Virus record (IMG/VR): IMGVR_UViG_3300017714_000006
Span: 1-61,722 of that record
Length of the DNA stretch: 61,722 nucleotides
Strand: one strand, 5' to 3'
Origin: a virus
Lineage: Duplodnaviria > Caudoviricetes
In this document: positions 1 through 61,722 of the stretch, in pieces
Layout: every line of letters begins with the position of its first letter
Position numbering within the stretch: position 1 is the stretch's first letter
Notes under the pieces: model-generated
Told to the model about the DNA's origin: nothing
Databases searched by the model: none
Seen by the model: only the letters and a program-made list of their open reading frames with translations
Program-made: the position numbers and the translations under genes

Positions 1-1380
1 GATATCATCAATTCTACCAGTTTGTGTAGTGATGTCGCCTTCTGCTGAAGTTACACGTGTTTCAATTGCGTCTACTTCTCCGTGAATTTCGTTGATAGCA
101 GGAACAATTTCTGTTGCTGTTGTATCTAATGATGTTGTAACATCACCAACTACATCTTCAAGTGCTTGCACTTCAGATTGTAGTGTATCAACGTTGCCTT
201 CTTCAGTTGTTAAACGTGTGTCTAACGCTGTGTCGGCCGCTTTATAGGCTGTGTCAACTGCTTTAAGTGCCGCGTCTAATTTCTTGTCTGCGTCTTTTAA
301 GTCACTTGCCGCTGTTAAGTAGTTTGTTGTTGCGTCTGCTGTATAACTACCATCTGCACCTAGACCAGCACCTGTTTGTGTGTCATCTAGTTCAGTTTGG
401 ATAGCTGTATCAGCCGCTGCAAAATCAGTTCTGATGCTTGTATCAGCATTCTGTCTTGCAGTTTCCTCAGAAGCAATATCAGCCGCGTTTGCCGCCTCAG
501 CTCCTCTGGCAGTAGTTGCCTCTGCCGCTAAATTTGTTGTTAAGGTTGATATATCTGCGTTAGTGGCTGAAATTTCAGCTGCCAAGCCATTTGTTAATGT
601 TGTAATATCACCTTCATTAGCTGTAACACGAGTGTCTAAGGCATTATCTGCCGCTACTCTTAATCCTGCTTCAGTAACTACCGCTGCTGCGTTAGTTGCC
701 TCAACACCTTGTGCTCTAGTAATCTCAGCCGCAATATCATTTGCGTTTTGAGTTTCTGCCGCTGTTGCTCTAGTAACCTCATTTGAGATTGCTGTGGCAT
801 TCGCTGCAATACCTGCCGTAAATACTGAGTCTGCACTTTGGAATGCAGTTACAATTTCACTAAGCGAGTCTAGTGCTGCTGGGTCTGTGTTACTGATAAT
901 GTTTGTAATCTGGGATTGTAATGCCGTATCTGCTGCCTTGTAAGCAGTATCTAAGGCACTCTCAGCCGCTTGAGCACGTGATTCTTCGTTTGAAATAGCA
1001 GTTGCATTTGCCTGCTCTGCTGCACGAGCCGTTGTAGCTTCGGTTGTAATTGCTGTTGTATTTGCCGCCTCTGCCGCTGTGGCACGATTCGTTTCTACTA
1101 AGACTGCTGCCGCGATATCTGAAGCAACTGCTGTCTTGGCTCTAGTATCAGTAAAGTATAAGTTTGAGCCTTCTGTTAAATCATCGGTATCATATGAACC
1201 AATAAGATCAGCTGCTGAAACTTTCTTCAAAGAAGATGAAGCCGCGACGTGTAATAGAATTGTATCTAACGAATTAACTGAACTTGCACCTGTTTGGCCA
1301 GAAACGGATGCTGCGTCTAGTTTGGATTCGGTGACCGATGCGTTAGCAAGAGCCGGCGTTTTTATTTGTCTAAAAGCCAT
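1..1380 (-). CDS. Coiled-coil tail fibre / virion adhesin, 3' end runs off the window (absent from the ORF track)
   Basis: ATG at 1380 with GGAGA SD. Translated by eye as MAFRQIKTPALANASVTESKL...TDDLTEGSNLYFTDTRA..., with Ala-rich ExxRAxAAE repeats and NIISNTDPAALDSLSEIVTAFQ. The frame is still open at base 1 (TRVTSAEGDITTQTGRIDDI). Confidence 0.8.
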   Translation of the reverse strand, partial: MAFRQIKTPALANASVTESKLDAASVSGQTGASSVNSLDTILLHVAASSSLKKVSAADLIGSYDTDDLTEGSNLYFTDTRAKTAVASDIAAAVLVETNRATAAEAANTTAITTEATTARAAEQANATAISNEESRAQAAESALDTAYKAADTALQSQITNIISNTDPAALDSLSEIVTAFQSADSVFTAGIAANATAISNEVTRATAAETQNANDIAAEITRAQGVEATNAAAVVTEAGLRVAADNALDTRVTANEGDITTLTNGLAAEISATNADISTLTTNLAAEATTARGAEAANAADIASEETARQNADTSIRTDFAAADTAIQTELDDTQTGAGLGADGSYTADATTNYLTAASDLKDADKKLDAALKAVDTAYKAADTALDTRLTTEEGNVDTLQSEVQALEDVVGDVTTSLDTTATEIVPAINEIHGEVDAIETRVTSAEGDITTQTGRIDDI

Positions 1381-1394
1381 GTTAGATTTCTCCA

Positions 1395-1460
1395 ATCAAT
1401 ATATTGATAAAAACATATAAATTCTTTTATATGCCCAATACAATGAGTTCACACTCATTG
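1395..1460 (-). promoter_or_regulatory. Three consecutive inverted repeats in the 5' leader of the fibre gene
   Basis: CAATGAGT-TCAC-ACTCATTG (1441-1460), CATATAAA-TTCT-TTTATATG (1414-1433) and palindrome ATCAATATATTGAT (1395-1408). Confidence 0.5.
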
Positions 1461-1466
1461 CGTAAT

Positions 1467-1475
1467 GTATTTATC
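1467..1475 (-). promoter_or_regulatory. Late (gp55-type) promoter
   Basis: GATAAATAC on the minus strand, intergenic and upstream of the fibre gene; resembles T4 late TATAAATA. Confidence 0.7.
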
Positions 1476-1522
1476 TTTAAATTGTGGGAATTATAACGTA
1501 TGAAAATGATATAATTATGACT

Positions 1523-3106
1523 TTAGTTTGGTAAGTATCTAAAGTCTACTACTGCGTCAGTGGACGGTGCAGTAGTAATGGTTAGCGTTGATCCGCTAAT
1601 GCTATAATCAGTTGGTGGTAGGATTAATCCATCTACAATAACTAATACACTATGAACACTATGTCCAGGTTGTATCAAATAATCTGTAGTAGTAGAGTCT
1701 CCTGTATACTGACTACTAGTATATATCAAATTTAAGTGATGGTTTTCTATACTGTTATTGGCTGGTGAAGACATTGTTGCATATGGATATCTATACTTAA
1801 CATAAATATTAAATCCAGAATCTGGTAACACATTAAATGTTAGTGTTGTTCCACTTACAGAGTAAATGCTAGGTCGTTGTAAGACATCGTTAACATACAC
1901 ATCAATTTCTTCTTCTCCTGCTGGAGCATCACTAAGTGTAAATGCGTAAGTTACGCCGTCTGCTGTAAATTCTTGTGATGCTGGAAGTGACGACTGTGTT
2001 AGTTGACCATCTACAAAACTAAAATTACCATTACCATCTGTTTGTAATATCTGTCCATTTGTTCCGTCACTAATACCTAAGTCAAGTATTCCACTTACAT
2101 CACTGGCAATTGTTATGCCTTTTGAACCAGGAGTTGTAACTGGTGTAATAGTAATATTATTACCAGCACGGATATCAATTTCGTCAACAGCACTTGCAAC
2201 AATATCAGTTGGTGTTAAGTCACTTACTGTATTGTATATGTGCCACGTTTTAAACGTTGACTCAAGTGTAATTGTAACTGTGCCATCACTGTTGTCTGTT
2301 AGTGCAAAACCACCGTTGACGTCAAATTTTAGTCCTGTTACATCTGCTACACTTACGTTTGATACCGGGTCGTTAATTTCTTCAACTGTAAGTGCCAAAT
2401 CGCTTCGTATAGCGGTGTTTACGTTAGCAAGCTCTGTTGTTGTTGCGAAGGCACTATCTGCCGCTTGGAAGCTGTTTACAATTTCTGTAAGTGAGTCTAG
2501 TGCTGCAGGATCTGTATTTGATATTATATTAGCTACATCTGATTGTAATTGAGTAATATCTGCTGAAATACTTGCTGATGCTACACCAAAGTTTCCGCTG
2601 TATGTAGCACCTGTAATATAAACACTTTTACCAGTAAATGATTTACCGTCTGGTAAGTTATCGCCAATAAAGTTTAATACACCTGATTGATAATCAAAGA
2701 ACCATTCGTCATTATTACCACTACCAGTAGTAAAGACTTTGTTAGCCATTGTTTCAGCACCAGCAGGATCTCCGCTAGTGTGAATATAAACGTTTACAAG
2801 ATATGTTGATCCAAATTCAGTTGGAATCCAGTCTGTTATTCCTGTTTTCCATGTTCTGTTTGTTGTTGCTGTAATATCAGCTGTGGCTTCAACTGCCGTT
2901 TGTAGCGTTACATAGCTACTAGAAGCAGAAGGTTTTACACTTGGTATTTGCCCCGACTCAGCCCAAATCGTATCACCACGTATTAATAGTGGACTTGGTA
3001 AACTTTCGTTGGCAGCCAGTTTGTTAAAGACTGTGTCAGTCTTAGTGGCACCGAATCCAACTTTCTTAAATAGATAGTCTAACTTTTGATTGTCGGATAT
3101 TGCCAT
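1523..3106 (-). CDS. Virion structural / fibre protein with two C-terminal beta-sandwich repeats
   Basis: 527 aa. Contains DPAALDSLTEIV fibre module, DGTNGQILQTDGNGNFSF motif, and two FTxDG...VxVxxxxxxPxxYSxSGxTLT repeats. Confidence 0.7.
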   Translation of the reverse strand: MAISDNQKLDYLFKKVGFGATKTDTVFNKLAANESLPSPLLIRGDTIWAESGQIPSVKPSASSSYVTLQTAVEATADITATTNRTWKTGITDWIPTEFGSTYLVNVYIHTSGDPAGAETMANKVFTTGSGNNDEWFFDYQSGVLNFIGDNLPDGKSFTGKSVYITGATYSGNFGVASASISADITQLQSDVANIISNTDPAALDSLTEIVNSFQAADSAFATTTELANVNTAIRSDLALTVEEINDPVSNVSVADVTGLKFDVNGGFALTDNSDGTVTITLESTFKTWHIYNTVSDLTPTDIVASAVDEIDIRAGNNITITPVTTPGSKGITIASDVSGILDLGISDGTNGQILQTDGNGNFSFVDGQLTQSSLPASQEFTADGVTYAFTLSDAPAGEEEIDVYVNDVLQRPSIYSVSGTTLTFNVLPDSGFNIYVKYRYPYATMSSPANNSIENHHLNLIYTSSQYTGDSTTTDYLIQPGHSVHSVLVIVDGLILPPTDYSISGSTLTITTAPSTDAVVDFRYLPN

Positions 3107-6100
3107 TAGTTAGCTTCTCCTATTGATAGACTGTTTATTTGTTTGCCGCTTGCAATTGCTATTCTAACTAACACAACATTGTTTGTTGCATTACTCATAT
3201 TTTCTGCACCAAGTGTCATTGTATAGTTTGAATTAATGCTTGAGCCTGTTGGCACAACGTCTGCACCTGTTAACGCACAACCATCTGCACCGTTACCTCC
3301 GTTTCCGGTATCACTACCAGGAACACCTGCACCTGCATATTGACTTGTGCATTCAAGCCAACCATTTAATCCACTTGCGGTATCTATGCCAGTACCAGGA
3401 GCTGCAATCCACATACCTGCAATACCCGTAGAGTTAATGCTAATGTCGAAGTTAGCAACAACTTGTCTACGGAATGCAAATGTAAAGTATTGTGTTCCTG
3501 TATCTGAACTTCTATCAGGACCAACTGGTAGGTAGCCTGTGCTATAATCTGTAGTGTCGTGTTTTAACACACCCCATCTTACAGTAGCTTCTTGGCTTCC
3601 ACTTACACTAACTGCACCAGTAAATGGTGTAGCAGTATAATCAGTTGATCCGACAATAGTAGGAGTGTCCGTAGAATCCGCCACAAAGTCTGCAATACGA
3701 ATTGCATTGTCTGTGACTACCCCATTACCTAAACTGGATTCTACAGGTATGGACGACTCAATTATTCCAAATGGTGTCGCTGTATGCACTTGAACTTTCT
3801 CGGGAAGAGAAACAAAGTTTCCAGTGCCATTGACATTATATGCTCTAACTTTCAAAGTTTCCACAGCCGCTATACTTGAATTAGTAATATCGATTGTTTG
3901 ATCAGCAAATTGATAAGTTAAAGTGTTCGCTGTTGGAATGCCAGCGTTTAGGTAAGGGGTATTCTCTAAATCTGAATAACTCTTATATTGAGTGCTAATA
4001 GTAGCACCCGAAGTGCTTTCTAAATTAGCACCGTTGGATATTTCAAACACATTATTTGTATCTCTATATGCTTGTCCAATCCAGTTGTTTACTGTAACAC
4101 CAGCCATTGTTAATTTTGGGCTTCCTGTGTTATAGTATGGTATGCCCGAAATATATCTATAGCTACCTGCAACACCTTCTGTTAGTGTTGCACTAGCTAC
4201 GTCAATAGTTGGGCTACTTGTTAGGTCATCACACACTATTGTAACATAGTTTGTGTTGCCTGTTTCACTGTGTTCTATACGTTGGTCGTTAACACCAATT
4301 GTATATTCAGAAAATGGTTTAGAAATTTTTGAATCAAATGTTTGATAGAAACCTGTAGGATAAGTTGAAGAACTTATACTATCGTTTGCATCTCTTTGAT
4401 CACTAACAACAAGACTTCCAAAAGTGCCGTTTTCGTTTAAGGAAGTTGTAAAGTTTTGAGAACCATCGTCAACGCCATTGACAACTGATTTTAATGTTCC
4501 ACTTAATCCATTGTATGAATTTTGTGCAACACTAGTGTCAAGGTTTCCACTTGTGTATCGTCTTGCTGTAGTTGTTTCCAAACTTGCACCTGCTACTAAT
4601 GGAGCTGATGCACTGTTTTCTGTAAACCCATGTGCTAGTCTAGGACTAAGTCCTTGTGCTGAGTCTGTCAGTGAAATTGTTTTGCTACTTAATCCGCTTG
4701 GTGCCAATGGCACTGCATTTACTTGAAATGTTAAGTTAGCTGAATCTGTTTGTGCGGTTATGTCTGGTGTTCCGCTTGCTGTAAAATCTAATTGGTAGTT
4801 ACCTGGTGTAACACCTGTAAAGTCATGTTGGACACTGTTTAGTCCTGCTTCATTATCATTAGCACTGCCATCGTTCCAATCATATTCATGATTGTCACCA
4901 TTTTCACTTGTGTTGTTTACAGTAACTAATGCTCTGTTTACGCCGTCATAATCTACGCCGTCATATACGTCATATTGATTATCACCATTACGATCTGAAA
5001 CTGTATCTGCACTACCCGAAATGTTTGCTCTAACATCTGGTTCTACATGAATTGTAAAGTTTGAACTTGAGAAAGGACTGTTACTATGATTGTTTATAAC
5101 TTGTAAGTTACCTGTAAAGTCTTGAGGTGTGTTATTGCTTGAAAGTGTATACTTGTGTGATATTGTTTGTCCTGTATCACCAGATTGATTACTTCCTGCA
5201 TTTACTGTTGTAATTGTTCCGTCACCAAAATCCCATCTATAAGTTGTTCCAAACTGTGAATGATTACCAATTGTATTTTCTGTATTGTTTGTAAATATTA
5301 CAGTAAGACCGTTATTGGATTCTTCGTTAATACCTGTGGTAAGATCAGATGTTGTATCTGGTGTGTGTTCATCATAAATTTTATACGAAGCATCATCGTC
5401 AATTGGGAGTAATGATGGCGTTGCTGTGTTATGACTGTCTAATGTTAGTGTAACGGTTCTTTGCACTTCTTGTTCTGTGCTAAGAGCAAACGTGTGAGCT
5501 AAACGTCCTCCGCCGACACCGCCTGCTACACTATCGCTATTAATAACTTCATCTGATGAGCCATCGCCCCAATTCCATGTGTATTGAATTGTTGCTCCTG
5601 ATGTGTTAGTTGTTGTATTTTCAAAATAGACAGTTGCGCCATCATCCCAATATGTAATTGCGTTGCCACCTGTTGGTGCATCGTATACTACAAATGAAAC
5701 TGCTGGATCGCCTGTAAAAATGGCTATGTAATCTTCTCTTAATTTTTGTGCTGAGCTTCCTGCTCCTGTTCCTGTATTGTTAAACGCTGTTACGTTTACA
5801 TCAAATGGAGATCCGCTGTTGGAAGCATATGTATGTGTTGGAGTTGAATCTGTTGTAGCAGTAGTTGTATTTCCATCACCCCAATCAATTGTATATCTGT
5901 TTGGATTACCTACTGAGCTAATAGTTAGTGTTGCTGTTAATCCTGCACCACCTGATGTTAAGTCAGAAACAAAGTCTATAGACTTAACATAAGAATCTGT
6001 TCTTATATTTTCAATGATTTCGAGTATGTCTGTTGTATCTGCATCATTTCCGCTATCAACAGCCGTGAGTCTATTTTCTAAAAATATTTTTGTGACAGCG

Positions 6101-6240
6101 TCTTGGTCATCAACAGGATCTACTACATTAACGATTCTGTTTGTTTGGGCACTAATATTGTTATTGCCCTCTGCATCAAGTTTTAAATCCTTGCCACTTG
6201 TTGATATCTTTCCACTATTGTGGTTAATATTAATCGACAT
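3106..6240 (-). CDS. PKD/Ig-like repeat virion protein (adhesin-like)
   Basis: 1044 aa. Four WxxGDG-type repeats (IDWGDG, WNWGDG, WDFGDG, YDWNDG), each followed by HxY/F. N-terminal RIVNVVDPVDDQDAVTK neck-like motif. Confidence 0.75.
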   Translation of the reverse strand: MSININHNSGKISTSGKDLKLDAEGNNNISAQTNRIVNVVDPVDDQDAVTKIFLENRLTAVDSGNDADTTDILEIIENIRTDSYVKSIDFVSDLTSGGAGLTATLTISSVGNPNRYTIDWGDGNTTTATTDSTPTHTYASNSGSPFDVNVTAFNNTGTGAGSSAQKLREDYIAIFTGDPAVSFVVYDAPTGGNAITYWDDGATVYFENTTTNTSGATIQYTWNWGDGSSDEVINSDSVAGGVGGGRLAHTFALSTEQEVQRTVTLTLDSHNTATPSLLPIDDDASYKIYDEHTPDTTSDLTTGINEESNNGLTVIFTNNTENTIGNHSQFGTTYRWDFGDGTITTVNAGSNQSGDTGQTISHKYTLSSNNTPQDFTGNLQVINNHSNSPFSSSNFTIHVEPDVRANISGSADTVSDRNGDNQYDVYDGVDYDGVNRALVTVNNTSENGDNHEYDWNDGSANDNEAGLNSVQHDFTGVTPGNYQLDFTASGTPDITAQTDSANLTFQVNAVPLAPSGLSSKTISLTDSAQGLSPRLAHGFTENSASAPLVAGASLETTTARRYTSGNLDTSVAQNSYNGLSGTLKSVVNGVDDGSQNFTTSLNENGTFGSLVVSDQRDANDSISSSTYPTGFYQTFDSKISKPFSEYTIGVNDQRIEHSETGNTNYVTIVCDDLTSSPTIDVASATLTEGVAGSYRYISGIPYYNTGSPKLTMAGVTVNNWIGQAYRDTNNVFEISNGANLESTSGATISTQYKSYSDLENTPYLNAGIPTANTLTYQFADQTIDITNSSIAAVETLKVRAYNVNGTGNFVSLPEKVQVHTATPFGIIESSIPVESSLGNGVVTDNAIRIADFVADSTDTPTIVGSTDYTATPFTGAVSVSGSQEATVRWGVLKHDTTDYSTGYLPVGPDRSSDTGTQYFTFAFRRQVVANFDISINSTGIAGMWIAAPGTGIDTASGLNGWLECTSQYAGAGVPGSDTGNGGNGADGCALTGADVVPTGSSINSNYTMTLGAENMSNATNNVVLVRIAIASGKQINSLSIGEAN

Positions 6241-6294
6241 ACTCTTCCCTTTTTCAACTTTACCATAACGGTTATGTTACTTACGCTATGTATA

Positions 6295-6882
6295 TTATAC
6301 AGTAACGCTAGAACGGAAGTGCGAAACAATGTTCCAACTGCCATTTACAAATACTAATGTTGCACTATCGCCTTTTGCTGTAAAAGTGATTGAAGTAAAA
6401 CCTGCTCCATTTGTTGGAGTAACTGTAACAGGACCTGTTGGAGTATCTGATACAGTAATAATTTTTTGTTGACCTTCTGTGCCATTGGCTAAAGCAAGAG
6501 AAACTGCTGTCGATCCGTCAATTGCTGATAATGACGTTCCTGCTGTAATTTCTGTTGTTTCAGTTGTTGTGCTTACAATAACTGTTTGTATATTGAGTTG
6601 ATCCCACATATTGGAACTACTACCAATATCGTGTGTTTTTGTAACGCTTGGCAGTAAGTCAGTTGATATGTTGCTGTTAAATGCTACAGATCCGCTTGCG
6701 TTTCCTAGTGTTATAACATCACCAGATGAAACTATTGAACCTTCTATATATAAATGTCCACCGACCCATGCGCCGCCTTCGACATGCAGAGCAGAATCTG
6801 TGCTACTTAAAGCATTTAAATCAAGATCTTTAATACTTTTAATTACTAACTGATCGTTATCTGGTTTTATATATGATGCCAT
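6295..6882 (-). CDS. Putative virion structural / small fibre protein
   Basis: 195 aa, beta-rich, with ALHVEGGAWVGG and a C-terminal ITFTAKGDSATLVF...W motif. Lies downstream of a late promoter. Confidence 0.6.
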   Translation of the reverse strand: MASYIKPDNDQLVIKSIKDLDLNALSSTDSALHVEGGAWVGGHLYIEGSIVSSGDVITLGNASGSVAFNSNISTDLLPSVTKTHDIGSSSNMWDQLNIQTVIVSTTTETTEITAGTSLSAIDGSTAVSLALANGTEGQQKIITVSDTPTGPVTVTPTNGAGFTSITFTAKGDSATLVFVNGSWNIVSHFRSSVTV

Positions 6883-6916
6883 ACGCTATTTCTTCCTTAT
6901 GTTCTCTTTACAATAT

Positions 6917-6925
6917 GTATTTATC
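6917..6925 (-). promoter_or_regulatory. Late promoter
   Basis: GATAAATAC upstream of the 6882 start. Confidence 0.7.
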
Positions 6926-6953
6926 TAAAAAAAGGATTATGTATATTTGAAAT

Positions 6954-6978
6954 AAAAAAGGGCCCACCTGGGGCCCTT
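6954..6978 (-). terminator. Rho-independent terminator of the porin-like gene
   Basis: AAGGGCCC/GGGCCCTT stem with a 5-nt loop, followed by a T-run on the minus strand. Confidence 0.85.
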
Positions 6979-7006
6979 GATTATTGCAATAATTTTTAAA
7001 TTTTAA

Positions 7007-7816
7007 TTAAAATTTAAATGAAGCACCGATTGCCGGTGTTAAATCTTCTGAATCTGTATCATAAGATGCTTCTGCATAAAGGTCTAGTCCAGCTAGTTTA
7101 CCTTTAATACCTGCGCCAACATGTTGAAGTTTATTATCTTCATCACCGTTAGCAAAGTATGAGATAGCTCCTGTTGATGCATTTACTTCGTATGCTAACT
7201 TATTAGCTGCATATGTTATAGTATTGCCTACTGATAGGCTTGATGAAACATCAAGGTTTGAACTAAATCCATAAGATTTTTCTTCAGTATCAGTATTCCA
7301 ATCAACTGCTGCACCCATTCCAATAACTCCAACTTTAAAGTCGTATGCTACTTGAACATTGTCAAGGTCAGTTACATCATTTGATAGGCCATCAAAACCA
7401 GCCATTGCTGATAGGTTACCCATTTTTGCCATCAATGATTCATTGACAGTAGGATTAGCAAGAGTAGTTGAACCTACTTTTTCTAGTCCTGCATCTGGAA
7501 ACAAGTCGCCTTGCTTACCTAATGACACTGTTGAACTTGCTACAGTTGTTCCAATTTGCCAGTCGCCTAGTGAAATTGTTCCGTCTGTTACTTTAATATC
7601 AAAACCACCAAATGCTGGTCCTTTTCCATCAAAGTCAAGTTTAAGTGTTGTGTTGCTGACATACTTGTCAGTTGTTGTGTTTTTGGAAACATCAACTTCA
7701 ATTGACGTAGTCAGCGGTAATGCTGGTGCTGGTGCAACTGGTGTTGATGCTGTTTCGGCATGGGCTGCGAATGATGTCGCAAAAAGAATAGCCAAAACGC
7801 TTGCTGTTATTTTCAT
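7007..7816 (-). CDS. Outer-membrane beta-barrel (porin-like) protein
   Basis: Sec signal peptide (MKITASVLAILFATSFAAHA|E), alternating amphipathic beta strands, C-terminal beta-signal ending in Phe (AIGASFKF). Confidence 0.75.
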   Translation of the reverse strand: MKITASVLAILFATSFAAHAETASTPVAPAPALPLTTSIEVDVSKNTTTDKYVSNTTLKLDFDGKGPAFGGFDIKVTDGTISLGDWQIGTTVASSTVSLGKQGDLFPDAGLEKVGSTTLANPTVNESLMAKMGNLSAMAGFDGLSNDVTDLDNVQVAYDFKVGVIGMGAAVDWNTDTEEKSYGFSSNLDVSSSLSVGNTITYAANKLAYEVNASTGAISYFANGDEDNKLQHVGAGIKGKLAGLDLYAEASYDTDSEDLTPAIGASFKF

Positions 7817-7890
7817 AGTTTTTCCTCTAAAATGCTAACTTCGTAGTCAGCTTTTCTAAATTAGTCACAAAAAGACTAACTTTAATCTGT

Positions 7891-7919
7891 ATTATACATT
7901 GTTTTGTGAAACTTGTCAA
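7891..7919 (-). promoter_or_regulatory. Consensus sigma70 promoter for the porin-like gene
   Basis: TTGACA (7919-7914), 17-nt spacer, TATAAT (7896-7891). Confidence 0.85.
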
Positions 7920-7936
7920 CCTAATAGTTGACTTTT

Positions 7937-7944
7937 TATTTATC
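7937..7944 (-). promoter_or_regulatory. Possible late promoter upstream of the porin-like gene
   Basis: GATAAATA directly after the capsid-gene terminator. Confidence 0.45.
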
Positions 7945-7946
7945 AG

Positions 7947-7977
7947 AAAAACAGGCCCTTATAAAAATAAGGACCTG
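7947..7977 (-). terminator. Rho-independent terminator after the major capsid gene
   Basis: Minus strand reads CAGGTCCTTAT-TTTT-ATAAGGGCCTG-TTTTT. Confidence 0.8.
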
Positions 7978-7999
7978 CTTTTTGTATTCTAGCTTAAGA

Positions 8000-9163
8000 T
8001 TACTTAAATGATAAGTTACCTGCATTAACGTCAATTTTCGCTAAGTAGTCAGCTGCATTACCAAGTGATGAAGCTTGGTTGTTTAGCTCTACATAACCAT
8101 AACGTGTCATAAATGACACTGTTGGCTCGAAAGTTGCCGGGTCTAATACTGTGCCTGAAGACATAAGTGGGATGTATGGGCAATAGAACGCTGCTGCGTC
8201 GATTTCGCCTTCACCTTTATATCCAACTAGGACTGGTGTAGCATCAGAGGCATATTGATCAACAAATACACGAACAGTGTTATTCAAAGTTCCAACAAAT
8301 TTAGTGTTAGTTGGTGCTTCAAATGGACCTTCAGTTGTTCTTGCGAACGCTGAAGTTGTCGCACTTTGTAGAACAGTTAACATAGTTGGTGAAACAACTA
8401 CATAGTTACCTGCGCCACGACGTGTTCTTGCTGCGATCAAGTTAGCCGCTCTGTTAATAAGAACTGCCAATGCCGCGTGTTGGTCTCCAACGAAAGTTGC
8501 TTGACCTGATACAGCTGACTGATCATATGTGTCAGTAGCCGCGCCTGCTAGTGTGCGTAGTGAAGTTAATACTTCTTGATCAATCTCAGCAGTAATTTCT
8601 TGTGCAAGTGCTTGCATAATTTCTGCTTCAACGTCTAGACCGTGCATTGAATTAGCATCTTGTGCCGCTTCAAAAGTCCAACGTGCTGATAATTTACGTG
8701 TTTTCGCTTCAACTGTTTGTTTCAACACTTGAATTGACATTTTACGTCCAGCTTCTGCTTCTAAAGATGAAGTTGAAGATGGGCCACCTGTTGACGCATC
8801 ACCTGAATAACCTTTTGCAATTGCAAATGGGCTAAGTGCTTCATCACCTGCGGCAACGCCTGCTGCTGCTTGTGAATAACGGATACGCAATGTGTGGATC
8901 TGGCCTACTGGACCAGTCATTGGCTGAACACCAACAAGTTCGTTTGCAATAACTGTCGGCATTACACGTCTAATTACTGGCAAAATTACCTTGTTTAATG
9001 TTGCGATGTTACCTGACATAGTTGAGCCGGCAGCCGCTGATTCTGAAAGATAGCTCTTGGTATTCTCAAGAACTGATTCCATTACCACCTTTTTATTGCC
9101 GTCTAAACCGTCAGTTAGGGCGTCTTTTGTTACGTCCCAATTTTCAAATAAGTTTTGTGACAT
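8000..9163 (-). CDS. gp23: Major capsid protein, T4 gp23 family
   Basis: LPVIRRVMP, GVQPMTGPVGQI, VEAKTRKLSARWT, AFYCPYIPL, DPATFEP..FMTRYG. Probable LSE|S maturation site near residue 41. Confidence 0.97.
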   Translation of the reverse strand: MSQNLFENWDVTKDALTDGLDGNKKVVMESVLENTKSYLSESAAAGSTMSGNIATLNKVILPVIRRVMPTVIANELVGVQPMTGPVGQIHTLRIRYSQAAAGVAAGDEALSPFAIAKGYSGDASTGGPSSTSSLEAEAGRKMSIQVLKQTVEAKTRKLSARWTFEAAQDANSMHGLDVEAEIMQALAQEITAEIDQEVLTSLRTLAGAATDTYDQSAVSGQATFVGDQHAALAVLINRAANLIAARTRRGAGNYVVVSPTMLTVLQSATTSAFARTTEGPFEAPTNTKFVGTLNNTVRVFVDQYASDATPVLVGYKGEGEIDAAAFYCPYIPLMSSGTVLDPATFEPTVSFMTRYGYVELNNQASSLGNAADYLAKIDVNAGNLSFK

Positions 9164-9173
9164 GGTATACTCC

Positions 9174-10283
9174 TTAATTTGTAATGATACCTGCTAATTT
9201 TTTGAGGTTGATAATTTCAGCTTCGCTGCTAGTTTCCTGCGTAGTTGCCGCCTTATCACCTGTGATCTCAGTCGTCTGAGTCTCATTTAGCTGTGTTTTG
9301 TTTGCTTCTGCTTTACTACTATTCTCGTTCAACACTGTTGGCAGATATTTATTAAATGCTGCTTTCAGCTTTGAAGTTTGAACTGATTCAAGTAAGTTTG
9401 TCATTAGCTTACGTTTGTCTTTCGATAAAGGTCCCATTAATTCAGCCATTGCTGTTTCACGTTCGCGACTTTCATTAATTTTAGCAACTTCTTTAGTTGC
9501 TTCTTCAATTTTAGCCTCTCTATCGTTGATCTCTTTGTGTGATTCCTCTAATTGAGTCTTCACGTCTAAAAGTTCGTTTGAAAGTTTAGATATGTGTGTG
9601 CCTTCTGCAAGGTGTGAACCCATAAATTCAGCTGCAAATGTTTCGAATATTTTGCGACCGAACATGTTTTCTTTTGCTGATTTAATATCCTCTTTAAGCA
9701 TACCTAGTTCTGTTTTAATTGTAGATTCTACAATGTCAGCTAGTTTGCCTGAAGATTTGTCAATGAAGTCAGCTTTTGCTTTAGCAATCATATCTTTGCC
9801 TTCGGAGACAAGTTTTACCTTTTGTTCAATAAGGTCTTTCTTATCTTGGTGGAATTCGTTAAGTTCTGAAGTAAGTTGTTCCATAACAAAGTCTTCCAAC
9901 TTCTCAAAGTTTCCTTCTTGAAGTTTTCTGTCTTCGCGGAGTTCTGTAACCTCTTTTTTAAGAGTTTCCATTACAAAACCATCAAGTAGTTCTGCATGTT
10001 CTGAAATCTTACGCTTATACTCTACTTGAGCCTCAACTGCTTTTTGTTTATCTGCTTTGAATTCTTCTAATTCGCCTTTTATTGTTTCAGATAACATGCT
10101 ATCAAGTGCGGACACCATCTGCTCTTTATCTGTTTCATAACGATTAGCGAATTCTTCGCGTAATTCAGTTGTGATCTCTTCACGAGTTTCAGCTAGTTTT
10201 TCATTCCATGCTTCGGAAAGTGTTGAACGCACTTCTTCTGATAGGACTTCTGAACTTAGGAGTTGTTCTATTGCATGAGCCAT
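9174..10283 (-). CDS. gp22: Prohead core scaffolding protein
   Basis: Acidic coiled-coil protein between protease and capsid genes; FGRKIFETFAAEF motif. Confidence 0.85.
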   Translation of the reverse strand: MAHAIEQLLSSEVLSEEVRSTLSEAWNEKLAETREEITTELREEFANRYETDKEQMVSALDSMLSETIKGELEEFKADKQKAVEAQVEYKRKISEHAELLDGFVMETLKKEVTELREDRKLQEGNFEKLEDFVMEQLTSELNEFHQDKKDLIEQKVKLVSEGKDMIAKAKADFIDKSSGKLADIVESTIKTELGMLKEDIKSAKENMFGRKIFETFAAEFMGSHLAEGTHISKLSNELLDVKTQLEESHKEINDREAKIEEATKEVAKINESRERETAMAELMGPLSKDKRKLMTNLLESVQTSKLKAAFNKYLPTVLNENSSKAEANKTQLNETQTTEITGDKAATTQETSSEAEIINLKKLAGIITN

Positions 10284-10921
10284 TACTTTCTCCTAATATC
10301 TAGTGATTCAATGAACTTTAATACCTCTTCCTGGAGGTATTTTTGTGCTGCATCATCTTTGGTTTTAGCGGCGGCAACGTCTAGTAAAATATTACCTCTT
10401 TTGCCATTCATAATTTGTTCATAAAGTGGATCTGGATACGCATCGGGAGCCGATGGGTTTGCAACTATGTCAACCGTTTGGATTTCAAAGTCGCTTACAT
10501 TTCCACTTTCTGTTACATTACCACTTCCACGTGATGATACACCAAGTTTAACACCGTTTTCCAATAAGGTGATACATATCTGCCCCATTGGAGTCGGCAA
10601 TAGTTTTAGTCTTCCATAACCATCATTACCTTGCATCCACATACGTTCAATCATATGCGACACGCGGTCCAAATTAACTTGTAAGTCATCTGGGTGGTCA
10701 GCTTCGCCTAATACTGTAAAACCCTCGTCAATTTTACCTTGAACTGAATTAACAGCCTTAGTAATTTCTTTAACAGGGTAGATTCTTTGGTTCTGATTCT
10801 GTTTATTGCCTTGAACAAAAATACCTTCCATGAACAAGTTCTTGCCACCCTTGCCGTTATCCACGGCTTCGGTAACCATTTTCGCTTGATCAAATGTTAG
10901 GTGTTCTTTTAGCGTAAACAT
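10283..10921 (-). CDS. gp21: Prohead protease
   Basis: EGIFVQG..NQNQRIYP, LGEADHP, VSH, LGVSSRGSG, DIVANPSAPDA. Confidence 0.95.
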   Translation of the reverse strand: MFTLKEHLTFDQAKMVTEAVDNGKGGKNLFMEGIFVQGNKQNQNQRIYPVKEITKAVNSVQGKIDEGFTVLGEADHPDDLQVNLDRVSHMIERMWMQGNDGYGRLKLLPTPMGQICITLLENGVKLGVSSRGSGNVTESGNVSDFEIQTVDIVANPSAPDAYPDPLYEQIMNGKRGNILLDVAAAKTKDDAAQKYLQEEVLKFIESLDIRRK

Positions 10922-11814
10922 TACTCAGCTTTACCTTTCTTTTCAGCGCCATGGCCTTTAGTCTCCGGTGATAGTTTAGCACCATCTCCTGGATGAGCTA
11001 CGCCCATATCTTTTGCTGATTTGTCTGATAAACCTTTGTCAGATCCTTTGCTGTCTTTAGTCATGTCAACTGCTTTGCCGCCCATGTCATTTTTACCTGC
11101 AACTGGTGATGCTTTACCATCATCGCCTGCTGGCATGTTAACTGGATGCATTGCGCCGTCTTTGCCTACTTTTTTAAGTTCTGCTGCTTCTTCGAGCTCT
11201 TCAGCATCTTCTTCAACAGTTTCTTCGGCTTTTTCAGTAACTTCTTCAGCTTCAGCTTCGGCTTCGTCAGTTGCTTCTAGAGCCACTGTTTCTTCCATTT
11301 CTGGTTCCATTTCTGGTTCCATATCCATTTCTGGATCTTCAGCTGGTGCTTCGTCGTCACCCATGATTTTGGCAAATTCTGCCTTAAGGTCAGATAGTGC
11401 GTCTTCCACACTAACTAATTTGTCTTCAATGTCACCATGCTCTTCGTCATGTGCGTCTATATCGCCGTCCATGTCAATGTCTGCTGGTGCTTCTTCATCT
11501 CCGCCTAACTCTTCTGCTGCTTCCAAGTCGTCCATTTCTGGCTCCTCGTCTTCACCAAAAGCTTCTTCGGCCTCAATTTCTTTTTCATCTGTTTCGATAT
11601 CATCTAGGAAATCATCAGCTTCTTCGTTGCCGATAGCTTCTTCGATATCTTCTTCTGCTACGCCATCTTCAACAATTTCATCTGCTTCGACGATATCATT
11701 CCAGATTTCACGTGCTTTTTCAACGAAAGCCTCGTGTAATAGATCTGAAGCGTTTGCTTCGTCTCCGTTTACTAAGCTCTCAATGATCTTTGTATAACGA
11801 TCTCGAGTATTCAT
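10921..11814 (-). CDS. Highly acidic prohead core protein (gp67/gp68-like position)
   Basis: Start moved to ATG 11814 (AAGGAG SD; MNTRDRYTKIIESL). Very D/E-rich; lies between portal and protease. Confidence 0.7.
   Translation of the reverse strand: MNTRDRYTKIIESLVNGDEANASDLLHEAFVEKAREIWNDIVEADEIVEDGVAEEDIEEAIGNEEADDFLDDIETDEKEIEAEEAFGEDEEPEMDDLEAAEELGGDEEAPADIDMDGDIDAHDEEHGDIEDKLVSVEDALSDLKAEFAKIMGDDEAPAEDPEMDMEPEMEPEMEETVALEATDEAEAEAEEVTEKAEETVEEDAEELEEAAELKKVGKDGAMHPVNMPAGDDGKASPVAGKNDMGGKAVDMTKDSKGSDKGLSDKSAKDMGVAHPGDGAKLSPETKGHGAEKKGKAE
11293..11334. repeat. 12-bp tandem coding repeat (EPEM units)
   Basis: TTCCATTTCTGG twice, a partial copy, then ATCCATTTCTGG. Confidence 0.8.
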
Positions 11815-11851
11815 TAGTTGTTCTCCTTTATTCAACAGGTTATAACATATA

Positions 11852-11857
11852 TATTTA
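11852..11857 (-). promoter_or_regulatory. Late promoter for the core-protease-scaffold-capsid operon
   Basis: CTTAAATATA on the minus strand, between a terminator and the SD of the 11814 gene. Confidence 0.55.
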
Positions 11858-11890
11858 AGAAGTCTTGGTGTAGACCAACACATAATACAT

Positions 11891-11914
11891 AAAAAACCGC
11901 ACTTTTGATGCGGT
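11891..11914 (-). terminator. Putative terminator after the portal operon
   Basis: ACCGCA/TGCGGT stem with a 7-nt loop, then a T-run on the minus strand. Confidence 0.6.
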
Positions 11915-11941
11915 CCGTATTATATTTACCATTTTAGGCGA

Positions 11942-12142
11942 TTATTCGCCGGCTTGACCTGCAGATCCGTAGATATCTTTATAATCTTCTACTCTCTCTG
12001 CATGTTCTGCCTTTGCAAGCTCTTTCATATTACGTAGCTTGTGTAAATGACGTAATGTTAACTTGGGACGCCTAGTATCATCTAGTTCCCATTTGTTGTA
12101 ATTGTCATCTTCTGCATTTTGGGCTAACTCATTAAATCTCAT
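11942..12142 (-). CDS. Small head-module protein
   Basis: 66 aa, overlapping the portal stop; DTRRPKLTLRHLHKLR. Confidence 0.7.
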   Translation of the reverse strand: MRFNELAQNAEDDNYNKWELDDTRRPKLTLRHLHKLRNMKELAKAEHAERVEDYKDIYGSAGQAGE

Positions 12143-13799
12143 CTAGATCTCCTTCTGCACCTGCATCATTTCCTAGTGGAGATGTATCGTCGCCTGCATC
12201 AAAGTCTCCTTCGCCTGCTTCATTTTCAACGTCTACATCTGTTGGTTCAAATGTGTCTAGGTCTGTATTTCTAATACCCATACCTCCTAAATCTGTTTGT
12301 GAATCATTAGTAAACGAGTTTTGAGAATTTTCTTCTTTCCACATACGCTCGTTATTAATAAGTTCATCTTCAGTTAATCCAAGATACTTACTTAATATAA
12401 ATCTCTTAGACATGTATGGTGTTGCTTCTATTTGTGAGAATAGACTTGCACGTGCTGTGTCAAGCTCTAGTTCTCTATACTGACTAAAGCTCTGTGGTTC
12501 AATAAAGTTTAATTCAAATAAACTACTTGAAACCTCAATGCCTCTGTTCTTTAAGAACATTTTAAATTCTTTATCTAATGGTGGAAGTAGTGTGTCTTGT
12601 AATCTTTCACAGTATTTGCTGAACCTAAACTCTTGTATCATTGCTGTGCCAACTCGTCCGTCTGTGTATGATGCTGATCCGTCCTCAGCTCCTGTTGGTA
12701 AGTAACTACTTGGTATACGTAGTCCACGCATTAGTTTGTTATTGAAATATTTTAGATCATCAATTTCGCCTAGGTTTTCACCACCTGGTAAAACTTCAAC
12801 TTTAGATCCACGTCCTTCTGCCGTTTGGGCAAAAAAGTAATCTTCCATGATTGACAGCGGGTTATACGCTGCATCCATAACTTTTGTTCCACCACCACTC
12901 ATATTTGGAATACGTGTTTGGTGAACTTCGTTTTTTGTTCGCTCAACAAAACTCATAGCTTTATGCGGTGGTAAGTTACCAACGTCTACATAAAATACTC
13001 TACGCTCTGGAGCTCTTTGAACACGATAGATAATAATACTATCTTCTAATAATTCTTTTTGTTTGTATACTTTAAATACACTATCAAGGATACTGTTACC
13101 AAATGGCCATGCTGCTGTTAAGCCATCGCTTAATGCAATATGTAATACATTTGAGGCATCAACGGCATATTCTGTCATTCCTGATCCGGGTGCGCCTGTT
13201 TGTATAACACCTGCATTACTTTTGTTAGATGTCATTACAGTTGAACTTTGTGATACGTCTGATGTTTGTTTTGTATCTACTACAACCATGTCGTGTAAAT
13301 TTAGACTGATGTTTTTAATTAGATACTGCTCAATATCTTTACCTTTACTTTCGTTAATAATAACTTTAGAAACATCTTGCACATTAACCCAAAACAATTT
13401 GTATGTTTCTGGATCTCTGATAAAAAATTGATCTCCATATTTAATACATGCTCTAAACAAGCCGTGGACTCGTCTATCAAAATCATTAATATTAATCCAC
13501 TGTTTAAGTGCTGTTTCTAATGCATTGATTTCTGATTCAGTTGCACTTTCTTTATAATGAATTTTAAATGGTTGTTTTGTATCTGGATCTGATTGTGTAG
13601 AAAATTCTGCAATAGTATCTAATGCTGAGTTAATCTCACTGTCTTGGTCCATAATATCATATTGAGTATAACGTTCAATACGATTTGGTTGGCCTGAATA
13701 TACTTCAGGTAGCCAACTTGCCCATCTATTTGTTTTAGAAGATCCAAATGCATTTCCGCCCGATGGATCGTATTTTGTAAAGTGTTTTTTCCAACTCAT
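12132..13799 (-). CDS. gp20: Portal protein
   Basis: LLEDSIIIYRVQRAPERRVFYVDVGNLP, MEDYFF, GRGSKVEVLPGGENLGEIDD. Confidence 0.97.
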   Translation of the reverse strand: MSWKKHFTKYDPSGGNAFGSSKTNRWASWLPEVYSGQPNRIERYTQYDIMDQDSEINSALDTIAEFSTQSDPDTKQPFKIHYKESATESEINALETALKQWININDFDRRVHGLFRACIKYGDQFFIRDPETYKLFWVNVQDVSKVIINESKGKDIEQYLIKNISLNLHDMVVVDTKQTSDVSQSSTVMTSNKSNAGVIQTGAPGSGMTEYAVDASNVLHIALSDGLTAAWPFGNSILDSVFKVYKQKELLEDSIIIYRVQRAPERRVFYVDVGNLPPHKAMSFVERTKNEVHQTRIPNMSGGGTKVMDAAYNPLSIMEDYFFAQTAEGRGSKVEVLPGGENLGEIDDLKYFNNKLMRGLRIPSSYLPTGAEDGSASYTDGRVGTAMIQEFRFSKYCERLQDTLLPPLDKEFKMFLKNRGIEVSSSLFELNFIEPQSFSQYRELELDTARASLFSQIEATPYMSKRFILSKYLGLTEDELINNERMWKEENSQNSFTNDSQTDLGGMGIRNTDLDTFEPTDVDVENEAGEGDFDAGDDTSPLGNDAGAEGDLDEI

Positions 13800-13824
13800 G
13801 TTTTAGGTTACCTTTATTATAAGT

Positions 13825-13833
13825 GTATTTATC
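13825..13833 (-). promoter_or_regulatory. Late promoter for the portal gene, overlapping the upstream stop codon
   Basis: GATAAATAC; its TAA is the stop codon of the 13829 gene. Confidence 0.65.
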
Positions 13834-16800
13834 TAGAGTTCATCATATCGATGTCAATATTTAAATTGTTCTTCTGACTGATGCGTCTAATTATACCTCT
13901 GAGTGCTATTAATGACTCAAGAGTTGCTTCTTTATTCGCAAGTATACTAGATATTTCCTTACTATTGTTTATTTTACGTGACATTCCGGGATCTGTCAAC
14001 CGTTTATTCATAGCTTCTGTATTTAGGCCGGTCATTTTTAACATGTCTCGGTCTGCTGGTGATGACATGTGTTTAAAGGCAGGGTGTTCTTTGATGTTTT
14101 CAAAAATTCTTGCCTCTTGTGGTATGTAGCCTAATGCTGTAACTACATCATAACCTGTTATACTTTTTAAGTATCCTGCATCATCCATAGCTTCTAGATC
14201 AGATACAAAATCTATCTGCATCTCCTGACTTTCTACATTTGCATTCTTTAACTCTTGCAATCGGCTCATTACTTGGTCAAATGTAACACTTAAACTAGAG
14301 TCTGATTCTGAATTTATATTCTGTATCGCTTGTAATCTCTGTTGCATGATCTGTTGCATTTGCGTAACTGTAAGACTTGCACTCCTACCTACGTATGCGT
14401 CAGTTTCTTTAAATCGCTGTTGCAATTGCTCAATTATAGAAGTTAGATTGTCTGACTTTGCATTCTCTTTAAGATCTTTATTACTAACTATTTGTCCTGA
14501 TTGATTAGGAACAAATAACTCTGCTGTGTTCATTCCTAATTCGTCTCCAACAATGTAAGGGTTTCCTGCCTCAACTGGTCCACCAAATTTCATCTTTTTA
14601 GGTTTGACTTCTAGCATTCCAGATTCAGCAACACTGCCGTCCTCGCCACTGTTTTTATATTCTGTATGTGATATTGTAGTATCACCGTTGATTCCTTTGG
14701 CCTCACCTGCTGTTATTACACCGGTGCCTTCTCCTGTTTTGTTTGTTAGGTTATTATTTGTTAATATGTCTGTCAGGTCTTTATTGTATGCATCACTTGA
14801 CCCATCTGTAATAATTGCATCACCTTCCAGCAACAATATATTTGCACTCATGCCTTGTGTTGCCCATGTATCTGCATCTGTGTTGGATTTCTTCTTTTGT
14901 ATACCTGTTGATACTGTAATCTTTTTATCGGTGTCTTTAAATTTCTCTTCAAAGTCTTTCATTGCAGAAAGCATACGCTGACGCATAACTGGTGTAAGTG
15001 AATTCAATTGTTCTACTGTGTTAGCAACATTATGAATTGTTGTAAACCCTTCAAGGTCAGCCTCTGTTAACATTGCATTATTATTTTGGCTATGCTCTTT
15101 TGCTGTTTTAACTTCTTCTGAGTCTTCAGTTAAAACAACTGGTGCGGTATACTGGTCAGTTTCTCTTACGTTACCTGTTACTGCAATTGTATTGTCTTGT
15201 AGGTTACCACCTATGCCACCAAAGTTATTTTTTTCTTGTTCTGCTAGTGCTGCCAGTGAAGTTAGTTTCTCGGAGCTCTTTCCAAACATATCATACACCG
15301 CGTTAAACATTGTTGCTGTGTGTGCCATGTCCAAAGTGAGTGTTTCTTGCACTTCTAAGAAACGTCTAGTCATATGGTTCATTTCCATAGTTACTTTACC
15401 AGCTGCTTTTAAGTTTTCTTTTTGTTTGGCTTTTTCTTCTGCTAGTGCTCCAGGTTTTGCTAGATTACCAAAGTCACGTTCTAATCCAACGTTTGCTGCT
15501 TGTATCTTAGCTACCATAGACGCTATTGACCCAGCTTGTGCATTAAAGTTAGCAAATCTTTCCATATCAGCACCTTGGATTGCACCAAATATATATTCGG
15601 TGATATCGTTGGCTTCCATATCTCCAGATCTCATCATGTTTTCAAGGCTATCAATAAAGCCAGGATATACTTGATTTAATGCTGTTTCAGAACCTGCCAT
15701 CATTTCTTGCAATCTTCCACTTATATCAAAGTTAGACGGATCATCTGCTTTTTCAAATGCTTCTTGTTGGAACGCATCTAATATTAATTGCATGTATTCA
15801 CTGTCTGGTGCCATCTTACCTAGATTTTGAATAATGCTTCTAGTTGTTTCAGCTTGCCCAGTTAATCCTGCTTGTTCCATAGACATTACTGCTGCTGAAC
15901 CAAATTCATCAAATGATGCTGTAGCTCTACGCATTGCTTCTGCTCTAGTTAAGGCTGTCATGTTTGCTACTGCGCCTGCTTCAATTTGTAAATCAATAAA
16001 TGATGAATTAACTTTAGAAGCACTTTGGTTTAGGTCTTTGTTTACCATTCCTGTTCGACGTGCATATGTTAAGTATTCTGCATACTGTGACATCATGTCT
16101 TTGCTTGCCAATCCTAGATCGCCAAAGTTCTCTACTGATTCATCTAGTGCTGAATAGAACTTTGTAAACTGTTGAACACCTTCTGACATTGTTCCACCAA
16201 GTCCTAGCATACCATCACCAAACTGTTGAATATTATCAATCAATGATGTATATGATACACCTGCTGACAGCGTTCGTTTACGCAAGTCATCAAATGCTTC
16301 TGCTCCACCTGAGTATGTAACACCGGAGTCAATTATTTTTGCTTGAGCTCCTGCAAACTGTTCTATCTTGGCTGCATTCCAACCTGCATATGCTAACATG
16401 GCATCAATGGCTATGTTCGTTCCTGTTCCTAATGCATTTGCCATTGTTTCAGATATATTGAATTTAGAAAATAATTTTTTAGTAACTTTTTCAGAACCTT
16501 TTGCCAAGGATTTACCTGCATCAACTACTGCTGTCAATGGCTTTTCTGTTTGTCCAAAAAACCTTGCAGTCTTCATTAATCCTGATGTAGCATTAACTAC
16601 TTGTTTGTTCCATTCTACTCTAGTTTGTGCTTCTTCATCTTCTTTTCTATTATCTTGAGTTTGTGCTATTAGTAGGTCTGATAATTCTCGTTGTAGGTCA
16701 TTAACATTCCCACCTACTTTAGACATCATCTTATTTAGATCTCGATCAGTCTTATTCTGTGCGGACATGTAGGCAACAATTCTATTTGCTGTTTCTTCTG

Positions 16801-16864
16801 ATGCCCATGCTGGAACTTGAACTACTGATCCACCAATATCTATATTATTCATTTTATCAGCCAT
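13829..16864 (-). CDS. Tape-measure-like / tail hub protein, paralogue B
   Basis: Start probably ATG 16864 (TAATG overlap, GGAG SD). Long helical protein with PAWASEET near the N-terminus and the tape-measure-associated GGPV..G.PYIVG......ELFVP motif. Confidence 0.65.
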   Translation of the reverse strand: MADKMNNIDIGGSVVQVPAWASEETANRIVAYMSAQNKTDRDLNKMMSKVGGNVNDLQRELSDLLIAQTQDNRKEDEEAQTRVEWNKQVVNATSGLMKTARFFGQTEKPLTAVVDAGKSLAKGSEKVTKKLFSKFNISETMANALGTGTNIAIDAMLAYAGWNAAKIEQFAGAQAKIIDSGVTYSGGAEAFDDLRKRTLSAGVSYTSLIDNIQQFGDGMLGLGGTMSEGVQQFTKFYSALDESVENFGDLGLASKDMMSQYAEYLTYARRTGMVNKDLNQSASKVNSSFIDLQIEAGAVANMTALTRAEAMRRATASFDEFGSAAVMSMEQAGLTGQAETTRSIIQNLGKMAPDSEYMQLILDAFQQEAFEKADDPSNFDISGRLQEMMAGSETALNQVYPGFIDSLENMMRSGDMEANDITEYIFGAIQGADMERFANFNAQAGSIASMVAKIQAANVGLERDFGNLAKPGALAEEKAKQKENLKAAGKVTMEMNHMTRRFLEVQETLTLDMAHTATMFNAVYDMFGKSSEKLTSLAALAEQEKNNFGGIGGNLQDNTIAVTGNVRETDQYTAPVVLTEDSEEVKTAKEHSQNNNAMLTEADLEGFTTIHNVANTVEQLNSLTPVMRQRMLSAMKDFEEKFKDTDKKITVSTGIQKKKSNTDADTWATQGMSANILLLEGDAIITDGSSDAYNKDLTDILTNNNLTNKTGEGTGVITAGEAKGINGDTTISHTEYKNSGEDGSVAESGMLEVKPKKMKFGGPVEAGNPYIVGDELGMNTAELFVPNQSGQIVSNKDLKENAKSDNLTSIIEQLQQRFKETDAYVGRSASLTVTQMQQIMQQRLQAIQNINSESDSSLSVTFDQVMSRLQELKNANVESQEMQIDFVSDLEAMDDAGYLKSITGYDVVTALGYIPQEARIFENIKEHPAFKHMSSPADRDMLKMTGLNTEAMNKRLTDPGMSRKINNSKEISSILANKEATLESLIALRGIIRRISQKNNLNIDIDMMNSR

Positions 16865-17511
16865 TATTTGTTCTCCCAAATATCTTTTAAGTAATTAATA
16901 TTGTAATCAGTAAGGAAATTATGCCTCTTTAAATTAAATGCAAATCTGTTGAATTGTTTATGCCAATCAACAGGCCTGCCTGCTCCGTATTTAATTGTTT
17001 CATCGTGATCAATATTAGTCCACTTTAAATCTATATCTATCATAATATTTCCTGGATGATAATCACTGAATCCATAAGGATATAATGCTTCACATCTATT
17101 CTTTATATTATCTCTAACATAGCCTATATAATGTTCTATGTCTTCAAACTGTTTTAATAATTCTTCGCTATGAAGGTGGTAGTAAGAATCAACTTTCTTT
17201 TGTTCTAGGCGTAAGTAATAATTAGGTTTCCATTCATAGTTAATAATAATATCATCCACAGAATTTAATAATTTAATTACATCTTGTATTCCTTCATCAA
17301 TTGATTCATAATTTTTTTCATAGTATTCTAGATTCTTTTTACTAATTATTTCTGGTTTGAACCATATTTTAATAAACTTGTTATCCTGTTCAACTATTGT
17401 TTGCGAACAATTAAAATTTCGATTATGCTGTGGCATACCCAAACTTTCTGGAGATGGCAACGATTTAAACAGATCGTCAGCTTCTTGAGTATATAAGTTC
17501 TTATAGTCCAT
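16864..17511 (-). CDS. Protein-kinase-like / phosphotransferase-fold protein
   Basis: FIKIW (beta3 Lys), FSDYHPGNIMID (catalytic-loop-like DxHxxN) and NIDHD (metal-binding Asp). Confidence 0.55.
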   Translation of the reverse strand: MDYKNLYTQEADDLFKSLPSPESLGMPQHNRNFNCSQTIVEQDNKFIKIWFKPEIISKKNLEYYEKNYESIDEGIQDVIKLLNSVDDIIINYEWKPNYYLRLEQKKVDSYYHLHSEELLKQFEDIEHYIGYVRDNIKNRCEALYPYGFSDYHPGNIMIDIDLKWTNIDHDETIKYGAGRPVDWHKQFNRFAFNLKRHNFLTDYNINYLKDIWENK

Positions 17512-20500
17512 TATGGATTGCCCTCATTTTCTGTTTCCCTTACTTGAAGTTCAAGTCGTTTCATTTCCTTTGCAATTTTTTCATCTAATACTTGTAATTG
17601 CGATTCCCAATCTACCGTCATGTCGGTATCATACTCGCCGTCGACCATCATTGGCCCATCATTATAAATTTCGTCTCTATAATCTTGTAATTCTTCTAAA
17701 GTCCACACTTCAGGAGCATTATTTTCAACTGTGGGTCCTGGACCATTATTTTCAATTGTAGTTTCATCTTGACTTGTTGTTTGTGTAGATGGTATTGCTG
17801 CTGTTAGCTCACCTGTGGTCATTGCAGTCATAAATTGATCTGCATAATTTGTTCTCTGTTTTAAATCAGCTATGCGTCCAGAACTTGTTGCTGTTTTTCC
17901 ATACACAACTTTATATACAGTATCCATATTGTCAAGATCATTTTTATACTTTTCCCACCACGGTAAACTAAAGTAAGCGGCACTTGCCGCTGCGGCAATA
18001 GTTGGATCCAACATTAGATCTGGATTACCAAAAAGATCTACTCCTATCATTTCTCCAACAAGTTTATAATTCTCCTCACCAGTTAATTGTATAAAGCCTC
18101 GTCCTCTGTAATCGTATCCACCTAGATCAGGATATACAGTATCAAAAAATTTCTTGGGATCTTTTTTTAACTTATCCAGTTCGTCATCTTTAATGTTTTC
18201 AGGTAAACGACTACCCATTACTTCTCTAATTCTTTCATTGGATGTGTTTGCATATGATTGTTCTGCAACCATTTTAAATGCTGACTCGCCTTGTATCATT
18301 CCTAGTATATTAGCTTGGGCTCTAACATCTACAATTCCTTGTGCTTTTAACTGTGCTAAAACTATACCTTGTAGTGTTGCTCCTTCACCATACGCATCAA
18401 GTTCATTACGCTTTTTTACCGTTGCTATCTTACTAAGTGAATTTCGTAACTCATCTAGATAGATAGTTTTTTGATCCATTTGTTCCGTTATGGCCGCAAG
18501 TTCATCTTCGAGTGGTTTTGTTTTCTTTAATGCATTGGCTAAATTTGCTTCAGCAATTGCTAGTTTAAGTTGTTCATCCTCAAAGTTGTCGCCTTTTGCT
18601 TTGGCTTTTTCTACTGCCGCCATTGCATCTTCTACAATATCCATTAAATTATCTGAAAAGAATTTGTTGTCTAAATTTAAAGACTTTTTTAACTTCTTAA
18701 GTTTAGATGCAACGTTATATGCGTTATTTTGATCTTCTTTTATCGAATCCCGTATGTCAAACGATTCTTTTATTGTTGATACTCTTAACTCCTCAACAGC
18801 ATTCTTTTGTGTTTTGTCATTGTATCCAATTTGAGTTGTTGTATCAATGTCGCCGGTGCCTCCAACACTTATTGTGCTATCACTGTATATTATTTTACTT
18901 GCGTCAGCATTGTCTTTGCCAAACACTTCAGAAGCTGACTGCGTAGAATGATCAAGTCCGAACATATCTCTCCAAAAGTCTGCAAACGTTCCTATTGAAC
19001 CTTCTAACACTCCCATTACTGATCCCATTGTTTCAAACCCTGGAGTAAATTCGTGTTGGGCTCTTAGAAATGCTTTACTCATTCCACCAACAATTTCAAT
19101 TGCATCATCGGCTCCATCTATACCATCTTGTGCTGCTAATAGTTTGGCTTTTATTTCTGCTTCTGTTCCCATAAAATAAGATTCTGGTATAAGTTGAACT
19201 GATGCTATTAATTTGTTAACTGCTACACTATCAGGATCAAGTCCTGCTAGTGTTGGTGAATCTTTTATTAATTTTATTAAACCTTGAAATCTACTGGCAG
19301 TTTCTGCTGGTGATTTTAAGTCACCTTTTGCACCATCTTCAAAAAAGGTCATAAAACCTTTAAACACTTCTGGATCTAATAGTTGTAATGTTTTTCTAAG
19401 TTGTTCGTCTTGTATATTATTAATTGCTGATTCATCAAACTGAATATCACTGGCTGTTCCAATAAACACATCCATTAACGCTGATGTCATTTCTTCGCCT
19501 AGTGTGGCACTACCTAGCATACTGATCCAATCAGCGGCTTCTCTTACATTTGAAGCTGCACCTTTCCCATATTTTTCTTCTAAGAATGCTGTGTTCTGAT
19601 TCATAGCTAATTGAAAATCATCATTTTCTCTTGCCATGTTTCTTGCTTGTAACATTGCACCTCGTTGCACACCTAATGTATCAGCAAGATACATACCCAT
19701 TTGATTTGCTGTTTGAAAACTTTCAATTACTTTATTTTGTTCAACTGAGTTTAGGTTATTGACTTCGTTGAGTTTGTATAACTGTTCTGTTTCTTCAGCT
19801 AACAATCCTGATAATTCTTTTGGTGAATATCCAAAATTCTTAACTTCTTTAATTCTACGAGGGTCTGTTAAAAAACCATGCATCATACCTTGCCCAGATA
19901 CCATGTCGCCACCAATACCTACCATCAGTGTTGCGGCATTTTGTGTCATTGCTGCATATTCACCTAATTTCATACCAGTGTCAACAGCATTTCTACGCAT
20001 GTGTGTATAGTTAGCAGTATCGCCTAGTGCCATTCCCATATCAATCATGCTTCTCATTTCTTTTTCTTGAGAAGCTATTACTTTGGCTACTACAGCACCT
20101 ACACCTGTTAATGCAACTGCGCCTCCTGTAAAGTATGAGGCTATCCAACCAGTTTTTGCGGTCTTTTTGCTCATGTTAGCTAGTCCTTTAGCAGAGGCGT
20201 GCATTGCTTCTGCACCTGCGCCTGCTAATTCAACCATTGATTCTAAACCTGTTTGTCCACCGCCGGTTATTGCTCTTCCAACTGTTCTTGTATTACTATT
20301 AATGCTATCTATACGTGCATTTATTTTTGCCTGGCGCCTGTCTAACTCTATTTTGACTTTTCTAATATTGCTTGTTAAGTCTTTTGCGGCTGTGACGCCA
20401 TTTAGTTGAGCAATAGCTGTAGCTAATGCTGTTGTTTTTATAGTGCTGGATCTAGATAATTCGGCCATTCTTTCCACAGTTTCTTCACTTGCCCATGGGT

Positions 20501-20549
20501 AAGATGAGTAAACTTGGTTCAAAATTCCTTGTATTTCTTCCGGGTCCAT
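17511..20549 (-). CDS. Tape-measure-like protein, paralogue A, with C-terminal GH19 (chitinase-like endolysin) domain
   Basis: PWASEET N-terminus and long helical body, then ANILGMIQGES...YRGRGFIQLTGEENY...GVDLFGNPDLM. Confidence 0.8.
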   Translation of the reverse strand: MDPEEIQGILNQVYSSYPWASEETVERMAELSRSSTIKTTALATAIAQLNGVTAAKDLTSNIRKVKIELDRRQAKINARIDSINSNTRTVGRAITGGGQTGLESMVELAGAGAEAMHASAKGLANMSKKTAKTGWIASYFTGGAVALTGVGAVVAKVIASQEKEMRSMIDMGMALGDTANYTHMRRNAVDTGMKLGEYAAMTQNAATLMVGIGGDMVSGQGMMHGFLTDPRRIKEVKNFGYSPKELSGLLAEETEQLYKLNEVNNLNSVEQNKVIESFQTANQMGMYLADTLGVQRGAMLQARNMARENDDFQLAMNQNTAFLEEKYGKGAASNVREAADWISMLGSATLGEEMTSALMDVFIGTASDIQFDESAINNIQDEQLRKTLQLLDPEVFKGFMTFFEDGAKGDLKSPAETASRFQGLIKLIKDSPTLAGLDPDSVAVNKLIASVQLIPESYFMGTEAEIKAKLLAAQDGIDGADDAIEIVGGMSKAFLRAQHEFTPGFETMGSVMGVLEGSIGTFADFWRDMFGLDHSTQSASEVFGKDNADASKIIYSDSTISVGGTGDIDTTTQIGYNDKTQKNAVEELRVSTIKESFDIRDSIKEDQNNAYNVASKLKKLKKSLNLDNKFFSDNLMDIVEDAMAAVEKAKAKGDNFEDEQLKLAIAEANLANALKKTKPLEDELAAITEQMDQKTIYLDELRNSLSKIATVKKRNELDAYGEGATLQGIVLAQLKAQGIVDVRAQANILGMIQGESAFKMVAEQSYANTSNERIREVMGSRLPENIKDDELDKLKKDPKKFFDTVYPDLGGYDYRGRGFIQLTGEENYKLVGEMIGVDLFGNPDLMLDPTIAAAASAAYFSLPWWEKYKNDLDNMDTVYKVVYGKTATSSGRIADLKQRTNYADQFMTAMTTGELTAAIPSTQTTSQDETTIENNGPGPTVENNAPEVWTLEELQDYRDEIYNDGPMMVDGEYDTDMTVDWESQLQVLDEKIAKEMKRLELQVRETENEGNP

Positions 20550-20582
20550 ACTATTTCCTATAATTAACTGGTATTTTAATTA

Positions 20583-20615
20583 GATAAATACATTTATACT
20601 ATAACAGTATTTATG
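20583..20615. promoter_or_regulatory. Face-to-face pair of late promoters driving divergent operons
   Basis: GATAAATAC on + (20583-20591) and CATAAATAC on - (20615-20607). Confidence 0.65.
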
Positions 20616-20625
20616 GAGATTAAAT

Positions 20626-21456
20626 ATGACAAATCCACTTATCCAGGCATATAGAAAGCCTGGAATGTATATTGCACTTCCAAGTGGTGGGAAGTATTAT
20701 AATACAAAGCCCAAACTTAGTGTAGACGGTGAATTAGCCATTTATAGCATGACTGCTAGAGATGAACTAGTTTCAAAAACACCTGATGCATTATTTAATG
20801 GCGAAGCCACGTTCAGCTTAATTCAAAGCTGTGCACCGGATATTGGCGATCCACAAGAAATGCCTGTTAACGATCTTATTGTTGTGCTAATTGCAATACG
20901 CATGGCAACATATGGTGATAGCATTGATGTTGACGTAAAATGTCCAGAATGTGATCATACAAACCAATTGAGTGTTAGCACTAACGCATTGTTATCTACA
21001 ATTAAAGAAAATAGTGCAAGTGATAAAGTAACACTTGATAATAAATTTGTAATTAAATGTAAGCCTTATAATTTAGCAGACAGAACAAAATTGCAAATAC
21101 AACGTATCAAACAACAAAAGTTAATTCAAAACTTGGGCGATGCAGCACTAACCGATGAAGAACGTCAAATTAGATTTGGCGAAACGTTTATTGAGATTGC
21201 AGACTTAACTGTAAGTCTTATTGCAAATGCAATATTACAGGTTCAGCCACCTGAAGGTGAAACTGTTGAGGATAAACTTTTAATACTTGAATGGTTAAAA
21301 AGTATCACAAAAACAGACTACGATCAAATTAGACTATGTGTTGAAGGACTTAGTGATAATGGAGTTGATACGAAGTTTGCGGCAGAGTGCATCGAATGTA
21401 AACATACTTGGAATACTAATATAGATTTAGATATTGCAAATTTTTTCGCGGGTTGA
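20626..21456 (+). CDS. Baseplate hub subunit (T4 gp26-like)
   Basis: YIALPSGG, MTARDEL, LIAIRMATYG and two CxxC motifs (CPEC, CIEC), ending NFF. Confidence 0.75.
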   Translation: MTNPLIQAYRKPGMYIALPSGGKYYNTKPKLSVDGELAIYSMTARDELVSKTPDALFNGEATFSLIQSCAPDIGDPQEMPVNDLIVVLIAIRMATYGDSIDVDVKCPECDHTNQLSVSTNALLSTIKENSASDKVTLDNKFVIKCKPYNLADRTKLQIQRIKQQKLIQNLGDAALTDEERQIRFGETFIEIADLTVSLIANAILQVQPPEGETVEDKLLILEWLKSITKTDYDQIRLCVEGLSDNGVDTKFAAECIECKHTWNTNIDLDIANFFAG

Positions 21457-21698
21457 TAGCATCTCGACAACCCAAAGATATTGCTGAACTTGTAGACAAC
21501 TACAACAAACAGCTAGACGCAACTGAAGCCAGCTATTTAGATATAATAATCAAATCGGGAGGCTTGTTAACATACAAAGATGTTATGACAATGCCTGTTG
21601 GCTCGTTGACAAAGTTTGTTGAAAGATATAATGTATACACTGAAGATCAGAATAACCAAATGAAAGCCGCACAGGCTCAGGCTAAAGGTAGAAGATAA
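21453..21698 (+). CDS. Baseplate hub assembly protein (gp51-like)
   Basis: 81 aa, TTG start overlapping the previous stop; GGLLTYKDVMTMP; gene order. Confidence 0.5.
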   Translation: MIASRQPKDIAELVDNYNKQLDATEASYLDIIIKSGGLLTYKDVMTMPVGSLTKFVERYNVYTEDQNNQMKAAQAQAKGRR

Positions 21699-22142
21699 TT
21701 ATTGATCTAGCATTATAGATTTATAATACTCTGCAGGCCAACTATCATAATAAGATGTTCTATGCAATGATGCTCTGCGTCTAAGTAACTCAGCTCTTAT
21801 TTGAATTAAAATCACATTAGATACATTTTGAACAAAATGACCAGAAGTCTTAGTGCTATGCAAATACATTAAGTCTGGATTAAGTTCTTTCATAGTAGTC
21901 AAGTCAACTTTAGTTACATCTACTTTATCACCAAAGTAACATACACCTACCATTTTTACTCTAGGATCAAACTCAAGCATAGCATCAGGGTTAGGACCAC
22001 TGCAATCTATAAATTGTATTTTTTCTTGAACTCTGGCAGTTTTTGCATAAGGACAAGTAGGATACCCGTCATCCTTGTTTACTTCTAACTTGGTAATCAT
22101 CCATTCTGTGAAGTCTTTTTTGAATTGTTCAAATTTGCTCAT
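21699..22142 (-). CDS. Hypothetical protein with CPYA motif
   Basis: 147 aa; W..KL......PTCPYAK and C-terminal YYDSWP. Confidence 0.6.
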   Translation of the reverse strand: MSKFEQFKKDFTEWMITKLEVNKDDGYPTCPYAKTARVQEKIQFIDCSGPNPDAMLEFDPRVKMVGVCYFGDKVDVTKVDLTTMKELNPDLMYLHSTKTSGHFVQNVSNVILIQIRAELLRRRASLHRTSYYDSWPAEYYKSIMLDQ

Positions 22143-22180
22143 AGCTATTCATTTATCCATTTGATGTTGTTTTATATTTC

Positions 22181-22630
22181 GATGTCTTACGACATCATGA
22201 TTATCGTATTGCTATCGCAATACTCAATCAGTTTTTTAATTGTTTATAATATCTATAAACAGTAAAAACTTATTAACTACTATGTTATTTATTATGATCT
22301 ATTTCCCTGATTTTTTATTCACACTTAGCTTGTTACAGCCAAGTGCAAAATAAACTTTAACTATTTCCCGTCAAGAATACCCACTCGTTATAGTAAAACC
22401 TTTTTAGCACAAGGTAGTGGCGGTTATGCGATACCACTTTACATACTGCTTATTAACGCAGAAACACTCTAAGCCATAACGACGACTTTTGAGCTATCCG
22501 TAAGTTCCAATTGTCAGGAGAGCTTACTCATTTTGGTTTGTCAAACCATGCATTGACTAAGGCACACCAGTTCCAGTCACGTGATTACGTAACTTCAAGG
22601 TGAGTCGACCTACGCCGACCAAACGAAGCC
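22181..22630 (-). ncRNA. Candidate large structured non-coding element (ncRNA or replication origin)
   Basis: No long ORF; at least 9 hairpins plus a long-range helix. G-T pairs form on the minus strand. Confidence 0.5.
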
Positions 22631-22639
22631 ATGTGAGCC

Positions 22640-22669
22640 TGTGTTAGTTTTGTGTTAGTTTTGTGTTAG
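22640..22669. repeat. Three TGTGTTAG copies with 11-bp periodicity
   Basis: Copies at 22640, 22651 and 22662. Confidence 0.9.
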
Positions 22670-22670
22670 C

Positions 22671-23216
22671 CTAAAAGGGATTATGCCCTGTGCCTTTAAT
22701 AGCAAACTTTTCAAGTGTTTCTAAGTTTTCTTTATTTTTCATAAAATCGTCCCAGAAAGTAATTCTCCAGGAACCATATTTTGGTGAGCCATAAGTTACT
22801 CCACGAGCTGTAAATAAAAATCTTTGCAACTCTGAAGGGAATGCCAAATAAATGCCTTTGCGATTAAACTTCATAAACAATATGTCTAAGTCGTTTTCAT
22901 CATGTGCGTCTAGTGTTTGTTCGAGCCATTGTTCTAATAGTGGTATTGGTTTTTCTTGTAGTAAATGATGAAAAGGGAAATCTGCATAGTTCTTACACTC
23001 GCAGTTGAAATAGTTCCAATGATCAGGTGGAATGATGTCCCCTTTAAATGCCTTGATTTGATTTTCCGTAAGTGTGCTCTTACGCACAGCGTTTTGGCCT
23101 CCGACAAATGCTCCGCTGTGAGGAACACGTTCAAAGTTGTCGTTGTATAATTCGGAAAGGATATTACAAACTTCTCGTTCGAATCCCTTACCTTTTGTCT
23201 TGCTCTTGCTTGCCAA
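22671..23216 (-). CDS. Holliday junction resolvase (PD-(D/E)xK, Hjc-like)
   Basis: KSKTKGKGFEREV, SGA, GDII, ECKNY; TTG start; adjacent to gp46/gp47. Confidence 0.8.
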   Translation of the reverse strand: MASKSKTKGKGFEREVCNILSELYNDNFERVPHSGAFVGGQNAVRKSTLTENQIKAFKGDIIPPDHWNYFNCECKNYADFPFHHLLQEKPIPLLEQWLEQTLDAHDENDLDILFMKFNRKGIYLAFPSELQRFLFTARGVTYGSPKYGSWRITFWDDFMKNKENLETLEKFAIKGTGHNPF

Positions 23217-23334
23217 TTTCTGTTTCTTTTTTTAGTTTTTGCAAAATGTCGTGTCCAACTAATTGTTCATTTATTTTATTAGTTGGCCAAAAATCACCCT
23301 GCCATTCTTCACTTATATCTGCGTGATCACGCAT
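23188..23334 (-). CDS. Small 48-aa ORF bridging gp46 and the resolvase (not in the ORF track)
   Basis: MRDHADISEEWQGDFWPTNKINEQLVGHDILQKLKKETEIGKQEQDKR; its start overlaps the gp46 stop and its end overlaps the resolvase start. Confidence 0.5.
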   Translation of the reverse strand: MRDHADISEEWQGDFWPTNKINEQLVGHDILQKLKKETEIGKQEQDKR

Positions 23335-25102
23335 CAATAACTTCTAACTCTACGTTAAAAGTAGTGAAGCCGTTTTCTTTAGTAACTTGTAAAACATTGT
23401 CAACTCTACCTACTAGTTCATCTCTGTGACTAATAAGCAAAATGTTTTTATGTCTTTCTCGTTCCATCTTCTTTAATACACCTAATGCACTTTCAACACC
23501 AATTGTATCCATTCCGCTATCAACTAATTCATCAATACAAATCAAGTTAATAGGATGATTCATACTTTCAAATACATCACGGAAGCTCCAACTGAGTCCA
23601 AGTATAAGTCGATTACGTTCACCTCTACTTAAATTATCAAAATCTAAGTCTTGTCCTAACTGTGTAATAGTTACAGTTAAGTCACTTTGAAATTGAACCT
23701 CATGCGGTAAACCTAATCTAGTGATATAATACTCTAATCGAGTATTTAAGAACTGCAAGTTCTGTTCAATAATTTTCTTACGAACGAAGCTATCTTTGTT
23801 AGTAAGTAGCTTCAATAGAAAGTCTTGATGCTCCTTGAGTTCGTTAAGTCTATTTACCTCCGACCAGTCAACTTCCTGCAAACCAGTGTCTTTTAATGCG
23901 GTTATTTGATCATCATACGGATTTATCTCTTCTTTTATACGAATTAGTTCAGAATCTGCTGAACTAAGTTTGTTCTGATGATCATATGCTTCTTTAACAC
24001 TATTGTAATGCATTGTTGGTGCTTTGTCAAGTGGTCCTATATCATTTAATGCATTATTATACTCATCAATCTTAAGATTATAATCATCTATATGCTCTTG
24101 ACTTTCTGCTACTGCTTCTGTTTTTTGTTTAACAATTTCTTCATGTTTCTCATCATGTAGTTCTTGTCCACACGCATAACATTTATGATCTAACGTATCG
24201 TTTAGGTCTTTTTGTGCTTTATCTAAGCGTTTTTGTTCTCTATCTTTAGTGCTGGTTAGTCTTGCTATCTCAACATTTAAAGTATCTATTTGTGATTTTT
24301 TTGTATTAAATTCTTCAAACTCTGAATGTGCTTTTAGCTCTATATCAATATCAATGTGTCGCAGGTTTAATAGTTCAGTTTCAAGCGATTGGATGTCTGT
24401 ATCACGTTTACCTTCCCACACACTTTTTCTGCGTTCTAAGTCTGCAATACTTTTGCCTATACGCTCGTTTGCTTCTTCTGTTCCTTTGATACGATATGTT
24501 TCTTCTGTTATTTTGTCTTTACTTAACTTTGTAAGTTCTTTTAGTATCTCAGCTTTTTCACTTAGCTTAGTAATACCAAGTAGCTGTTCAATCATGTCAC
24601 GTTGATCAGTTGCCCGCATACTAAGGAAAGGTTCTGTGTAAGTGTTTAGTGCAACAATGTGTTTAAACATTGTATGACTCATTCCAATCACACGTTCAAT
24701 TACACGTTGACTCTCACGTCCTTCGCCCTGCATTTCATCAGTGATTTCTCCATCACTGCCAGCACCATTAACAAGAAATTTAAAAATGTTTGGCTTACGT
24801 CCACGCTCTACACGATACTCAGTTCCATTCATTTCAAAGTCAACAGTAACTAACATACCTTTGTTGTTTGTTTTGTTAACTAAATTATCTTTCTTAATAT
24901 TATATAATGCGTTGCCAAACAATGCATAACTTAATGCATTAATAATTGTTGTCTTACCTGTTCCATTACGTGAGCCATCTCCGCCCAAGTCCATATTGTT
25001 ACCTAACACAAGTGTTAGACCTGCATTGTCAAAGTGAACAGCCTGTGTGACATTGCCAACACTCATAAAGTTTCTTACGGTGATATTCTTAATTCTCAGC
25101 AT
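23327..25102 (-). CDS. gp46: Recombination ATPase, Rad50/SbcC-like
   Basis: Walker A NGTGKTT, zinc hook CYAC, signature LSRGE, Walker B ICIDE, ISH. Confidence 0.95.
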   Translation of the reverse strand: MLRIKNITVRNFMSVGNVTQAVHFDNAGLTLVLGNNMDLGGDGSRNGTGKTTIINALSYALFGNALYNIKKDNLVNKTNNKGMLVTVDFEMNGTEYRVERGRKPNIFKFLVNGAGSDGEITDEMQGEGRESQRVIERVIGMSHTMFKHIVALNTYTEPFLSMRATDQRDMIEQLLGITKLSEKAEILKELTKLSKDKITEETYRIKGTEEANERIGKSIADLERRKSVWEGKRDTDIQSLETELLNLRHIDIDIELKAHSEFEEFNTKKSQIDTLNVEIARLTSTKDREQKRLDKAQKDLNDTLDHKCYACGQELHDEKHEEIVKQKTEAVAESQEHIDDYNLKIDEYNNALNDIGPLDKAPTMHYNSVKEAYDHQNKLSSADSELIRIKEEINPYDDQITALKDTGLQEVDWSEVNRLNELKEHQDFLLKLLTNKDSFVRKKIIEQNLQFLNTRLEYYITRLGLPHEVQFQSDLTVTITQLGQDLDFDNLSRGERNRLILGLSWSFRDVFESMNHPINLICIDELVDSGMDTIGVESALGVLKKMERERHKNILLISHRDELVGRVDNVLQVTKENGFTTFNVELEVIDA

Positions 25103-25109
25103 GTTATTC

Positions 25110-26132
25110 CTAATTGCTCAATCCCTGATAAATGTCAATTAACATTTGTTTCTTAATAGTTTCACTTTGCACAGATTCTAATTGTGATAATACAATTGTA
25201 TCTACATTTTCTACTTCTATGTCTACGCCCTGTTGCCAATCATTTGTGTGTTCTTCTTTTTTACTTGGTATCAAACTAATTTCACGTAAGTCGTATTGTT
25301 TAGCAAATGTTTCTTTAATAAAGTTTGCTTCTTCATATGTAATGCCTACGTCAAGTGCCACACGAGCATATGTTTTGTCTGCCAGATACTTTTCTGGTTC
25401 ATCAATAAGTTTACTTAAAGATAGTGTTCTATACTTTGGTGCATCAGGCCATGCTTGATAATCAATAGTGCCATCCCAATCAAGGAACATACAACCTCTG
25501 TCATCATCCCACGCATCAGCAAAGTTATGAGGGAAGCAGTTACCTGGATAAATTACATTACCTTTCTTCTGTCGCTTATGAAAGTGTCCACTAAAAACCA
25601 TTTCTGGTTTTGCTAAATCTTCTGCTTTTAGTCCACCATGGTCTGGCATTTGAACTAGTGCATTCATATAAAACTGTGGAAGCTCAAAATGTCCGAACAT
25701 AAATTTACATTTTACATCTCTAACTTTTTTCCATTCGTCATCTACTAACCAAGGAATAAAAGCAACATCATCTTCAATTAACATAGTATCATTTACAATA
25801 CGTATGTTAGGATATTCCTTGCCCATTGGAATACTATGTATTTCTCGTTTCTCTCTGTAATATAAATCATGGTTGCCCATAATCATAATAACTTCTTCAA
25901 AGTTATCGTTGAGTCTACGTAAATTACTTACTGTATAGTTTAGTGTGCTTACATTAATTGTCGCCCTATGATGATGCCAATCACCTAAGAAGAAACATTT
26001 TTTAATTCCTCTTTTGTGTGCTTCATCTATCATCCATATGATAAAATCTTCGCAATCTTGATTATGTAAACGTGAATTGTTTTTATTACCTAAATGTATG
26101 TCAGTGAATATTACTGCCTTGTCAAATAGCAT
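25110..26132 (-). CDS. gp47: Recombination nuclease, Mre11/SbcD-like
   Basis: Metallophosphoesterase motifs DIH, GD, GNHD, GH, SGHFH. Confidence 0.95.
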   Translation of the reverse strand: MLFDKAVIFTDIHLGNKNNSRLHNQDCEDFIIWMIDEAHKRGIKKCFFLGDWHHHRATINVSTLNYTVSNLRRLNDNFEEVIMIMGNHDLYYREKREIHSIPMGKEYPNIRIVNDTMLIEDDVAFIPWLVDDEWKKVRDVKCKFMFGHFELPQFYMNALVQMPDHGGLKAEDLAKPEMVFSGHFHKRQKKGNVIYPGNCFPHNFADAWDDDRGCMFLDWDGTIDYQAWPDAPKYRTLSLSKLIDEPEKYLADKTYARVALDVGITYEEANFIKETFAKQYDLREISLIPSKKEEHTNDWQQGVDIEVENVDTIVLSQLESVQSETIKKQMLIDIYQGLSN

Positions 26133-26150
26133 ACTTAGTCTTACCTCTGT

Positions 26151-27038
26151 TTATTTGTTAGCTTCAGTGTTGTTCTTTTCGTTCATCTGCCTAATCTTTT
26201 CAATCTCAACTTTTTCTTTACTTTCCCATTCAGCATTAAATGTTCTAGTGTGACTAGGATTTAATCCTGCTTCTTCAAGTAAGTCATCTCTGATATTTTG
26301 ACTACGCTTTTCTAAATTTAAAACTCTTGTAAAACTATTGTTAATTGCCGCAGTATAATATGCAAATGGATTCTGCGACTTAAATTCGTTAAACTGTAGT
26401 CCTATTTGACTAAGCTGAACTAGTGCTTGTCCACGCATTTCATCTACATATGTGTAACCACGCCAATTGCCACGCATACTATAACGTTCGCATAGTTTAA
26501 TATACATTCCGCCTAGTGTGTTTGTTGTATTGCCGTGTGTGGTATTAAAGTATCCATTGTCTAGTCCACCTTCCCAATGACTTCTAGCAACTTCTTTAAG
26601 TTCTCCGTCTTGATAAGCATAATGCTTAAATGGAGGGAAATTACATTTACTGTGTAAGTCTGCTTCTGTTTTAGGTTTGTTTTTTCTGTTCTCTAATGGG
26701 ACGTGATCAAATGTCATTACTCGGATAACAATATCTGTGTCTAATATTGTATCTACTTCAACTAAAAAATCTGCTACTCTTGGTTTAGTTTTCTTACCTG
26801 TTAGTCCTTGTTCCCAACGTTTAACTTCGGCTTCATGTGCTTTCTTTTGTAAACGTGTTGCACGTGATTGTTTTGCTTCTGCTACAGCTTCGGGTGTAAT
26901 ATCTTCAAATGATTCAACGATTAAGTCATAATCTGCATACTGATCGTCATTCACATAACAATAGGACATCTTAGATTTATGAATCTCTTTCAATAACTCT
27001 TTGTTTGTTAAATAGAATTGTCTTGGTGCTCTTGCCAT
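26151..27038 (-). CDS. gp55: Late transcription sigma factor
   Basis: Start moved to ATG 27038 (AGAGG SD). YLTNKELL, YTYVDEM, KSQNPFAYYT; adjacent to gp47/gp46 as in T4-like phages. Confidence 0.9.
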   Translation of the reverse strand: MARAPRQFYLTNKELLKEIHKSKMSYCYVNDDQYADYDLIVESFEDITPEAVAEAKQSRATRLQKKAHEAEVKRWEQGLTGKKTKPRVADFLVEVDTILDTDIVIRVMTFDHVPLENRKNKPKTEADLHSKCNFPPFKHYAYQDGELKEVARSHWEGGLDNGYFNTTHGNTTNTLGGMYIKLCERYSMRGNWRGYTYVDEMRGQALVQLSQIGLQFNEFKSQNPFAYYTAAINNSFTRVLNLEKRSQNIRDDLLEEAGLNPSHTRTFNAEWESKEKVEIEKIRQMNEKNNTEANK

Positions 27039-27060
27039 AATTGTTCCTCTGTTCTTAACT

Positions 27061-27088
27061 ATTATAACTGATTTGCTAATAAAGTCAA
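27061..27088 (-). promoter_or_regulatory. Sigma70-type promoter for the gp55-gp47-gp46 operon
   Basis: TTGACT, 16-nt spacer, TATAAT. Confidence 0.65.
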
Positions 27089-27103
27089 CCGGTTTTTGCA
27101 AGT

Positions 27104-27112
27104 CATAAATAC
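27104..27112 (+). promoter_or_regulatory. Late promoter of the baseplate operon
   Basis: CATAAATAC followed by GGAG SD and ATG 27128. Confidence 0.7.
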
Positions 27113-27127
27113 TAATGGAGAATAGAC

Positions 27128-27736
27128 ATGATTATTAATGAAATTATACAAATTAGAGAAGACGTAGATAGCATTACAGTATTTTACGGTGGTCGTTTTC
27201 AACCTATGCACCAAGGACACAGAGATGTATATCAACATCTAGTGGGTAAGTTTGGTGCGGATAATGTATTTATCGCTACAACTTTTAGTCAAAAAGCTAC
27301 TAAGGCACACACTGCAGGTAACTACAGTGACGATCCTTTTACATTTGACGAAAAGAAAAGCATCATGTCTACAATGTTTGGCATACCAGCAGACAAGATT
27401 GTAAACAGCAATCCATATAGAAGTGAACCAGCTACAGTGGGCAGAGACAACAATACAACAGGTATTGTGCTAGTTTTTGGTGCCAAAGATGCAGGACGTT
27501 TGGGTGGATCAGCTAATGTTCAACAATTACCAGATAATATAAAAGATGTAAAGCCACAAAGTGAAATGATATATTTTTATGAAGCACCATTAATGCAAGG
27601 CGGAATGAGTGCAAGTGACTTCCGTAAAACAATGGCAAGTGATGCCACACCGGAAGAAAAACAAAAAGAATTTACAAAGTTTTTTGGCAAATTTGACCAA
27701 AAGATTTTTAGCTTTATAGAGGATAGATTAACATGA
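27128..27736 (+). CDS. HxGH nucleotidyltransferase (cytidylyltransferase-like)
   Basis: FYGGRFQPMHQGH, DPFTFDEK, FGAKD, MSASDFR. Confidence 0.85.
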   Translation: MIINEIIQIREDVDSITVFYGGRFQPMHQGHRDVYQHLVGKFGADNVFIATTFSQKATKAHTAGNYSDDPFTFDEKKSIMSTMFGIPADKIVNSNPYRSEPATVGRDNNTTGIVLVFGAKDAGRLGGSANVQQLPDNIKDVKPQSEMIYFYEAPLMQGGMSASDFRKTMASDATPEEKQKEFTKFFGKFDQKIFSFIEDRLT

Positions 27737-28416
27737 GTAAATCAGGAATACCAAATTCATCTTTAGGGTTTATAAATAGTCCTGGAGCAGTTGTATCATT
27801 AAAACCAAGACCGGGTAACCCGTTTCCACTTGAAGGTGCCGACGGATCTAGTGTTCGAGTTGGCTCAATGATCCAATCTGACTATAACATATTGGGTCCA
27901 CTAGTTAACGATGGCGGGTTAGTATTTCCTTATACACCAACACTGCAAGTAGGACACCAAGCCAACTACGGAACATATGATATTACACATACAATATACC
28001 AACCACAGTATTACATATCAACAGCAAATCCTAGTATCAGTATTACAGCAAACTTTACATCAAATGATCTAGAAGAAGCAAGACATACAGCAGCCGCAAT
28101 ACAATTTTTAAAAACATGCACCAAGTCAGACTTTGGTGAACAAAACCCAACTACAGCAGGCACACCGCCTCCAATTTTAAATCTCAGAGTATATGCCAAA
28201 AATGCTCTACATGCCCAAGCAACACCAGTGGTTGTAAGAAGCATGAACTATACAATGCCAGAAGATGTTAATTATGTTGAATGTGAAGCAGGCGTTGTTC
28301 CAACTATGTTATTATTAGCAGTTGAACTTTCTGTTCAACTATCACCAGCAACAGTCAGAAAGAAATTTAATATCGCTGATTTCTCACAAGGAAACCTACT
28401 TGGAGGTTTTAATTAA
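27733..28416 (+). CDS. Baseplate / tail-tube initiator (gp48/gp54-like)
   Basis: GLVFPYTPT and GTPPPIL motifs; directly precedes gp53. Confidence 0.6.
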   Translation: MSKSGIPNSSLGFINSPGAVVSLKPRPGNPFPLEGADGSSVRVGSMIQSDYNILGPLVNDGGLVFPYTPTLQVGHQANYGTYDITHTIYQPQYYISTANPSISITANFTSNDLEEARHTAAAIQFLKTCTKSDFGEQNPTTAGTPPPILNLRVYAKNALHAQATPVVVRSMNYTMPEDVNYVECEAGVVPTMLLLAVELSVQLSPATVRKKFNIADFSQGNLLGGFN

Positions 28417-28703
28417 TGGCTATAGAATTTAGAAGAGATAGTTTATACAGATCAACTCCAATAGAGGAAAAGAAGTATCTTGGTATATGGGAACCCACTG
28501 TTGCGGAAATATCGGGTCTCATAACAGAACCATACACAATAGAAAATAAATATCATCAGCGTCCAGACACACTGGCAAATAAGTTATATGGCAATGCTAA
28601 ACTTTGGTGGGTATTTGCAATGGTAAACCAAGATAAATTAAATGACCCTATTTTTGATTTTGAAGCAGGATTAACTATTCAAGTTCCTACAAGGTTTACG
28701 TAA
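28416..28703 (+). CDS. gp53: Baseplate wedge protein (LysM-like)
   Basis: RPDTLANKLYGNAKLWWVFAMVN...G.TIQVP. Confidence 0.85.
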   Translation: MAIEFRRDSLYRSTPIEEKKYLGIWEPTVAEISGLITEPYTIENKYHQRPDTLANKLYGNAKLWWVFAMVNQDKLNDPIFDFEAGLTIQVPTRFT

Positions 28704-30592
28704 TGTTAAAAGATAACTGGCTCAATACAGTATCCTCGGGCACTTATAAGTTTACATTTATGATTGTAGACACTGATACTCACAATGCAGCGACTGAAGG
28801 AAGTTTTAATAAAGAACAGGCACTTGCACAAGGCAAGGCAGTTATTGTTGCCGAAGATGGTGTTGAAAGTGCGTATGCAGTTCAAAATGTAAATATTATT
28901 TCCAATACAGCATCAATTAAAAATGGACATGCTACGGCTACAAGAGTTACGTTTGATTTAATAGAACCACTTGGATTTGGATTTTTAGATAGATCATTAA
29001 CAGTTGGTGGCTACTTTGGAATGAACGCAAACATACAACAACTAAAATGGGTATTGCAATTAGATTTCCTAGGCAGAGATCCAGTTACTGGTGCAAGTGT
29101 AACTAAACCTGATCCATTCTTTTATGCTCTTGCATTGCAAGGAATGACAGGAACACTGGGAGAAGCAGGCGCAAAATATTATATGGAATTCACTAACATG
29201 GATAGTGAAGCAATGAAAGAGACTGTAACAAAAACAGACATAACAGTTAAGAACGTAACAACAGTAAAAACGTTTGCAGAAGAATTAGAAATAACATTAA
29301 ACAATGCAGCAAAGAAACACCAACCACAAGGAAACCCAGTAGATATAGAGCAAGGATTTGCTGATACTCCACCTTTGATTAATTATAAAGTTAAGTTAGC
29401 TGCATCAACAACTACACAAGCTCAAGATTATTTTGGCATCCCATCATTTAACTTAGCAGACGCTCCATGGGCAGGAACGGCAAATAGTGCTAATTCTGGT
29501 GGACAAAGTGAATCTCTTGAAGAGTTAGGCACAAGAGAAATAGTTATAAACAACGAAACACAGCTATCTGCAAAAGTAAGAGATTTGATAGCAGCTAATG
29601 TTCCAACATATACCGAACACAACAACCTAGCACAAAAAAATGGAATAACATACGATCTACAGTGTAAGCCTACAGCAAAACTTATAAACGAAGTTGACGG
29701 CAGGTTAAATGTTCAGCGTAAAGAAATAACGCTAACAATATCATTAATAACTACAGGTGAAACAGTTCCACCAAATGGTCCCACAATTGAAAATTTAAGA
29801 AATTCAGCAGCAGCTCAAAATGAAAGATTTAATAGACTTGTTCTTCCTAAGCTAGTTAAAAAGTATACATATCAATACACAGGCGAGAACACAGAAGTAA
29901 TGGATATTGATTTACAACTAAACTCAACTTTCTACACAGCGTTATCACCTGCAGCGGCAATATATTATGCAGACAATAATAATATGTTCGAAGCCAATAT
30001 AATTACGCCACCACCAAAGCCAACTGACCAAGTAGATATAGAGCAAGGATTTATAGATGAAGCTGACATTATAACTGAAGTGCCAGCAAACACAGAAAAA
30101 GATTTAGGAATATCATCAGTAAAATTTTTAAGTGACGTGCCACTACAAAAATATAATATTAATCAAAGTCCGGTATTTGGTGTGCAACCATTAGGAGCAC
30201 AAGGACAACAAGTAAATGAAACAACAGACATAGACACAACTGCAAACTTGGCGTTGATTAATTATGCAGCACGAATAAAAGATACACAAGACTTAAGAAT
30301 AGAAGCAAGAGGTGATCCAATATTTCTAGGACAGAATGGGACAAGCATATTTGATATTAACGAGTCTTCGGTATATATGGCATTTATAAACTTTCAGCCA
30401 AATCCAGAAGACTTATTAATAAATCAGCAAAAAGGCCCAATTGATATGCTAACAACTGGAATATATAAAATTAATGAAGTTATAAGTAAATTTCAACAAG
30501 GATCATTTACACAAACAATCTCTACATATAGAGATCAAAACAGTAGCACATTTTTGCTACTTAATACATTATTAAATCTGAGGGTGGATTAA
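28703..30592 (+). CDS. Baseplate hub protein (gp27-like)
   Basis: Located between gp53 and gp5; C-terminal GDP..., GIYKINEVISKFQQGSFTQTI motif. Confidence 0.6.
   Translation: MLKDNWLNTVSSGTYKFTFMIVDTDTHNAATEGSFNKEQALAQGKAVIVAEDGVESAYAVQNVNIISNTASIKNGHATATRVTFDLIEPLGFGFLDRSLTVGGYFGMNANIQQLKWVLQLDFLGRDPVTGASVTKPDPFFYALALQGMTGTLGEAGAKYYMEFTNMDSEAMKETVTKTDITVKNVTTVKTFAEELEITLNNAAKKHQPQGNPVDIEQGFADTPPLINYKVKLAASTTTQAQDYFGIPSFNLADAPWAGTANSANSGGQSESLEELGTREIVINNETQLSAKVRDLIAANVPTYTEHNNLAQKNGITYDLQCKPTAKLINEVDGRLNVQRKEITLTISLITTGETVPPNGPTIENLRNSAAAQNERFNRLVLPKLVKKYTYQYTGENTEVMDIDLQLNSTFYTALSPAAAIYYADNNNMFEANIITPPPKPTDQVDIEQGFIDEADIITEVPANTEKDLGISSVKFLSDVPLQKYNINQSPVFGVQPLGAQGQQVNETTDIDTTANLALINYAARIKDTQDLRIEARGDPIFLGQNGTSIFDINESSVYMAFINFQPNPEDLLINQQKGPIDMLTTGIYKINEVISKFQQGSFTQTISTYRDQNSSTFLLLNTLLNLRVD
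29338..30052 (+). repeat. Exact 22-bp direct repeat within the hub gene
   Basis: AGTAGATATAGAGCAAGGATTT at 29338-29359 and 30031-30052. Confidence 0.9.
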
Positions 30593-31803
30593 TGAAAACA
30601 ACAAAATCAGCAGGTGCAGGTTATCATACATATGGTGTAGAAGTTGCCAAACGTGCTAAGGCATCGCAAGGATACAATATTAATACCATCAATGGAATAT
30701 ACATTGGTGAAGTAATAAATGATAAGGATGCACAACACAATGGAAGAATAACTGTTAAGATTCCAGAATTTGGTGCAGACTCAGAGCGTATTATATTATT
30801 AACAACGCCATTTGGTGGTAACACTGAAATTAAAAAAGATGCTGGTAACTTTATTTTAGAACCTGGATCATCAACTACATACGGTATGTGGCCACAGCCA
30901 CCCGCAATTGGATCAAATGTTATAGTTGGTTTTACCGGATCAATGGAACAAGGCTTTTACTTAGGTTACTTGCCACCCAAGGATAGAAATGCAACCATGG
31001 GCGGTAACGCAAGTAATGAAGCATATGACCGCGACGGCAATGTTATATTATCACAGACCACTGAAAAGAATTCAAAAGATATAAATGATTCAGTAACAAA
31101 AGCGGCTAAACAAAAACAACTCTTTCAATTACTTGAATCTGGTCTTGCAGTAGACTATGTTAGAGGACACAGTCAAAGTAGTGCAAGAAGAGAAAGCCCT
31201 AGCAAGGTAGTTGGGTGGACATCTAAAATGGGTCATACTATCAGTATGGACGACCACGAAGAAAATGATAATATTAGAATTAGAACTAGTGGTGGTAATC
31301 AGATTTTAATGGACGATACCAGTGGATTTATATTCATTAGTAATAATAAAGGTAATGCATGGATAGAAATGGATGCAGACGGTCGTGTTGACGTTTATAG
31401 TAAAGGCGGTGTTAGCATAGCAACGGATGGAGATTACAATGTTCATGCAAAGGGATCTATTAATATGCAAGCAGAACAAGGAGTTAATATTAAGAGTAGT
31501 GGAGCAGAAGGGCTCAAACTGGAAAGCAGTGTTGGTTCAATTGACATCTATAGTGCTATCAATATTAATAGTAATGCTGATCGCGAAATTAACTTAACAG
31601 CAACTAACAATTATTATTTACAAGCAGGTCGTGTTGATATAAATGGTCCTGCGCCTACATCAGCAGAAAAGGCAGCAGTGCAGGCACAAACAACTAACAC
31701 AAGTGTAACATCAAGTATCAACAGCAGAGTTCCTGAGCATCACCCATGGAAAGGTGTTGCAGTGCGAGAAAAAATAGTAACAGGTAAAGGAAATTCAGGA
31801 TAA
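30592..31803 (+). CDS. gp5: Baseplate central spike (gp5/VgrG-like), no internal lysozyme
   Basis: OB-fold IYIGEV...GRITVKIP...PPAIGSNVIVGF, then GHTISMDD..IRIRTSGGNQILMDD beta-helix repeats. Confidence 0.8.
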   Translation: MKTTKSAGAGYHTYGVEVAKRAKASQGYNINTINGIYIGEVINDKDAQHNGRITVKIPEFGADSERIILLTTPFGGNTEIKKDAGNFILEPGSSTTYGMWPQPPAIGSNVIVGFTGSMEQGFYLGYLPPKDRNATMGGNASNEAYDRDGNVILSQTTEKNSKDINDSVTKAAKQKQLFQLLESGLAVDYVRGHSQSSARRESPSKVVGWTSKMGHTISMDDHEENDNIRIRTSGGNQILMDDTSGFIFISNNKGNAWIEMDADGRVDVYSKGGVSIATDGDYNVHAKGSINMQAEQGVNIKSSGAEGLKLESSVGSIDIYSAININSNADREINLTATNNYYLQAGRVDINGPAPTSAEKAAVQAQTTNTSVTSSINSRVPEHHPWKGVAVREKIVTGKGNSG

Positions 31804-32525
31804 TGGCAACATATACTTTACCTAATACAATAACAAAGGAAGATTTATTACCTTTTGATTTATTTCCAATTGCTGATAACACATTAGCAAGGACACTTGT
31901 GCCTATTAGAAACTTAGAAACTAGTCCAGCAATGATTAACTTAATATTAAGAAATATTGGGTGGAAGGGCTATGCATACAAAGATGTTGACAATGTTATA
32001 AAAATTGGTTATAATCTGGTTGACGGGGTAGACGGAGACGGACTTACTGAAGAAGATGCGTTTAATAAATGGATTAAAGTTTTCAAAGATGCAGAGCGTA
32101 GATTCAAAGAAGTATTTATATTAGAGTCATTAAGTCAAAGTCAATATGATGGATTAGTAAGTTTATATTACTTAACAGGTGATTGGACTAGAGTAGGATC
32201 AGAACAACGAACATTTCAATTATATGATTATGTAAAAGATAGAGAATGGCAATATGTAGCAACTGCTATGACCAACAGTGGTATTAATCGTGTCCAACGA
32301 CAATTAGAAGCAAAAGTTATTATGCTTGCTGATTATGGAGTGGCAAAAGATAGATCTCTAATTAAACGACAAGGTATACAAGAAATAGCAAACAAATATC
32401 CAACAAGATTGTTGGATGACAGAAGTAGAACTCAAGCAGAATATGTTTATTATGCTGAAACCAAAAGGTTCCTACCTAACATGGCCGAATCAAGGCAACG
32501 AATTTTATCTTCCAAACTGAATTAA
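31803..32525 (+). CDS. GH24 lysozyme-fold protein with substituted catalytic residues
   Basis: AYKD....IGY, LSQSQYDGLVSL.Y..G and R..EA motifs are present, but the canonical FEG reads NIG. Confidence 0.65.
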   Translation: MATYTLPNTITKEDLLPFDLFPIADNTLARTLVPIRNLETSPAMINLILRNIGWKGYAYKDVDNVIKIGYNLVDGVDGDGLTEEDAFNKWIKVFKDAERRFKEVFILESLSQSQYDGLVSLYYLTGDWTRVGSEQRTFQLYDYVKDREWQYVATAMTNSGINRVQRQLEAKVIMLADYGVAKDRSLIKRQGIQEIANKYPTRLLDDRSRTQAEYVYYAETKRFLPNMAESRQRILSSKLN

Positions 32526-32544
32526 CTTAGTAGATAACGAATTC

Positions 32545-32553
32545 GATAAATAC
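32545..32553 (+). promoter_or_regulatory. Late promoter, probably giving a leaderless mRNA
   Basis: GATAAATACTAGT directly followed by ATG, with no SD. Confidence 0.65.
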
Positions 32554-32557
32554 TAGT

Positions 32558-32941
32558 ATGAGTAATATAGTAGGTTATACCACAGTAGATCAACAAAATG
32601 GAAGTTTAAGATTACAAGGTCTAGAACTTGCAAAACAAGATCTGATGAATCATTTTAAAATCCGTAAAGGTGAAAAGTGGACTAATCCAAACTTTGGTAG
32701 TAATCTACTTAATTATATTTTTCAACCACTGGATGATAATACGACAGAAGCAATTAATGACGAAGTTTATGAAATTGTATCGTATGATCCACGCTTTAAG
32801 CTAGCCAGCAATGATATTATTGTTGACCAAGACGCTCATTCAGTTACAGTAACAGTTAAATTAATGTATCTACCAACTACAACTGCAACAGACTTGCAGA
32901 TTAAATTTGACAGCGAATCCACAGAACAGGCAGAGTTTTAA
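32558..32941 (+). CDS. gp25: Baseplate wedge subunit
   Basis: IRKGEKWTNPNFGS...IFQP...YDPR. Confidence 0.9.
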   Translation: MSNIVGYTTVDQQNGSLRLQGLELAKQDLMNHFKIRKGEKWTNPNFGSNLLNYIFQPLDDNTTEAINDEVYEIVSYDPRFKLASNDIIVDQDAHSVTVTVKLMYLPTTTATDLQIKFDSESTEQAEF

Positions 32942-32943
32942 TT

Positions 32944-35900
32944 ATGGCACAAAATATTAGACAATCAAAACTTTTTGCAGCTGAAGATTATGTAGCAGTA
33001 TATGAATCTTTTATCAATGCTAACTTACAAGCATTTGATTACGATACAATACGAACTGCAATGGTCGACTATGTAAGAAGCACATATCCAGAAAATTATA
33101 ATGACTGGATTGAAAGTTCAGAGTTCATAGCACTACTTGACGTAGTTGCACAAATGGGACATAACTTAGCGTTTAGAGTTGACTTAAACTCACGTAATAA
33201 CTTCTTAAGCACAGCAGAAAGACAAGAAAGTGTTTATAAACTAGCAGAATTTTTAGGCTATACTCCAAGACGTAATGTGTCAGCGTTTGGTGAAATGAAA
33301 GTAGTCAGTGTAAAAACAAACGAACCTGTAATTGGTAGTGCAGGAACAAGTTTGGGTGGACAAGATATTAAATTTGAATCTACTAGCAACATAAACAACT
33401 TAGATGATTTTATTGCAGTAATGAATGGAGTTTTACAGTTTGGTAATCAATATGGTAGTCCAAAGAAACAAACTTCGGTAGGAAATATAACACAACAGTT
33501 TTATGATTTAAACAATACAGCAAATCAAATTAAGTTTGATGTGCCTGGTATTGCTAACGGTCAATCATCTACATATAATATTGTAAGCATAGATTATACA
33601 GATAATATTGTTCATGAGAAATCACCAAATCCAACAGGTGCATTTGGAATATATTATAAAAATAGTGGACTGGGTTTATCAAATAAAGATACTGGATTCT
33701 TCTTAGGAGTAAAAGAAGGAAACTTACAATTCCAAGATACAAAAATAGACACACCAATTGATAATCAAACCATTGATATTAATGTAGACAATATTAACTT
33801 TAGTGACGTATGGGTGCAAACCATTAATACAAATGGAGCAGTAGTTAAAGAGTGGAAAAATGTAAAGCATATTTCAACATCCGAAGATGCAACATACAAC
33901 AGCGTTAATTCAGCAGACAGAGATGTATTTTCAGTCAAGACAAGAAAGAATAATCAAATATCAGTTCAGTTTGCAGATAAGACATTTGGAAATTTACCAC
34001 AAGGTATTATACGTGTATGGTATCGTGTAAGTAAAAATGAATCATATGTAGTTAGACCAGATGACTTATCAAATAAAAAAGTTACAATTGCATATCAAGG
34101 AATTGATGGAAATAACTATTCAGCAATATTCACATTACAATTAAAAACCAGCATAACATCTGCAAGTGCTAACGAAAGTTTAGATAGCATTAAACAAAAT
34201 GCTCCACTGGCATATGCAAGTCAAAATAGATTAGTTACAGCAAACGACTACAATACATTATTTGGTTACCAAACATCAAGTGTAGTAAAAGTAAAAAGTA
34301 TTAATAGAACATTTAGTGGACACAGTAGATATGTTGACTTTACAGATCCAACAGGTGAATACAGTAACTTATTAATAAATGGAACAGACGGACGTTTATA
34401 TGAAACTGATAATGTTAAAAGTAAAACCACAATTGTTGGACAAAACAAAGATTACATATTTGAAAAATATGTAAAGCCACAACTATCAGATTTTGATTTA
34501 ATTAATCTTTACTATACAAAATACACAACCGCATTTAATGATTTAAAATCTTCATTTCCAGCAGGAACATATGAATGGAATGCGCCAGGCACAAATTTAT
34601 ATAATGCAAACACAGGCTATATTCTAAGTAGCTCAGCTATTCAACGAGTAGGCAAAACTGCATCAAATTATTTAAATCAATTTAGAACAGGTGCATTAAT
34701 TAAGTTTACTAAAACTGATGGCACATATGTTTGGGCAAAGGTATTGAATATATTTGCTTATGGCCTTGGTATAGATAGAACTGGTGTTCAGCTTGGTCAA
34801 CCAAGCGGAAAAAGATCAAATGGATTAGGAGCAATTACACTAGATACATATGTTGAAAGTGGAAGCACAATTGATGTTATTGTTCCAGCATTCCCACGTT
34901 TATTTAAAACAAAAGAATCAAATATTATTACAACATATCTAGAAGCAAAAAGAACATTTGCTCTTGCATATGATTATCAAAATCAAAGTTGGGAACTAGA
35001 CAGCGATCCAGGATCTTATACTACACCTGCTAGTTCATATAATAAGGATACATGGTTAATCTACTTTAGTTTTGATAGTGGAAGATATAACATATACACT
35101 AGAACAACACAATATGTTTTTGAAAGCAGTAGTGTTGCATTTACAAATGTTAGTTTAAACAGTGGACTAGATTCACTTACAAAGAAAAAAGCAAAAGATA
35201 CTATAGACATGTCATTTGATACTGTTGTTAGAGGCGGAACTGAAGATGATGACACAGTTGTAAAAACTGGCGGTAAAATGCATGTTAGTGGAATCGAACA
35301 AGACTCAAATGGAGTTATTGATGCATCTCATGTATTTTTATCATTAGTAGATGACAATGCTGATGGAAGACCAGATAATCCATTAGTGTTTAGCGAACTA
35401 GTCACTAAACCAGGCGGCGGACTAGAATCAGTTATTATAGATGACGTAGCAAAAACTGGTCGAGCTAATTTAGATTTTGAATGGCGCCATGTTGCAGCTG
35501 ATAAAGAAATAGTTGATCCTAGTTACACAAACATTATAGATGTTTATGTGTTGGATAAAGCATATGATACAAAATATAGAAATTGGTTGTTAACAAATAC
35601 AGGTGAAGAACCACTTCCACCAACAAGTAATGCGTTAGCTAATAATTTTGCAAATGTTGAGAAACAAAAAGTTACAAGTGATACCATATTGTATAAACCA
35701 GCAAAATATAAAACAATATTTGGACCAACTGCACATTCATCATTACGTGCAACATTTAATGTTGTTAAAGTAAAAGGTAGTAATGTAGTTGACAGTGAAA
35801 TTAGAGTTAACGTAGTTAAAGCAATCAATGAATTTTTTGCTGTAACAAATTGGGACTTTGGTGAAACTTTTTACTTTACAGAACTTGCAGCATATGTGCA

Positions 35901-36069
35901 TAAAGAATTATCAATGTCAATAAGTAGTTTTACTATTATACCACATGGTGCTTCAAGTGTGTTTGGCGAATTATTTGAAATTACTCCAAACATTGATGAA
36001 ATGTTTATACCAGATGTAAGTGTTGACGATATAGATATTGTTAGTAATGTTGTTACTAAAACAAATTAG
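32944..36069 (+). CDS. gp6: Baseplate wedge subunit
   Basis: DYDTIR, NNFLSTAERQESV..LA..LGY.P, ESLDSIKQNAP..YASQNRLVTANDY. Confidence 0.9.
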   Translation: MAQNIRQSKLFAAEDYVAVYESFINANLQAFDYDTIRTAMVDYVRSTYPENYNDWIESSEFIALLDVVAQMGHNLAFRVDLNSRNNFLSTAERQESVYKLAEFLGYTPRRNVSAFGEMKVVSVKTNEPVIGSAGTSLGGQDIKFESTSNINNLDDFIAVMNGVLQFGNQYGSPKKQTSVGNITQQFYDLNNTANQIKFDVPGIANGQSSTYNIVSIDYTDNIVHEKSPNPTGAFGIYYKNSGLGLSNKDTGFFLGVKEGNLQFQDTKIDTPIDNQTIDINVDNINFSDVWVQTINTNGAVVKEWKNVKHISTSEDATYNSVNSADRDVFSVKTRKNNQISVQFADKTFGNLPQGIIRVWYRVSKNESYVVRPDDLSNKKVTIAYQGIDGNNYSAIFTLQLKTSITSASANESLDSIKQNAPLAYASQNRLVTANDYNTLFGYQTSSVVKVKSINRTFSGHSRYVDFTDPTGEYSNLLINGTDGRLYETDNVKSKTTIVGQNKDYIFEKYVKPQLSDFDLINLYYTKYTTAFNDLKSSFPAGTYEWNAPGTNLYNANTGYILSSSAIQRVGKTASNYLNQFRTGALIKFTKTDGTYVWAKVLNIFAYGLGIDRTGVQLGQPSGKRSNGLGAITLDTYVESGSTIDVIVPAFPRLFKTKESNIITTYLEAKRTFALAYDYQNQSWELDSDPGSYTTPASSYNKDTWLIYFSFDSGRYNIYTRTTQYVFESSSVAFTNVSLNSGLDSLTKKKAKDTIDMSFDTVVRGGTEDDDTVVKTGGKMHVSGIEQDSNGVIDASHVFLSLVDDNADGRPDNPLVFSELVTKPGGGLESVIIDDVAKTGRANLDFEWRHVAADKEIVDPSYTNIIDVYVLDKAYDTKYRNWLLTNTGEEPLPPTSNALANNFANVEKQKVTSDTILYKPAKYKTIFGPTAHSSLRATFNVVKVKGSNVVDSEIRVNVVKAINEFFAVTNWDFGETFYFTELAAYVHKELSMSISSFTIIPHGASSVFGELFEITPNIDEMFIPDVSVDDIDIVSNVVTKTN

Positions 36070-36080
36070 GATAAGGTTTA

Positions 36081-39000
36081 ATGGCTAAGAAAAAAGCAGG
36101 AAGTTACAAAACTCCAAATACAAAAGCATCTAATTTATTGCCATCAGTTTTTAATACTGATGTAAATAAAAAATGGCTAGACAGCACATTAGATCAAATG
36201 ATCTCAAAAGGTAACCTGAAGAATGTAGAAGGTTTCATAGGCGATAAGTCAGGCAAGAACAGATTCAAAGAAGATATTTATTTAGACAATACAGATATAA
36301 GTCCAGCAATTGTAGTTACAGACAAAGATAAAAAAGTAACTAATTCAATTACAATGAGTGACATTGCAAATGCAATTAACATAAACTTTTCTGAATATAA
36401 TTATAATACAGCATATGCAACAAAATCATATAGTTATAGACCTCCAATTAACGTAGACAAGTTTGTAAATTATACAAACTATGCATGGGTGGATCAGATG
36501 CCCATATACGAAAGTATTAGAACTCTTGACGCAGCAACAGTAGGATCAGTAACATCAGGCTCAAGCTATCCAGCAAGTCCTTCACATGGTGATTATTTTG
36601 CACTCAATGATGGAGTAAACACAAAAACTTATCAATGGGATAATGTTGTTAAGACATGGCAACCAAGCGGAGACACAGGTTCAATTTACAGTAACAATGG
36701 AAACAACGCAGGCTTTACAACTGTAGTTAATCCAGTTGACTTGTCAGCTGGTCAATTAGCATATGCAATTGTGGATAACAATAATACATTTGTTATGGAA
36801 GACCAAATGCTTATTAAGTTTGTTGGTGATGGTTGGCATTCAGATGCACACAAGAGAACATATCTTGTATCCGGCACTGGTAGAAATATTAAATTAATAG
36901 AAGTATACAGTTGGGTTGACAATAGCACACGCTACCCAGACACAACAAAAACTACAGTAACAGTTGGTGGTATTTGGGACAAGAGTAAAGTATTTACAGT
37001 TCAGCCCAACAAAGAAAGTAAGATATATTCAGTTGATGGGCAAATTGGTGTAGCTAGTATGCTTGCTCGCTATAACGCTACAGACGACACTAGGTTACCT
37101 GTATTTGATGGTTTTATATTTCCATCTGAAGAATCAAACAAATCAGCTTGGATGACTGACGAACTAATTATGTTTGCTGACGAATGGACTCAGCAAGATA
37201 GCACACCAATGGATGCTACAGATTACCACAAAATATTTTATACACAGCGTGATAGTGTTACCGGTGATATTACTATAACAAAATTAGTTGATGCAAGAAT
37301 TCTTGGATCAAATCAAAAGATAGAACAGTTTATTGTTCCTGGCACAAGTGAATCAGTATTAGCAAAATACAAAGATAGATTATCTGGATTTGATATTTTA
37401 AATTGGGACAAATCAACTGTGGTGTTTGCTGAAAAAGATTATCAAGTTATGGAAACTGATAGTCCGTATAGAACTGCATGGAGCAGAAATAATAAATGGA
37501 CAGCAGTAGAAACACTAATAAAAATTAACGAGTTAATATATGGCGGCATTAATTTAAAACAATTAACTGATACAAAATATATTGCTAAAAGACCAATCAT
37601 GGAATTTGATGGCAAACTTAATCTCTACAACTGGGCAGACATTGATACAAATTTAGGTGATAGTCAATGGGCTGGCGTAATAAACACAATGGTTAAGCCA
37701 ACTGGAAGTTACATACCAACATCATTGCCGGGTGGAAAATATGGCTTTAATTTAACAGACATTGAACTTAAAGAAGAACAGCGTATTGCATTCTCTGAAG
37801 GCACATTTGCAAGTAAAACCTGGCAGGTTAGTTCAAATATAATTACTTATAATGGCATTGAGTATAATGAGCTAACTGCTGATATTACATTACAACCAAA
37901 TTATTGTGCATACGTTAGAGAATCATTACCAGACAGTGAAGATAAAAAATGGAACAACAGTGATGTTTGGTTTAATGGCACAGTATGGAGCACAGGGCAA
38001 CAACGTGTTAAGGTTAACCAAATGCCGTTGTTTAAATTATATACAACCAGTGGACAAAGATTAGAAAGTTTAGAAGGTGCAAAGTTTACAGGTAGTAGAA
38101 TATTTAACTACAAAATAGGCACAAGCACAGTTGATCCTGAATTAGGTATTGGACTGTCATATAAAGATATTAATGGAATTGGCGAGTATCAGTTTGAAAA
38201 TTATTTATTTACTGAGCCGCATTTCCAAAGTATTACGTCACAGTTTAATAAAGATACAAACTATCATAGACAGATACTAGGACAAAAATTATTTAAAGTA
38301 AACAATAAATTAACTAATCTATACAAGCAAAGCGAAGAAATTGGCGGGGCAGAAACATTAGTAACACATGATGTAGTAACTAGTAATGCAGACTTTACAA
38401 TTAACGTAGGGCATAGTTCATGGAGAACAGATAGACGTGTTGTATTACATCAACAAGATAAAAGATGCGTAGTAACAGAATTACAAAATGGTGTTTACTT
38501 AGACAAAACAAATGTAGATCATACAAACATATACGTAGGTAAAAATATACCTGTTGTGTTTAACAACTTATTAGAAACTGGTGATGTTAAATTTAAAACT
38601 GTGGCTGGTGTTGATATTGAAACAACTCCACAAGCAGGTGTAACTGTAACAAGAAGTGGAAATGATATTACCTTAGCACTTACTACATACAGTAGCAAAA
38701 TTATTATTGACCCAGTAGATGCAACATTAACAAATGACTATACAATCATACCACTTGACAACTATGATAGCATTCAGCATACAGTGGAAGTTAATGGTAA
38801 GCAATTAAGTCCTAACAATTATACAATCAATGCAGACACAATTGTTATTCCTGCATCCGTCGGATTACAAAAAGATGATATTGTTGATTTAAAATACTTC
38901 AGCAATAACAATACAAATATAACTACTAACTCATCTTTGCCAAATACATTAAAGCATAATGCAAATAACGAAGTAATAGAAACATTTACAATGAGCGAAA

Positions 39001-42000
39001 CAATGGCTCATTGGCAAAGTATAATATCTTCTACTCCTGGGTTTGAAGGCGACATCCTTGGAACAAATAACTATGAGGCACTAAACAAACAACATTACTT
39101 TGGTGGTGAAATATTTATTCACAACGATTTGAGTATTGTTCACGATGCTTTATATTCCAATGATACAGTAAACGTTACAGATGCATTAAGAACATCAGGT
39201 GAAGATTGGGATAACTTTAGAAATAGATTTAGAGCTCAAGTAGCCAGATTAAATGAAAGAAAAAATTATCTAACTGTTAGAGAATTAGTTGATGATGCAA
39301 TTGAATCAATTACTATTACTAGATCAGGTGGAGACTTATTTAGAACATCTAACATGGTATATAAAACTCCTGTTCGAGTGGAAGAATTTATTCATGCAGA
39401 TGGAGATACAGTATTACCTAGAATATTTTTAAAAGATAGTATTCACAGTGATGACAATATTCAAGACCACGTTTATGTTTACATCTCAGATAATGTAAGT
39501 GGAACACTAACAACAAGACTAGCAATAAAAGATATAGACTATATACAATCAGGAAACTTAATTGAATTTATATATCAACCAATAGCTATGCCAAACAAAG
39601 GTTATCCAAAAATTACAGTGTATAAAAGACACATGGATGATATATGTTATGTTCCTCCTAGTTTAACAAAACTTAAACTTGCACCAGGGTGGTCACCAGA
39701 AGTAGACACTACAAACAATATACTAACTGGGCATGACGGAACACAGTGGGAATTAAAATCAACAGCAGAATTATTTAACATGACAGATGCAAACTTTGAT
39801 GTTGTTAACGCATGTCAGTTTGAATTAGAAAAAAGAATTTACACAGGATTAGTTATAAGTGATACAATTAATACAGATGACGAGTCTGTTGAAAGTTTAC
39901 AATATGGTATGGTTTCAAAGTTCACTCCAAGTGCAACACGTGAAACATGGTATACACTAGAAACAATTAATGATTTACTCAGTAAATCATTTGCACAATG
40001 GAAAGCAAAGAACAAACGAGAAGATACAGAAGTTGTATACTCGCTTGCAGATGTAGATACATGGAACTTTAGTTCAATGGGTTCGGCATTAGGTGCAGAT
40101 ATTCCAGGACAATGGAAAGGTGCATACAAAATATTATTTGGAACAAGCACTCCAGACAAAACGCCATGGCACATGCTTGGTTATGCATTTAAACCTACAT
40201 GGTGGGACAGCACATACAGTTGGACAAATGCTACAAAACGTGCGGCACTTATTAAAGCACTAAAACGTGGACTAGTAGCACCTGGTAGACAAGATATAGA
40301 ATGGGCAAACCATTTGTGGGATTGGGATAATAAATGCCCAGTTACATCAGCAGGTGTATTAGAAACAATTACGACTGTGTTAGGAACTCCACAAGACATT
40401 GATAAAGCAAAACGTTTTGAATTTGGTGATCATGCTGGACTAGAAGCTGAGTGGAGAGCAAGTGGATCAGGACAAGCATCTACAATAGATGCTATTGTTA
40501 AATTAAATCCAACAAAAGCATCTAGCATATTTTATTCACCATCTGTAAAAGTTAATACCAAAGAAATAGATTACTTAGGCAAAGACGATTTAGAAATTTA
40601 TACAACTTCATCTATACCAACACCAGGCAAAGTTTATGGAAGATCAATTGTTGATGTTGAAGTTACAGCTATTGCGTTATTTGATACAAACACATTTGTT
40701 AAACTAGTTGGACCAGATGGATCAACAGAAGCAGACATAACATTATCTTTTGATACTAGACCAGGAGTATACACACCCAATGAAACTAGACGACATGTTA
40801 TTGGTGCAAGTGTATCACACAGAGGAAGAAACTTAACAACACTTCCAGCAATATATACTGGGTTTGACAACTCACAGGTTGCAACATCAACATTTAAATT
40901 TAAAACAAAAGAAGTAGAATATGTAGCAAGCGGTATAGCACAATCTTTATACAATCATACATTGCGTAACAATTTAGATTACAACATAGACAACTTACAT
41001 ACTAAAGTTGATACAAGACTAGGAACACAATTACGTGGATTTAGTAGTAAACATCTTTTAGAATTTAAGACACAAACATACGATGAAACAAAACATACAC
41101 TAGGCGAAAGTGACTTTGAACTATCAATGTATAAAAGCACACCAATTAATATTGCAATTGCTAGTGAAATTACTGTTGAGTATTTGGCTCCAGGTTGGAA
41201 GATTAGTGGCAATGGATATGGTAAACAAGAATTTAATTTCTTTGCACCAGATAACACTAACTCAACTTCGTATACAAATGTGGAAGTTGAATCAGTAGAA
41301 ATTAAGAAATATAAAAAGTTTGCACCAACACATAGCATATTAGAGTATAATGCAATACTTAATAAGATACAAGACACTTATTCATTTATAAGAGGATACT
41401 ACGCTTATTTAGAATCAATTGGATTTGAATTCCCATACAGCGGAGACAGTGTAGCTGTAGAGTTTGTTAAATGGGCATTAACTAATCCATCAACTACTAA
41501 AACATTTGACCTAGGATCTAATTTTAAATTTAAGCCAATACATGGTAGCGTAGTAGAATTAAACACAGGTGTGTTTAAAGAAAATACTATCACTGATACA
41601 AAAGGTATTACAGTTGAATCAGATAATTTATTAGTAAGCAGAACAGAAGATGTATTATCATTAGAAACAAAAGATAAAACAATAATTGGTTCAGCAGGAT
41701 TTGTTGTTGTGGAATACGAACACATTGCATTACTAAATGATAAAACAACGTTTGGTGTTGTTGTGCATGATGATATTAAAAATATAAATCAATACAAAAT
41801 AGCATTCAGAGGATTAATAACTGATAAGTGGGACGGTAATAAACGTGCACCAGGTTACTTAGTTTTTGATGATAAGGTTGTTGAAAACTTTGATAGCAGT
41901 GTGCAATCAGTTGACGACTACTATAAAACAGATGGCATTGACTTTAATCCTACAATTAGAAAACTAGAAGATATAACTATTGGTAATTCAAACAACGAAC

Positions 42001-45000
42001 TTACTATTAGTGAGAATGAGTTTGATTCAATTACTAAACGTAATTATTTTCAAGGGTTGATCAAACAAAGAGGAACATCAAGTGCATTTGATAAAATTGA
42101 ACGTAAATTTATAACTGATAAGCTAGACATTAAAGTTCATGAACAATATATGTTGTCTAGAAGTTACTTTGGTAACACAGACAGATTAGACGCAATAGAA
42201 TTTACATTAGACAATAACACATTTGAAACATCACCACAAGCTATTAAGTTTAATAACTTTACAGGAAGTGAAACTGTATACAATGATGTATTAGTTTATC
42301 CGCAAGGTGATAGTAGATTTGTTAATCCAGTAAAAACAGTTAACGCAGTATCGCTTGCTGTTGGCAAAACTTATCAAATAAAATCATTGGGAACAACATC
42401 TCAAAACGATTGGAATTTTCTTGCAGGAACTTCAGGAGTTACATATGTATCTGGTGATACATTTACTGCGGTTAAGACTAATGAAAACATTACAGGAACA
42501 GGCACAGCTACAACAGGCACTTCGTTTTCTACTCAACCTATAACAGAAGTTGACATAAGTAACTTAACAGCAGGTGCTTTATTAGACACTGAAGCAAAAT
42601 ATAAAACAAACTTATTAAGTGAAATTGGAAATGTATATAACAAATTAGAAGATTATGCAATCATAGAAACTTGGGCAAATAATAAAAGTTATAAAAAAAG
42701 TAATATAGTAAGATACCAAGGTGGATTATATCAGTGTATACCAGATAGCACAACAGTATCTACTGTAAGTGAGAATATAAGCATAACTGGTAATAATACA
42801 AATCCAACATGGCCATCAGGAACAATAGTAAGTATTGATGGTGCAGTGTTTCCTATATCTAAGGAAGTCCAGGAGAAACAACCAATACCAGTTACAGGAA
42901 CAGTTTTGAATCCTGTTATTACTGGTGCAACATCATCAACTAATACACTAATAATTGATGGACAATCAGTAACACTTAGCAAACTAGCAGGTGTCAATGT
43001 TCTAACTGGTGTTCCAGCATCAAAGACAGGAATTGTTCCAGGACCAGCATTTAATTCAAATAATGGATTTGTTACAGATAAGCAATTAGTTATTAATGGA
43101 ATAACTGTTGACTTTGACACAACACCACCAGACGTAATAGAAAACTTTATAGGTGATAACTTAGGAATTACGCCAAGTGATGCAACAGAAAATATCACAG
43201 GTGTAGCAGCACAGCAAACATATACTATTCCTAATACAACACTAAGTGGATCAACATATAGTGTTAGTGGTATAACAGTTGATGGAACTGCTTATGCAGA
43301 AACAACAGACTGGACAATAAGTGGACAAGACATTACATTTACTAATCCAACATTTGCAGGTAGCGAAGCTATTGTAGTTACAATGACACACGTTACAGTT
43401 GTAGATCTCAAAGATACATTTACAATTGCACAAGGAATTGTTGGCACTGCATATACAGTTCAATCAGTTACAGTTGGTGGAACTACACAAACTGATCCAA
43501 CACATTATTCAATCAGTGGACAAACATTAACATTCACTTCTGGAAATGAACCGGCAGACGGAGCATCAATTGTTGTAACTATTGAACATACTCCGTTAAG
43601 TATGACAACTGCAGAAATTGTAACAAAGATCAATGACACAATGGTAGCAAATGGAATCAGCATAACTGAACCAACTGGCACACCATATGTTGCCAATGAT
43701 GCTATACAGGCCGATTTGATTGGAAGTAGATTACGTATACGATACTGGGCTACAAGCACAGATCAGAGTAGCAATGATAGTAAATTAATACTTGGAAGTA
43801 GTATCAATGGCACTAATGAAATATTAGGCTTTGTTACAAATCCAACAGCAAGTTTAGTAGGATTAATCGAAGAACAACAAGAACAAGATTTAACTTTAGA
43901 TGACATAGTTACATTAATTACTAATACATCAAACCTTGGACACATCACTGCAACAAACGACAGTGGGTATCTTAAATTAGTAAGTGGTGCAAACTTAACA
44001 CCGGCTCAGAGAAGAACAACACTAACAGTAGAAGGAACACAGCGAGCAACAGTAGGATTGCCACTTAGCACTGCGGTTACAACATCACCTGTTACTGAAC
44101 CTGTTGACTTAACTACTGCGGTATCTTTAATTACAACTGGACTAGCAGATCCTGTAGCAGCAGGAGGATCGGGTAACGCTGTAACTGGAGTATCAGTATT
44201 AGGCACAGGTAATGCTTTAACTATAGCATCAACTAATCCAATACTTACATTAGCAAATCCTGGCGATGTATTCTTAAATAACGCAGGTATTAGTAGTTAT
44301 GGAGTAATAAGTTTAGTATCAGACAGTTCACAATTAAATACATTTGTTCCATCTGAATGGACAAACATAAGTCATACAGATCCAGCATTGTTTAATGTAT
44401 GGGTAGCAAACGATTCAGATTATGAAATTGATGGTATTGTAGGTAATAATAGTATTGCTGTAGACACAAAACATTATGGATGGAATGTATTCCAAGTTCA
44501 GAGCAGAGGATTATATACAGCAGATTTACAAAATAACCCAACTGATCCACTTACAAAAGATGAACCATGTGGAATATGTGCAGGATCGATGACTGCCGAT
44601 GGAAATGATGCACAAGTAACTGTAAACGCAAATCATGGATTAGCTGTAGGTGATTATGTAATGTTGTTAAACACAACTACTACACCTAACATTGATGGTA
44701 TTCATAAAGTAACAAAAATTGGATCGTCAACAGAATTTTATATTGATCAATATATTGACAAATGTGGATCATCTAGTTCAGTAATGACATTACGATCAAC
44801 AAGATTTTCTACAATAGAACATAGAGATGCAGCATTAAAAAGTATACATTGGAACATTCCACCAAACACATTAGTCTTTACAGACGAGGATACTAATCAA
44901 AAAACATCAATAAATGTATTTGAATCGGTATATCCAGTAGCAGGTGGATCAACTCTTACTGGTGCAGGATATCTAAATGGATATCTATATAATGAAGCAG

Positions 45001-47630
45001 TTAGTAATGCTTCAGTAGTAACAGATTCTATGGCAGTAGTTAGACACCAAAGTTCTAGAATTGTAAATAAAGACTTAGACAACATAACAGTTTATGATTA
45101 TGATAGCAATACACCTATACTTGATTTAGAATTGTATGACCCGCTACGTGGAATTATTCCTGGTGTAGCTGATGCAGAAATTGATATTAAGAGTGTTCAT
45201 GATGTAGCAATATATAATACATCTACAGAAGAAACATATGAAGCAGACGAAGATAACGCATGGGCAGAATCAGAAGTAGGTAAGAGATGGTGGGATACTA
45301 GTAAAGTTCGTTACTATGATTACGACCAAGGAGATATAAAAGATAAAGCAAGTAACTGGGCAAAGCAATTTGTAGGCAGTGAAGTTGTAATTTGGGAATG
45401 GACAAAAAGTTCTGTCGCACCAGATGATTATAACAAAGCTGTTGAAAGCAACAAAGTAATGTATGGAAACGTAGCATCAGGAACAGCATACGCTGAGTTT
45501 GATGCAGTTAAAAATCAAAACGAATACTACTACACACTACGTAGCGAATGGAATCCAAGCACTACCAAATATGATAGTGTTTATTATTTCTGGGTGCGTA
45601 ACAAAGAAACAATTGGTCACTCAAGCAAAAATATTATTACAAGCGAAGTAGAAAATATTATTACAGATCCAAGTGCAAATGGAATCTATTGGTTCTCAGT
45701 AGCTGACAATGATGCAATTATTGTTTCAGACATATGGGACTTTGTAAATAAAAAAGTTGTGTTACAATTAAACAAACAAGTTGATCACAATCACGCACAA
45801 TGGATATTAGTAGGTAAAGACACAGATGTAATACCTGACTATTGGTATACTGGATTAAAAAATAACTTATCACAAATTGATGAGAATACTTTACGTCTCC
45901 CAGATTATACAAATCACCCGTATGCAAGATACGGTGATGATAGAGCCAACAGACAAGCATGGTATGATGATATAGTTGCAGCAAGATTAAATGCACTTGA
46001 TATTATTAATAGACAACTTGTATCAGTAAACGTATACAATGACTTTAAAACTAAATTCTTAACAGCAGTTGCAAATTCAACTATTCCAGATGATAGTTGG
46101 GATTGGACAGACTTTGTTTCTCCATTGCATAACTATGCTAACACATTTGCAACAGTTGTAGAGAATATAGACGAATTAAACACATTAGATACAAATGAAT
46201 ACCAAACAGCAAGGATTCAAATAATCAACGATGATGATATTGACAGAACTGAATTTTATCTATATAGATATAAAGAATGGATCCTAACTAAAAAGAATAA
46301 CGCAACAATAAAATGGAACAAAGAAAGATTAGCTAAAACTTACACATGGGATATGGAACCATGGGATAGTTTAAATTGGGATAATACAGCTATAGCAGAT
46401 TGGTGGAAAGCTCTTGTAACAATGTTAAGAGATACACTGTTCTTAAATGAACATACTGTTAAGTTTAATAAATTCTTCTTTGGAATGATTGATTATGCAT
46501 TGTCTAGAACAAAACAAGTTGAGTGGGCAATGAAAACTTCTTATATACGATTAGAAGTTAAAAGTGATTTAGTAGAGAAAAAGAAATACAAAAAAGATAT
46601 TATGTCCTCAATTGAAGGATATGTAAATGAGGTTAAACCTTTCCATGTTAAGGTAAGTGACTCTGCTAGAACATTCAACAAACAAGAAGAAGTGTATTTT
46701 GAACTAGACGAAGATAATTTTAAAAGTATTACAATTAAGCATGAAGAAAAAGGCACAAACTTTAATGAGCTTGTGCTTAATGCTAACAACGAATTAGAAA
46801 AAACTATTACGTTGGCTAACAACGGAACTACAGTTTATACAATAGATAAAGCAGATGCAAACATGTTAGATTGGGATCATGTTGAAGTTAAAGATGGATC
46901 AACAGTATTAACTTCAGCAGTTGATTACTTCTTGATAGATCAAGTTATTAACTTTGTAACAGCACCAACTGGTATAGTAACTGTAGATGTTGCAGTCGAA
47001 GATGAAGCTCAAGTAATAGTATCAGGTGGCGTTGGTAATACTGCATATGATGATGACGATGGTGTTGATGGCTATGCAATTGTATCAGGTGGTAATGGAA
47101 GACAACCTGAACTGTATTCAAACACAACATACAGATCAACTGAAGCAGATATTAGGCCGCAAGAAACAGCAATAATTAAAGTGCAAACAAATAGATCAGG
47201 TTCAACTGATACAAATGAAACAAGAACATTTGCATATATGCTTGATATAAACAAATACCAGCATGTATATGGAATGGAAGATGCAAAAACATCTACACTG
47301 TCTGCACCGTTAACTGTAGGAGATACAACACTAACAGTAGCAGATGCAAGTAAATTTACAACAGCAGAATTAGTATTAGTTAACAATGAAATAATACAAG
47401 TTCAAAACGTTGGCGGTGTAATTTATATTAAAAAACGAGGACTAAACTTAACATTTGCAAATGCACATGCATCAGGAACAACTATTACTGATGTTACTAA
47501 TAATGCATTGCATTATGTAAATTCTTCAGCAGATAAGAAATTTAATGAAGATAACACTACAATATTAGACAGTTCAACTTCAGCAGAAGCTATTATGTTG
47601 AACAATATAGGAAAAGGAACTATACTATAG
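36081..47630 (+). CDS. Giant baseplate wedge / virion structural protein (gp7-like position), 3849 aa
   Basis: Follows gp6. Starts NLLPSVF.T..NKKWL; has YVNEVKPFH near the C-terminus, beta-sandwich repeats, and CBM5/12-like and FCCH-like modules. Confidence 0.75.
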   Translation: MAKKKAGSYKTPNTKASNLLPSVFNTDVNKKWLDSTLDQMISKGNLKNVEGFIGDKSGKNRFKEDIYLDNTDISPAIVVTDKDKKVTNSITMSDIANAININFSEYNYNTAYATKSYSYRPPINVDKFVNYTNYAWVDQMPIYESIRTLDAATVGSVTSGSSYPASPSHGDYFALNDGVNTKTYQWDNVVKTWQPSGDTGSIYSNNGNNAGFTTVVNPVDLSAGQLAYAIVDNNNTFVMEDQMLIKFVGDGWHSDAHKRTYLVSGTGRNIKLIEVYSWVDNSTRYPDTTKTTVTVGGIWDKSKVFTVQPNKESKIYSVDGQIGVASMLARYNATDDTRLPVFDGFIFPSEESNKSAWMTDELIMFADEWTQQDSTPMDATDYHKIFYTQRDSVTGDITITKLVDARILGSNQKIEQFIVPGTSESVLAKYKDRLSGFDILNWDKSTVVFAEKDYQVMETDSPYRTAWSRNNKWTAVETLIKINELIYGGINLKQLTDTKYIAKRPIMEFDGKLNLYNWADIDTNLGDSQWAGVINTMVKPTGSYIPTSLPGGKYGFNLTDIELKEEQRIAFSEGTFASKTWQVSSNIITYNGIEYNELTADITLQPNYCAYVRESLPDSEDKKWNNSDVWFNGTVWSTGQQRVKVNQMPLFKLYTTSGQRLESLEGAKFTGSRIFNYKIGTSTVDPELGIGLSYKDINGIGEYQFENYLFTEPHFQSITSQFNKDTNYHRQILGQKLFKVNNKLTNLYKQSEEIGGAETLVTHDVVTSNADFTINVGHSSWRTDRRVVLHQQDKRCVVTELQNGVYLDKTNVDHTNIYVGKNIPVVFNNLLETGDVKFKTVAGVDIETTPQAGVTVTRSGNDITLALTTYSSKIIIDPVDATLTNDYTIIPLDNYDSIQHTVEVNGKQLSPNNYTINADTIVIPASVGLQKDDIVDLKYFSNNNTNITTNSSLPNTLKHNANNEVIETFTMSETMAHWQSIISSTPGFEGDILGTNNYEALNKQHYFGGEIFIHNDLSIVHDALYSNDTVNVTDALRTSGEDWDNFRNRFRAQVARLNERKNYLTVRELVDDAIESITITRSGGDLFRTSNMVYKTPVRVEEFIHADGDTVLPRIFLKDSIHSDDNIQDHVYVYISDNVSGTLTTRLAIKDIDYIQSGNLIEFIYQPIAMPNKGYPKITVYKRHMDDICYVPPSLTKLKLAPGWSPEVDTTNNILTGHDGTQWELKSTAELFNMTDANFDVVNACQFELEKRIYTGLVISDTINTDDESVESLQYGMVSKFTPSATRETWYTLETINDLLSKSFAQWKAKNKREDTEVVYSLADVDTWNFSSMGSALGADIPGQWKGAYKILFGTSTPDKTPWHMLGYAFKPTWWDSTYSWTNATKRAALIKALKRGLVAPGRQDIEWANHLWDWDNKCPVTSAGVLETITTVLGTPQDIDKAKRFEFGDHAGLEAEWRASGSGQASTIDAIVKLNPTKASSIFYSPSVKVNTKEIDYLGKDDLEIYTTSSIPTPGKVYGRSIVDVEVTAIALFDTNTFVKLVGPDGSTEADITLSFDTRPGVYTPNETRRHVIGASVSHRGRNLTTLPAIYTGFDNSQVATSTFKFKTKEVEYVASGIAQSLYNHTLRNNLDYNIDNLHTKVDTRLGTQLRGFSSKHLLEFKTQTYDETKHTLGESDFELSMYKSTPINIAIASEITVEYLAPGWKISGNGYGKQEFNFFAPDNTNSTSYTNVEVESVEIKKYKKFAPTHSILEYNAILNKIQDTYSFIRGYYAYLESIGFEFPYSGDSVAVEFVKWALTNPSTTKTFDLGSNFKFKPIHGSVVELNTGVFKENTITDTKGITVESDNLLVSRTEDVLSLETKDKTIIGSAGFVVVEYEHIALLNDKTTFGVVVHDDIKNINQYKIAFRGLITDKWDGNKRAPGYLVFDDKVVENFDSSVQSVDDYYKTDGIDFNPTIRKLEDITIGNSNNELTISENEFDSITKRNYFQGLIKQRGTSSAFDKIERKFITDKLDIKVHEQYMLSRSYFGNTDRLDAIEFTLDNNTFETSPQAIKFNNFTGSETVYNDVLVYPQGDSRFVNPVKTVNAVSLAVGKTYQIKSLGTTSQNDWNFLAGTSGVTYVSGDTFTAVKTNENITGTGTATTGTSFSTQPITEVDISNLTAGALLDTEAKYKTNLLSEIGNVYNKLEDYAIIETWANNKSYKKSNIVRYQGGLYQCIPDSTTVSTVSENISITGNNTNPTWPSGTIVSIDGAVFPISKEVQEKQPIPVTGTVLNPVITGATSSTNTLIIDGQSVTLSKLAGVNVLTGVPASKTGIVPGPAFNSNNGFVTDKQLVINGITVDFDTTPPDVIENFIGDNLGITPSDATENITGVAAQQTYTIPNTTLSGSTYSVSGITVDGTAYAETTDWTISGQDITFTNPTFAGSEAIVVTMTHVTVVDLKDTFTIAQGIVGTAYTVQSVTVGGTTQTDPTHYSISGQTLTFTSGNEPADGASIVVTIEHTPLSMTTAEIVTKINDTMVANGISITEPTGTPYVANDAIQADLIGSRLRIRYWATSTDQSSNDSKLILGSSINGTNEILGFVTNPTASLVGLIEEQQEQDLTLDDIVTLITNTSNLGHITATNDSGYLKLVSGANLTPAQRRTTLTVEGTQRATVGLPLSTAVTTSPVTEPVDLTTAVSLITTGLADPVAAGGSGNAVTGVSVLGTGNALTIASTNPILTLANPGDVFLNNAGISSYGVISLVSDSSQLNTFVPSEWTNISHTDPALFNVWVANDSDYEIDGIVGNNSIAVDTKHYGWNVFQVQSRGLYTADLQNNPTDPLTKDEPCGICAGSMTADGNDAQVTVNANHGLAVGDYVMLLNTTTTPNIDGIHKVTKIGSSTEFYIDQYIDKCGSSSSVMTLRSTRFSTIEHRDAALKSIHWNIPPNTLVFTDEDTNQKTSINVFESVYPVAGGSTLTGAGYLNGYLYNEAVSNASVVTDSMAVVRHQSSRIVNKDLDNITVYDYDSNTPILDLELYDPLRGIIPGVADAEIDIKSVHDVAIYNTSTEETYEADEDNAWAESEVGKRWWDTSKVRYYDYDQGDIKDKASNWAKQFVGSEVVIWEWTKSSVAPDDYNKAVESNKVMYGNVASGTAYAEFDAVKNQNEYYYTLRSEWNPSTTKYDSVYYFWVRNKETIGHSSKNIITSEVENIITDPSANGIYWFSVADNDAIIVSDIWDFVNKKVVLQLNKQVDHNHAQWILVGKDTDVIPDYWYTGLKNNLSQIDENTLRLPDYTNHPYARYGDDRANRQAWYDDIVAARLNALDIINRQLVSVNVYNDFKTKFLTAVANSTIPDDSWDWTDFVSPLHNYANTFATVVENIDELNTLDTNEYQTARIQIINDDDIDRTEFYLYRYKEWILTKKNNATIKWNKERLAKTYTWDMEPWDSLNWDNTAIADWWKALVTMLRDTLFLNEHTVKFNKFFFGMIDYALSRTKQVEWAMKTSYIRLEVKSDLVEKKKYKKDIMSSIEGYVNEVKPFHVKVSDSARTFNKQEEVYFELDEDNFKSITIKHEEKGTNFNELVLNANNELEKTITLANNGTTVYTIDKADANMLDWDHVEVKDGSTVLTSAVDYFLIDQVINFVTAPTGIVTVDVAVEDEAQVIVSGGVGNTAYDDDDGVDGYAIVSGGNGRQPELYSNTTYRSTEADIRPQETAIIKVQTNRSGSTDTNETRTFAYMLDINKYQHVYGMEDAKTSTLSAPLTVGDTTLTVADASKFTTAELVLVNNEIIQVQNVGGVIYIKKRGLNLTFANAHASGTTITDVTNNALHYVNSSADKKFNEDNTTILDSSTSAEAIMLNNIGKGTIL

Positions 47631-47649
47631 AACCAAGAATTCTAATTGG

Positions 47650-47658
47650 CATAAATAG
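47650..47658 (+). promoter_or_regulatory. Late promoter
   Basis: CATAAATAG upstream of the AAGGAG SD of the 47683 gene. Confidence 0.65.
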
Positions 47659-47682
47659 TATATAAGGAGTAGGCGAACAGCA

Positions 47683-48279
47683 ATGAAAAATAATTATAAC
47701 GAACAAACAGATATTTCAGTAGACGGTCATTGTTTAATCAAAGACTTTGATACAGGTGAAGTATTACTAGACAAACATAATGCTATCAACTTTCAAAACT
47801 TTGCTTTTGCAGTTGCAAATCTATTAGCAAACAAATCTGTAAGCGGTAATCAGTTTTTTATTAATAGAATTGCGTTTGGTTACGGAGGCACAACAGTTGA
47901 TGCCAACGGTAACATTACTTACAGAAGTCCAAAAGTAGATGGAGTAAATGGTGGATTATATAATCCATTGTTAGACAATGCAACACCACCTGCTGCATAT
48001 CTAAAAGCAGTAGAGAGTATAGAGTTAGTAGATGCTGAAAGCAATCCATATTCAGACATAACTGTAAAGGTTATACTTGATTACGATGAACCTACAACAG
48101 CACCTACACTAGACAATGCACAAAATTTTGAAACACCAAGCGAATGGGTTATTGATGAATTAGCATTAGTAACTGAAACTGGTGACTTTCTAACACATTT
48201 GGTTTTCCATCCTATACAAAAATCAAAGAATCGTAAAATAGAAATTCTGTATTCACTTAGAATCAGAGCAGGAGTATAA
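47683..48279 (+). CDS. Baseplate / tail structural protein
   Basis: GHCLIKD..TGEVLLDKHNAI, IAFGYGG, DELAL, THLVFHPIQKS. Confidence 0.65.
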   Translation: MKNNYNEQTDISVDGHCLIKDFDTGEVLLDKHNAINFQNFAFAVANLLANKSVSGNQFFINRIAFGYGGTTVDANGNITYRSPKVDGVNGGLYNPLLDNATPPAAYLKAVESIELVDAESNPYSDITVKVILDYDEPTTAPTLDNAQNFETPSEWVIDELALVTETGDFLTHLVFHPIQKSKNRKIEILYSLRIRAGV

Positions 48280-48282
48280 AAA

Positions 48283-49185
48283 ATGTCATATACAATTAAT
48301 AAATTAGGCGCTTCGGATATAACAGTAGAATACGGTACCCTTAATACAGAAACCAGCCTACAACTTGTTGGTAAAGATTATTTTGGATACGGTGAAGCAA
48401 TTGCTCAAAACTTTGTTGATCTACTAGAAAATTTTGCAAGCGACAACACAAGTACCGGCCCATCAAATCCAATAGCAGGTCAGCTATGGTATCATAAAGA
48501 TGTAGATACACTTAAAGTTTATGATGGAGTTAAATGGAGCGGAACAACATTCAATCAAGAAACAATATTAGATAACGGATCAACAGAACATGATTGTTTT
48601 GTAGTTAAAGCAAACAGTGTGCCAGTTGCTATATTCTCAAGTGATGCTGAATTTATAATTCATTCATCAGAAACACAATACCATGGAGACATAGCAGGCG
48701 GACTAAACAAATTTCCAGATAATAAAATCCATAAAGGATTAACACTGGGTAAAGATATGAAAATGCACGGAACGGCAACTGAAGCAGAATACGCCGACCT
48801 TGCAGAACTTTACACAAGTGATGCAGAGTATGAAGCAGGCACCGTTGTTAAAATTGGCGGCGAAGCTGAAGTAACACAGACAACAATTGAGTATTGTCCA
48901 GAAGTATTTGGTGTAGTATCTACTAACCCAGCATACTTAATGAATAGTGCTGCAGAAGGACTAACAGTGCCAGTTGCACTAGAAGGAAGAGTTCCTTGTA
49001 AAGTTATGGGCGAAGTTCATAAAGGACAACGTCTTATTTCAAGTGATGAACCAGGTGTAGCTAGAGCAGTATCAGACTATGAAAAAGAAGTAGGCATGGA
49101 TTGGTTCCGTGTTGTTGGTCGTGCATTAGAAAATAAAGATACGCTAGGTATTGGATTAGTTGAAATTGTAGTTGGAGTAAAGTAA
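48283..49185 (+). CDS. Short tail fibre-like protein with C-terminal chaperone / autocleavage-like domain
   Basis: LVGKDYFGYGE..QNF..LLENFA, P..GQLWY, then YADLAELY...GTVV.IGG...GVVSTNPAYLMN...VALEGRVP. Confidence 0.7.
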   Translation: MSYTINKLGASDITVEYGTLNTETSLQLVGKDYFGYGEAIAQNFVDLLENFASDNTSTGPSNPIAGQLWYHKDVDTLKVYDGVKWSGTTFNQETILDNGSTEHDCFVVKANSVPVAIFSSDAEFIIHSSETQYHGDIAGGLNKFPDNKIHKGLTLGKDMKMHGTATEAEYADLAELYTSDAEYEAGTVVKIGGEAEVTQTTIEYCPEVFGVVSTNPAYLMNSAAEGLTVPVALEGRVPCKVMGEVHKGQRLISSDEPGVARAVSDYEKEVGMDWFRVVGRALENKDTLGIGLVEIVVGVK

Positions 49186-49186
49186 T

Positions 49187-50317
49187 ATGCCGACTATCCC
49201 TATCGAAACGGGTAATACGATTACTGCCGAACAGTTCAATGAACTTGTTACGCTATACAATGTATATTGGCATGATTCAGTTAATGGAGGATACTCGTTT
49301 GATGCAAATCATAATACCACAAATGATGATAGACGCAAAGGATGGGGACAAGCACCAGTAAATATTTCAAATAGTTTACAAGTCAACCAAGACGAACTTA
49401 TTACAGCAGAACATACTAACTATTTAATTTCACAAATAAACGCAGGCTTGTGGCATATGTCAGAGACTGTAAGTGATCTAGTCATACATAAAGCTCCATC
49501 AATGGCTATAGCGGCACAAGTATATAAAGACCTTGTAACTTTATACAATACTAAATTTAGTCCTAATCATCTAGTATGTGTTCCTACATCAAAAAGTATT
49601 ACAACAAATGTGCTTAGTGTTACTAATCCTAGTTCATCTACATGGACAGATGATTTATATTGCGAGAACGTATTTCAATTTGATAATTATAATGAAGCAA
49701 GACATTTCTTTAACAGTGGCGGAGAGCTACTAGTTGATATGTCAAGTTCAAGTGGCGGAACAAGTGATCCATCTCTAGTGTGGAGTTCATTCTTTGATGA
49801 TATGGGTATTATTCGAATAGGCGCCATATCAGCAACAAACGATGGAGATGGAGAAGGTGATGCTCCATTTAATAGTTTAGGTGGTAACACCAAAGGATTT
49901 TACAGTATAAACTTTACTTCTGGAAACTATGAACCAGTGTATGATGTAGCTGCTGATGACAGAACAACAAGTGGCGGCAGTCCTAACCCAGCTTTCTCTG
50001 ATTATAATCAGCGTAGGTTTAGAATATTACTAAAGGGCGAAGACTTATCACCAATCTTTAAAGTGCATTTAAAAATACAACTTATTGAAGACAGAGATGA
50101 TGATAGCACTCAAGCTCCAATTGATACTAACATTGTTGCAGAATTTGGATATGCACAACCATTAGATACACCAACTGCCCAAGAAGCAATTGACAATGAT
50201 AGTTTCTCTCCTAAAACAGGAATAAATTTTAAATTTGTGGAACGTGAAGTTCCTGGTATCGTAGCCACAGTCGGTTGGACTGCTACAGACACTGGACTAC
50301 CAGACGGCGACGGCTAA
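49187..50317 (+). CDS. Virion structural protein
   Basis: 376 aa in a late operon; GWGQ and ARHFFNSGG motifs. Confidence 0.55.
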   Translation: MPTIPIETGNTITAEQFNELVTLYNVYWHDSVNGGYSFDANHNTTNDDRRKGWGQAPVNISNSLQVNQDELITAEHTNYLISQINAGLWHMSETVSDLVIHKAPSMAIAAQVYKDLVTLYNTKFSPNHLVCVPTSKSITTNVLSVTNPSSSTWTDDLYCENVFQFDNYNEARHFFNSGGELLVDMSSSSGGTSDPSLVWSSFFDDMGIIRIGAISATNDGDGEGDAPFNSLGGNTKGFYSINFTSGNYEPVYDVAADDRTTSGGSPNPAFSDYNQRRFRILLKGEDLSPIFKVHLKIQLIEDRDDDSTQAPIDTNIVAEFGYAQPLDTPTAQEAIDNDSFSPKTGINFKFVEREVPGIVATVGWTATDTGLPDGDG

Positions 50318-50325
50318 AACAAGTA

Positions 50326-50363
50326 TATAAATACTTGACAAAAACCCCAATCTAAAGTATTAT
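50326..50363 (+). promoter_or_regulatory. Tandem late and sigma70 promoters
   Basis: TATAAATA (50326-50333), then TTGACA (50335-50340), 17-nt spacer, TATTAT (50358-50363). Confidence 0.75.
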
Positions 50364-50388
50364 AGTATATAAACTAGGAGAATTTTCT

Positions 50389-50739
50389 ATGGACGAACGT
50401 CTAGAGAAGGCGTTAGAGTTTAGCAATTACACTCTAACCCTTAATAATCAGAAGCAAAATATTAAAAATAGAGTAGCACAACTACAACTAGTGCATTACA
50501 ACGGAGGCGTATTTGTAGCAAATCAAGAAACTATTTCGTTTGTAAAAACAATGATTGATCTTGATAAAACTGTTGATGGTGTTATAATTGATTCAAAAGA
50601 TAATCCAATAAGAGTAAAAGACTACAAAGATCTACTTGAGAAACTTGTTGATGCATATGTTAGTGCCTCACAAGAATATGCAGTAGAATATGATAAGCTA
50701 CGAAAGTCTAGAAGCATTAAATCAATAATGGATTGGTAA
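50389..50739 (+). CDS. Hypothetical protein, first gene of the modification cluster
   Basis: 116 aa with AGGAG SD. Confidence 0.7.
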   Translation: MDERLEKALEFSNYTLTLNNQKQNIKNRVAQLQLVHYNGGVFVANQETISFVKTMIDLDKTVDGVIIDSKDNPIRVKDYKDLLEKLVDAYVSASQEYAVEYDKLRKSRSIKSIMDW

Positions 50740-51636
50740 ATGCCTGAACACAAAGACAAACAAGGTGTATGTTTCTTTGTCTACAACAATGAAGAATTAG
50801 ATTATGTAGACTTAGCCATGCTGGCAGCTAGATATGTTAAAGAGTATCTAAAACTTCCTGTATGTATAATTACAGATGAAGGCACACATGGTTGGCTTAA
50901 ACAATCACAATCACAAGAAGATATTGATAAGTTTGTTGACTATATAAAAATAACCACCGACGAACTTAAACCAAATATACGTAGACACTACGACAGTCCG
51001 TATACAGAATTTAAAGCACAATTTAGTAACAGTAACAAGCATAAGATATGGGAATACAGCCCATTTGAACAAACGTTATTACTAGACACAGATTACATTG
51101 TCAAAAATAGTTTCCTATTAAAGAGTTTTGAATATGATGGTGTAGCAATGTTTAATAATGCATTAAGTATTAGAAACGATAAACCTCATCAAAACGAAAT
51201 ACTGTTATACGATCAAGGAATTAAAATGTGGTGGAGCACCGTTGTGTATTTTGATCGCAGTGACTTCAGTAAAATGTTTTTTGACTTATGGGCTCATATA
51301 GCAGACAACTATCAGTTTTATCAATTCCTATATAACTTTCCGGGTAATTTATTTCGCACAGACTATTGTGTAAGCATAGCAGTGCATATTCTCAGTGGCA
51401 TGGAGCAATCAAATATTATACATAACTATGATGACGAACCTATGTATTTTGTTTCGCAACGAGATAATGTTATTGATGCAAACAATATACAAGACTGGAT
51501 ATGTTTAGGTAACAGTTCAACTGAAAGCTGGAAGGACATTCTTATAAAACACAGCAACTTAGATTTACATGTAATGAACAAACGTGCTTTGTTAAGAGTA
51601 AAACCAAAACTTGTGGAGCATTTTAATGCCAGATAA
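50740..51636 (+). CDS. GT-A fold glycosyltransferase-like protein
   Basis: LPVCIITD and SPFEQTLLLDTDY (DxD motif). Confidence 0.7.
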   Translation: MPEHKDKQGVCFFVYNNEELDYVDLAMLAARYVKEYLKLPVCIITDEGTHGWLKQSQSQEDIDKFVDYIKITTDELKPNIRRHYDSPYTEFKAQFSNSNKHKIWEYSPFEQTLLLDTDYIVKNSFLLKSFEYDGVAMFNNALSIRNDKPHQNEILLYDQGIKMWWSTVVYFDRSDFSKMFFDLWAHIADNYQFYQFLYNFPGNLFRTDYCVSIAVHILSGMEQSNIIHNYDDEPMYFVSQRDNVIDANNIQDWICLGNSSTESWKDILIKHSNLDLHVMNKRALLRVKPKLVEHFNAR

Positions 51637-52471
51637 TATTGCACAAAATGGTTATGTAATAATTGCAGTCAACCCAACTGAATATAGACAAGCACAATGT
51701 TGTGCTTTCTCAATCAAAAGTAAAATGCCTGATGCAAGTGTTACATTAGTAGTAGGCAAACAAAGTAAAGTTCAACAAAAGTTTCTTGAAGGGTTTGATG
51801 CAATTACTGAATTACCATTTACTGTTGCTACAAATTGTAGACAGAATGACTGGCAGTTGTATTGGGCAAGCCCATATGAGAACACAATTGCTATAGATTG
51901 TAGCACATTGGTTAAAACTGATCTAACTAGTGCATGGGATTATTTAATTGATCATTGCAGTATTGCATTTCCTAATTCAATTACTAACATGCGTAAAGAT
52001 CAAATATATCCATTATATAAAAAACATTTAGAAAAAGATTATAACTTAGATGTAATTTACAGCGGTATATTCTTTTTTAAGAAAGATGAAATTGCTCTTA
52101 GACATTTCAAAATGGCAGATATTTATTTTCAATATTGGACTGATGTATGTAGCAAATATTTAAAACCAGAACACATACCAGATTTCTTTGACGCAGACAT
52201 AATGCACACACTAGTAGCTGATCATACTAATGGAGATGTAGTAACTATACCTAAGATATTAAGTTACATTGATATGAGAAACAGTGCAGGCAACACACTA
52301 AACAAAGTTAATAAGTGGACTGATAAACTTACTGTATGGCCAAGTAATGCAGGAAAGATAAAAATACAAAACTATGCAATCAATGATGTTCTATACTATC
52401 ATGAAGAAGAGTTTTTAACACAAGAAATATTCAATGAGCAACAGCATCACTACAACAACATCACAAAGTAA
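51626..52471 (+). CDS. GT-A fold paralogue with degenerate DxD
   Basis: Start moved to ATG 51626 (GGAG SD). SPYENTIAIDCST, YSGIFFFKK, LYYH. Confidence 0.65.
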   Translation: MPDNIAQNGYVIIAVNPTEYRQAQCCAFSIKSKMPDASVTLVVGKQSKVQQKFLEGFDAITELPFTVATNCRQNDWQLYWASPYENTIAIDCSTLVKTDLTSAWDYLIDHCSIAFPNSITNMRKDQIYPLYKKHLEKDYNLDVIYSGIFFFKKDEIALRHFKMADIYFQYWTDVCSKYLKPEHIPDFFDADIMHTLVADHTNGDVVTIPKILSYIDMRNSAGNTLNKVNKWTDKLTVWPSNAGKIKIQNYAINDVLYYHEEEFLTQEIFNEQQHHYNNITK

Positions 52472-53414
52472 TCAACAATGGAACATAAGATTTAACCCGG
52501 AGTCTGGCCGTATACTTGGGATTAGTCCACAACCATTTAAGCAAGTAAACGATAACGAACAGGTAGTATCTGTAACAAACAATGTATGCAGAGAGTTAGT
52601 ATCTGGAGAAAAGAATATGAGAAAGTATTCTATGCATTGGGATTCAATTGATAACCAATGGGATATTGATGTTAAAAGTGATACACTTGTATTAGAAATA
52701 AAAGGTAACAAACTAAATCAGTTTACTCAAGGCACACATCCTGAAAAGAATGATGTGTTTGTTCAAGTTATACGTAACGAAAATATTTTGAGAATTAAAA
52801 TTAACTTGTTGACTATTAGACGTTCTCTTAATCTTGGACAGATTAATAATATTAAAAATGAAAACCCTGACATATTAGATTTATATGTATGCAGAAAAAA
52901 CAATCCAGATTATTTAATTGGAGTAATACCAGTTGATGCAATTGAATTATTTAACAAGTATGTAATCTATATTGATGTTCCAAAAAATATTATTGAACAT
53001 ATTAATTCATGGGACGATATAAGTATTTTTACAAAACCTGTTTTTAAAACTTATGGTATAGAATTTACTGACATGTCAGCAGATAGTATACAAGATCATA
53101 ATAAGAAGCACCAAGTATCAAACTCGTCACTGGATGCTCATATAAATATGTATAAATTAAATGATAATTTAATTATTGATAGTAAGCTAGATAAAGATAT
53201 GATGCATTATTTTAATAATAAAAGATATATGCAATTCCATGTTTCTGATAGTCACATTGATAATTATGTAACCACGCTAAACGTAAGTGTAGCTAAGTTA
53301 CTTTATTATAATAAAGTTAAATTAGACTTACCTGCTAACTGGCCTGCAAACCCATTAATTGCTTTTGCAGAAACTCGACTTGCAGTAAATTATATTACGG
53401 AGAAAGAACAATGA
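52434..53414 (+). CDS. Hypothetical protein
   Basis: 326-aa ORF overlapping both neighbours. Confidence 0.65.
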   Translation: MSNSITTTTSQSNQQWNIRFNPESGRILGISPQPFKQVNDNEQVVSVTNNVCRELVSGEKNMRKYSMHWDSIDNQWDIDVKSDTLVLEIKGNKLNQFTQGTHPEKNDVFVQVIRNENILRIKINLLTIRRSLNLGQINNIKNENPDILDLYVCRKNNPDYLIGVIPVDAIELFNKYVIYIDVPKNIIEHINSWDDISIFTKPVFKTYGIEFTDMSADSIQDHNKKHQVSNSSLDAHINMYKLNDNLIIDSKLDKDMMHYFNNKRYMQFHVSDSHIDNYVTTLNVSVAKLLYYNKVKLDLPANWPANPLIAFAETRLAVNYITEKEQ

Positions 53415-54397
53415 GTAAAATGCAAAGCATTAACGAATTTGATATTGTATATATCAGCTATGATGAACCTAATGCTGATGAGAACTACGCAGACTTATTA
53501 GATAAATGTCCATGGGCTAAACGTAGTCATGGAGTAGAAGGAAGTGATGCAGCACACAAGGCCGCAGCCAACATGGCAGAGACTGATAGGTTTATTACTA
53601 TTGATGCAGACAATATTGTAGATCCAGCTTTCTTCAGCGTGGAAGTAGACATGGATAAAATTACTAATGTTGATGTTATTAGTTGGGCTGGCAAGAACAT
53701 TACTAATGGACTTGTATACGGCAATGGTGGCATCAAGTGTTGGCCGAAAGATGTTGTTATGAATATGCGAACACATGAAAATGCAGATCCTAATAACAAA
53801 GCTGCACAAGTAGACTTTTGTTGGAACATTAACTATGTGCAAATGAATAATATCTATTGCACAGTAATGAATAACGGTAGTCCACTACAAGCCTGGCGTG
53901 CAGGTTTCCGTGAAGGAGATAAGATGGGATTAGTAGACGGTGACGTAATAGATCCAGCTGACATGAAAAAGACAGTGCATGATAAAAACTACAAACGTTT
54001 ATTAACATGGATGAGTGTTGGCGATGATAGTGAGAATGGCATATGGGCAGTGTATGGCGCACGTCTAGGATGTCATATGACAAACATTACTAGAACAGAT
54101 TGGGATTGGAAAAACGTTAGAGACTTTAAATGGTTAACTAATTATTTTAATGAAAACGTATTACCAAAGTTTCAAAACAGTCCAGATCAATTATGCAAAC
54201 GCACAGGCACACAATGGAATTACAAAGCAGTAGAAGATGAAAGCATTAGACTTGGTATTGATTTACGTAAGAGATTAGATTTAGAAATTGCTGACTTAGG
54301 CAAAGAAGGCTCTCGATTCTTTAAAGAAGTATACATCAACCCAAGTCGTATGGGTGCTCAAATTAGAGAAGACCAGGTTGAAGATACATTAGAATAA
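53411..54397 (+). CDS. Glycosyltransferase-like protein (DxD)
   Basis: ISYDEPNA, FITIDADN, YGNGGIKCWP, QAWRAGFREG. Confidence 0.6.
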   Translation: MSKMQSINEFDIVYISYDEPNADENYADLLDKCPWAKRSHGVEGSDAAHKAAANMAETDRFITIDADNIVDPAFFSVEVDMDKITNVDVISWAGKNITNGLVYGNGGIKCWPKDVVMNMRTHENADPNNKAAQVDFCWNINYVQMNNIYCTVMNNGSPLQAWRAGFREGDKMGLVDGDVIDPADMKKTVHDKNYKRLLTWMSVGDDSENGIWAVYGARLGCHMTNITRTDWDWKNVRDFKWLTNYFNENVLPKFQNSPDQLCKRTGTQWNYKAVEDESIRLGIDLRKRLDLEIADLGKEGSRFFKEVYINPSRMGAQIREDQVEDTLE

Positions 54398-54398
54398 A

Positions 54399-54713
54399 AT
54401 GAATATAGGTGTTGATATAGTTTCAGTTAATAGGATTAAAAAAATCTATAACAAGTATGGAACACGATTCACTGATCAATTTTTAACAGATGTAGAAAAA
54501 CAAAAAGAACTTACTCCAGAATATATATCAAAGTGTTGGGCAGTAAAGGAAGCATCAATTAAAGCAAGCGGCATAACAGATGCTAAACAATTCTCATATG
54601 GCAAGAACGGTAAGCAACCTATTGTAGTTACTAAAGTAAAAGGCAATTGGAATCTAAGTGTATCAGATGAAAAAGATTATGCAGTAGCAATGGTAATAAA
54701 ATCAGATGAGTAA
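54399..54713 (+). CDS. acpS: Holo-ACP synthase (4'-phosphopantetheinyl transferase)
   Basis: IGVDIV, FLT..E, WAVKEASIKA, GKQP, LSVSDEKDYAVAMV. Confidence 0.9.
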   Translation: MNIGVDIVSVNRIKKIYNKYGTRFTDQFLTDVEKQKELTPEYISKCWAVKEASIKASGITDAKQFSYGKNGKQPIVVTKVKGNWNLSVSDEKDYAVAMVIKSDE

Positions 54714-56280
54714 ACTAACCAAAGACTTTGATTGGGAAATTAATTCTCGAACAAAGGGATTTGATCCTGTTGGCAGAAACCAACAACACATGAAGGACAT
54801 GCTAAACAGTACCGGTCCTGGATTCTGCTTGGCTAAATGGACACAAGTTACTATGCACTTAGGAAATGGCACAACACATAGTTGTCACCATCCATCACCA
54901 CACAAGATACCATTGGATGAAATAAAGAACAATCCTGGTGCGTTACACAATACCAATTATAAAAAACAACAACGCAAAGCAATGCTTAACGGCAAACGTC
55001 CTAAAGAGTGTGATTTCTGTTGGCGAGTGGAAGACAACGGAGAGACAAGCGATCGTGTTTATAAAAGTTTAGATCAATTTAGTTTTAAGCATCATGATAA
55101 GATTGCAGAACTAGTGGGCGACGAAGATATATTTCCAACATATGTTGAAGTGAGCTTTGGCAATACATGTAATTTTAAATGTGCTTACTGTGGTCCTGCA
55201 TATAGTAGTCAGTGGCAACAAGAAAATAAAAACGGCGGTGCATATCAATTAACTGATATGACGTTTAATAATATAAGAAAAGATGAAACACACATACCGC
55301 AACGTGAACACAATCCATACATTGAAGCATTTTGGGAATGGTTTCCAGAAGCATACAAACACATGCATACATTTCGTATTACAGGCGGCGAGCCTTTATT
55401 AATTAAAGATACAATGAAAGTTATTGACTTTTTATTAGAGAACCCAAATCCAAATTTAAACTTTGCTATAAACAGTAATGGGTGTCCACCTGGCAAGTTA
55501 TGGAATGAGTTTACCGATAAGGTGAGACAATTAGAAGAAAGAAAGTGTGTTAAAGATTTTGTATTGTTTACTAGTGCTGAAGCAGGTGGAGATAGAAATG
55601 ATTATATTCGACATGGTATGGACTATGAACTATGGAAAAAGAATATAGAATACTTTTTAGAAAATACATTATACGCAGGTGTTACTTGTATGAGTGCGTT
55701 TAACTTACTAAGTCTTAGTTCTTTTAAAGAGTTGTTACAATGGATATTAAAACTTAAACAAAATTATAATTGGGCAGGATGGGACCATTGGTTACACAGC
55801 AAAGGGCTTCAACGACCTTTACTTAACAACAATGCTGTTAGAGAGGATGGTAGACCTATAAAGCCAGCTCGTGTGCTAATAGATATTCCTTATCTAAGGC
55901 ATCCTTCTTTCTTAGATGCAAACATTGCCTCAATTCCACTAATTCAAGATCATTTATTACCTGCAATTGACTTTATGTATGATAACTTATCGCATGCTGA
56001 TTGGGGTGGCAACATAGCATTTGATGATTGGGAAGCAAACAAATTACGTAGAACTGTAGTTGGTATTATTGATAAAGCACAAGAACATATAGCAGAACAG
56101 ATAACAACCAATCCAGTTACAAGACAAAACAGAAGTAGGTTTTATGATTTTATAAATCAATATGACAGTCGTAGAGATACTAATTTCTTAGATACATTTC
56201 CAGAGTATGCAGACTTCTTAGAGCTATGCAAACAAGAACATGATATACTGCACGAATTGAAAGCACAGGGCAAAGCATGA
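54706..56280 (+). CDS. Radical SAM enzyme with N-terminal Cys-rich (twitch/SPASM-like) domain
   Basis: CNFKCAYC and ITGGEP; N-terminal CLAKW...SCHH...CDFCW. Confidence 0.9.
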   Translation: MSKLTKDFDWEINSRTKGFDPVGRNQQHMKDMLNSTGPGFCLAKWTQVTMHLGNGTTHSCHHPSPHKIPLDEIKNNPGALHNTNYKKQQRKAMLNGKRPKECDFCWRVEDNGETSDRVYKSLDQFSFKHHDKIAELVGDEDIFPTYVEVSFGNTCNFKCAYCGPAYSSQWQQENKNGGAYQLTDMTFNNIRKDETHIPQREHNPYIEAFWEWFPEAYKHMHTFRITGGEPLLIKDTMKVIDFLLENPNPNLNFAINSNGCPPGKLWNEFTDKVRQLEERKCVKDFVLFTSAEAGGDRNDYIRHGMDYELWKKNIEYFLENTLYAGVTCMSAFNLLSLSSFKELLQWILKLKQNYNWAGWDHWLHSKGLQRPLLNNNAVREDGRPIKPARVLIDIPYLRHPSFLDANIASIPLIQDHLLPAIDFMYDNLSHADWGGNIAFDDWEANKLRRTVVGIIDKAQEHIAEQITTNPVTRQNRSRFYDFINQYDSRRDTNFLDTFPEYADFLELCKQEHDILHELKAQGKA

Positions 56281-56957
56281 AACATCCTTCTATAAAAACA
56301 ATACACTCTAAAGTAGGTTTATTAAATATATTATTCACACCAGGAGCAAGTGGAACTTTCTTAGCCAGCATGTTAGCCCAAGCAATAAGAGATCCTTGGT
56401 GGGAAGATTATAAGCCTTCAACTGATAATGAATTGTTTAGAGTGACAAATGAATTTCTTAATCCATTTAATCATATTGCAATGACATGGCATCCAATTAA
56501 TATTCCTGAAACACATGAAGTGTTAAGTCTAAAAGATATTAATTGGATTAACTTAACTATTACTCCTGAAGAAGCTAAGTTTACAAAAGTATTATGGGCA
56601 ATAAAAAGACAAGACTTTACAGGTGTTACAAAAGAAGATATACTGCATAGACTATCAAGTGACACTGATGAAGAATACAAAGGCATGCATGCTAGACAAA
56701 AGCGTATAGCATCACAACTGTCAGTTAATAATAATGTGTTAGATGTAAAGTTTAGTGATGTGTTTGCTGATGGTAACACAGATGTAATACTATCCATATT
56801 GAACACAGTATACAAAGGACACTATGTTGCAAACGGTATAGTAGACAATATAGCAAAACAATGTGTTGCCAAATACAAAGTAGATGTTAAGCTACATGAT
56901 GATTTACTTGTGCCGGACGGTGACGGACTTATTGATTATATACTAGCTCAAGTATAA
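56277..56957 (+). CDS. Hypothetical protein, possibly sulfotransferase / P-loop-like
   Basis: LFTPGASGTFLASML resembles a 5'-phosphosulfate-binding loop; VKFSDVF. Confidence 0.4.
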   Translation: MKHPSIKTIHSKVGLLNILFTPGASGTFLASMLAQAIRDPWWEDYKPSTDNELFRVTNEFLNPFNHIAMTWHPINIPETHEVLSLKDINWINLTITPEEAKFTKVLWAIKRQDFTGVTKEDILHRLSSDTDEEYKGMHARQKRIASQLSVNNNVLDVKFSDVFADGNTDVILSILNTVYKGHYVANGIVDNIAKQCVAKYKVDVKLHDDLLVPDGDGLIDYILAQV

Positions 56958-57947
56958 ATCAAAGAACCCATTCTTTCTTAGTTCTAAATTTATAAAATGA
57001 TCTCCATACGTGTATGGAGTTCTATCAACACCTGAACTACTAAGGTTAGGCAAACTTGAATCTAATAGATCTTTATATAATTTAAAACCCATGTCATTGT
57101 TATGATACATATATGTAAACTCTGTATCTGGCATAGTATTTGCTATACTATTAATTGATTGTAGCTCTTCTGGTATATCTTTACAAAATACCAGGTTACG
57201 CAATGCTACTTCAAATGGAACTGTAAAGAAATTAGACATTTTATACTTTCCACCTACTGGTGCGTAATACCCATTGGTTAATACAACATTAGGATCGCAT
57301 GTTGTAGTGCCGCTTGTTATTAATACTCTAGTAGCATTTAAATAGTAAGCAAGCATACAACTACTGTGTCCATTCTTGCAATCAGCAATAACAGTATACT
57401 CTGTGTTTGGAATTAACTTCTTGATATAGTCAGCTATCTTTTCTGGACTGTTAAGTTCATCATTGATACCATCATACAAACAACTATCATACAATACTGG
57501 ATTGCGATAACTTCTTTTAACATCATCTACTATGCTTATAACATTATAGTCGGTGTAATGATCTAACATCCAACTGCCTTGATGTTCAACTGAATTTCTA
57601 GCAAGTTGTAGTAACCAACTGCCGCCACTTACTGTTACTATAGTTTTATCTTTGCCTCTATCAACATATGATACTGCATCATTATGATCTTGTATTGAAT
57701 TATAATGATTATTTTCATACATTAATGTATCTATGTTTTTTAAATTATCAAAATTATCTACAGCATATTGTCTCTGTTCAGCGGTAACTTGATCAGAATT
57801 ATTATTCAAGTGCTTTATCCAAAATTGATTCATTGCACTATAAAAGTTTATACTTTGATTTGAATCCTCAAAGTCCCAATCATTGTCAGCTATGTATTGT
57901 ATAATAGGGCACTGCCATTTTCTTCTGCCCGAATAATAAAATTTCAT
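56943..57947 (-). CDS. Hypothetical protein, possible alpha/beta-hydrolase fold
   Basis: IVTVSG, YNVISIVD, VIADCKNGHSS at an elbow-like position, and a C-terminal GDH. Confidence 0.4.
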   Translation of the reverse strand: MKFYYSGRRKWQCPIIQYIADNDWDFEDSNQSINFYSAMNQFWIKHLNNNSDQVTAEQRQYAVDNFDNLKNIDTLMYENNHYNSIQDHNDAVSYVDRGKDKTIVTVSGGSWLLQLARNSVEHQGSWMLDHYTDYNVISIVDDVKRSYRNPVLYDSCLYDGINDELNSPEKIADYIKKLIPNTEYTVIADCKNGHSSCMLAYYLNATRVLITSGTTTCDPNVVLTNGYYAPVGGKYKMSNFFTVPFEVALRNLVFCKDIPEELQSINSIANTMPDTEFTYMYHNNDMGFKLYKDLLDSSLPNLSSSGVDRTPYTYGDHFINLELRKNGFFDLYLS

Positions 57948-58988
57948 TTATATTCCACCACTCCACCCTGGAAAGATATTAGCATCATATTCTTTTTCAA
58001 GTTCCTCATTGGTTAGTTTTTCTAACTGTGGTATAACACCATCTGGCCAATACTCCGCTCTTACTGGAAATGGTGCTATTGGAACCAGTGGTGCTTTTGG
58101 TGGATGTGTTTGCAATGGATAAGTGTATACGTTTGGTGTATACCTTGCTATATATGGAAACATACTCTTAGGTATGTTCATCTTAGATGAAATTCCAGCA
58201 ATCATTTCATGTGTGTCTATTTGAGGATAGCCACGATAAATTTTATGCATTGAATGATTACTGCTATGCTTACTAGGTATATGTTCTAGTGCATCGTATA
58301 CCCATACGTCTAATGCATTGCCAACTCCCATTACCCATAAGTCTTGACCGTTAGGAAACATCATTGTTCCGTTGTATCTTCTAATAATTTCTATAGGCTG
58401 ATATAATATTAAATTTTTATCAGCAGTGCAAAACGTTTGACGCTTGTTTACTGGATTATCCATTAAACTGTGAACCATTGTTTCAAATGCATGCATTGGC
58501 CATACCAGAACATCATAACGTTGCATAACAACTAAGTCATAGGTTATATCTGCTTCAGCTTCATATTTTTGCTTTAGCATAATAACTTCGGTCCACCCTG
58601 CTAATACCTTAGACTGTAGTATAGATTTTTTAATATCTCTGAGTTCATTTTCATATTCAGTTGTATATAATTTAAATTTTTTTGGTTTGTAATGTTCAAG
58701 TATTTGTTTTGTTTGATACTTAACTGCATCTTCTGGTAGATGTTGTTGATCTTTAGCATACTCATAATCAAATTTTTCTTTGTTATACTTGTGTCTTGTA
58801 TATGTAGTTTCATATTCTTTTAAACTACAAAAGAAATCTACATTTATACCATCCATTTTGTAAAATTGTTTTATAGATTCTATACATGCATCACCTGTTC
58901 GATATTGCCCATACATGCACACAGCTACGTTTTTAATTTTTATTCTACTATCTTGAAGCTGTTCGTCTCTCCATTTTTTATTCGGCAT
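57948..58988 (-). CDS. Glycosyltransferase-like hypothetical protein
   Basis: Start moved to ATG 58988 (GGAGG SD). VAVCMYGQYRT...YDLVVMQRYD...DLWVMG. Confidence 0.5.
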   Translation of the reverse strand: MPNKKWRDEQLQDSRIKIKNVAVCMYGQYRTGDACIESIKQFYKMDGINVDFFCSLKEYETTYTRHKYNKEKFDYEYAKDQQHLPEDAVKYQTKQILEHYKPKKFKLYTTEYENELRDIKKSILQSKVLAGWTEVIMLKQKYEAEADITYDLVVMQRYDVLVWPMHAFETMVHSLMDNPVNKRQTFCTADKNLILYQPIEIIRRYNGTMMFPNGQDLWVMGVGNALDVWVYDALEHIPSKHSSNHSMHKIYRGYPQIDTHEMIAGISSKMNIPKSMFPYIARYTPNVYTYPLQTHPPKAPLVPIAPFPVRAEYWPDGVIPQLEKLTNEELEKEYDANIFPGWSGGI

Positions 58989-59499
58989 AAAAATCCTCCA
59001 ACGAAGTCCATTGTATATTCCTTTGCCACAATGTTCTTTGTAACAATTGTCTACTAGTATCACCTGCTAACATCTGCGGTTCGTTTTTATAACTATCAAT
59101 CCATTTCCATACACTTACTAATTTCATAAAACAACTATAGCTGGTTACAAATGTATTGGGTGTAGGAGTTGGCTCAGGATAGTGTCCAACATCATCTATG
59201 ACTCTAAACATATGATCAAATATAATTGTGTTCTTGGGAAGTTTATTGAACCTATCTAGTAGATAATCAAAGACGTATGGATCTGTTGTTGCACAAACTG
59301 TAGAGCAATTGTTGGCAAGCTCATGCTGTCCATACTTGTCATACATGTTTACACCATTTGTCCAGTGTGCTTTAAAATTAGTATACAAAGAGTGTTCGTA
59401 TTGCAACCAAGGGTTCACAGTATCATTACGTTTTGTTTTGAATATTTCGTATGTTGAATGGTTGAAGCTAGTTGCACCAGTTACGCTTAGTAGTATCAA
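58978..59499 (-). CDS. Hypothetical protein
   Basis: 173 aa, TTG start with GGGAG SD, downstream of a late promoter. Confidence 0.55.
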   Translation of the reverse strand: MILLSVTGATSFNHSTYEIFKTKRNDTVNPWLQYEHSLYTNFKAHWTNGVNMYDKYGQHELANNCSTVCATTDPYVFDYLLDRFNKLPKNTIIFDHMFRVIDDVGHYPEPTPTPNTFVTSYSCFMKLVSVWKWIDSYKNEPQMLAGDTSRQLLQRTLWQRNIQWTSLEDFYAE

Positions 59500-59523
59500 A
59501 GTTGACTCCCTATAATTATGTAT

Positions 59524-59542
59524 GTATTTATCGACTAAATAC
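59524..59542. promoter_or_regulatory. Back-to-back late promoters
   Basis: GATAAATAC on - (59532-59524) and CTAAATAC on + (59535-59542). Confidence 0.65.
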
Positions 59543-59546
59543 TAGT

Positions 59547-60326
59547 ATGGCGTTCACTAAATTGATAGACACCTTTATACTTCCGGAGGTGCAAGCTGAA
59601 CTGGATAAAGTAAAACCGCAGCTCAACGGAAGGCACCAATACGAAACTAATATCAAGACTTGGCTTAAACCTTTAATAGATTTAAAAGACTTTTATGTAT
59701 ATCCAATGAATGGTATAACTGAATGTATTAACTGGTGGCAACAGCACGAAAAACGAAACGTTAGAAAAGCCAAAGGTGACTACGAATGGGTAGACTATAA
59801 CAAAGTAATGACAGTTGGTAATACAATTGCTTATGTTAGTTGTCCTAGCAGTATTGATGGAAACTACACAGAGATACCAGATGAGGTTCCTGTTGTGCTT
59901 GATATAGCATATGCTGGGTGTGTTCCTGTTAAACCAATTAAGTTAAAAGACAATGTAGAGAAAGTATTCTATAGTTTAAGTAAGCCATTTGGTATAGGAA
60001 ACATAAGAACAGGTTGGTATTTTACTAGACGCCCGGACGCAAAACTACATGCACTAAGCATAGAAGCAGCATATTATAACCATTGTGCTAATCAGTATGC
60101 AGAACATGTAATAAATACATACAGTATAGATTATATACATACAGAATTAAAGGATATACAACACAGCGTTTGTGCTGAACATGACCTAACACCAAGTGAT
60201 TGTATTTGGTTAGCTACTAGCACAGATGAACAATACAAAGACTTTAGACGTCATGAACACACTGACGTTGCGAGACTCTGTATCACAGAATTGATTAAGG
60301 AATATTATGGAAAACAGTCCAGGTAA
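59547..60326 (+). CDS. Compact PLP-dependent aminotransferase-like (fold type I) enzyme
   Basis: Start moved to ATG 59547. NGITE, SCPS, VVLDIAY, SLSKPFG...RTGW (PLP lysine), C-terminal RL. Confidence 0.8.
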   Translation: MAFTKLIDTFILPEVQAELDKVKPQLNGRHQYETNIKTWLKPLIDLKDFYVYPMNGITECINWWQQHEKRNVRKAKGDYEWVDYNKVMTVGNTIAYVSCPSSIDGNYTEIPDEVPVVLDIAYAGCVPVKPIKLKDNVEKVFYSLSKPFGIGNIRTGWYFTRRPDAKLHALSIEAAYYNHCANQYAEHVINTYSIDYIHTELKDIQHSVCAEHDLTPSDCIWLATSTDEQYKDFRRHEHTDVARLCITELIKEYYGKQSR

Positions 60327-61467
60327 AAATATATCAGCAGCAGAACGCATAGAGTTCAAGCCAACTGAGGAAATGAACGCTCCTATGACTGGTGACCCGA
60401 CCAAGGATAATATTACTATTCTTGATGACAAGCCACCTATCTTTCATAGCTTACCAGAGTATGATATAGAAAAGAATCCATTTAGTTTTTTATATGTTGA
60501 CATGACATATGATTGTAACATGGAATGCGAGTTCTGTTATAACCCAGTTAGAACATACAGCACACTGGACATCGAATGGTTTGAAGATGTATGTGCTAGA
60601 CTGCCACACCCTGTTAACTTTAGATTGTTAGGCGGTGAACCAACACTGTATCCGCATTTAGATAGAGCATTAGATGCCGCTACCAAACACGGACACCAAG
60701 CAGCAATTGTTACCAATGGATTGCGTTTGGCTAGCATGAGTTATGCTAAGAAACTTAAAAAGGTTTTAGATCGTAACCCTACAGTAAACGTTAGCTTGAG
60801 TATGAACGGTGGTATGCATCACGATGATTGGTATATAGATATTGATGGGGAGAGCAGACGCAAGAAGAAAGTCAAAGCACTAGAGAACATGTTGGAACTT
60901 GGCTATCGTAGACTTTGTATTAACGCTATTATTGTTAAAGGTTTAAACGAAGGACTAGTAAAAGAATTTTATGACAAAGCATTACAGCACCCAGGACAAA
61001 TAACAAACATACGTTTCCGCACAGCAGCCAAACAAGGTCGTTGGAATGATGAGATTGGTGCGTTTGATAATGATGAACACGATCAAACCAGTTACACAGG
61101 ATTGCAACTGGATGAATACATTAAAACTGTAATACCAGAAGCACGTAGTCCTATTAAAGTAATACGTGACGGTTATCACCCTAGCACAGGTTCAGGAGTT
61201 AGACTCAATGTTCCAGGCTTAAAGTGTAACCAGTGTTGCTTTATGTATTATATAAGACCACAGCTATGGGTTGCTACAGTTGAATTTGGATCACATAACA
61301 GTGCGTTATGCTGGAGACGAGGACAATTAGTGCAAGGCAATGGCGTTATACAACCATTCCACCATTACATGGATGAACTAAGTAGATACATTCAAACTTA
61401 TAAGCCAGGTGGAATGAGGGATACAGCTTCACAAAAAGCAATAAAAAGCATACCTATTCAGGAATAA
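60307..61467 (+). CDS. Radical SAM enzyme
   Basis: CNMECEFC, LLGGEPTL, IVTNG; C-terminal CNQCC. Confidence 0.9.
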   Translation: MENSPGKNISAAERIEFKPTEEMNAPMTGDPTKDNITILDDKPPIFHSLPEYDIEKNPFSFLYVDMTYDCNMECEFCYNPVRTYSTLDIEWFEDVCARLPHPVNFRLLGGEPTLYPHLDRALDAATKHGHQAAIVTNGLRLASMSYAKKLKKVLDRNPTVNVSLSMNGGMHHDDWYIDIDGESRRKKKVKALENMLELGYRRLCINAIIVKGLNEGLVKEFYDKALQHPGQITNIRFRTAAKQGRWNDEIGAFDNDEHDQTSYTGLQLDEYIKTVIPEARSPIKVIRDGYHPSTGSGVRLNVPGLKCNQCCFMYYIRPQLWVATVEFGSHNSALCWRRGQLVQGNGVIQPFHHYMDELSRYIQTYKPGGMRDTASQKAIKSIPIQE

Positions 61468-61478
61468 AGGATAAAACT

Positions 61479-61721
61479 ATGAACAAAGATGAAACAAAAC
61501 AAGCAATACAAGATGTATTGACTGACGGCTTATTCCTCAAAGAGGATACAGTATTTGATTGGACTACAACATTTGAAGCTCTAGGACTAGATAGCTTAGA
61601 TAAGATTGAATGTAAAATGACAATCGAAGATGGATTAAGCGTAACATTACCAGAAGATAGCTTTGCAGGTGACGTGCTAACTGTAGAAGATGCTGTTAAC
61701 TTGGTAATGGAGCATGCATAA
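61479..61721 (+). CDS. acpP: Acyl carrier protein
   Basis: 80 aa, acidic; LGLDSLD (phosphopantetheine Ser), IED...LPED, TVEDAV. Confidence 0.9.
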   Translation: MNKDETKQAIQDVLTDGLFLKEDTVFDWTTTFEALGLDSLDKIECKMTIEDGLSVTLPEDSFAGDVLTVEDAVNLVMEHA

Positions 61722-61722
61722 C

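Follow-up and report, generated by a model that had tools for sequence, protein, structure and literature searches.

In butirosin biosynthesis an amino-acyl unit, the AHBA side chain, is made and tailored on a dedicated acyl carrier protein (ACP) and then moved to an amino sugar. ACP-dependent N-acylation is also performed by the rfbK-O system of Vibrio cholerae O1, which places tetronate on the perosamine of the O-antigen. The latter system resembles the locus presented here in having a dedicated ACP, with acyl-activating enzymes in a glycan cluster that leads to an unusual acyl group on an amino sugar, and differs in its AMP-ligase and reductase-type enzymes and in being cellular, not viral; to our knowledge it lacks radical SAM and PLP enzymes and does not bring its own AcpS. 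[quoted passage not shown] However, it is a Bacillus antibiotic cluster and not a phage cassette, and its ATP-grasp loader, monooxygenase and BtrH-type transferase have no recognised counterpart in the window (the whole stretch of DNA analysed, 61,722 nucleotides).

The tail-fibre islands of T4-like pelagimyophages and cyanomyophages are described, in the available sections of two reports, as variable and rich in glycosyltransferase (GT), sugar-nucleotide and radical SAM cassettes; unlike the window, those sections describe no ACP, AcpS or counterpart of the proteins termed H, D and F below (PMC7029224; PMC12801897). ACP genes have been reported from jumbo phages of Flavobacterium and Erwinia, and one of these two reports views a syntenic 'host-interface island' with duplicated ACPs as a possible envelope-modifying module (PMC13573597; PMC7760394). 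The likeness to our phage is that a large phage genome carries an ACP gene; the accessible text of these reports concerns other hosts and lineages, mentions neither an AcpS nor radical SAM or PLP partners, and contains no analysis of co-variation.

Here, we report a cassette that adjoins the tail genes of a large marine phage, of which the window is a fragment. CheckV places the 61.7-kb window at about 17% of the genome, indicating a jumbo phage. The window carries head, portal and baseplate genes; the cassette follows directly 3' of baseplate wedge, hub and tail-fibre-like genes and is situated within a variable island after the baseplate and tail-fibre genes of this marine jumbo myovirus, a position like that of the hypervariable regions outlined in the pelagimyophage and cyanomyophage reports. 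A conserved island core is common to the window phage and Ralstonia phage RsoM2USA. Relatives were compared across 80 loci from metagenomes, which dereplicate to 55 groups; 38 of the loci belong to clade A, the relatives with a close copy of H, and 26 to clade B. Three transcription units are formed, u2 to C on the plus strand, F to D on the minus strand and G-H-ACP on the plus strand, with the following features:

50326..50333, plus strand: TATAAATA motif, 56-63 nt 5' of the first gene of the long plus-strand operon; candidate T4-type late promoter
50389..50739, plus strand: u2, 116 aa, conserved first island gene, in 16 of 21 B-bearing loci
50740..51636, plus strand: 'GT1', 298 aa, putative; D116-x-D118 invariant
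51611..52471, plus strand: 'GT2', 286 aa, conserved together with GT1
52434..53414, plus strand: X, 326 aa, restricted to closer relatives
53411..54397, plus strand: 'GT3', 328 aa, putative; D65-x-D67 invariant
54399..54713, plus strand: AcpS-type 4'-phosphopantetheinyl transferase, 104 aa (PF01648, TIGR00556, AcpS structures)
54706..56280, plus strand: B, N-terminal-twitch radical SAM enzyme, 524 aa (NF033640; CX3CX2C)
56277..56957, plus strand: C, 226 aa, candidate, possible sulfotransferase-like P-loop protein
56943..57947, minus strand: D, 334 aa, candidate, possibly alpha/beta-hydrolase-like
57948..58988, minus strand: E, GT-A-fold (glycosyltransferase-like) protein, 346 aa (AF2, Foldseek, VIA)
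58978..59499, minus strand: F, 173 aa, clade A only
59500..59546, no strand: divergent intergenic region F/G, with one TAAATA facing each direction
59547..60326, plus strand: G, miniature fold-type-I PLP-enzyme-like protein, 259 aa (AF2 model, Foldseek, invariant residues)
60307..61467, plus strand: H, radical SAM enzyme of a virus-dominated family, 386 aa (PF04055; CX3CX2C)
61479..61721, plus strand: dedicated, divergent ACP, 80 aa (PF00550)

The phage itself encodes both an AcpS-type transferase and a divergent ACP, so that these two assignments of the preliminary description are borne out. The transferase passes PF01648 (38.7 bits, cut-off 25; 1.2e-9) and TIGR00556 (47.3 bits, above the cut-off) and can be aligned from end to end with holo-ACP synthases of solved structure, 3hyk being the best match (4.4e-7); its gene lies between GT3 and B in all four close contigs. 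The ACP matches PF00550 (28.6 bits, cut-off 20.8) and its serine motif is intact, D38-S39-x-D41 being invariant in 16 of 16 relatives. Judged against locus L003, the window end cuts only its stop codon. As had been noted before, no ketosynthase (PF00109) or adenylation enzyme (PF00501) is visible: both were absent from all four ACP-bearing viral records, each only 9-17% complete, and this search found no enzyme for loading the ACP. The preliminary description suggested seeking a ligase or ketosynthase beyond the window edge, where most relatives have instead a HAD hydrolase (21/38) and a sugar-nucleotidyltransferase-like gene (20/38 clade-A loci) 3' of the ACP, with HAD_2 (1.7e-22) and NTP_transferase domains. 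In the nearest relatives, L003 and L039, these are replaced by a DUF6071/GDSL-like gene, so nucleotide activation may not apply to the window phage.

The ACP and AcpS could be auxiliary metabolic genes of a generic kind, which raise the output of fatty acids, lipid A or lipoate in the host and only happen to neighbour the other genes. Jumbo-phage ACP genes are presented as auxiliary and without partners in the text available from earlier reports (PMC13573597; PMC7760394), and the best PDB matches of our ACP are type-II FAS ACPs. However, the ACP stays below the cut-off of the AcpP equivalog (40.8 vs 70.45 bits), and its gene directly follows H in 30 of the 30 clade-A loci whose flank reaches at least 350 nt, across a gap of 9-24 nt in 26 of them. 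The adjacency survives a change of order, as the trio remains together where H-ACP-G replaces G-H-ACP (L065, L066, L068 and L070). Since ACP, AcpS and D are also lost together where a CoA ligase and thiolase appear, we consider such a generic role extremely improbable.

Clade A contained ACP in 30 loci, G in 32, E in 23, D and F in 22 each and AcpS in 10, with no thiolase or AMP-ligase; where at least 6 kb upstream was available, AcpS was found in 10 of 11 loci. The whole set from AcpS through ACP is syntenic in three of three close viral contigs, and all 10 viral loci have G next to H. The objection that the genes might be scattered and not co-occur therefore fails. Clade B keeps H, G (23 of 26 loci) and an E-like protein, and in place of ACP, AcpS and D (none in any locus; F is likewise missing) has an aryl/acyl-CoA ligase and a thiolase-like enzyme (AMP-ligase in 10, thiolase in 16). 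The ligase passes TIGR02262, the benzoate-CoA ligase family (408 bits vs a 375 cut-off), and the thiolase-like enzyme carries PF00108 and PF02803. From this exchange of genes, thioester chemistry looks like a theme common to both clades. Of the phage-specific assembly line proposed earlier, a conserved, phage-restricted module around a carrier protein stands; the assembly line itself is not supported, as PF00109 and PF00501 were absent from the four partial ACP-bearing records and the genes past the edge in relatives are not a ligase or ketosynthase.

The fold-I PLP enzyme and the two CxxxCxxC enzymes of the preliminary description were likewise recovered. The true start of G, from comparison with relatives, is at 59547. 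Its AF2 model (pLDDT 91.9) has fold-type-I aminotransferases and lyases as top Foldseek matches (4e-11, probability 1.0), and all 36 sequences compared share K146, D119, N106 and R154. None of the 451 members of its family, about 250 aa long, has a Pfam match or a functional name. G is spread far wider than H (451 vs 48 matches) and is present in Pelagibacter phage Mosig EXVC030M (MT647606), where H is missing; the homologue there (45% identity) is annotated 'putative aminotransferase' and neighbours MoaA-like radical SAM genes, an ArnB-like aminotransferase, a carbamoyltransferase and tail-fibre genes. Both B and H have a CX3CX2C motif and exceed the PF04055 cut-off. B belongs to NF033640 (N_Twi_rSAM; 4.5e-89, 299 bits, cut-off 170) and in 16 of 21 loci it forms a pair with GT3. 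Arrays of B paralogues occur among relatives. H has further invariant cysteines at C96, C310, C311 and C335, and neither H nor E had a match among 50,697 phage records. Against solved structures the H profile was closest, across the radical SAM core (positions 62-249), to GDGT-MAS/Tes (7tol, 5.2e-21), followed by BlsE (4.9e-8). With 386 aa against 526 aa in the solved 7tol chain, flanking regions unmatched and 36.6 bits on NF045702 (cut-off 450), H falls outside the GDGT-MAS family.

The remaining proteins differ in how firmly they can be named. E is GT-like as had been stated: its AF2 model (pLDDT 86) matches GT-A enzymes in Foldseek (2.6e-5) and the GT-A fold at a VIA Z of 11-12 over about 200 residues. 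It has 186 representative relatives and is homologous to a 303-aa clade-B protein (hhalign 97.6%). The names sulfotransferase-like for C and hydrolase-like for D did not find comparable backing. C had no Pfam or NCBIfam match and reached 0.3% in hhalign against true phage sulfotransferases, its lead being a language-model score of 0.93. D had no family match, and its 30 homologues are all unnamed; a language-model lead (0.94) points to Asp2 and Peptidase_S9 clusters, D-C-K-x-G-H, D285 and H317 are invariant, and Ser, Asp and His positions are conserved. D is seen only where the ACP is seen (22/38 clade-A and 0/26 clade-B loci). For the upstream 'GT block', GT1, GT2, X and GT3 gave no match in Pfam, PHROG or PDB-profile searches, GT1 scored below 1% in hhalign against the E family, and u2 had no family match. 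F, like C and D, has no confirmed fold or family. GT3 is the most conserved island protein, with 48-95% identity among distant jumbo phages.

A free small molecule or lipid-like compound made off any glycan, for example a sulfated or aminated acyl signal, an anti-defence agent or a toxin, is a quite unlikely product. It would suit the closest solved relative of H, the lipid-tail-coupling GDGT-MAS (about 5e-21), and clade B, in which a true sulfotransferase (9e-40) accompanies H and G besides the aryl-CoA ligase and thiolase. A distant H-like gene also lies with a sulfotransferase, an APS kinase and methyltransferases, and no GT; to this locus and the likeness of H to a lipid-tail-acting enzyme, a non-glycan sulfated acyl product fits equally well. 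However, a GT-A-fold protein is in the co-varying set of both clades, HAD and nucleotidyltransferase genes follow the ACP in most clade-A loci, the cassette is embedded among GT-like and sugar-tailoring genes, and no export protein was found in the island.

None of the 15 island proteins has a hydrophobic 19-mer (KD at least 1.6), so all look soluble. This would suit enzymes that hypermodify phage DNA, for example to a glycosylated or aminoacylated base, to evade restriction. PLP and radical SAM enzymes take part in the pathways by which phages hypermodify thymidine. DNA glycosylated by phage GTs has reportedly been described by Pyle et al. in 2024. Between GT3 and B, L006 and L007 carry an insertion of putative thymidylate-synthase-like and DHFR-like genes, but such a pair is compatible with ordinary dTMP synthesis. 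Against DNA as the target, neither the window nor the loci read showed a recognisable hydroxymethylase, base kinase or aGPT-type transferase, the island sits in a structural and tail-fibre region, and we know of no role of ACP or AcpS in DNA modification. We consider DNA hypermodification very unlikely.

The same chemistry may be directed at a host-envelope glycoconjugate (LPS O-chain, capsule or another surface glycan), whereby superinfection would be blocked or recognition altered during a long latent period. This is how the available sections of the reports interpret cassettes of GT, LPS-like and radical SAM genes that lie in the hypervariable tail-fibre region, both in pelagimyophages (PMC7029224) and in cyanomyophages (PMC12801897). 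The window island has the same position, and the sole cultured-phage homologue of G sits in such a region of a pelagimyophage. However, the published reading was itself derived from annotation, and the island revealed no membrane protein, flippase, polymerase or polyprenyl-phosphate transferase. Late-type motifs also stand at the operon starts, beside structural genes. TAAATA was said to serve all genes as a late promoter, which did not hold: in the 80 nt upstream of a gene it was present for only 3 of 14, namely the three operon starts u2, F and G, and the window contains fewer copies than its shuffles do (68 vs 107.6 +/- 9.0). TATAAATA is likewise rarer than expected (4 found vs 9.6); as it is not enriched, its promoter function is putative. 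On balance, a host-envelope target appears rather unlikely.

It is quite possible, if short of probable, that the cassette is a carrier-protein-dependent tailoring module for a nucleotide-activated glycan unit within the variable glyco-island. A glycan unit is favoured by the context: the cassette itself contains a GT-A protein, a nucleotidyltransferase and HAD gene lie downstream, and relatives have sugar-tailoring genes at the same island position, namely an SDR epimerase/dehydratase and, as read from gene content, putative cupin, DegT-like and carbamoyltransferase genes. RNA-labelled marine libraries of two studies include contigs with stretches identical to H, ACP, E, F, B and GT3, which is not proof of transcription. 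In such a module AcpS would make holo-ACP, to which a small acyl or aminoacyl unit would be tethered as a thioester, loaded by a host enzyme or delivered by AcpS straight from acyl-CoA. G may then perform PLP chemistry on the unit at C-alpha or C-beta and H radical C-H chemistry, before D passes it to a sugar or sugar-phosphate. The sugar would, in most relatives, be nucleotide-activated by the HAD and nucleotidyltransferase encoded after the ACP. E, the conserved upstream proteins and B would build the unit into a glycoconjugate, with sulfate optionally added by C. The acceptor, the weakest step, would most likely be cytoplasmic and phage-made, for example a virion protein. The enzyme set of this marine jumbo phage probably builds an undescribed acylated sugar-type decoration.

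The phage carries a private phosphopantetheinyl transferase/carrier protein pair (AcpS and ACP) that is tightly coupled to a radical SAM enzyme, H, and a small PLP-enzyme-like protein, G. The island ORFs, with starts corrected from relatives, form three units; the genes of the first, from u2 to C, are abutting or overlapping.

Features of the window discussed in the text

23327-26132, minus strand: SbcC-like and SbcD-like nuclease subunits (phrog_77 at 6.7e-104, phrog_100 at 7.6e-71)
36081-47630: virion structural protein, a single 3,849-aa ORF (phrog_10938, 5.5e-210)
50389 (start), plus strand, unit 1: u2, followed by the further upstream proteins 'GT1', 'GT2', X and 'GT3'
54399-54713, plus strand, unit 1: AcpS
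54706-56280, plus strand, unit 1: B, radical SAM enzyme
56277-56957, plus strand, unit 1: C, without confirmed family
56943-57947, minus strand, unit 2: D, without confirmed family
57948-58988, minus strand, unit 2: E, GT-A-fold protein (model)
58978-59499, minus strand, unit 2: F, without confirmed family
59547-60326, plus strand, unit 3: G, PLP-enzyme-like (model)
60307-61467, plus strand, unit 3: H, radical SAM enzyme
61479-61721, plus strand, unit 3: ACP

AcpS exceeds the cut-offs of PF01648 (38.7 versus 25 bits) and TIGR00556 (47.3 versus 45.35 bits) and falls below every cut-off of the species-level AcpS equivalogs. It is a single-domain protein of the size class of about 120 aa whose residues 2-101 align end to end with residues 7-117 of a solved AcpS (3hyk), and both the N-terminal G-x-D and the K-E-A-x-x-K motifs, whose residues we take to bind metal, are matched in this alignment. 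These features point to an AcpS-type 4'-phosphopantetheinyl transferase, predicted to modify the ACP serine. The carrier itself passes PF00550 (28.6 versus 20.8 bits), D38, S39 and D41 are invariant in 16/16 sequences, and its DSLD motif lines up with that of solved ACPs, with a resemblance to type-II ACPs. It scores below the housekeeping AcpP equivalog TIGR00517 (40.8 versus 70.45 bits) and is thus not assigned to it. The AcpS and the ACP with an intact DSL serine named in the preliminary description are therefore both sustained. A predicted complex of H and ACP (score 0.03, mark 0.32) speaks neither for nor against binding.

Both radical SAM enzymes announced there on the basis of CxxxCxxC motifs are likewise genuine, since B (37.6 bits) and H (53.0 bits) pass the PF04055 cut-off of 29.5 bits and each has the CX3CX2C cluster motif. 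B is a member of the N-terminal twitch radical SAM family NF033640 (299.3 versus 170 bits, residues 39-504), for which H scores only 20.5 bits against the same cut-off of 170; H reaches no NCBIfam cut-off. In the H family C70, C74 and C77 are invariant, as are further cysteines beyond the cluster motif. A search of 5.8 billion proteins gave only 48 hits with generic names, one of them labelled '[bacterium]', and the nearest solved relative by profile is GDGT-MAS (5e-21, core only). A reading of B and H as parts of a defence system was rejected, as PADLOC returned only generic viperin-like radical SAM core hits.

G lies below the PF00155 cut-off (17.8 versus 19.7 bits), and its best match in a PDB profile search is CobD at an E-value of 0.28. 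The structural model (pLDDT 91.9), on the other hand, has at least 500 Foldseek matches at E <= 0.001, headed by TAA1, alliinase, CobD, C-S lyases and HisC (TMq 0.55-0.69), the matched chains being 318-427 aa long (TMt 0.43-0.51). The model thus suggests the large-domain fold of fold-type I PLP enzymes, and the fold-I PLP enzyme that had been proposed here is recovered by structure though not by sequence score. Across 36 sequences K146 (in S-L-S-K), D119, Y122, N106 and R154 vary hardly or not at all; by comparison with familiar motifs they may contact PLP, among them a candidate Schiff-base lysine and a candidate Asp paired with the pyridine nitrogen. G and its listed relatives measure 234-284 aa, short of the roughly 350-430 aa of a complete two-domain enzyme, and at about 250 aa G would be a cut-down version of fold-type I. 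None of the 451 hits in the family has a Pfam domain or a functional name; the one homologue in a cultured phage is annotated 'putative aminotransferase'. A scan of genome contigs with G yielded five loci, two short MAG contigs and three Bdellovibrionota-type proteins of 327 to 709 aa (23-28% identical, context uninformative), and no cellular model system was found among them. The latter three stem from MAG contigs titled Oligoflexia, Bdellovibrionales and Bacteriovoracaceae (L036, positions 8774-10903, L037 and L038); their G-like domain is situated towards the C-terminal end of the ORF, and no related neighbours were recognised around that of L036.

The genes around B and those around H differ in how widely they are shared. 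A search of viral contigs with B gave 20 loci, and the context of B was compared over 21 loci including the match in Ralstonia phage RsoM2USA, the only phage record matched by B. GT3 adjoins B in 16/21 loci, and u2, GT1 and GT2 are present in 15 to 16 of the 21, so the core of u2, GT1, GT2, GT3 and B is widely distributed in large phages. AcpS, C, D, F, G, H and ACP accompany B in only 3/21 loci (L003-L005), where they are fully syntenic with the window. Both the gap between GT3 and B and the region after B are variable among relatives. By translation reading, these have there DHFR-like and ThyA-like genes, a cytidylyltransferase-like gene, and SDR, cupin, DegT-like, carbamoyltransferase, SGNH-like and small P-loop genes; a Pfam check, made in other loci, covered only some of these classes. 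There are also up to five consecutive N-twitch radical SAM paralogues: four or five in tandem follow the B homologue in L012, L014 (8147-16346, for example), L015, L017-L019 and L021, a striking expansion of this subfamily. The GT3/B junction, occupied by AcpS in the window, appears as an insertion hot spot (L006:7672-9008; L007:7934-10004), with DHFR-like and thymidylate-synthase-like genes in both loci and a cytidylyltransferase-cupin-like gene in addition in L007, again by translation reading.

A profile search with H identified 10 viral loci, with G near H in 10/10. The metagenome scan matched at least 597 stretches, at least 322 of them confirmed H relatives, and 80 loci were kept that form 55 groups at >=98% nucleotide identity of H; a few of them coincide with contigs of the viral set. 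By identity to the H of the window these were divided into clade A (>=65%, 38 loci in 27 groups), clade B (50-65%, 26 loci in 21 groups) and clade C (<50%, 16 loci in 7 groups), the last with none of the partners found.

Partners of H in clades A and B, as loci / groups

ACP: clade A 30 / 22; clade B 0
AcpS: clade A 10 / 7; clade B 0
G: clade A 32 / 25; clade B 23 / 19
D: clade A 22 / 18; clade B 0
E, window type: clade A 23 / 18; clade B 0
E-like 303-aa protein: clade A 0; clade B 7 / 4
F: clade A 22 / 17; clade B 0
HAD hydrolase: clade A 21 / 15; clade B 0
Nucleotidyltransferase: clade A 20 / 16; clade B 5 / 3
Thiolase-like protein: clade A 0; clade B 16 / 14
AMP-ligase: clade A 0; clade B 10 / 7
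210-aa protein: clade A 0; clade B 16 / 12
178-aa protein: clade A 0; clade B 16 / 14

The misses in clade A are due to short contigs: ACP follows in 30/30 loci with at least 350 nt after a complete H, at a gap of 9-24 nt in 26/30, and AcpS is present in 10/11 loci whose upstream flank measures at least 6 kb, all but L070. The order is H-ACP-G rather than G-H-ACP in L065, L066, L068 and L070, with adjacency kept. D, E and F co-vary with the AcpS-ACP pair, so that the co-occurrence in relatives expected of a real module is found, and in clade B the pair is replaced en bloc by a CoA-ligase and a thiolase. The clade-B ligase exceeds the cut-off of the benzoate-CoA-ligase family, the thiolase-like protein has both thiolase domains, and a true sulfotransferase is present in some loci; whole-record searches of four clade-B viral records, all fragments, found PF00550 in 0/4 and PF01648 in 0/4.

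Three loci deserve separate mention. L103 (1-6485) has an H-like radical SAM gene, 33% identical, and no phage gene was recognised among the seven ORFs scanned. The neighbours of the H-like gene encode a TPR-sulfotransferase (PF13469, 1.3e-48), an APS kinase (4e-68), two methyltransferases, a glyoxalase-fold protein and a protein with a weak AMP-binding match; as a single locus L103 is a lead only, and may represent a cellular cousin pathway to a sulfated product. In a clade-B cassette, L031:13737-14738 encodes a RuBisCO-large-subunit-like protein (NF003252, 2.2e-17, far below the cut-off) between a small cupin-like ORF and a nucleotidyltransferase. After the cassette on the 148-kb contig L070 (17903-20495), two ORFs resemble by eye the periplasmic binding protein and the large membrane subunit of a tripartite tricarboxylate-type transporter.

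The relatives also inform on what lies beyond the window edge, where the preliminary description had proposed to look for a ligase, ketosynthase or acyltransferase of an 'assembly line'. The nearest relatives, L003 and L039 (H 97% identical), encode after ACP a 291-aa DUF6071 protein that has a GDS start and matches GDSL weakly, and then a gene on the other strand. Most other clade-A loci have in this place genes for a HAD hydrolase, a sugar-nucleotidyltransferase-like protein, a further N-twitch radical SAM enzyme and a 151-159-aa protein. Ketosynthase (PF00109) and adenylation (PF00501) domains were found in 0/4 ACP-bearing viral records, these being 9-17% complete, and a thiolase and an AMP-ligase in 0/38 clade-A loci. 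A type II FAS/PKS or NRPS-like system would be recognised by a ketosynthase or an adenylation/ligase enzyme beside its carrier, and none was found in the loci covered; the assembly-line interpretation is thus not supported, whereas that of a conserved carrier-protein module is.

Nor did the claim that all genes are served by TAAATA late promoters hold, because the motif lies within 80 nt upstream of only 3 of the 14 genes, u2, F and G at the three unit starts, and both TAAATA (68 observed versus 107.6 +/- 9.0) and the full T4-type late promoter motif TATAAATA (4 versus 9.6) are rarer across the window than in dinucleotide-preserving shuffles. Among island genes, TATAAATA is found upstream of u2 only, and the pattern of a T4-type late promoter set, with a motif before each gene and enrichment over chance, is not seen. 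Each of the three units may nevertheless begin with a late-type promoter. Scans for sigma-70 promoters and terminators were at or below shuffle expectation. RNA-recorded marine libraries of two studies, and those of a third with an uncertain RNA label, contain contigs that match parts of GT3, B, E, F, H and ACP at full identity; these are compatible with transcription in nature but no proof of it, since DNA can be present in such libraries, and stretches without cover (e.g. 51.6-53.1 kb) carry no meaning.

The remaining proteins of the cassette bear on its likely product. The E model (pLDDT 86) aligns with the GT-A enzymes Mnn9, B3GalT5, hyaluronan synthases, B3GNT2 and GnT-I in VIA (Z 11-12, 190-220 residues, rmsd 3.5-4.7) and with GT-A enzymes in Foldseek (2.6e-5); TM-scores are low (~0.38) and nucleotidyltransferases are also among the structural matches. 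A GT-A Rossmann-like, glycosyltransferase-like fold is thus predicted, in agreement with the GT-like ORF of the preliminary description. R157 and D159 of E are invariant and D151 nearly so; E has 186 representative relatives and no Pfam family, DUF7796 being matched in only 7/57 scanned relatives. The clade-B 303-aa protein is homologous to E by deep profile (hhalign 97.6%, E 3.7e-12), which supersedes the 40.8% given by a shallower alignment. C, D and F match no Pfam or NCBIfam family. For C, described beforehand as sulfotransferase-like, very shallow alignments gave an hhalign value of 0.3% with two phage Sulfotransfer_1 proteins, and shallow ones the same value with small P-loop proteins of relatives; its language-model neighbours (score 0.93, 44-45% Sulfotransfer_1 members) are a lead only. 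A similar lead for D (0.94), as a putative alpha/beta hydrolase or Asp2-like acyltransferase, is to clusters with 11% Asp2 and 18% Peptidase_S9 members, and S195 (17/18 sequences) and the invariant D285 and H317 form a Ser-Asp-His-like pattern. The upstream 'GT block' is indeed contiguous with the cassette, as had been stated, but its proteins have no family match and only invariant D-x-D positions; GT1 and GT3 score below 1% against the E family in hhalign, with shallow alignments, and profile searches of the PDB gave no significant match for C, E, GT1 or GT3.

The window is an entire IMG/VR record of 61,722 bases, linear and estimated as 17% complete by CheckV, and thus part of a jumbo phage genome that would total roughly 350 kb. 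The island lies directly 3' of the head, portal, baseplate and tail-fibre-like genes, among which the major head protein (phrog_138, 1.2e-100), the portal (phrog_213, 6.9e-110), a baseplate wedge (phrog_10646, 6.8e-271), a hub/lysozyme-like protein and tail-fibre-like proteins were recognised. The gene of the 3,849-aa virion protein closely precedes the tail-fibre-like genes and the island, and this protein is a candidate acceptor if the island decorates virions. The SbcC- and SbcD-like genes are placed between the head and baseplate modules and are comparable to T4 gp46/gp47-type genes. Among phage records, megablast found no DNA-level match to the window, and tblastn no match to H or to E.

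The coupling of AcpS and ACP to H and G, the co-variation of D, E and F and the block swap in clade B together suggest that H and G act on a thioester-activated unit, which would be held on ACP here and on CoA in clade B. The end product would be sugar-linked, to judge from three features: both versions have a GT-A protein, HAD and nucleotidyltransferase genes follow ACP, and sugar-tailoring genes lie nearby. D, found only where ACP is, is the best candidate for taking the unit off the carrier. AcpS enzymes can transfer acyl-phosphopantetheine from acyl-CoAs, and ACP may be loaded in this way by AcpS or else by a host transacylase. A cytoplasmic acceptor, e.g. a virion protein, is favoured, as all 15 island proteins look soluble in a hydropathy reading and the island lies among late structural genes; no positive sign of DNA modification was found in the island. 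The nearest chemical analogies are pathways in which a side chain made with the help of an ACP ends on an amino sugar, such as that of butirosin AHBA and that of the Vibrio cholerae O1 tetronate. The most far-reaching reading would be a virus-restricted thiotemplate pathway in which the phage's own AcpS and ACP, the orphan H and the ~250-aa 'mini' G make a new acyl or aminoacyl substituent that is attached to a sugar and, with it, decorates proteins of the tail or baseplate, with an interchangeable CoA version (aryl-CoA ligase and thiolase) in T4-like marine phages. This would be the first carrier-protein-dependent post-translational virion decoration, and we consider it rather unlikely.

Overall, the preliminary observation is confirmed in part, and its interpretation is supported in part. 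As a kind, phage glycan-tailoring islands are known from annotation. Passages in reports on pelagimyophages (PMC7029224) and cyanomyophages (PMC12801897) describe variable islands of this sort next to tail fibres, with glycosyltransferase, LPS-like and radical SAM cassettes; host O-chain modification is the published reading (PMC7029224). Similar passages mention a marine T4-like genome with 12 radical SAM genes (PMC5332604), a large aquatic phage lineage with four core putative glycosyltransferases (PMC12619734), and ACP genes in jumbo phages (PMC13573597; PMC7760394). In open-access main text we found no phage whose AcpS and ACP are tied to radical SAM and PLP partners, and no ACP/CoA swap; supplementary gene lists (e.g. 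of radical SAM cassettes in PMC7029224 or core OGs in PMC12619734) may contain relatives. Within that main text we found no description of the cassette with its carrier protein or of its two orphan enzyme families.

Marine myoviruses commonly have, beside their tail-fibre genes, variable islands rich in glycosyltransferase and radical SAM genes, and these have so far been a matter of annotation only. The cassette offers a concrete and testable handle on them in its small, soluble-looking and co-varying AcpS, ACP, G, H, D and E; ACP should hold the pathway intermediate covalently, so that mass spectrometry of ACP could read the chemistry directly. It also defines two orphan families, G with 451 relatives lacking a Pfam domain or functional name and H with at least 322 confirmed metagenome stretches, and presents a natural exchange of an ACP-based for a CoA-based version of one core. 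Should virions or host surfaces be decorated with the product, it would bear on host range and on competition among phages in the ocean.
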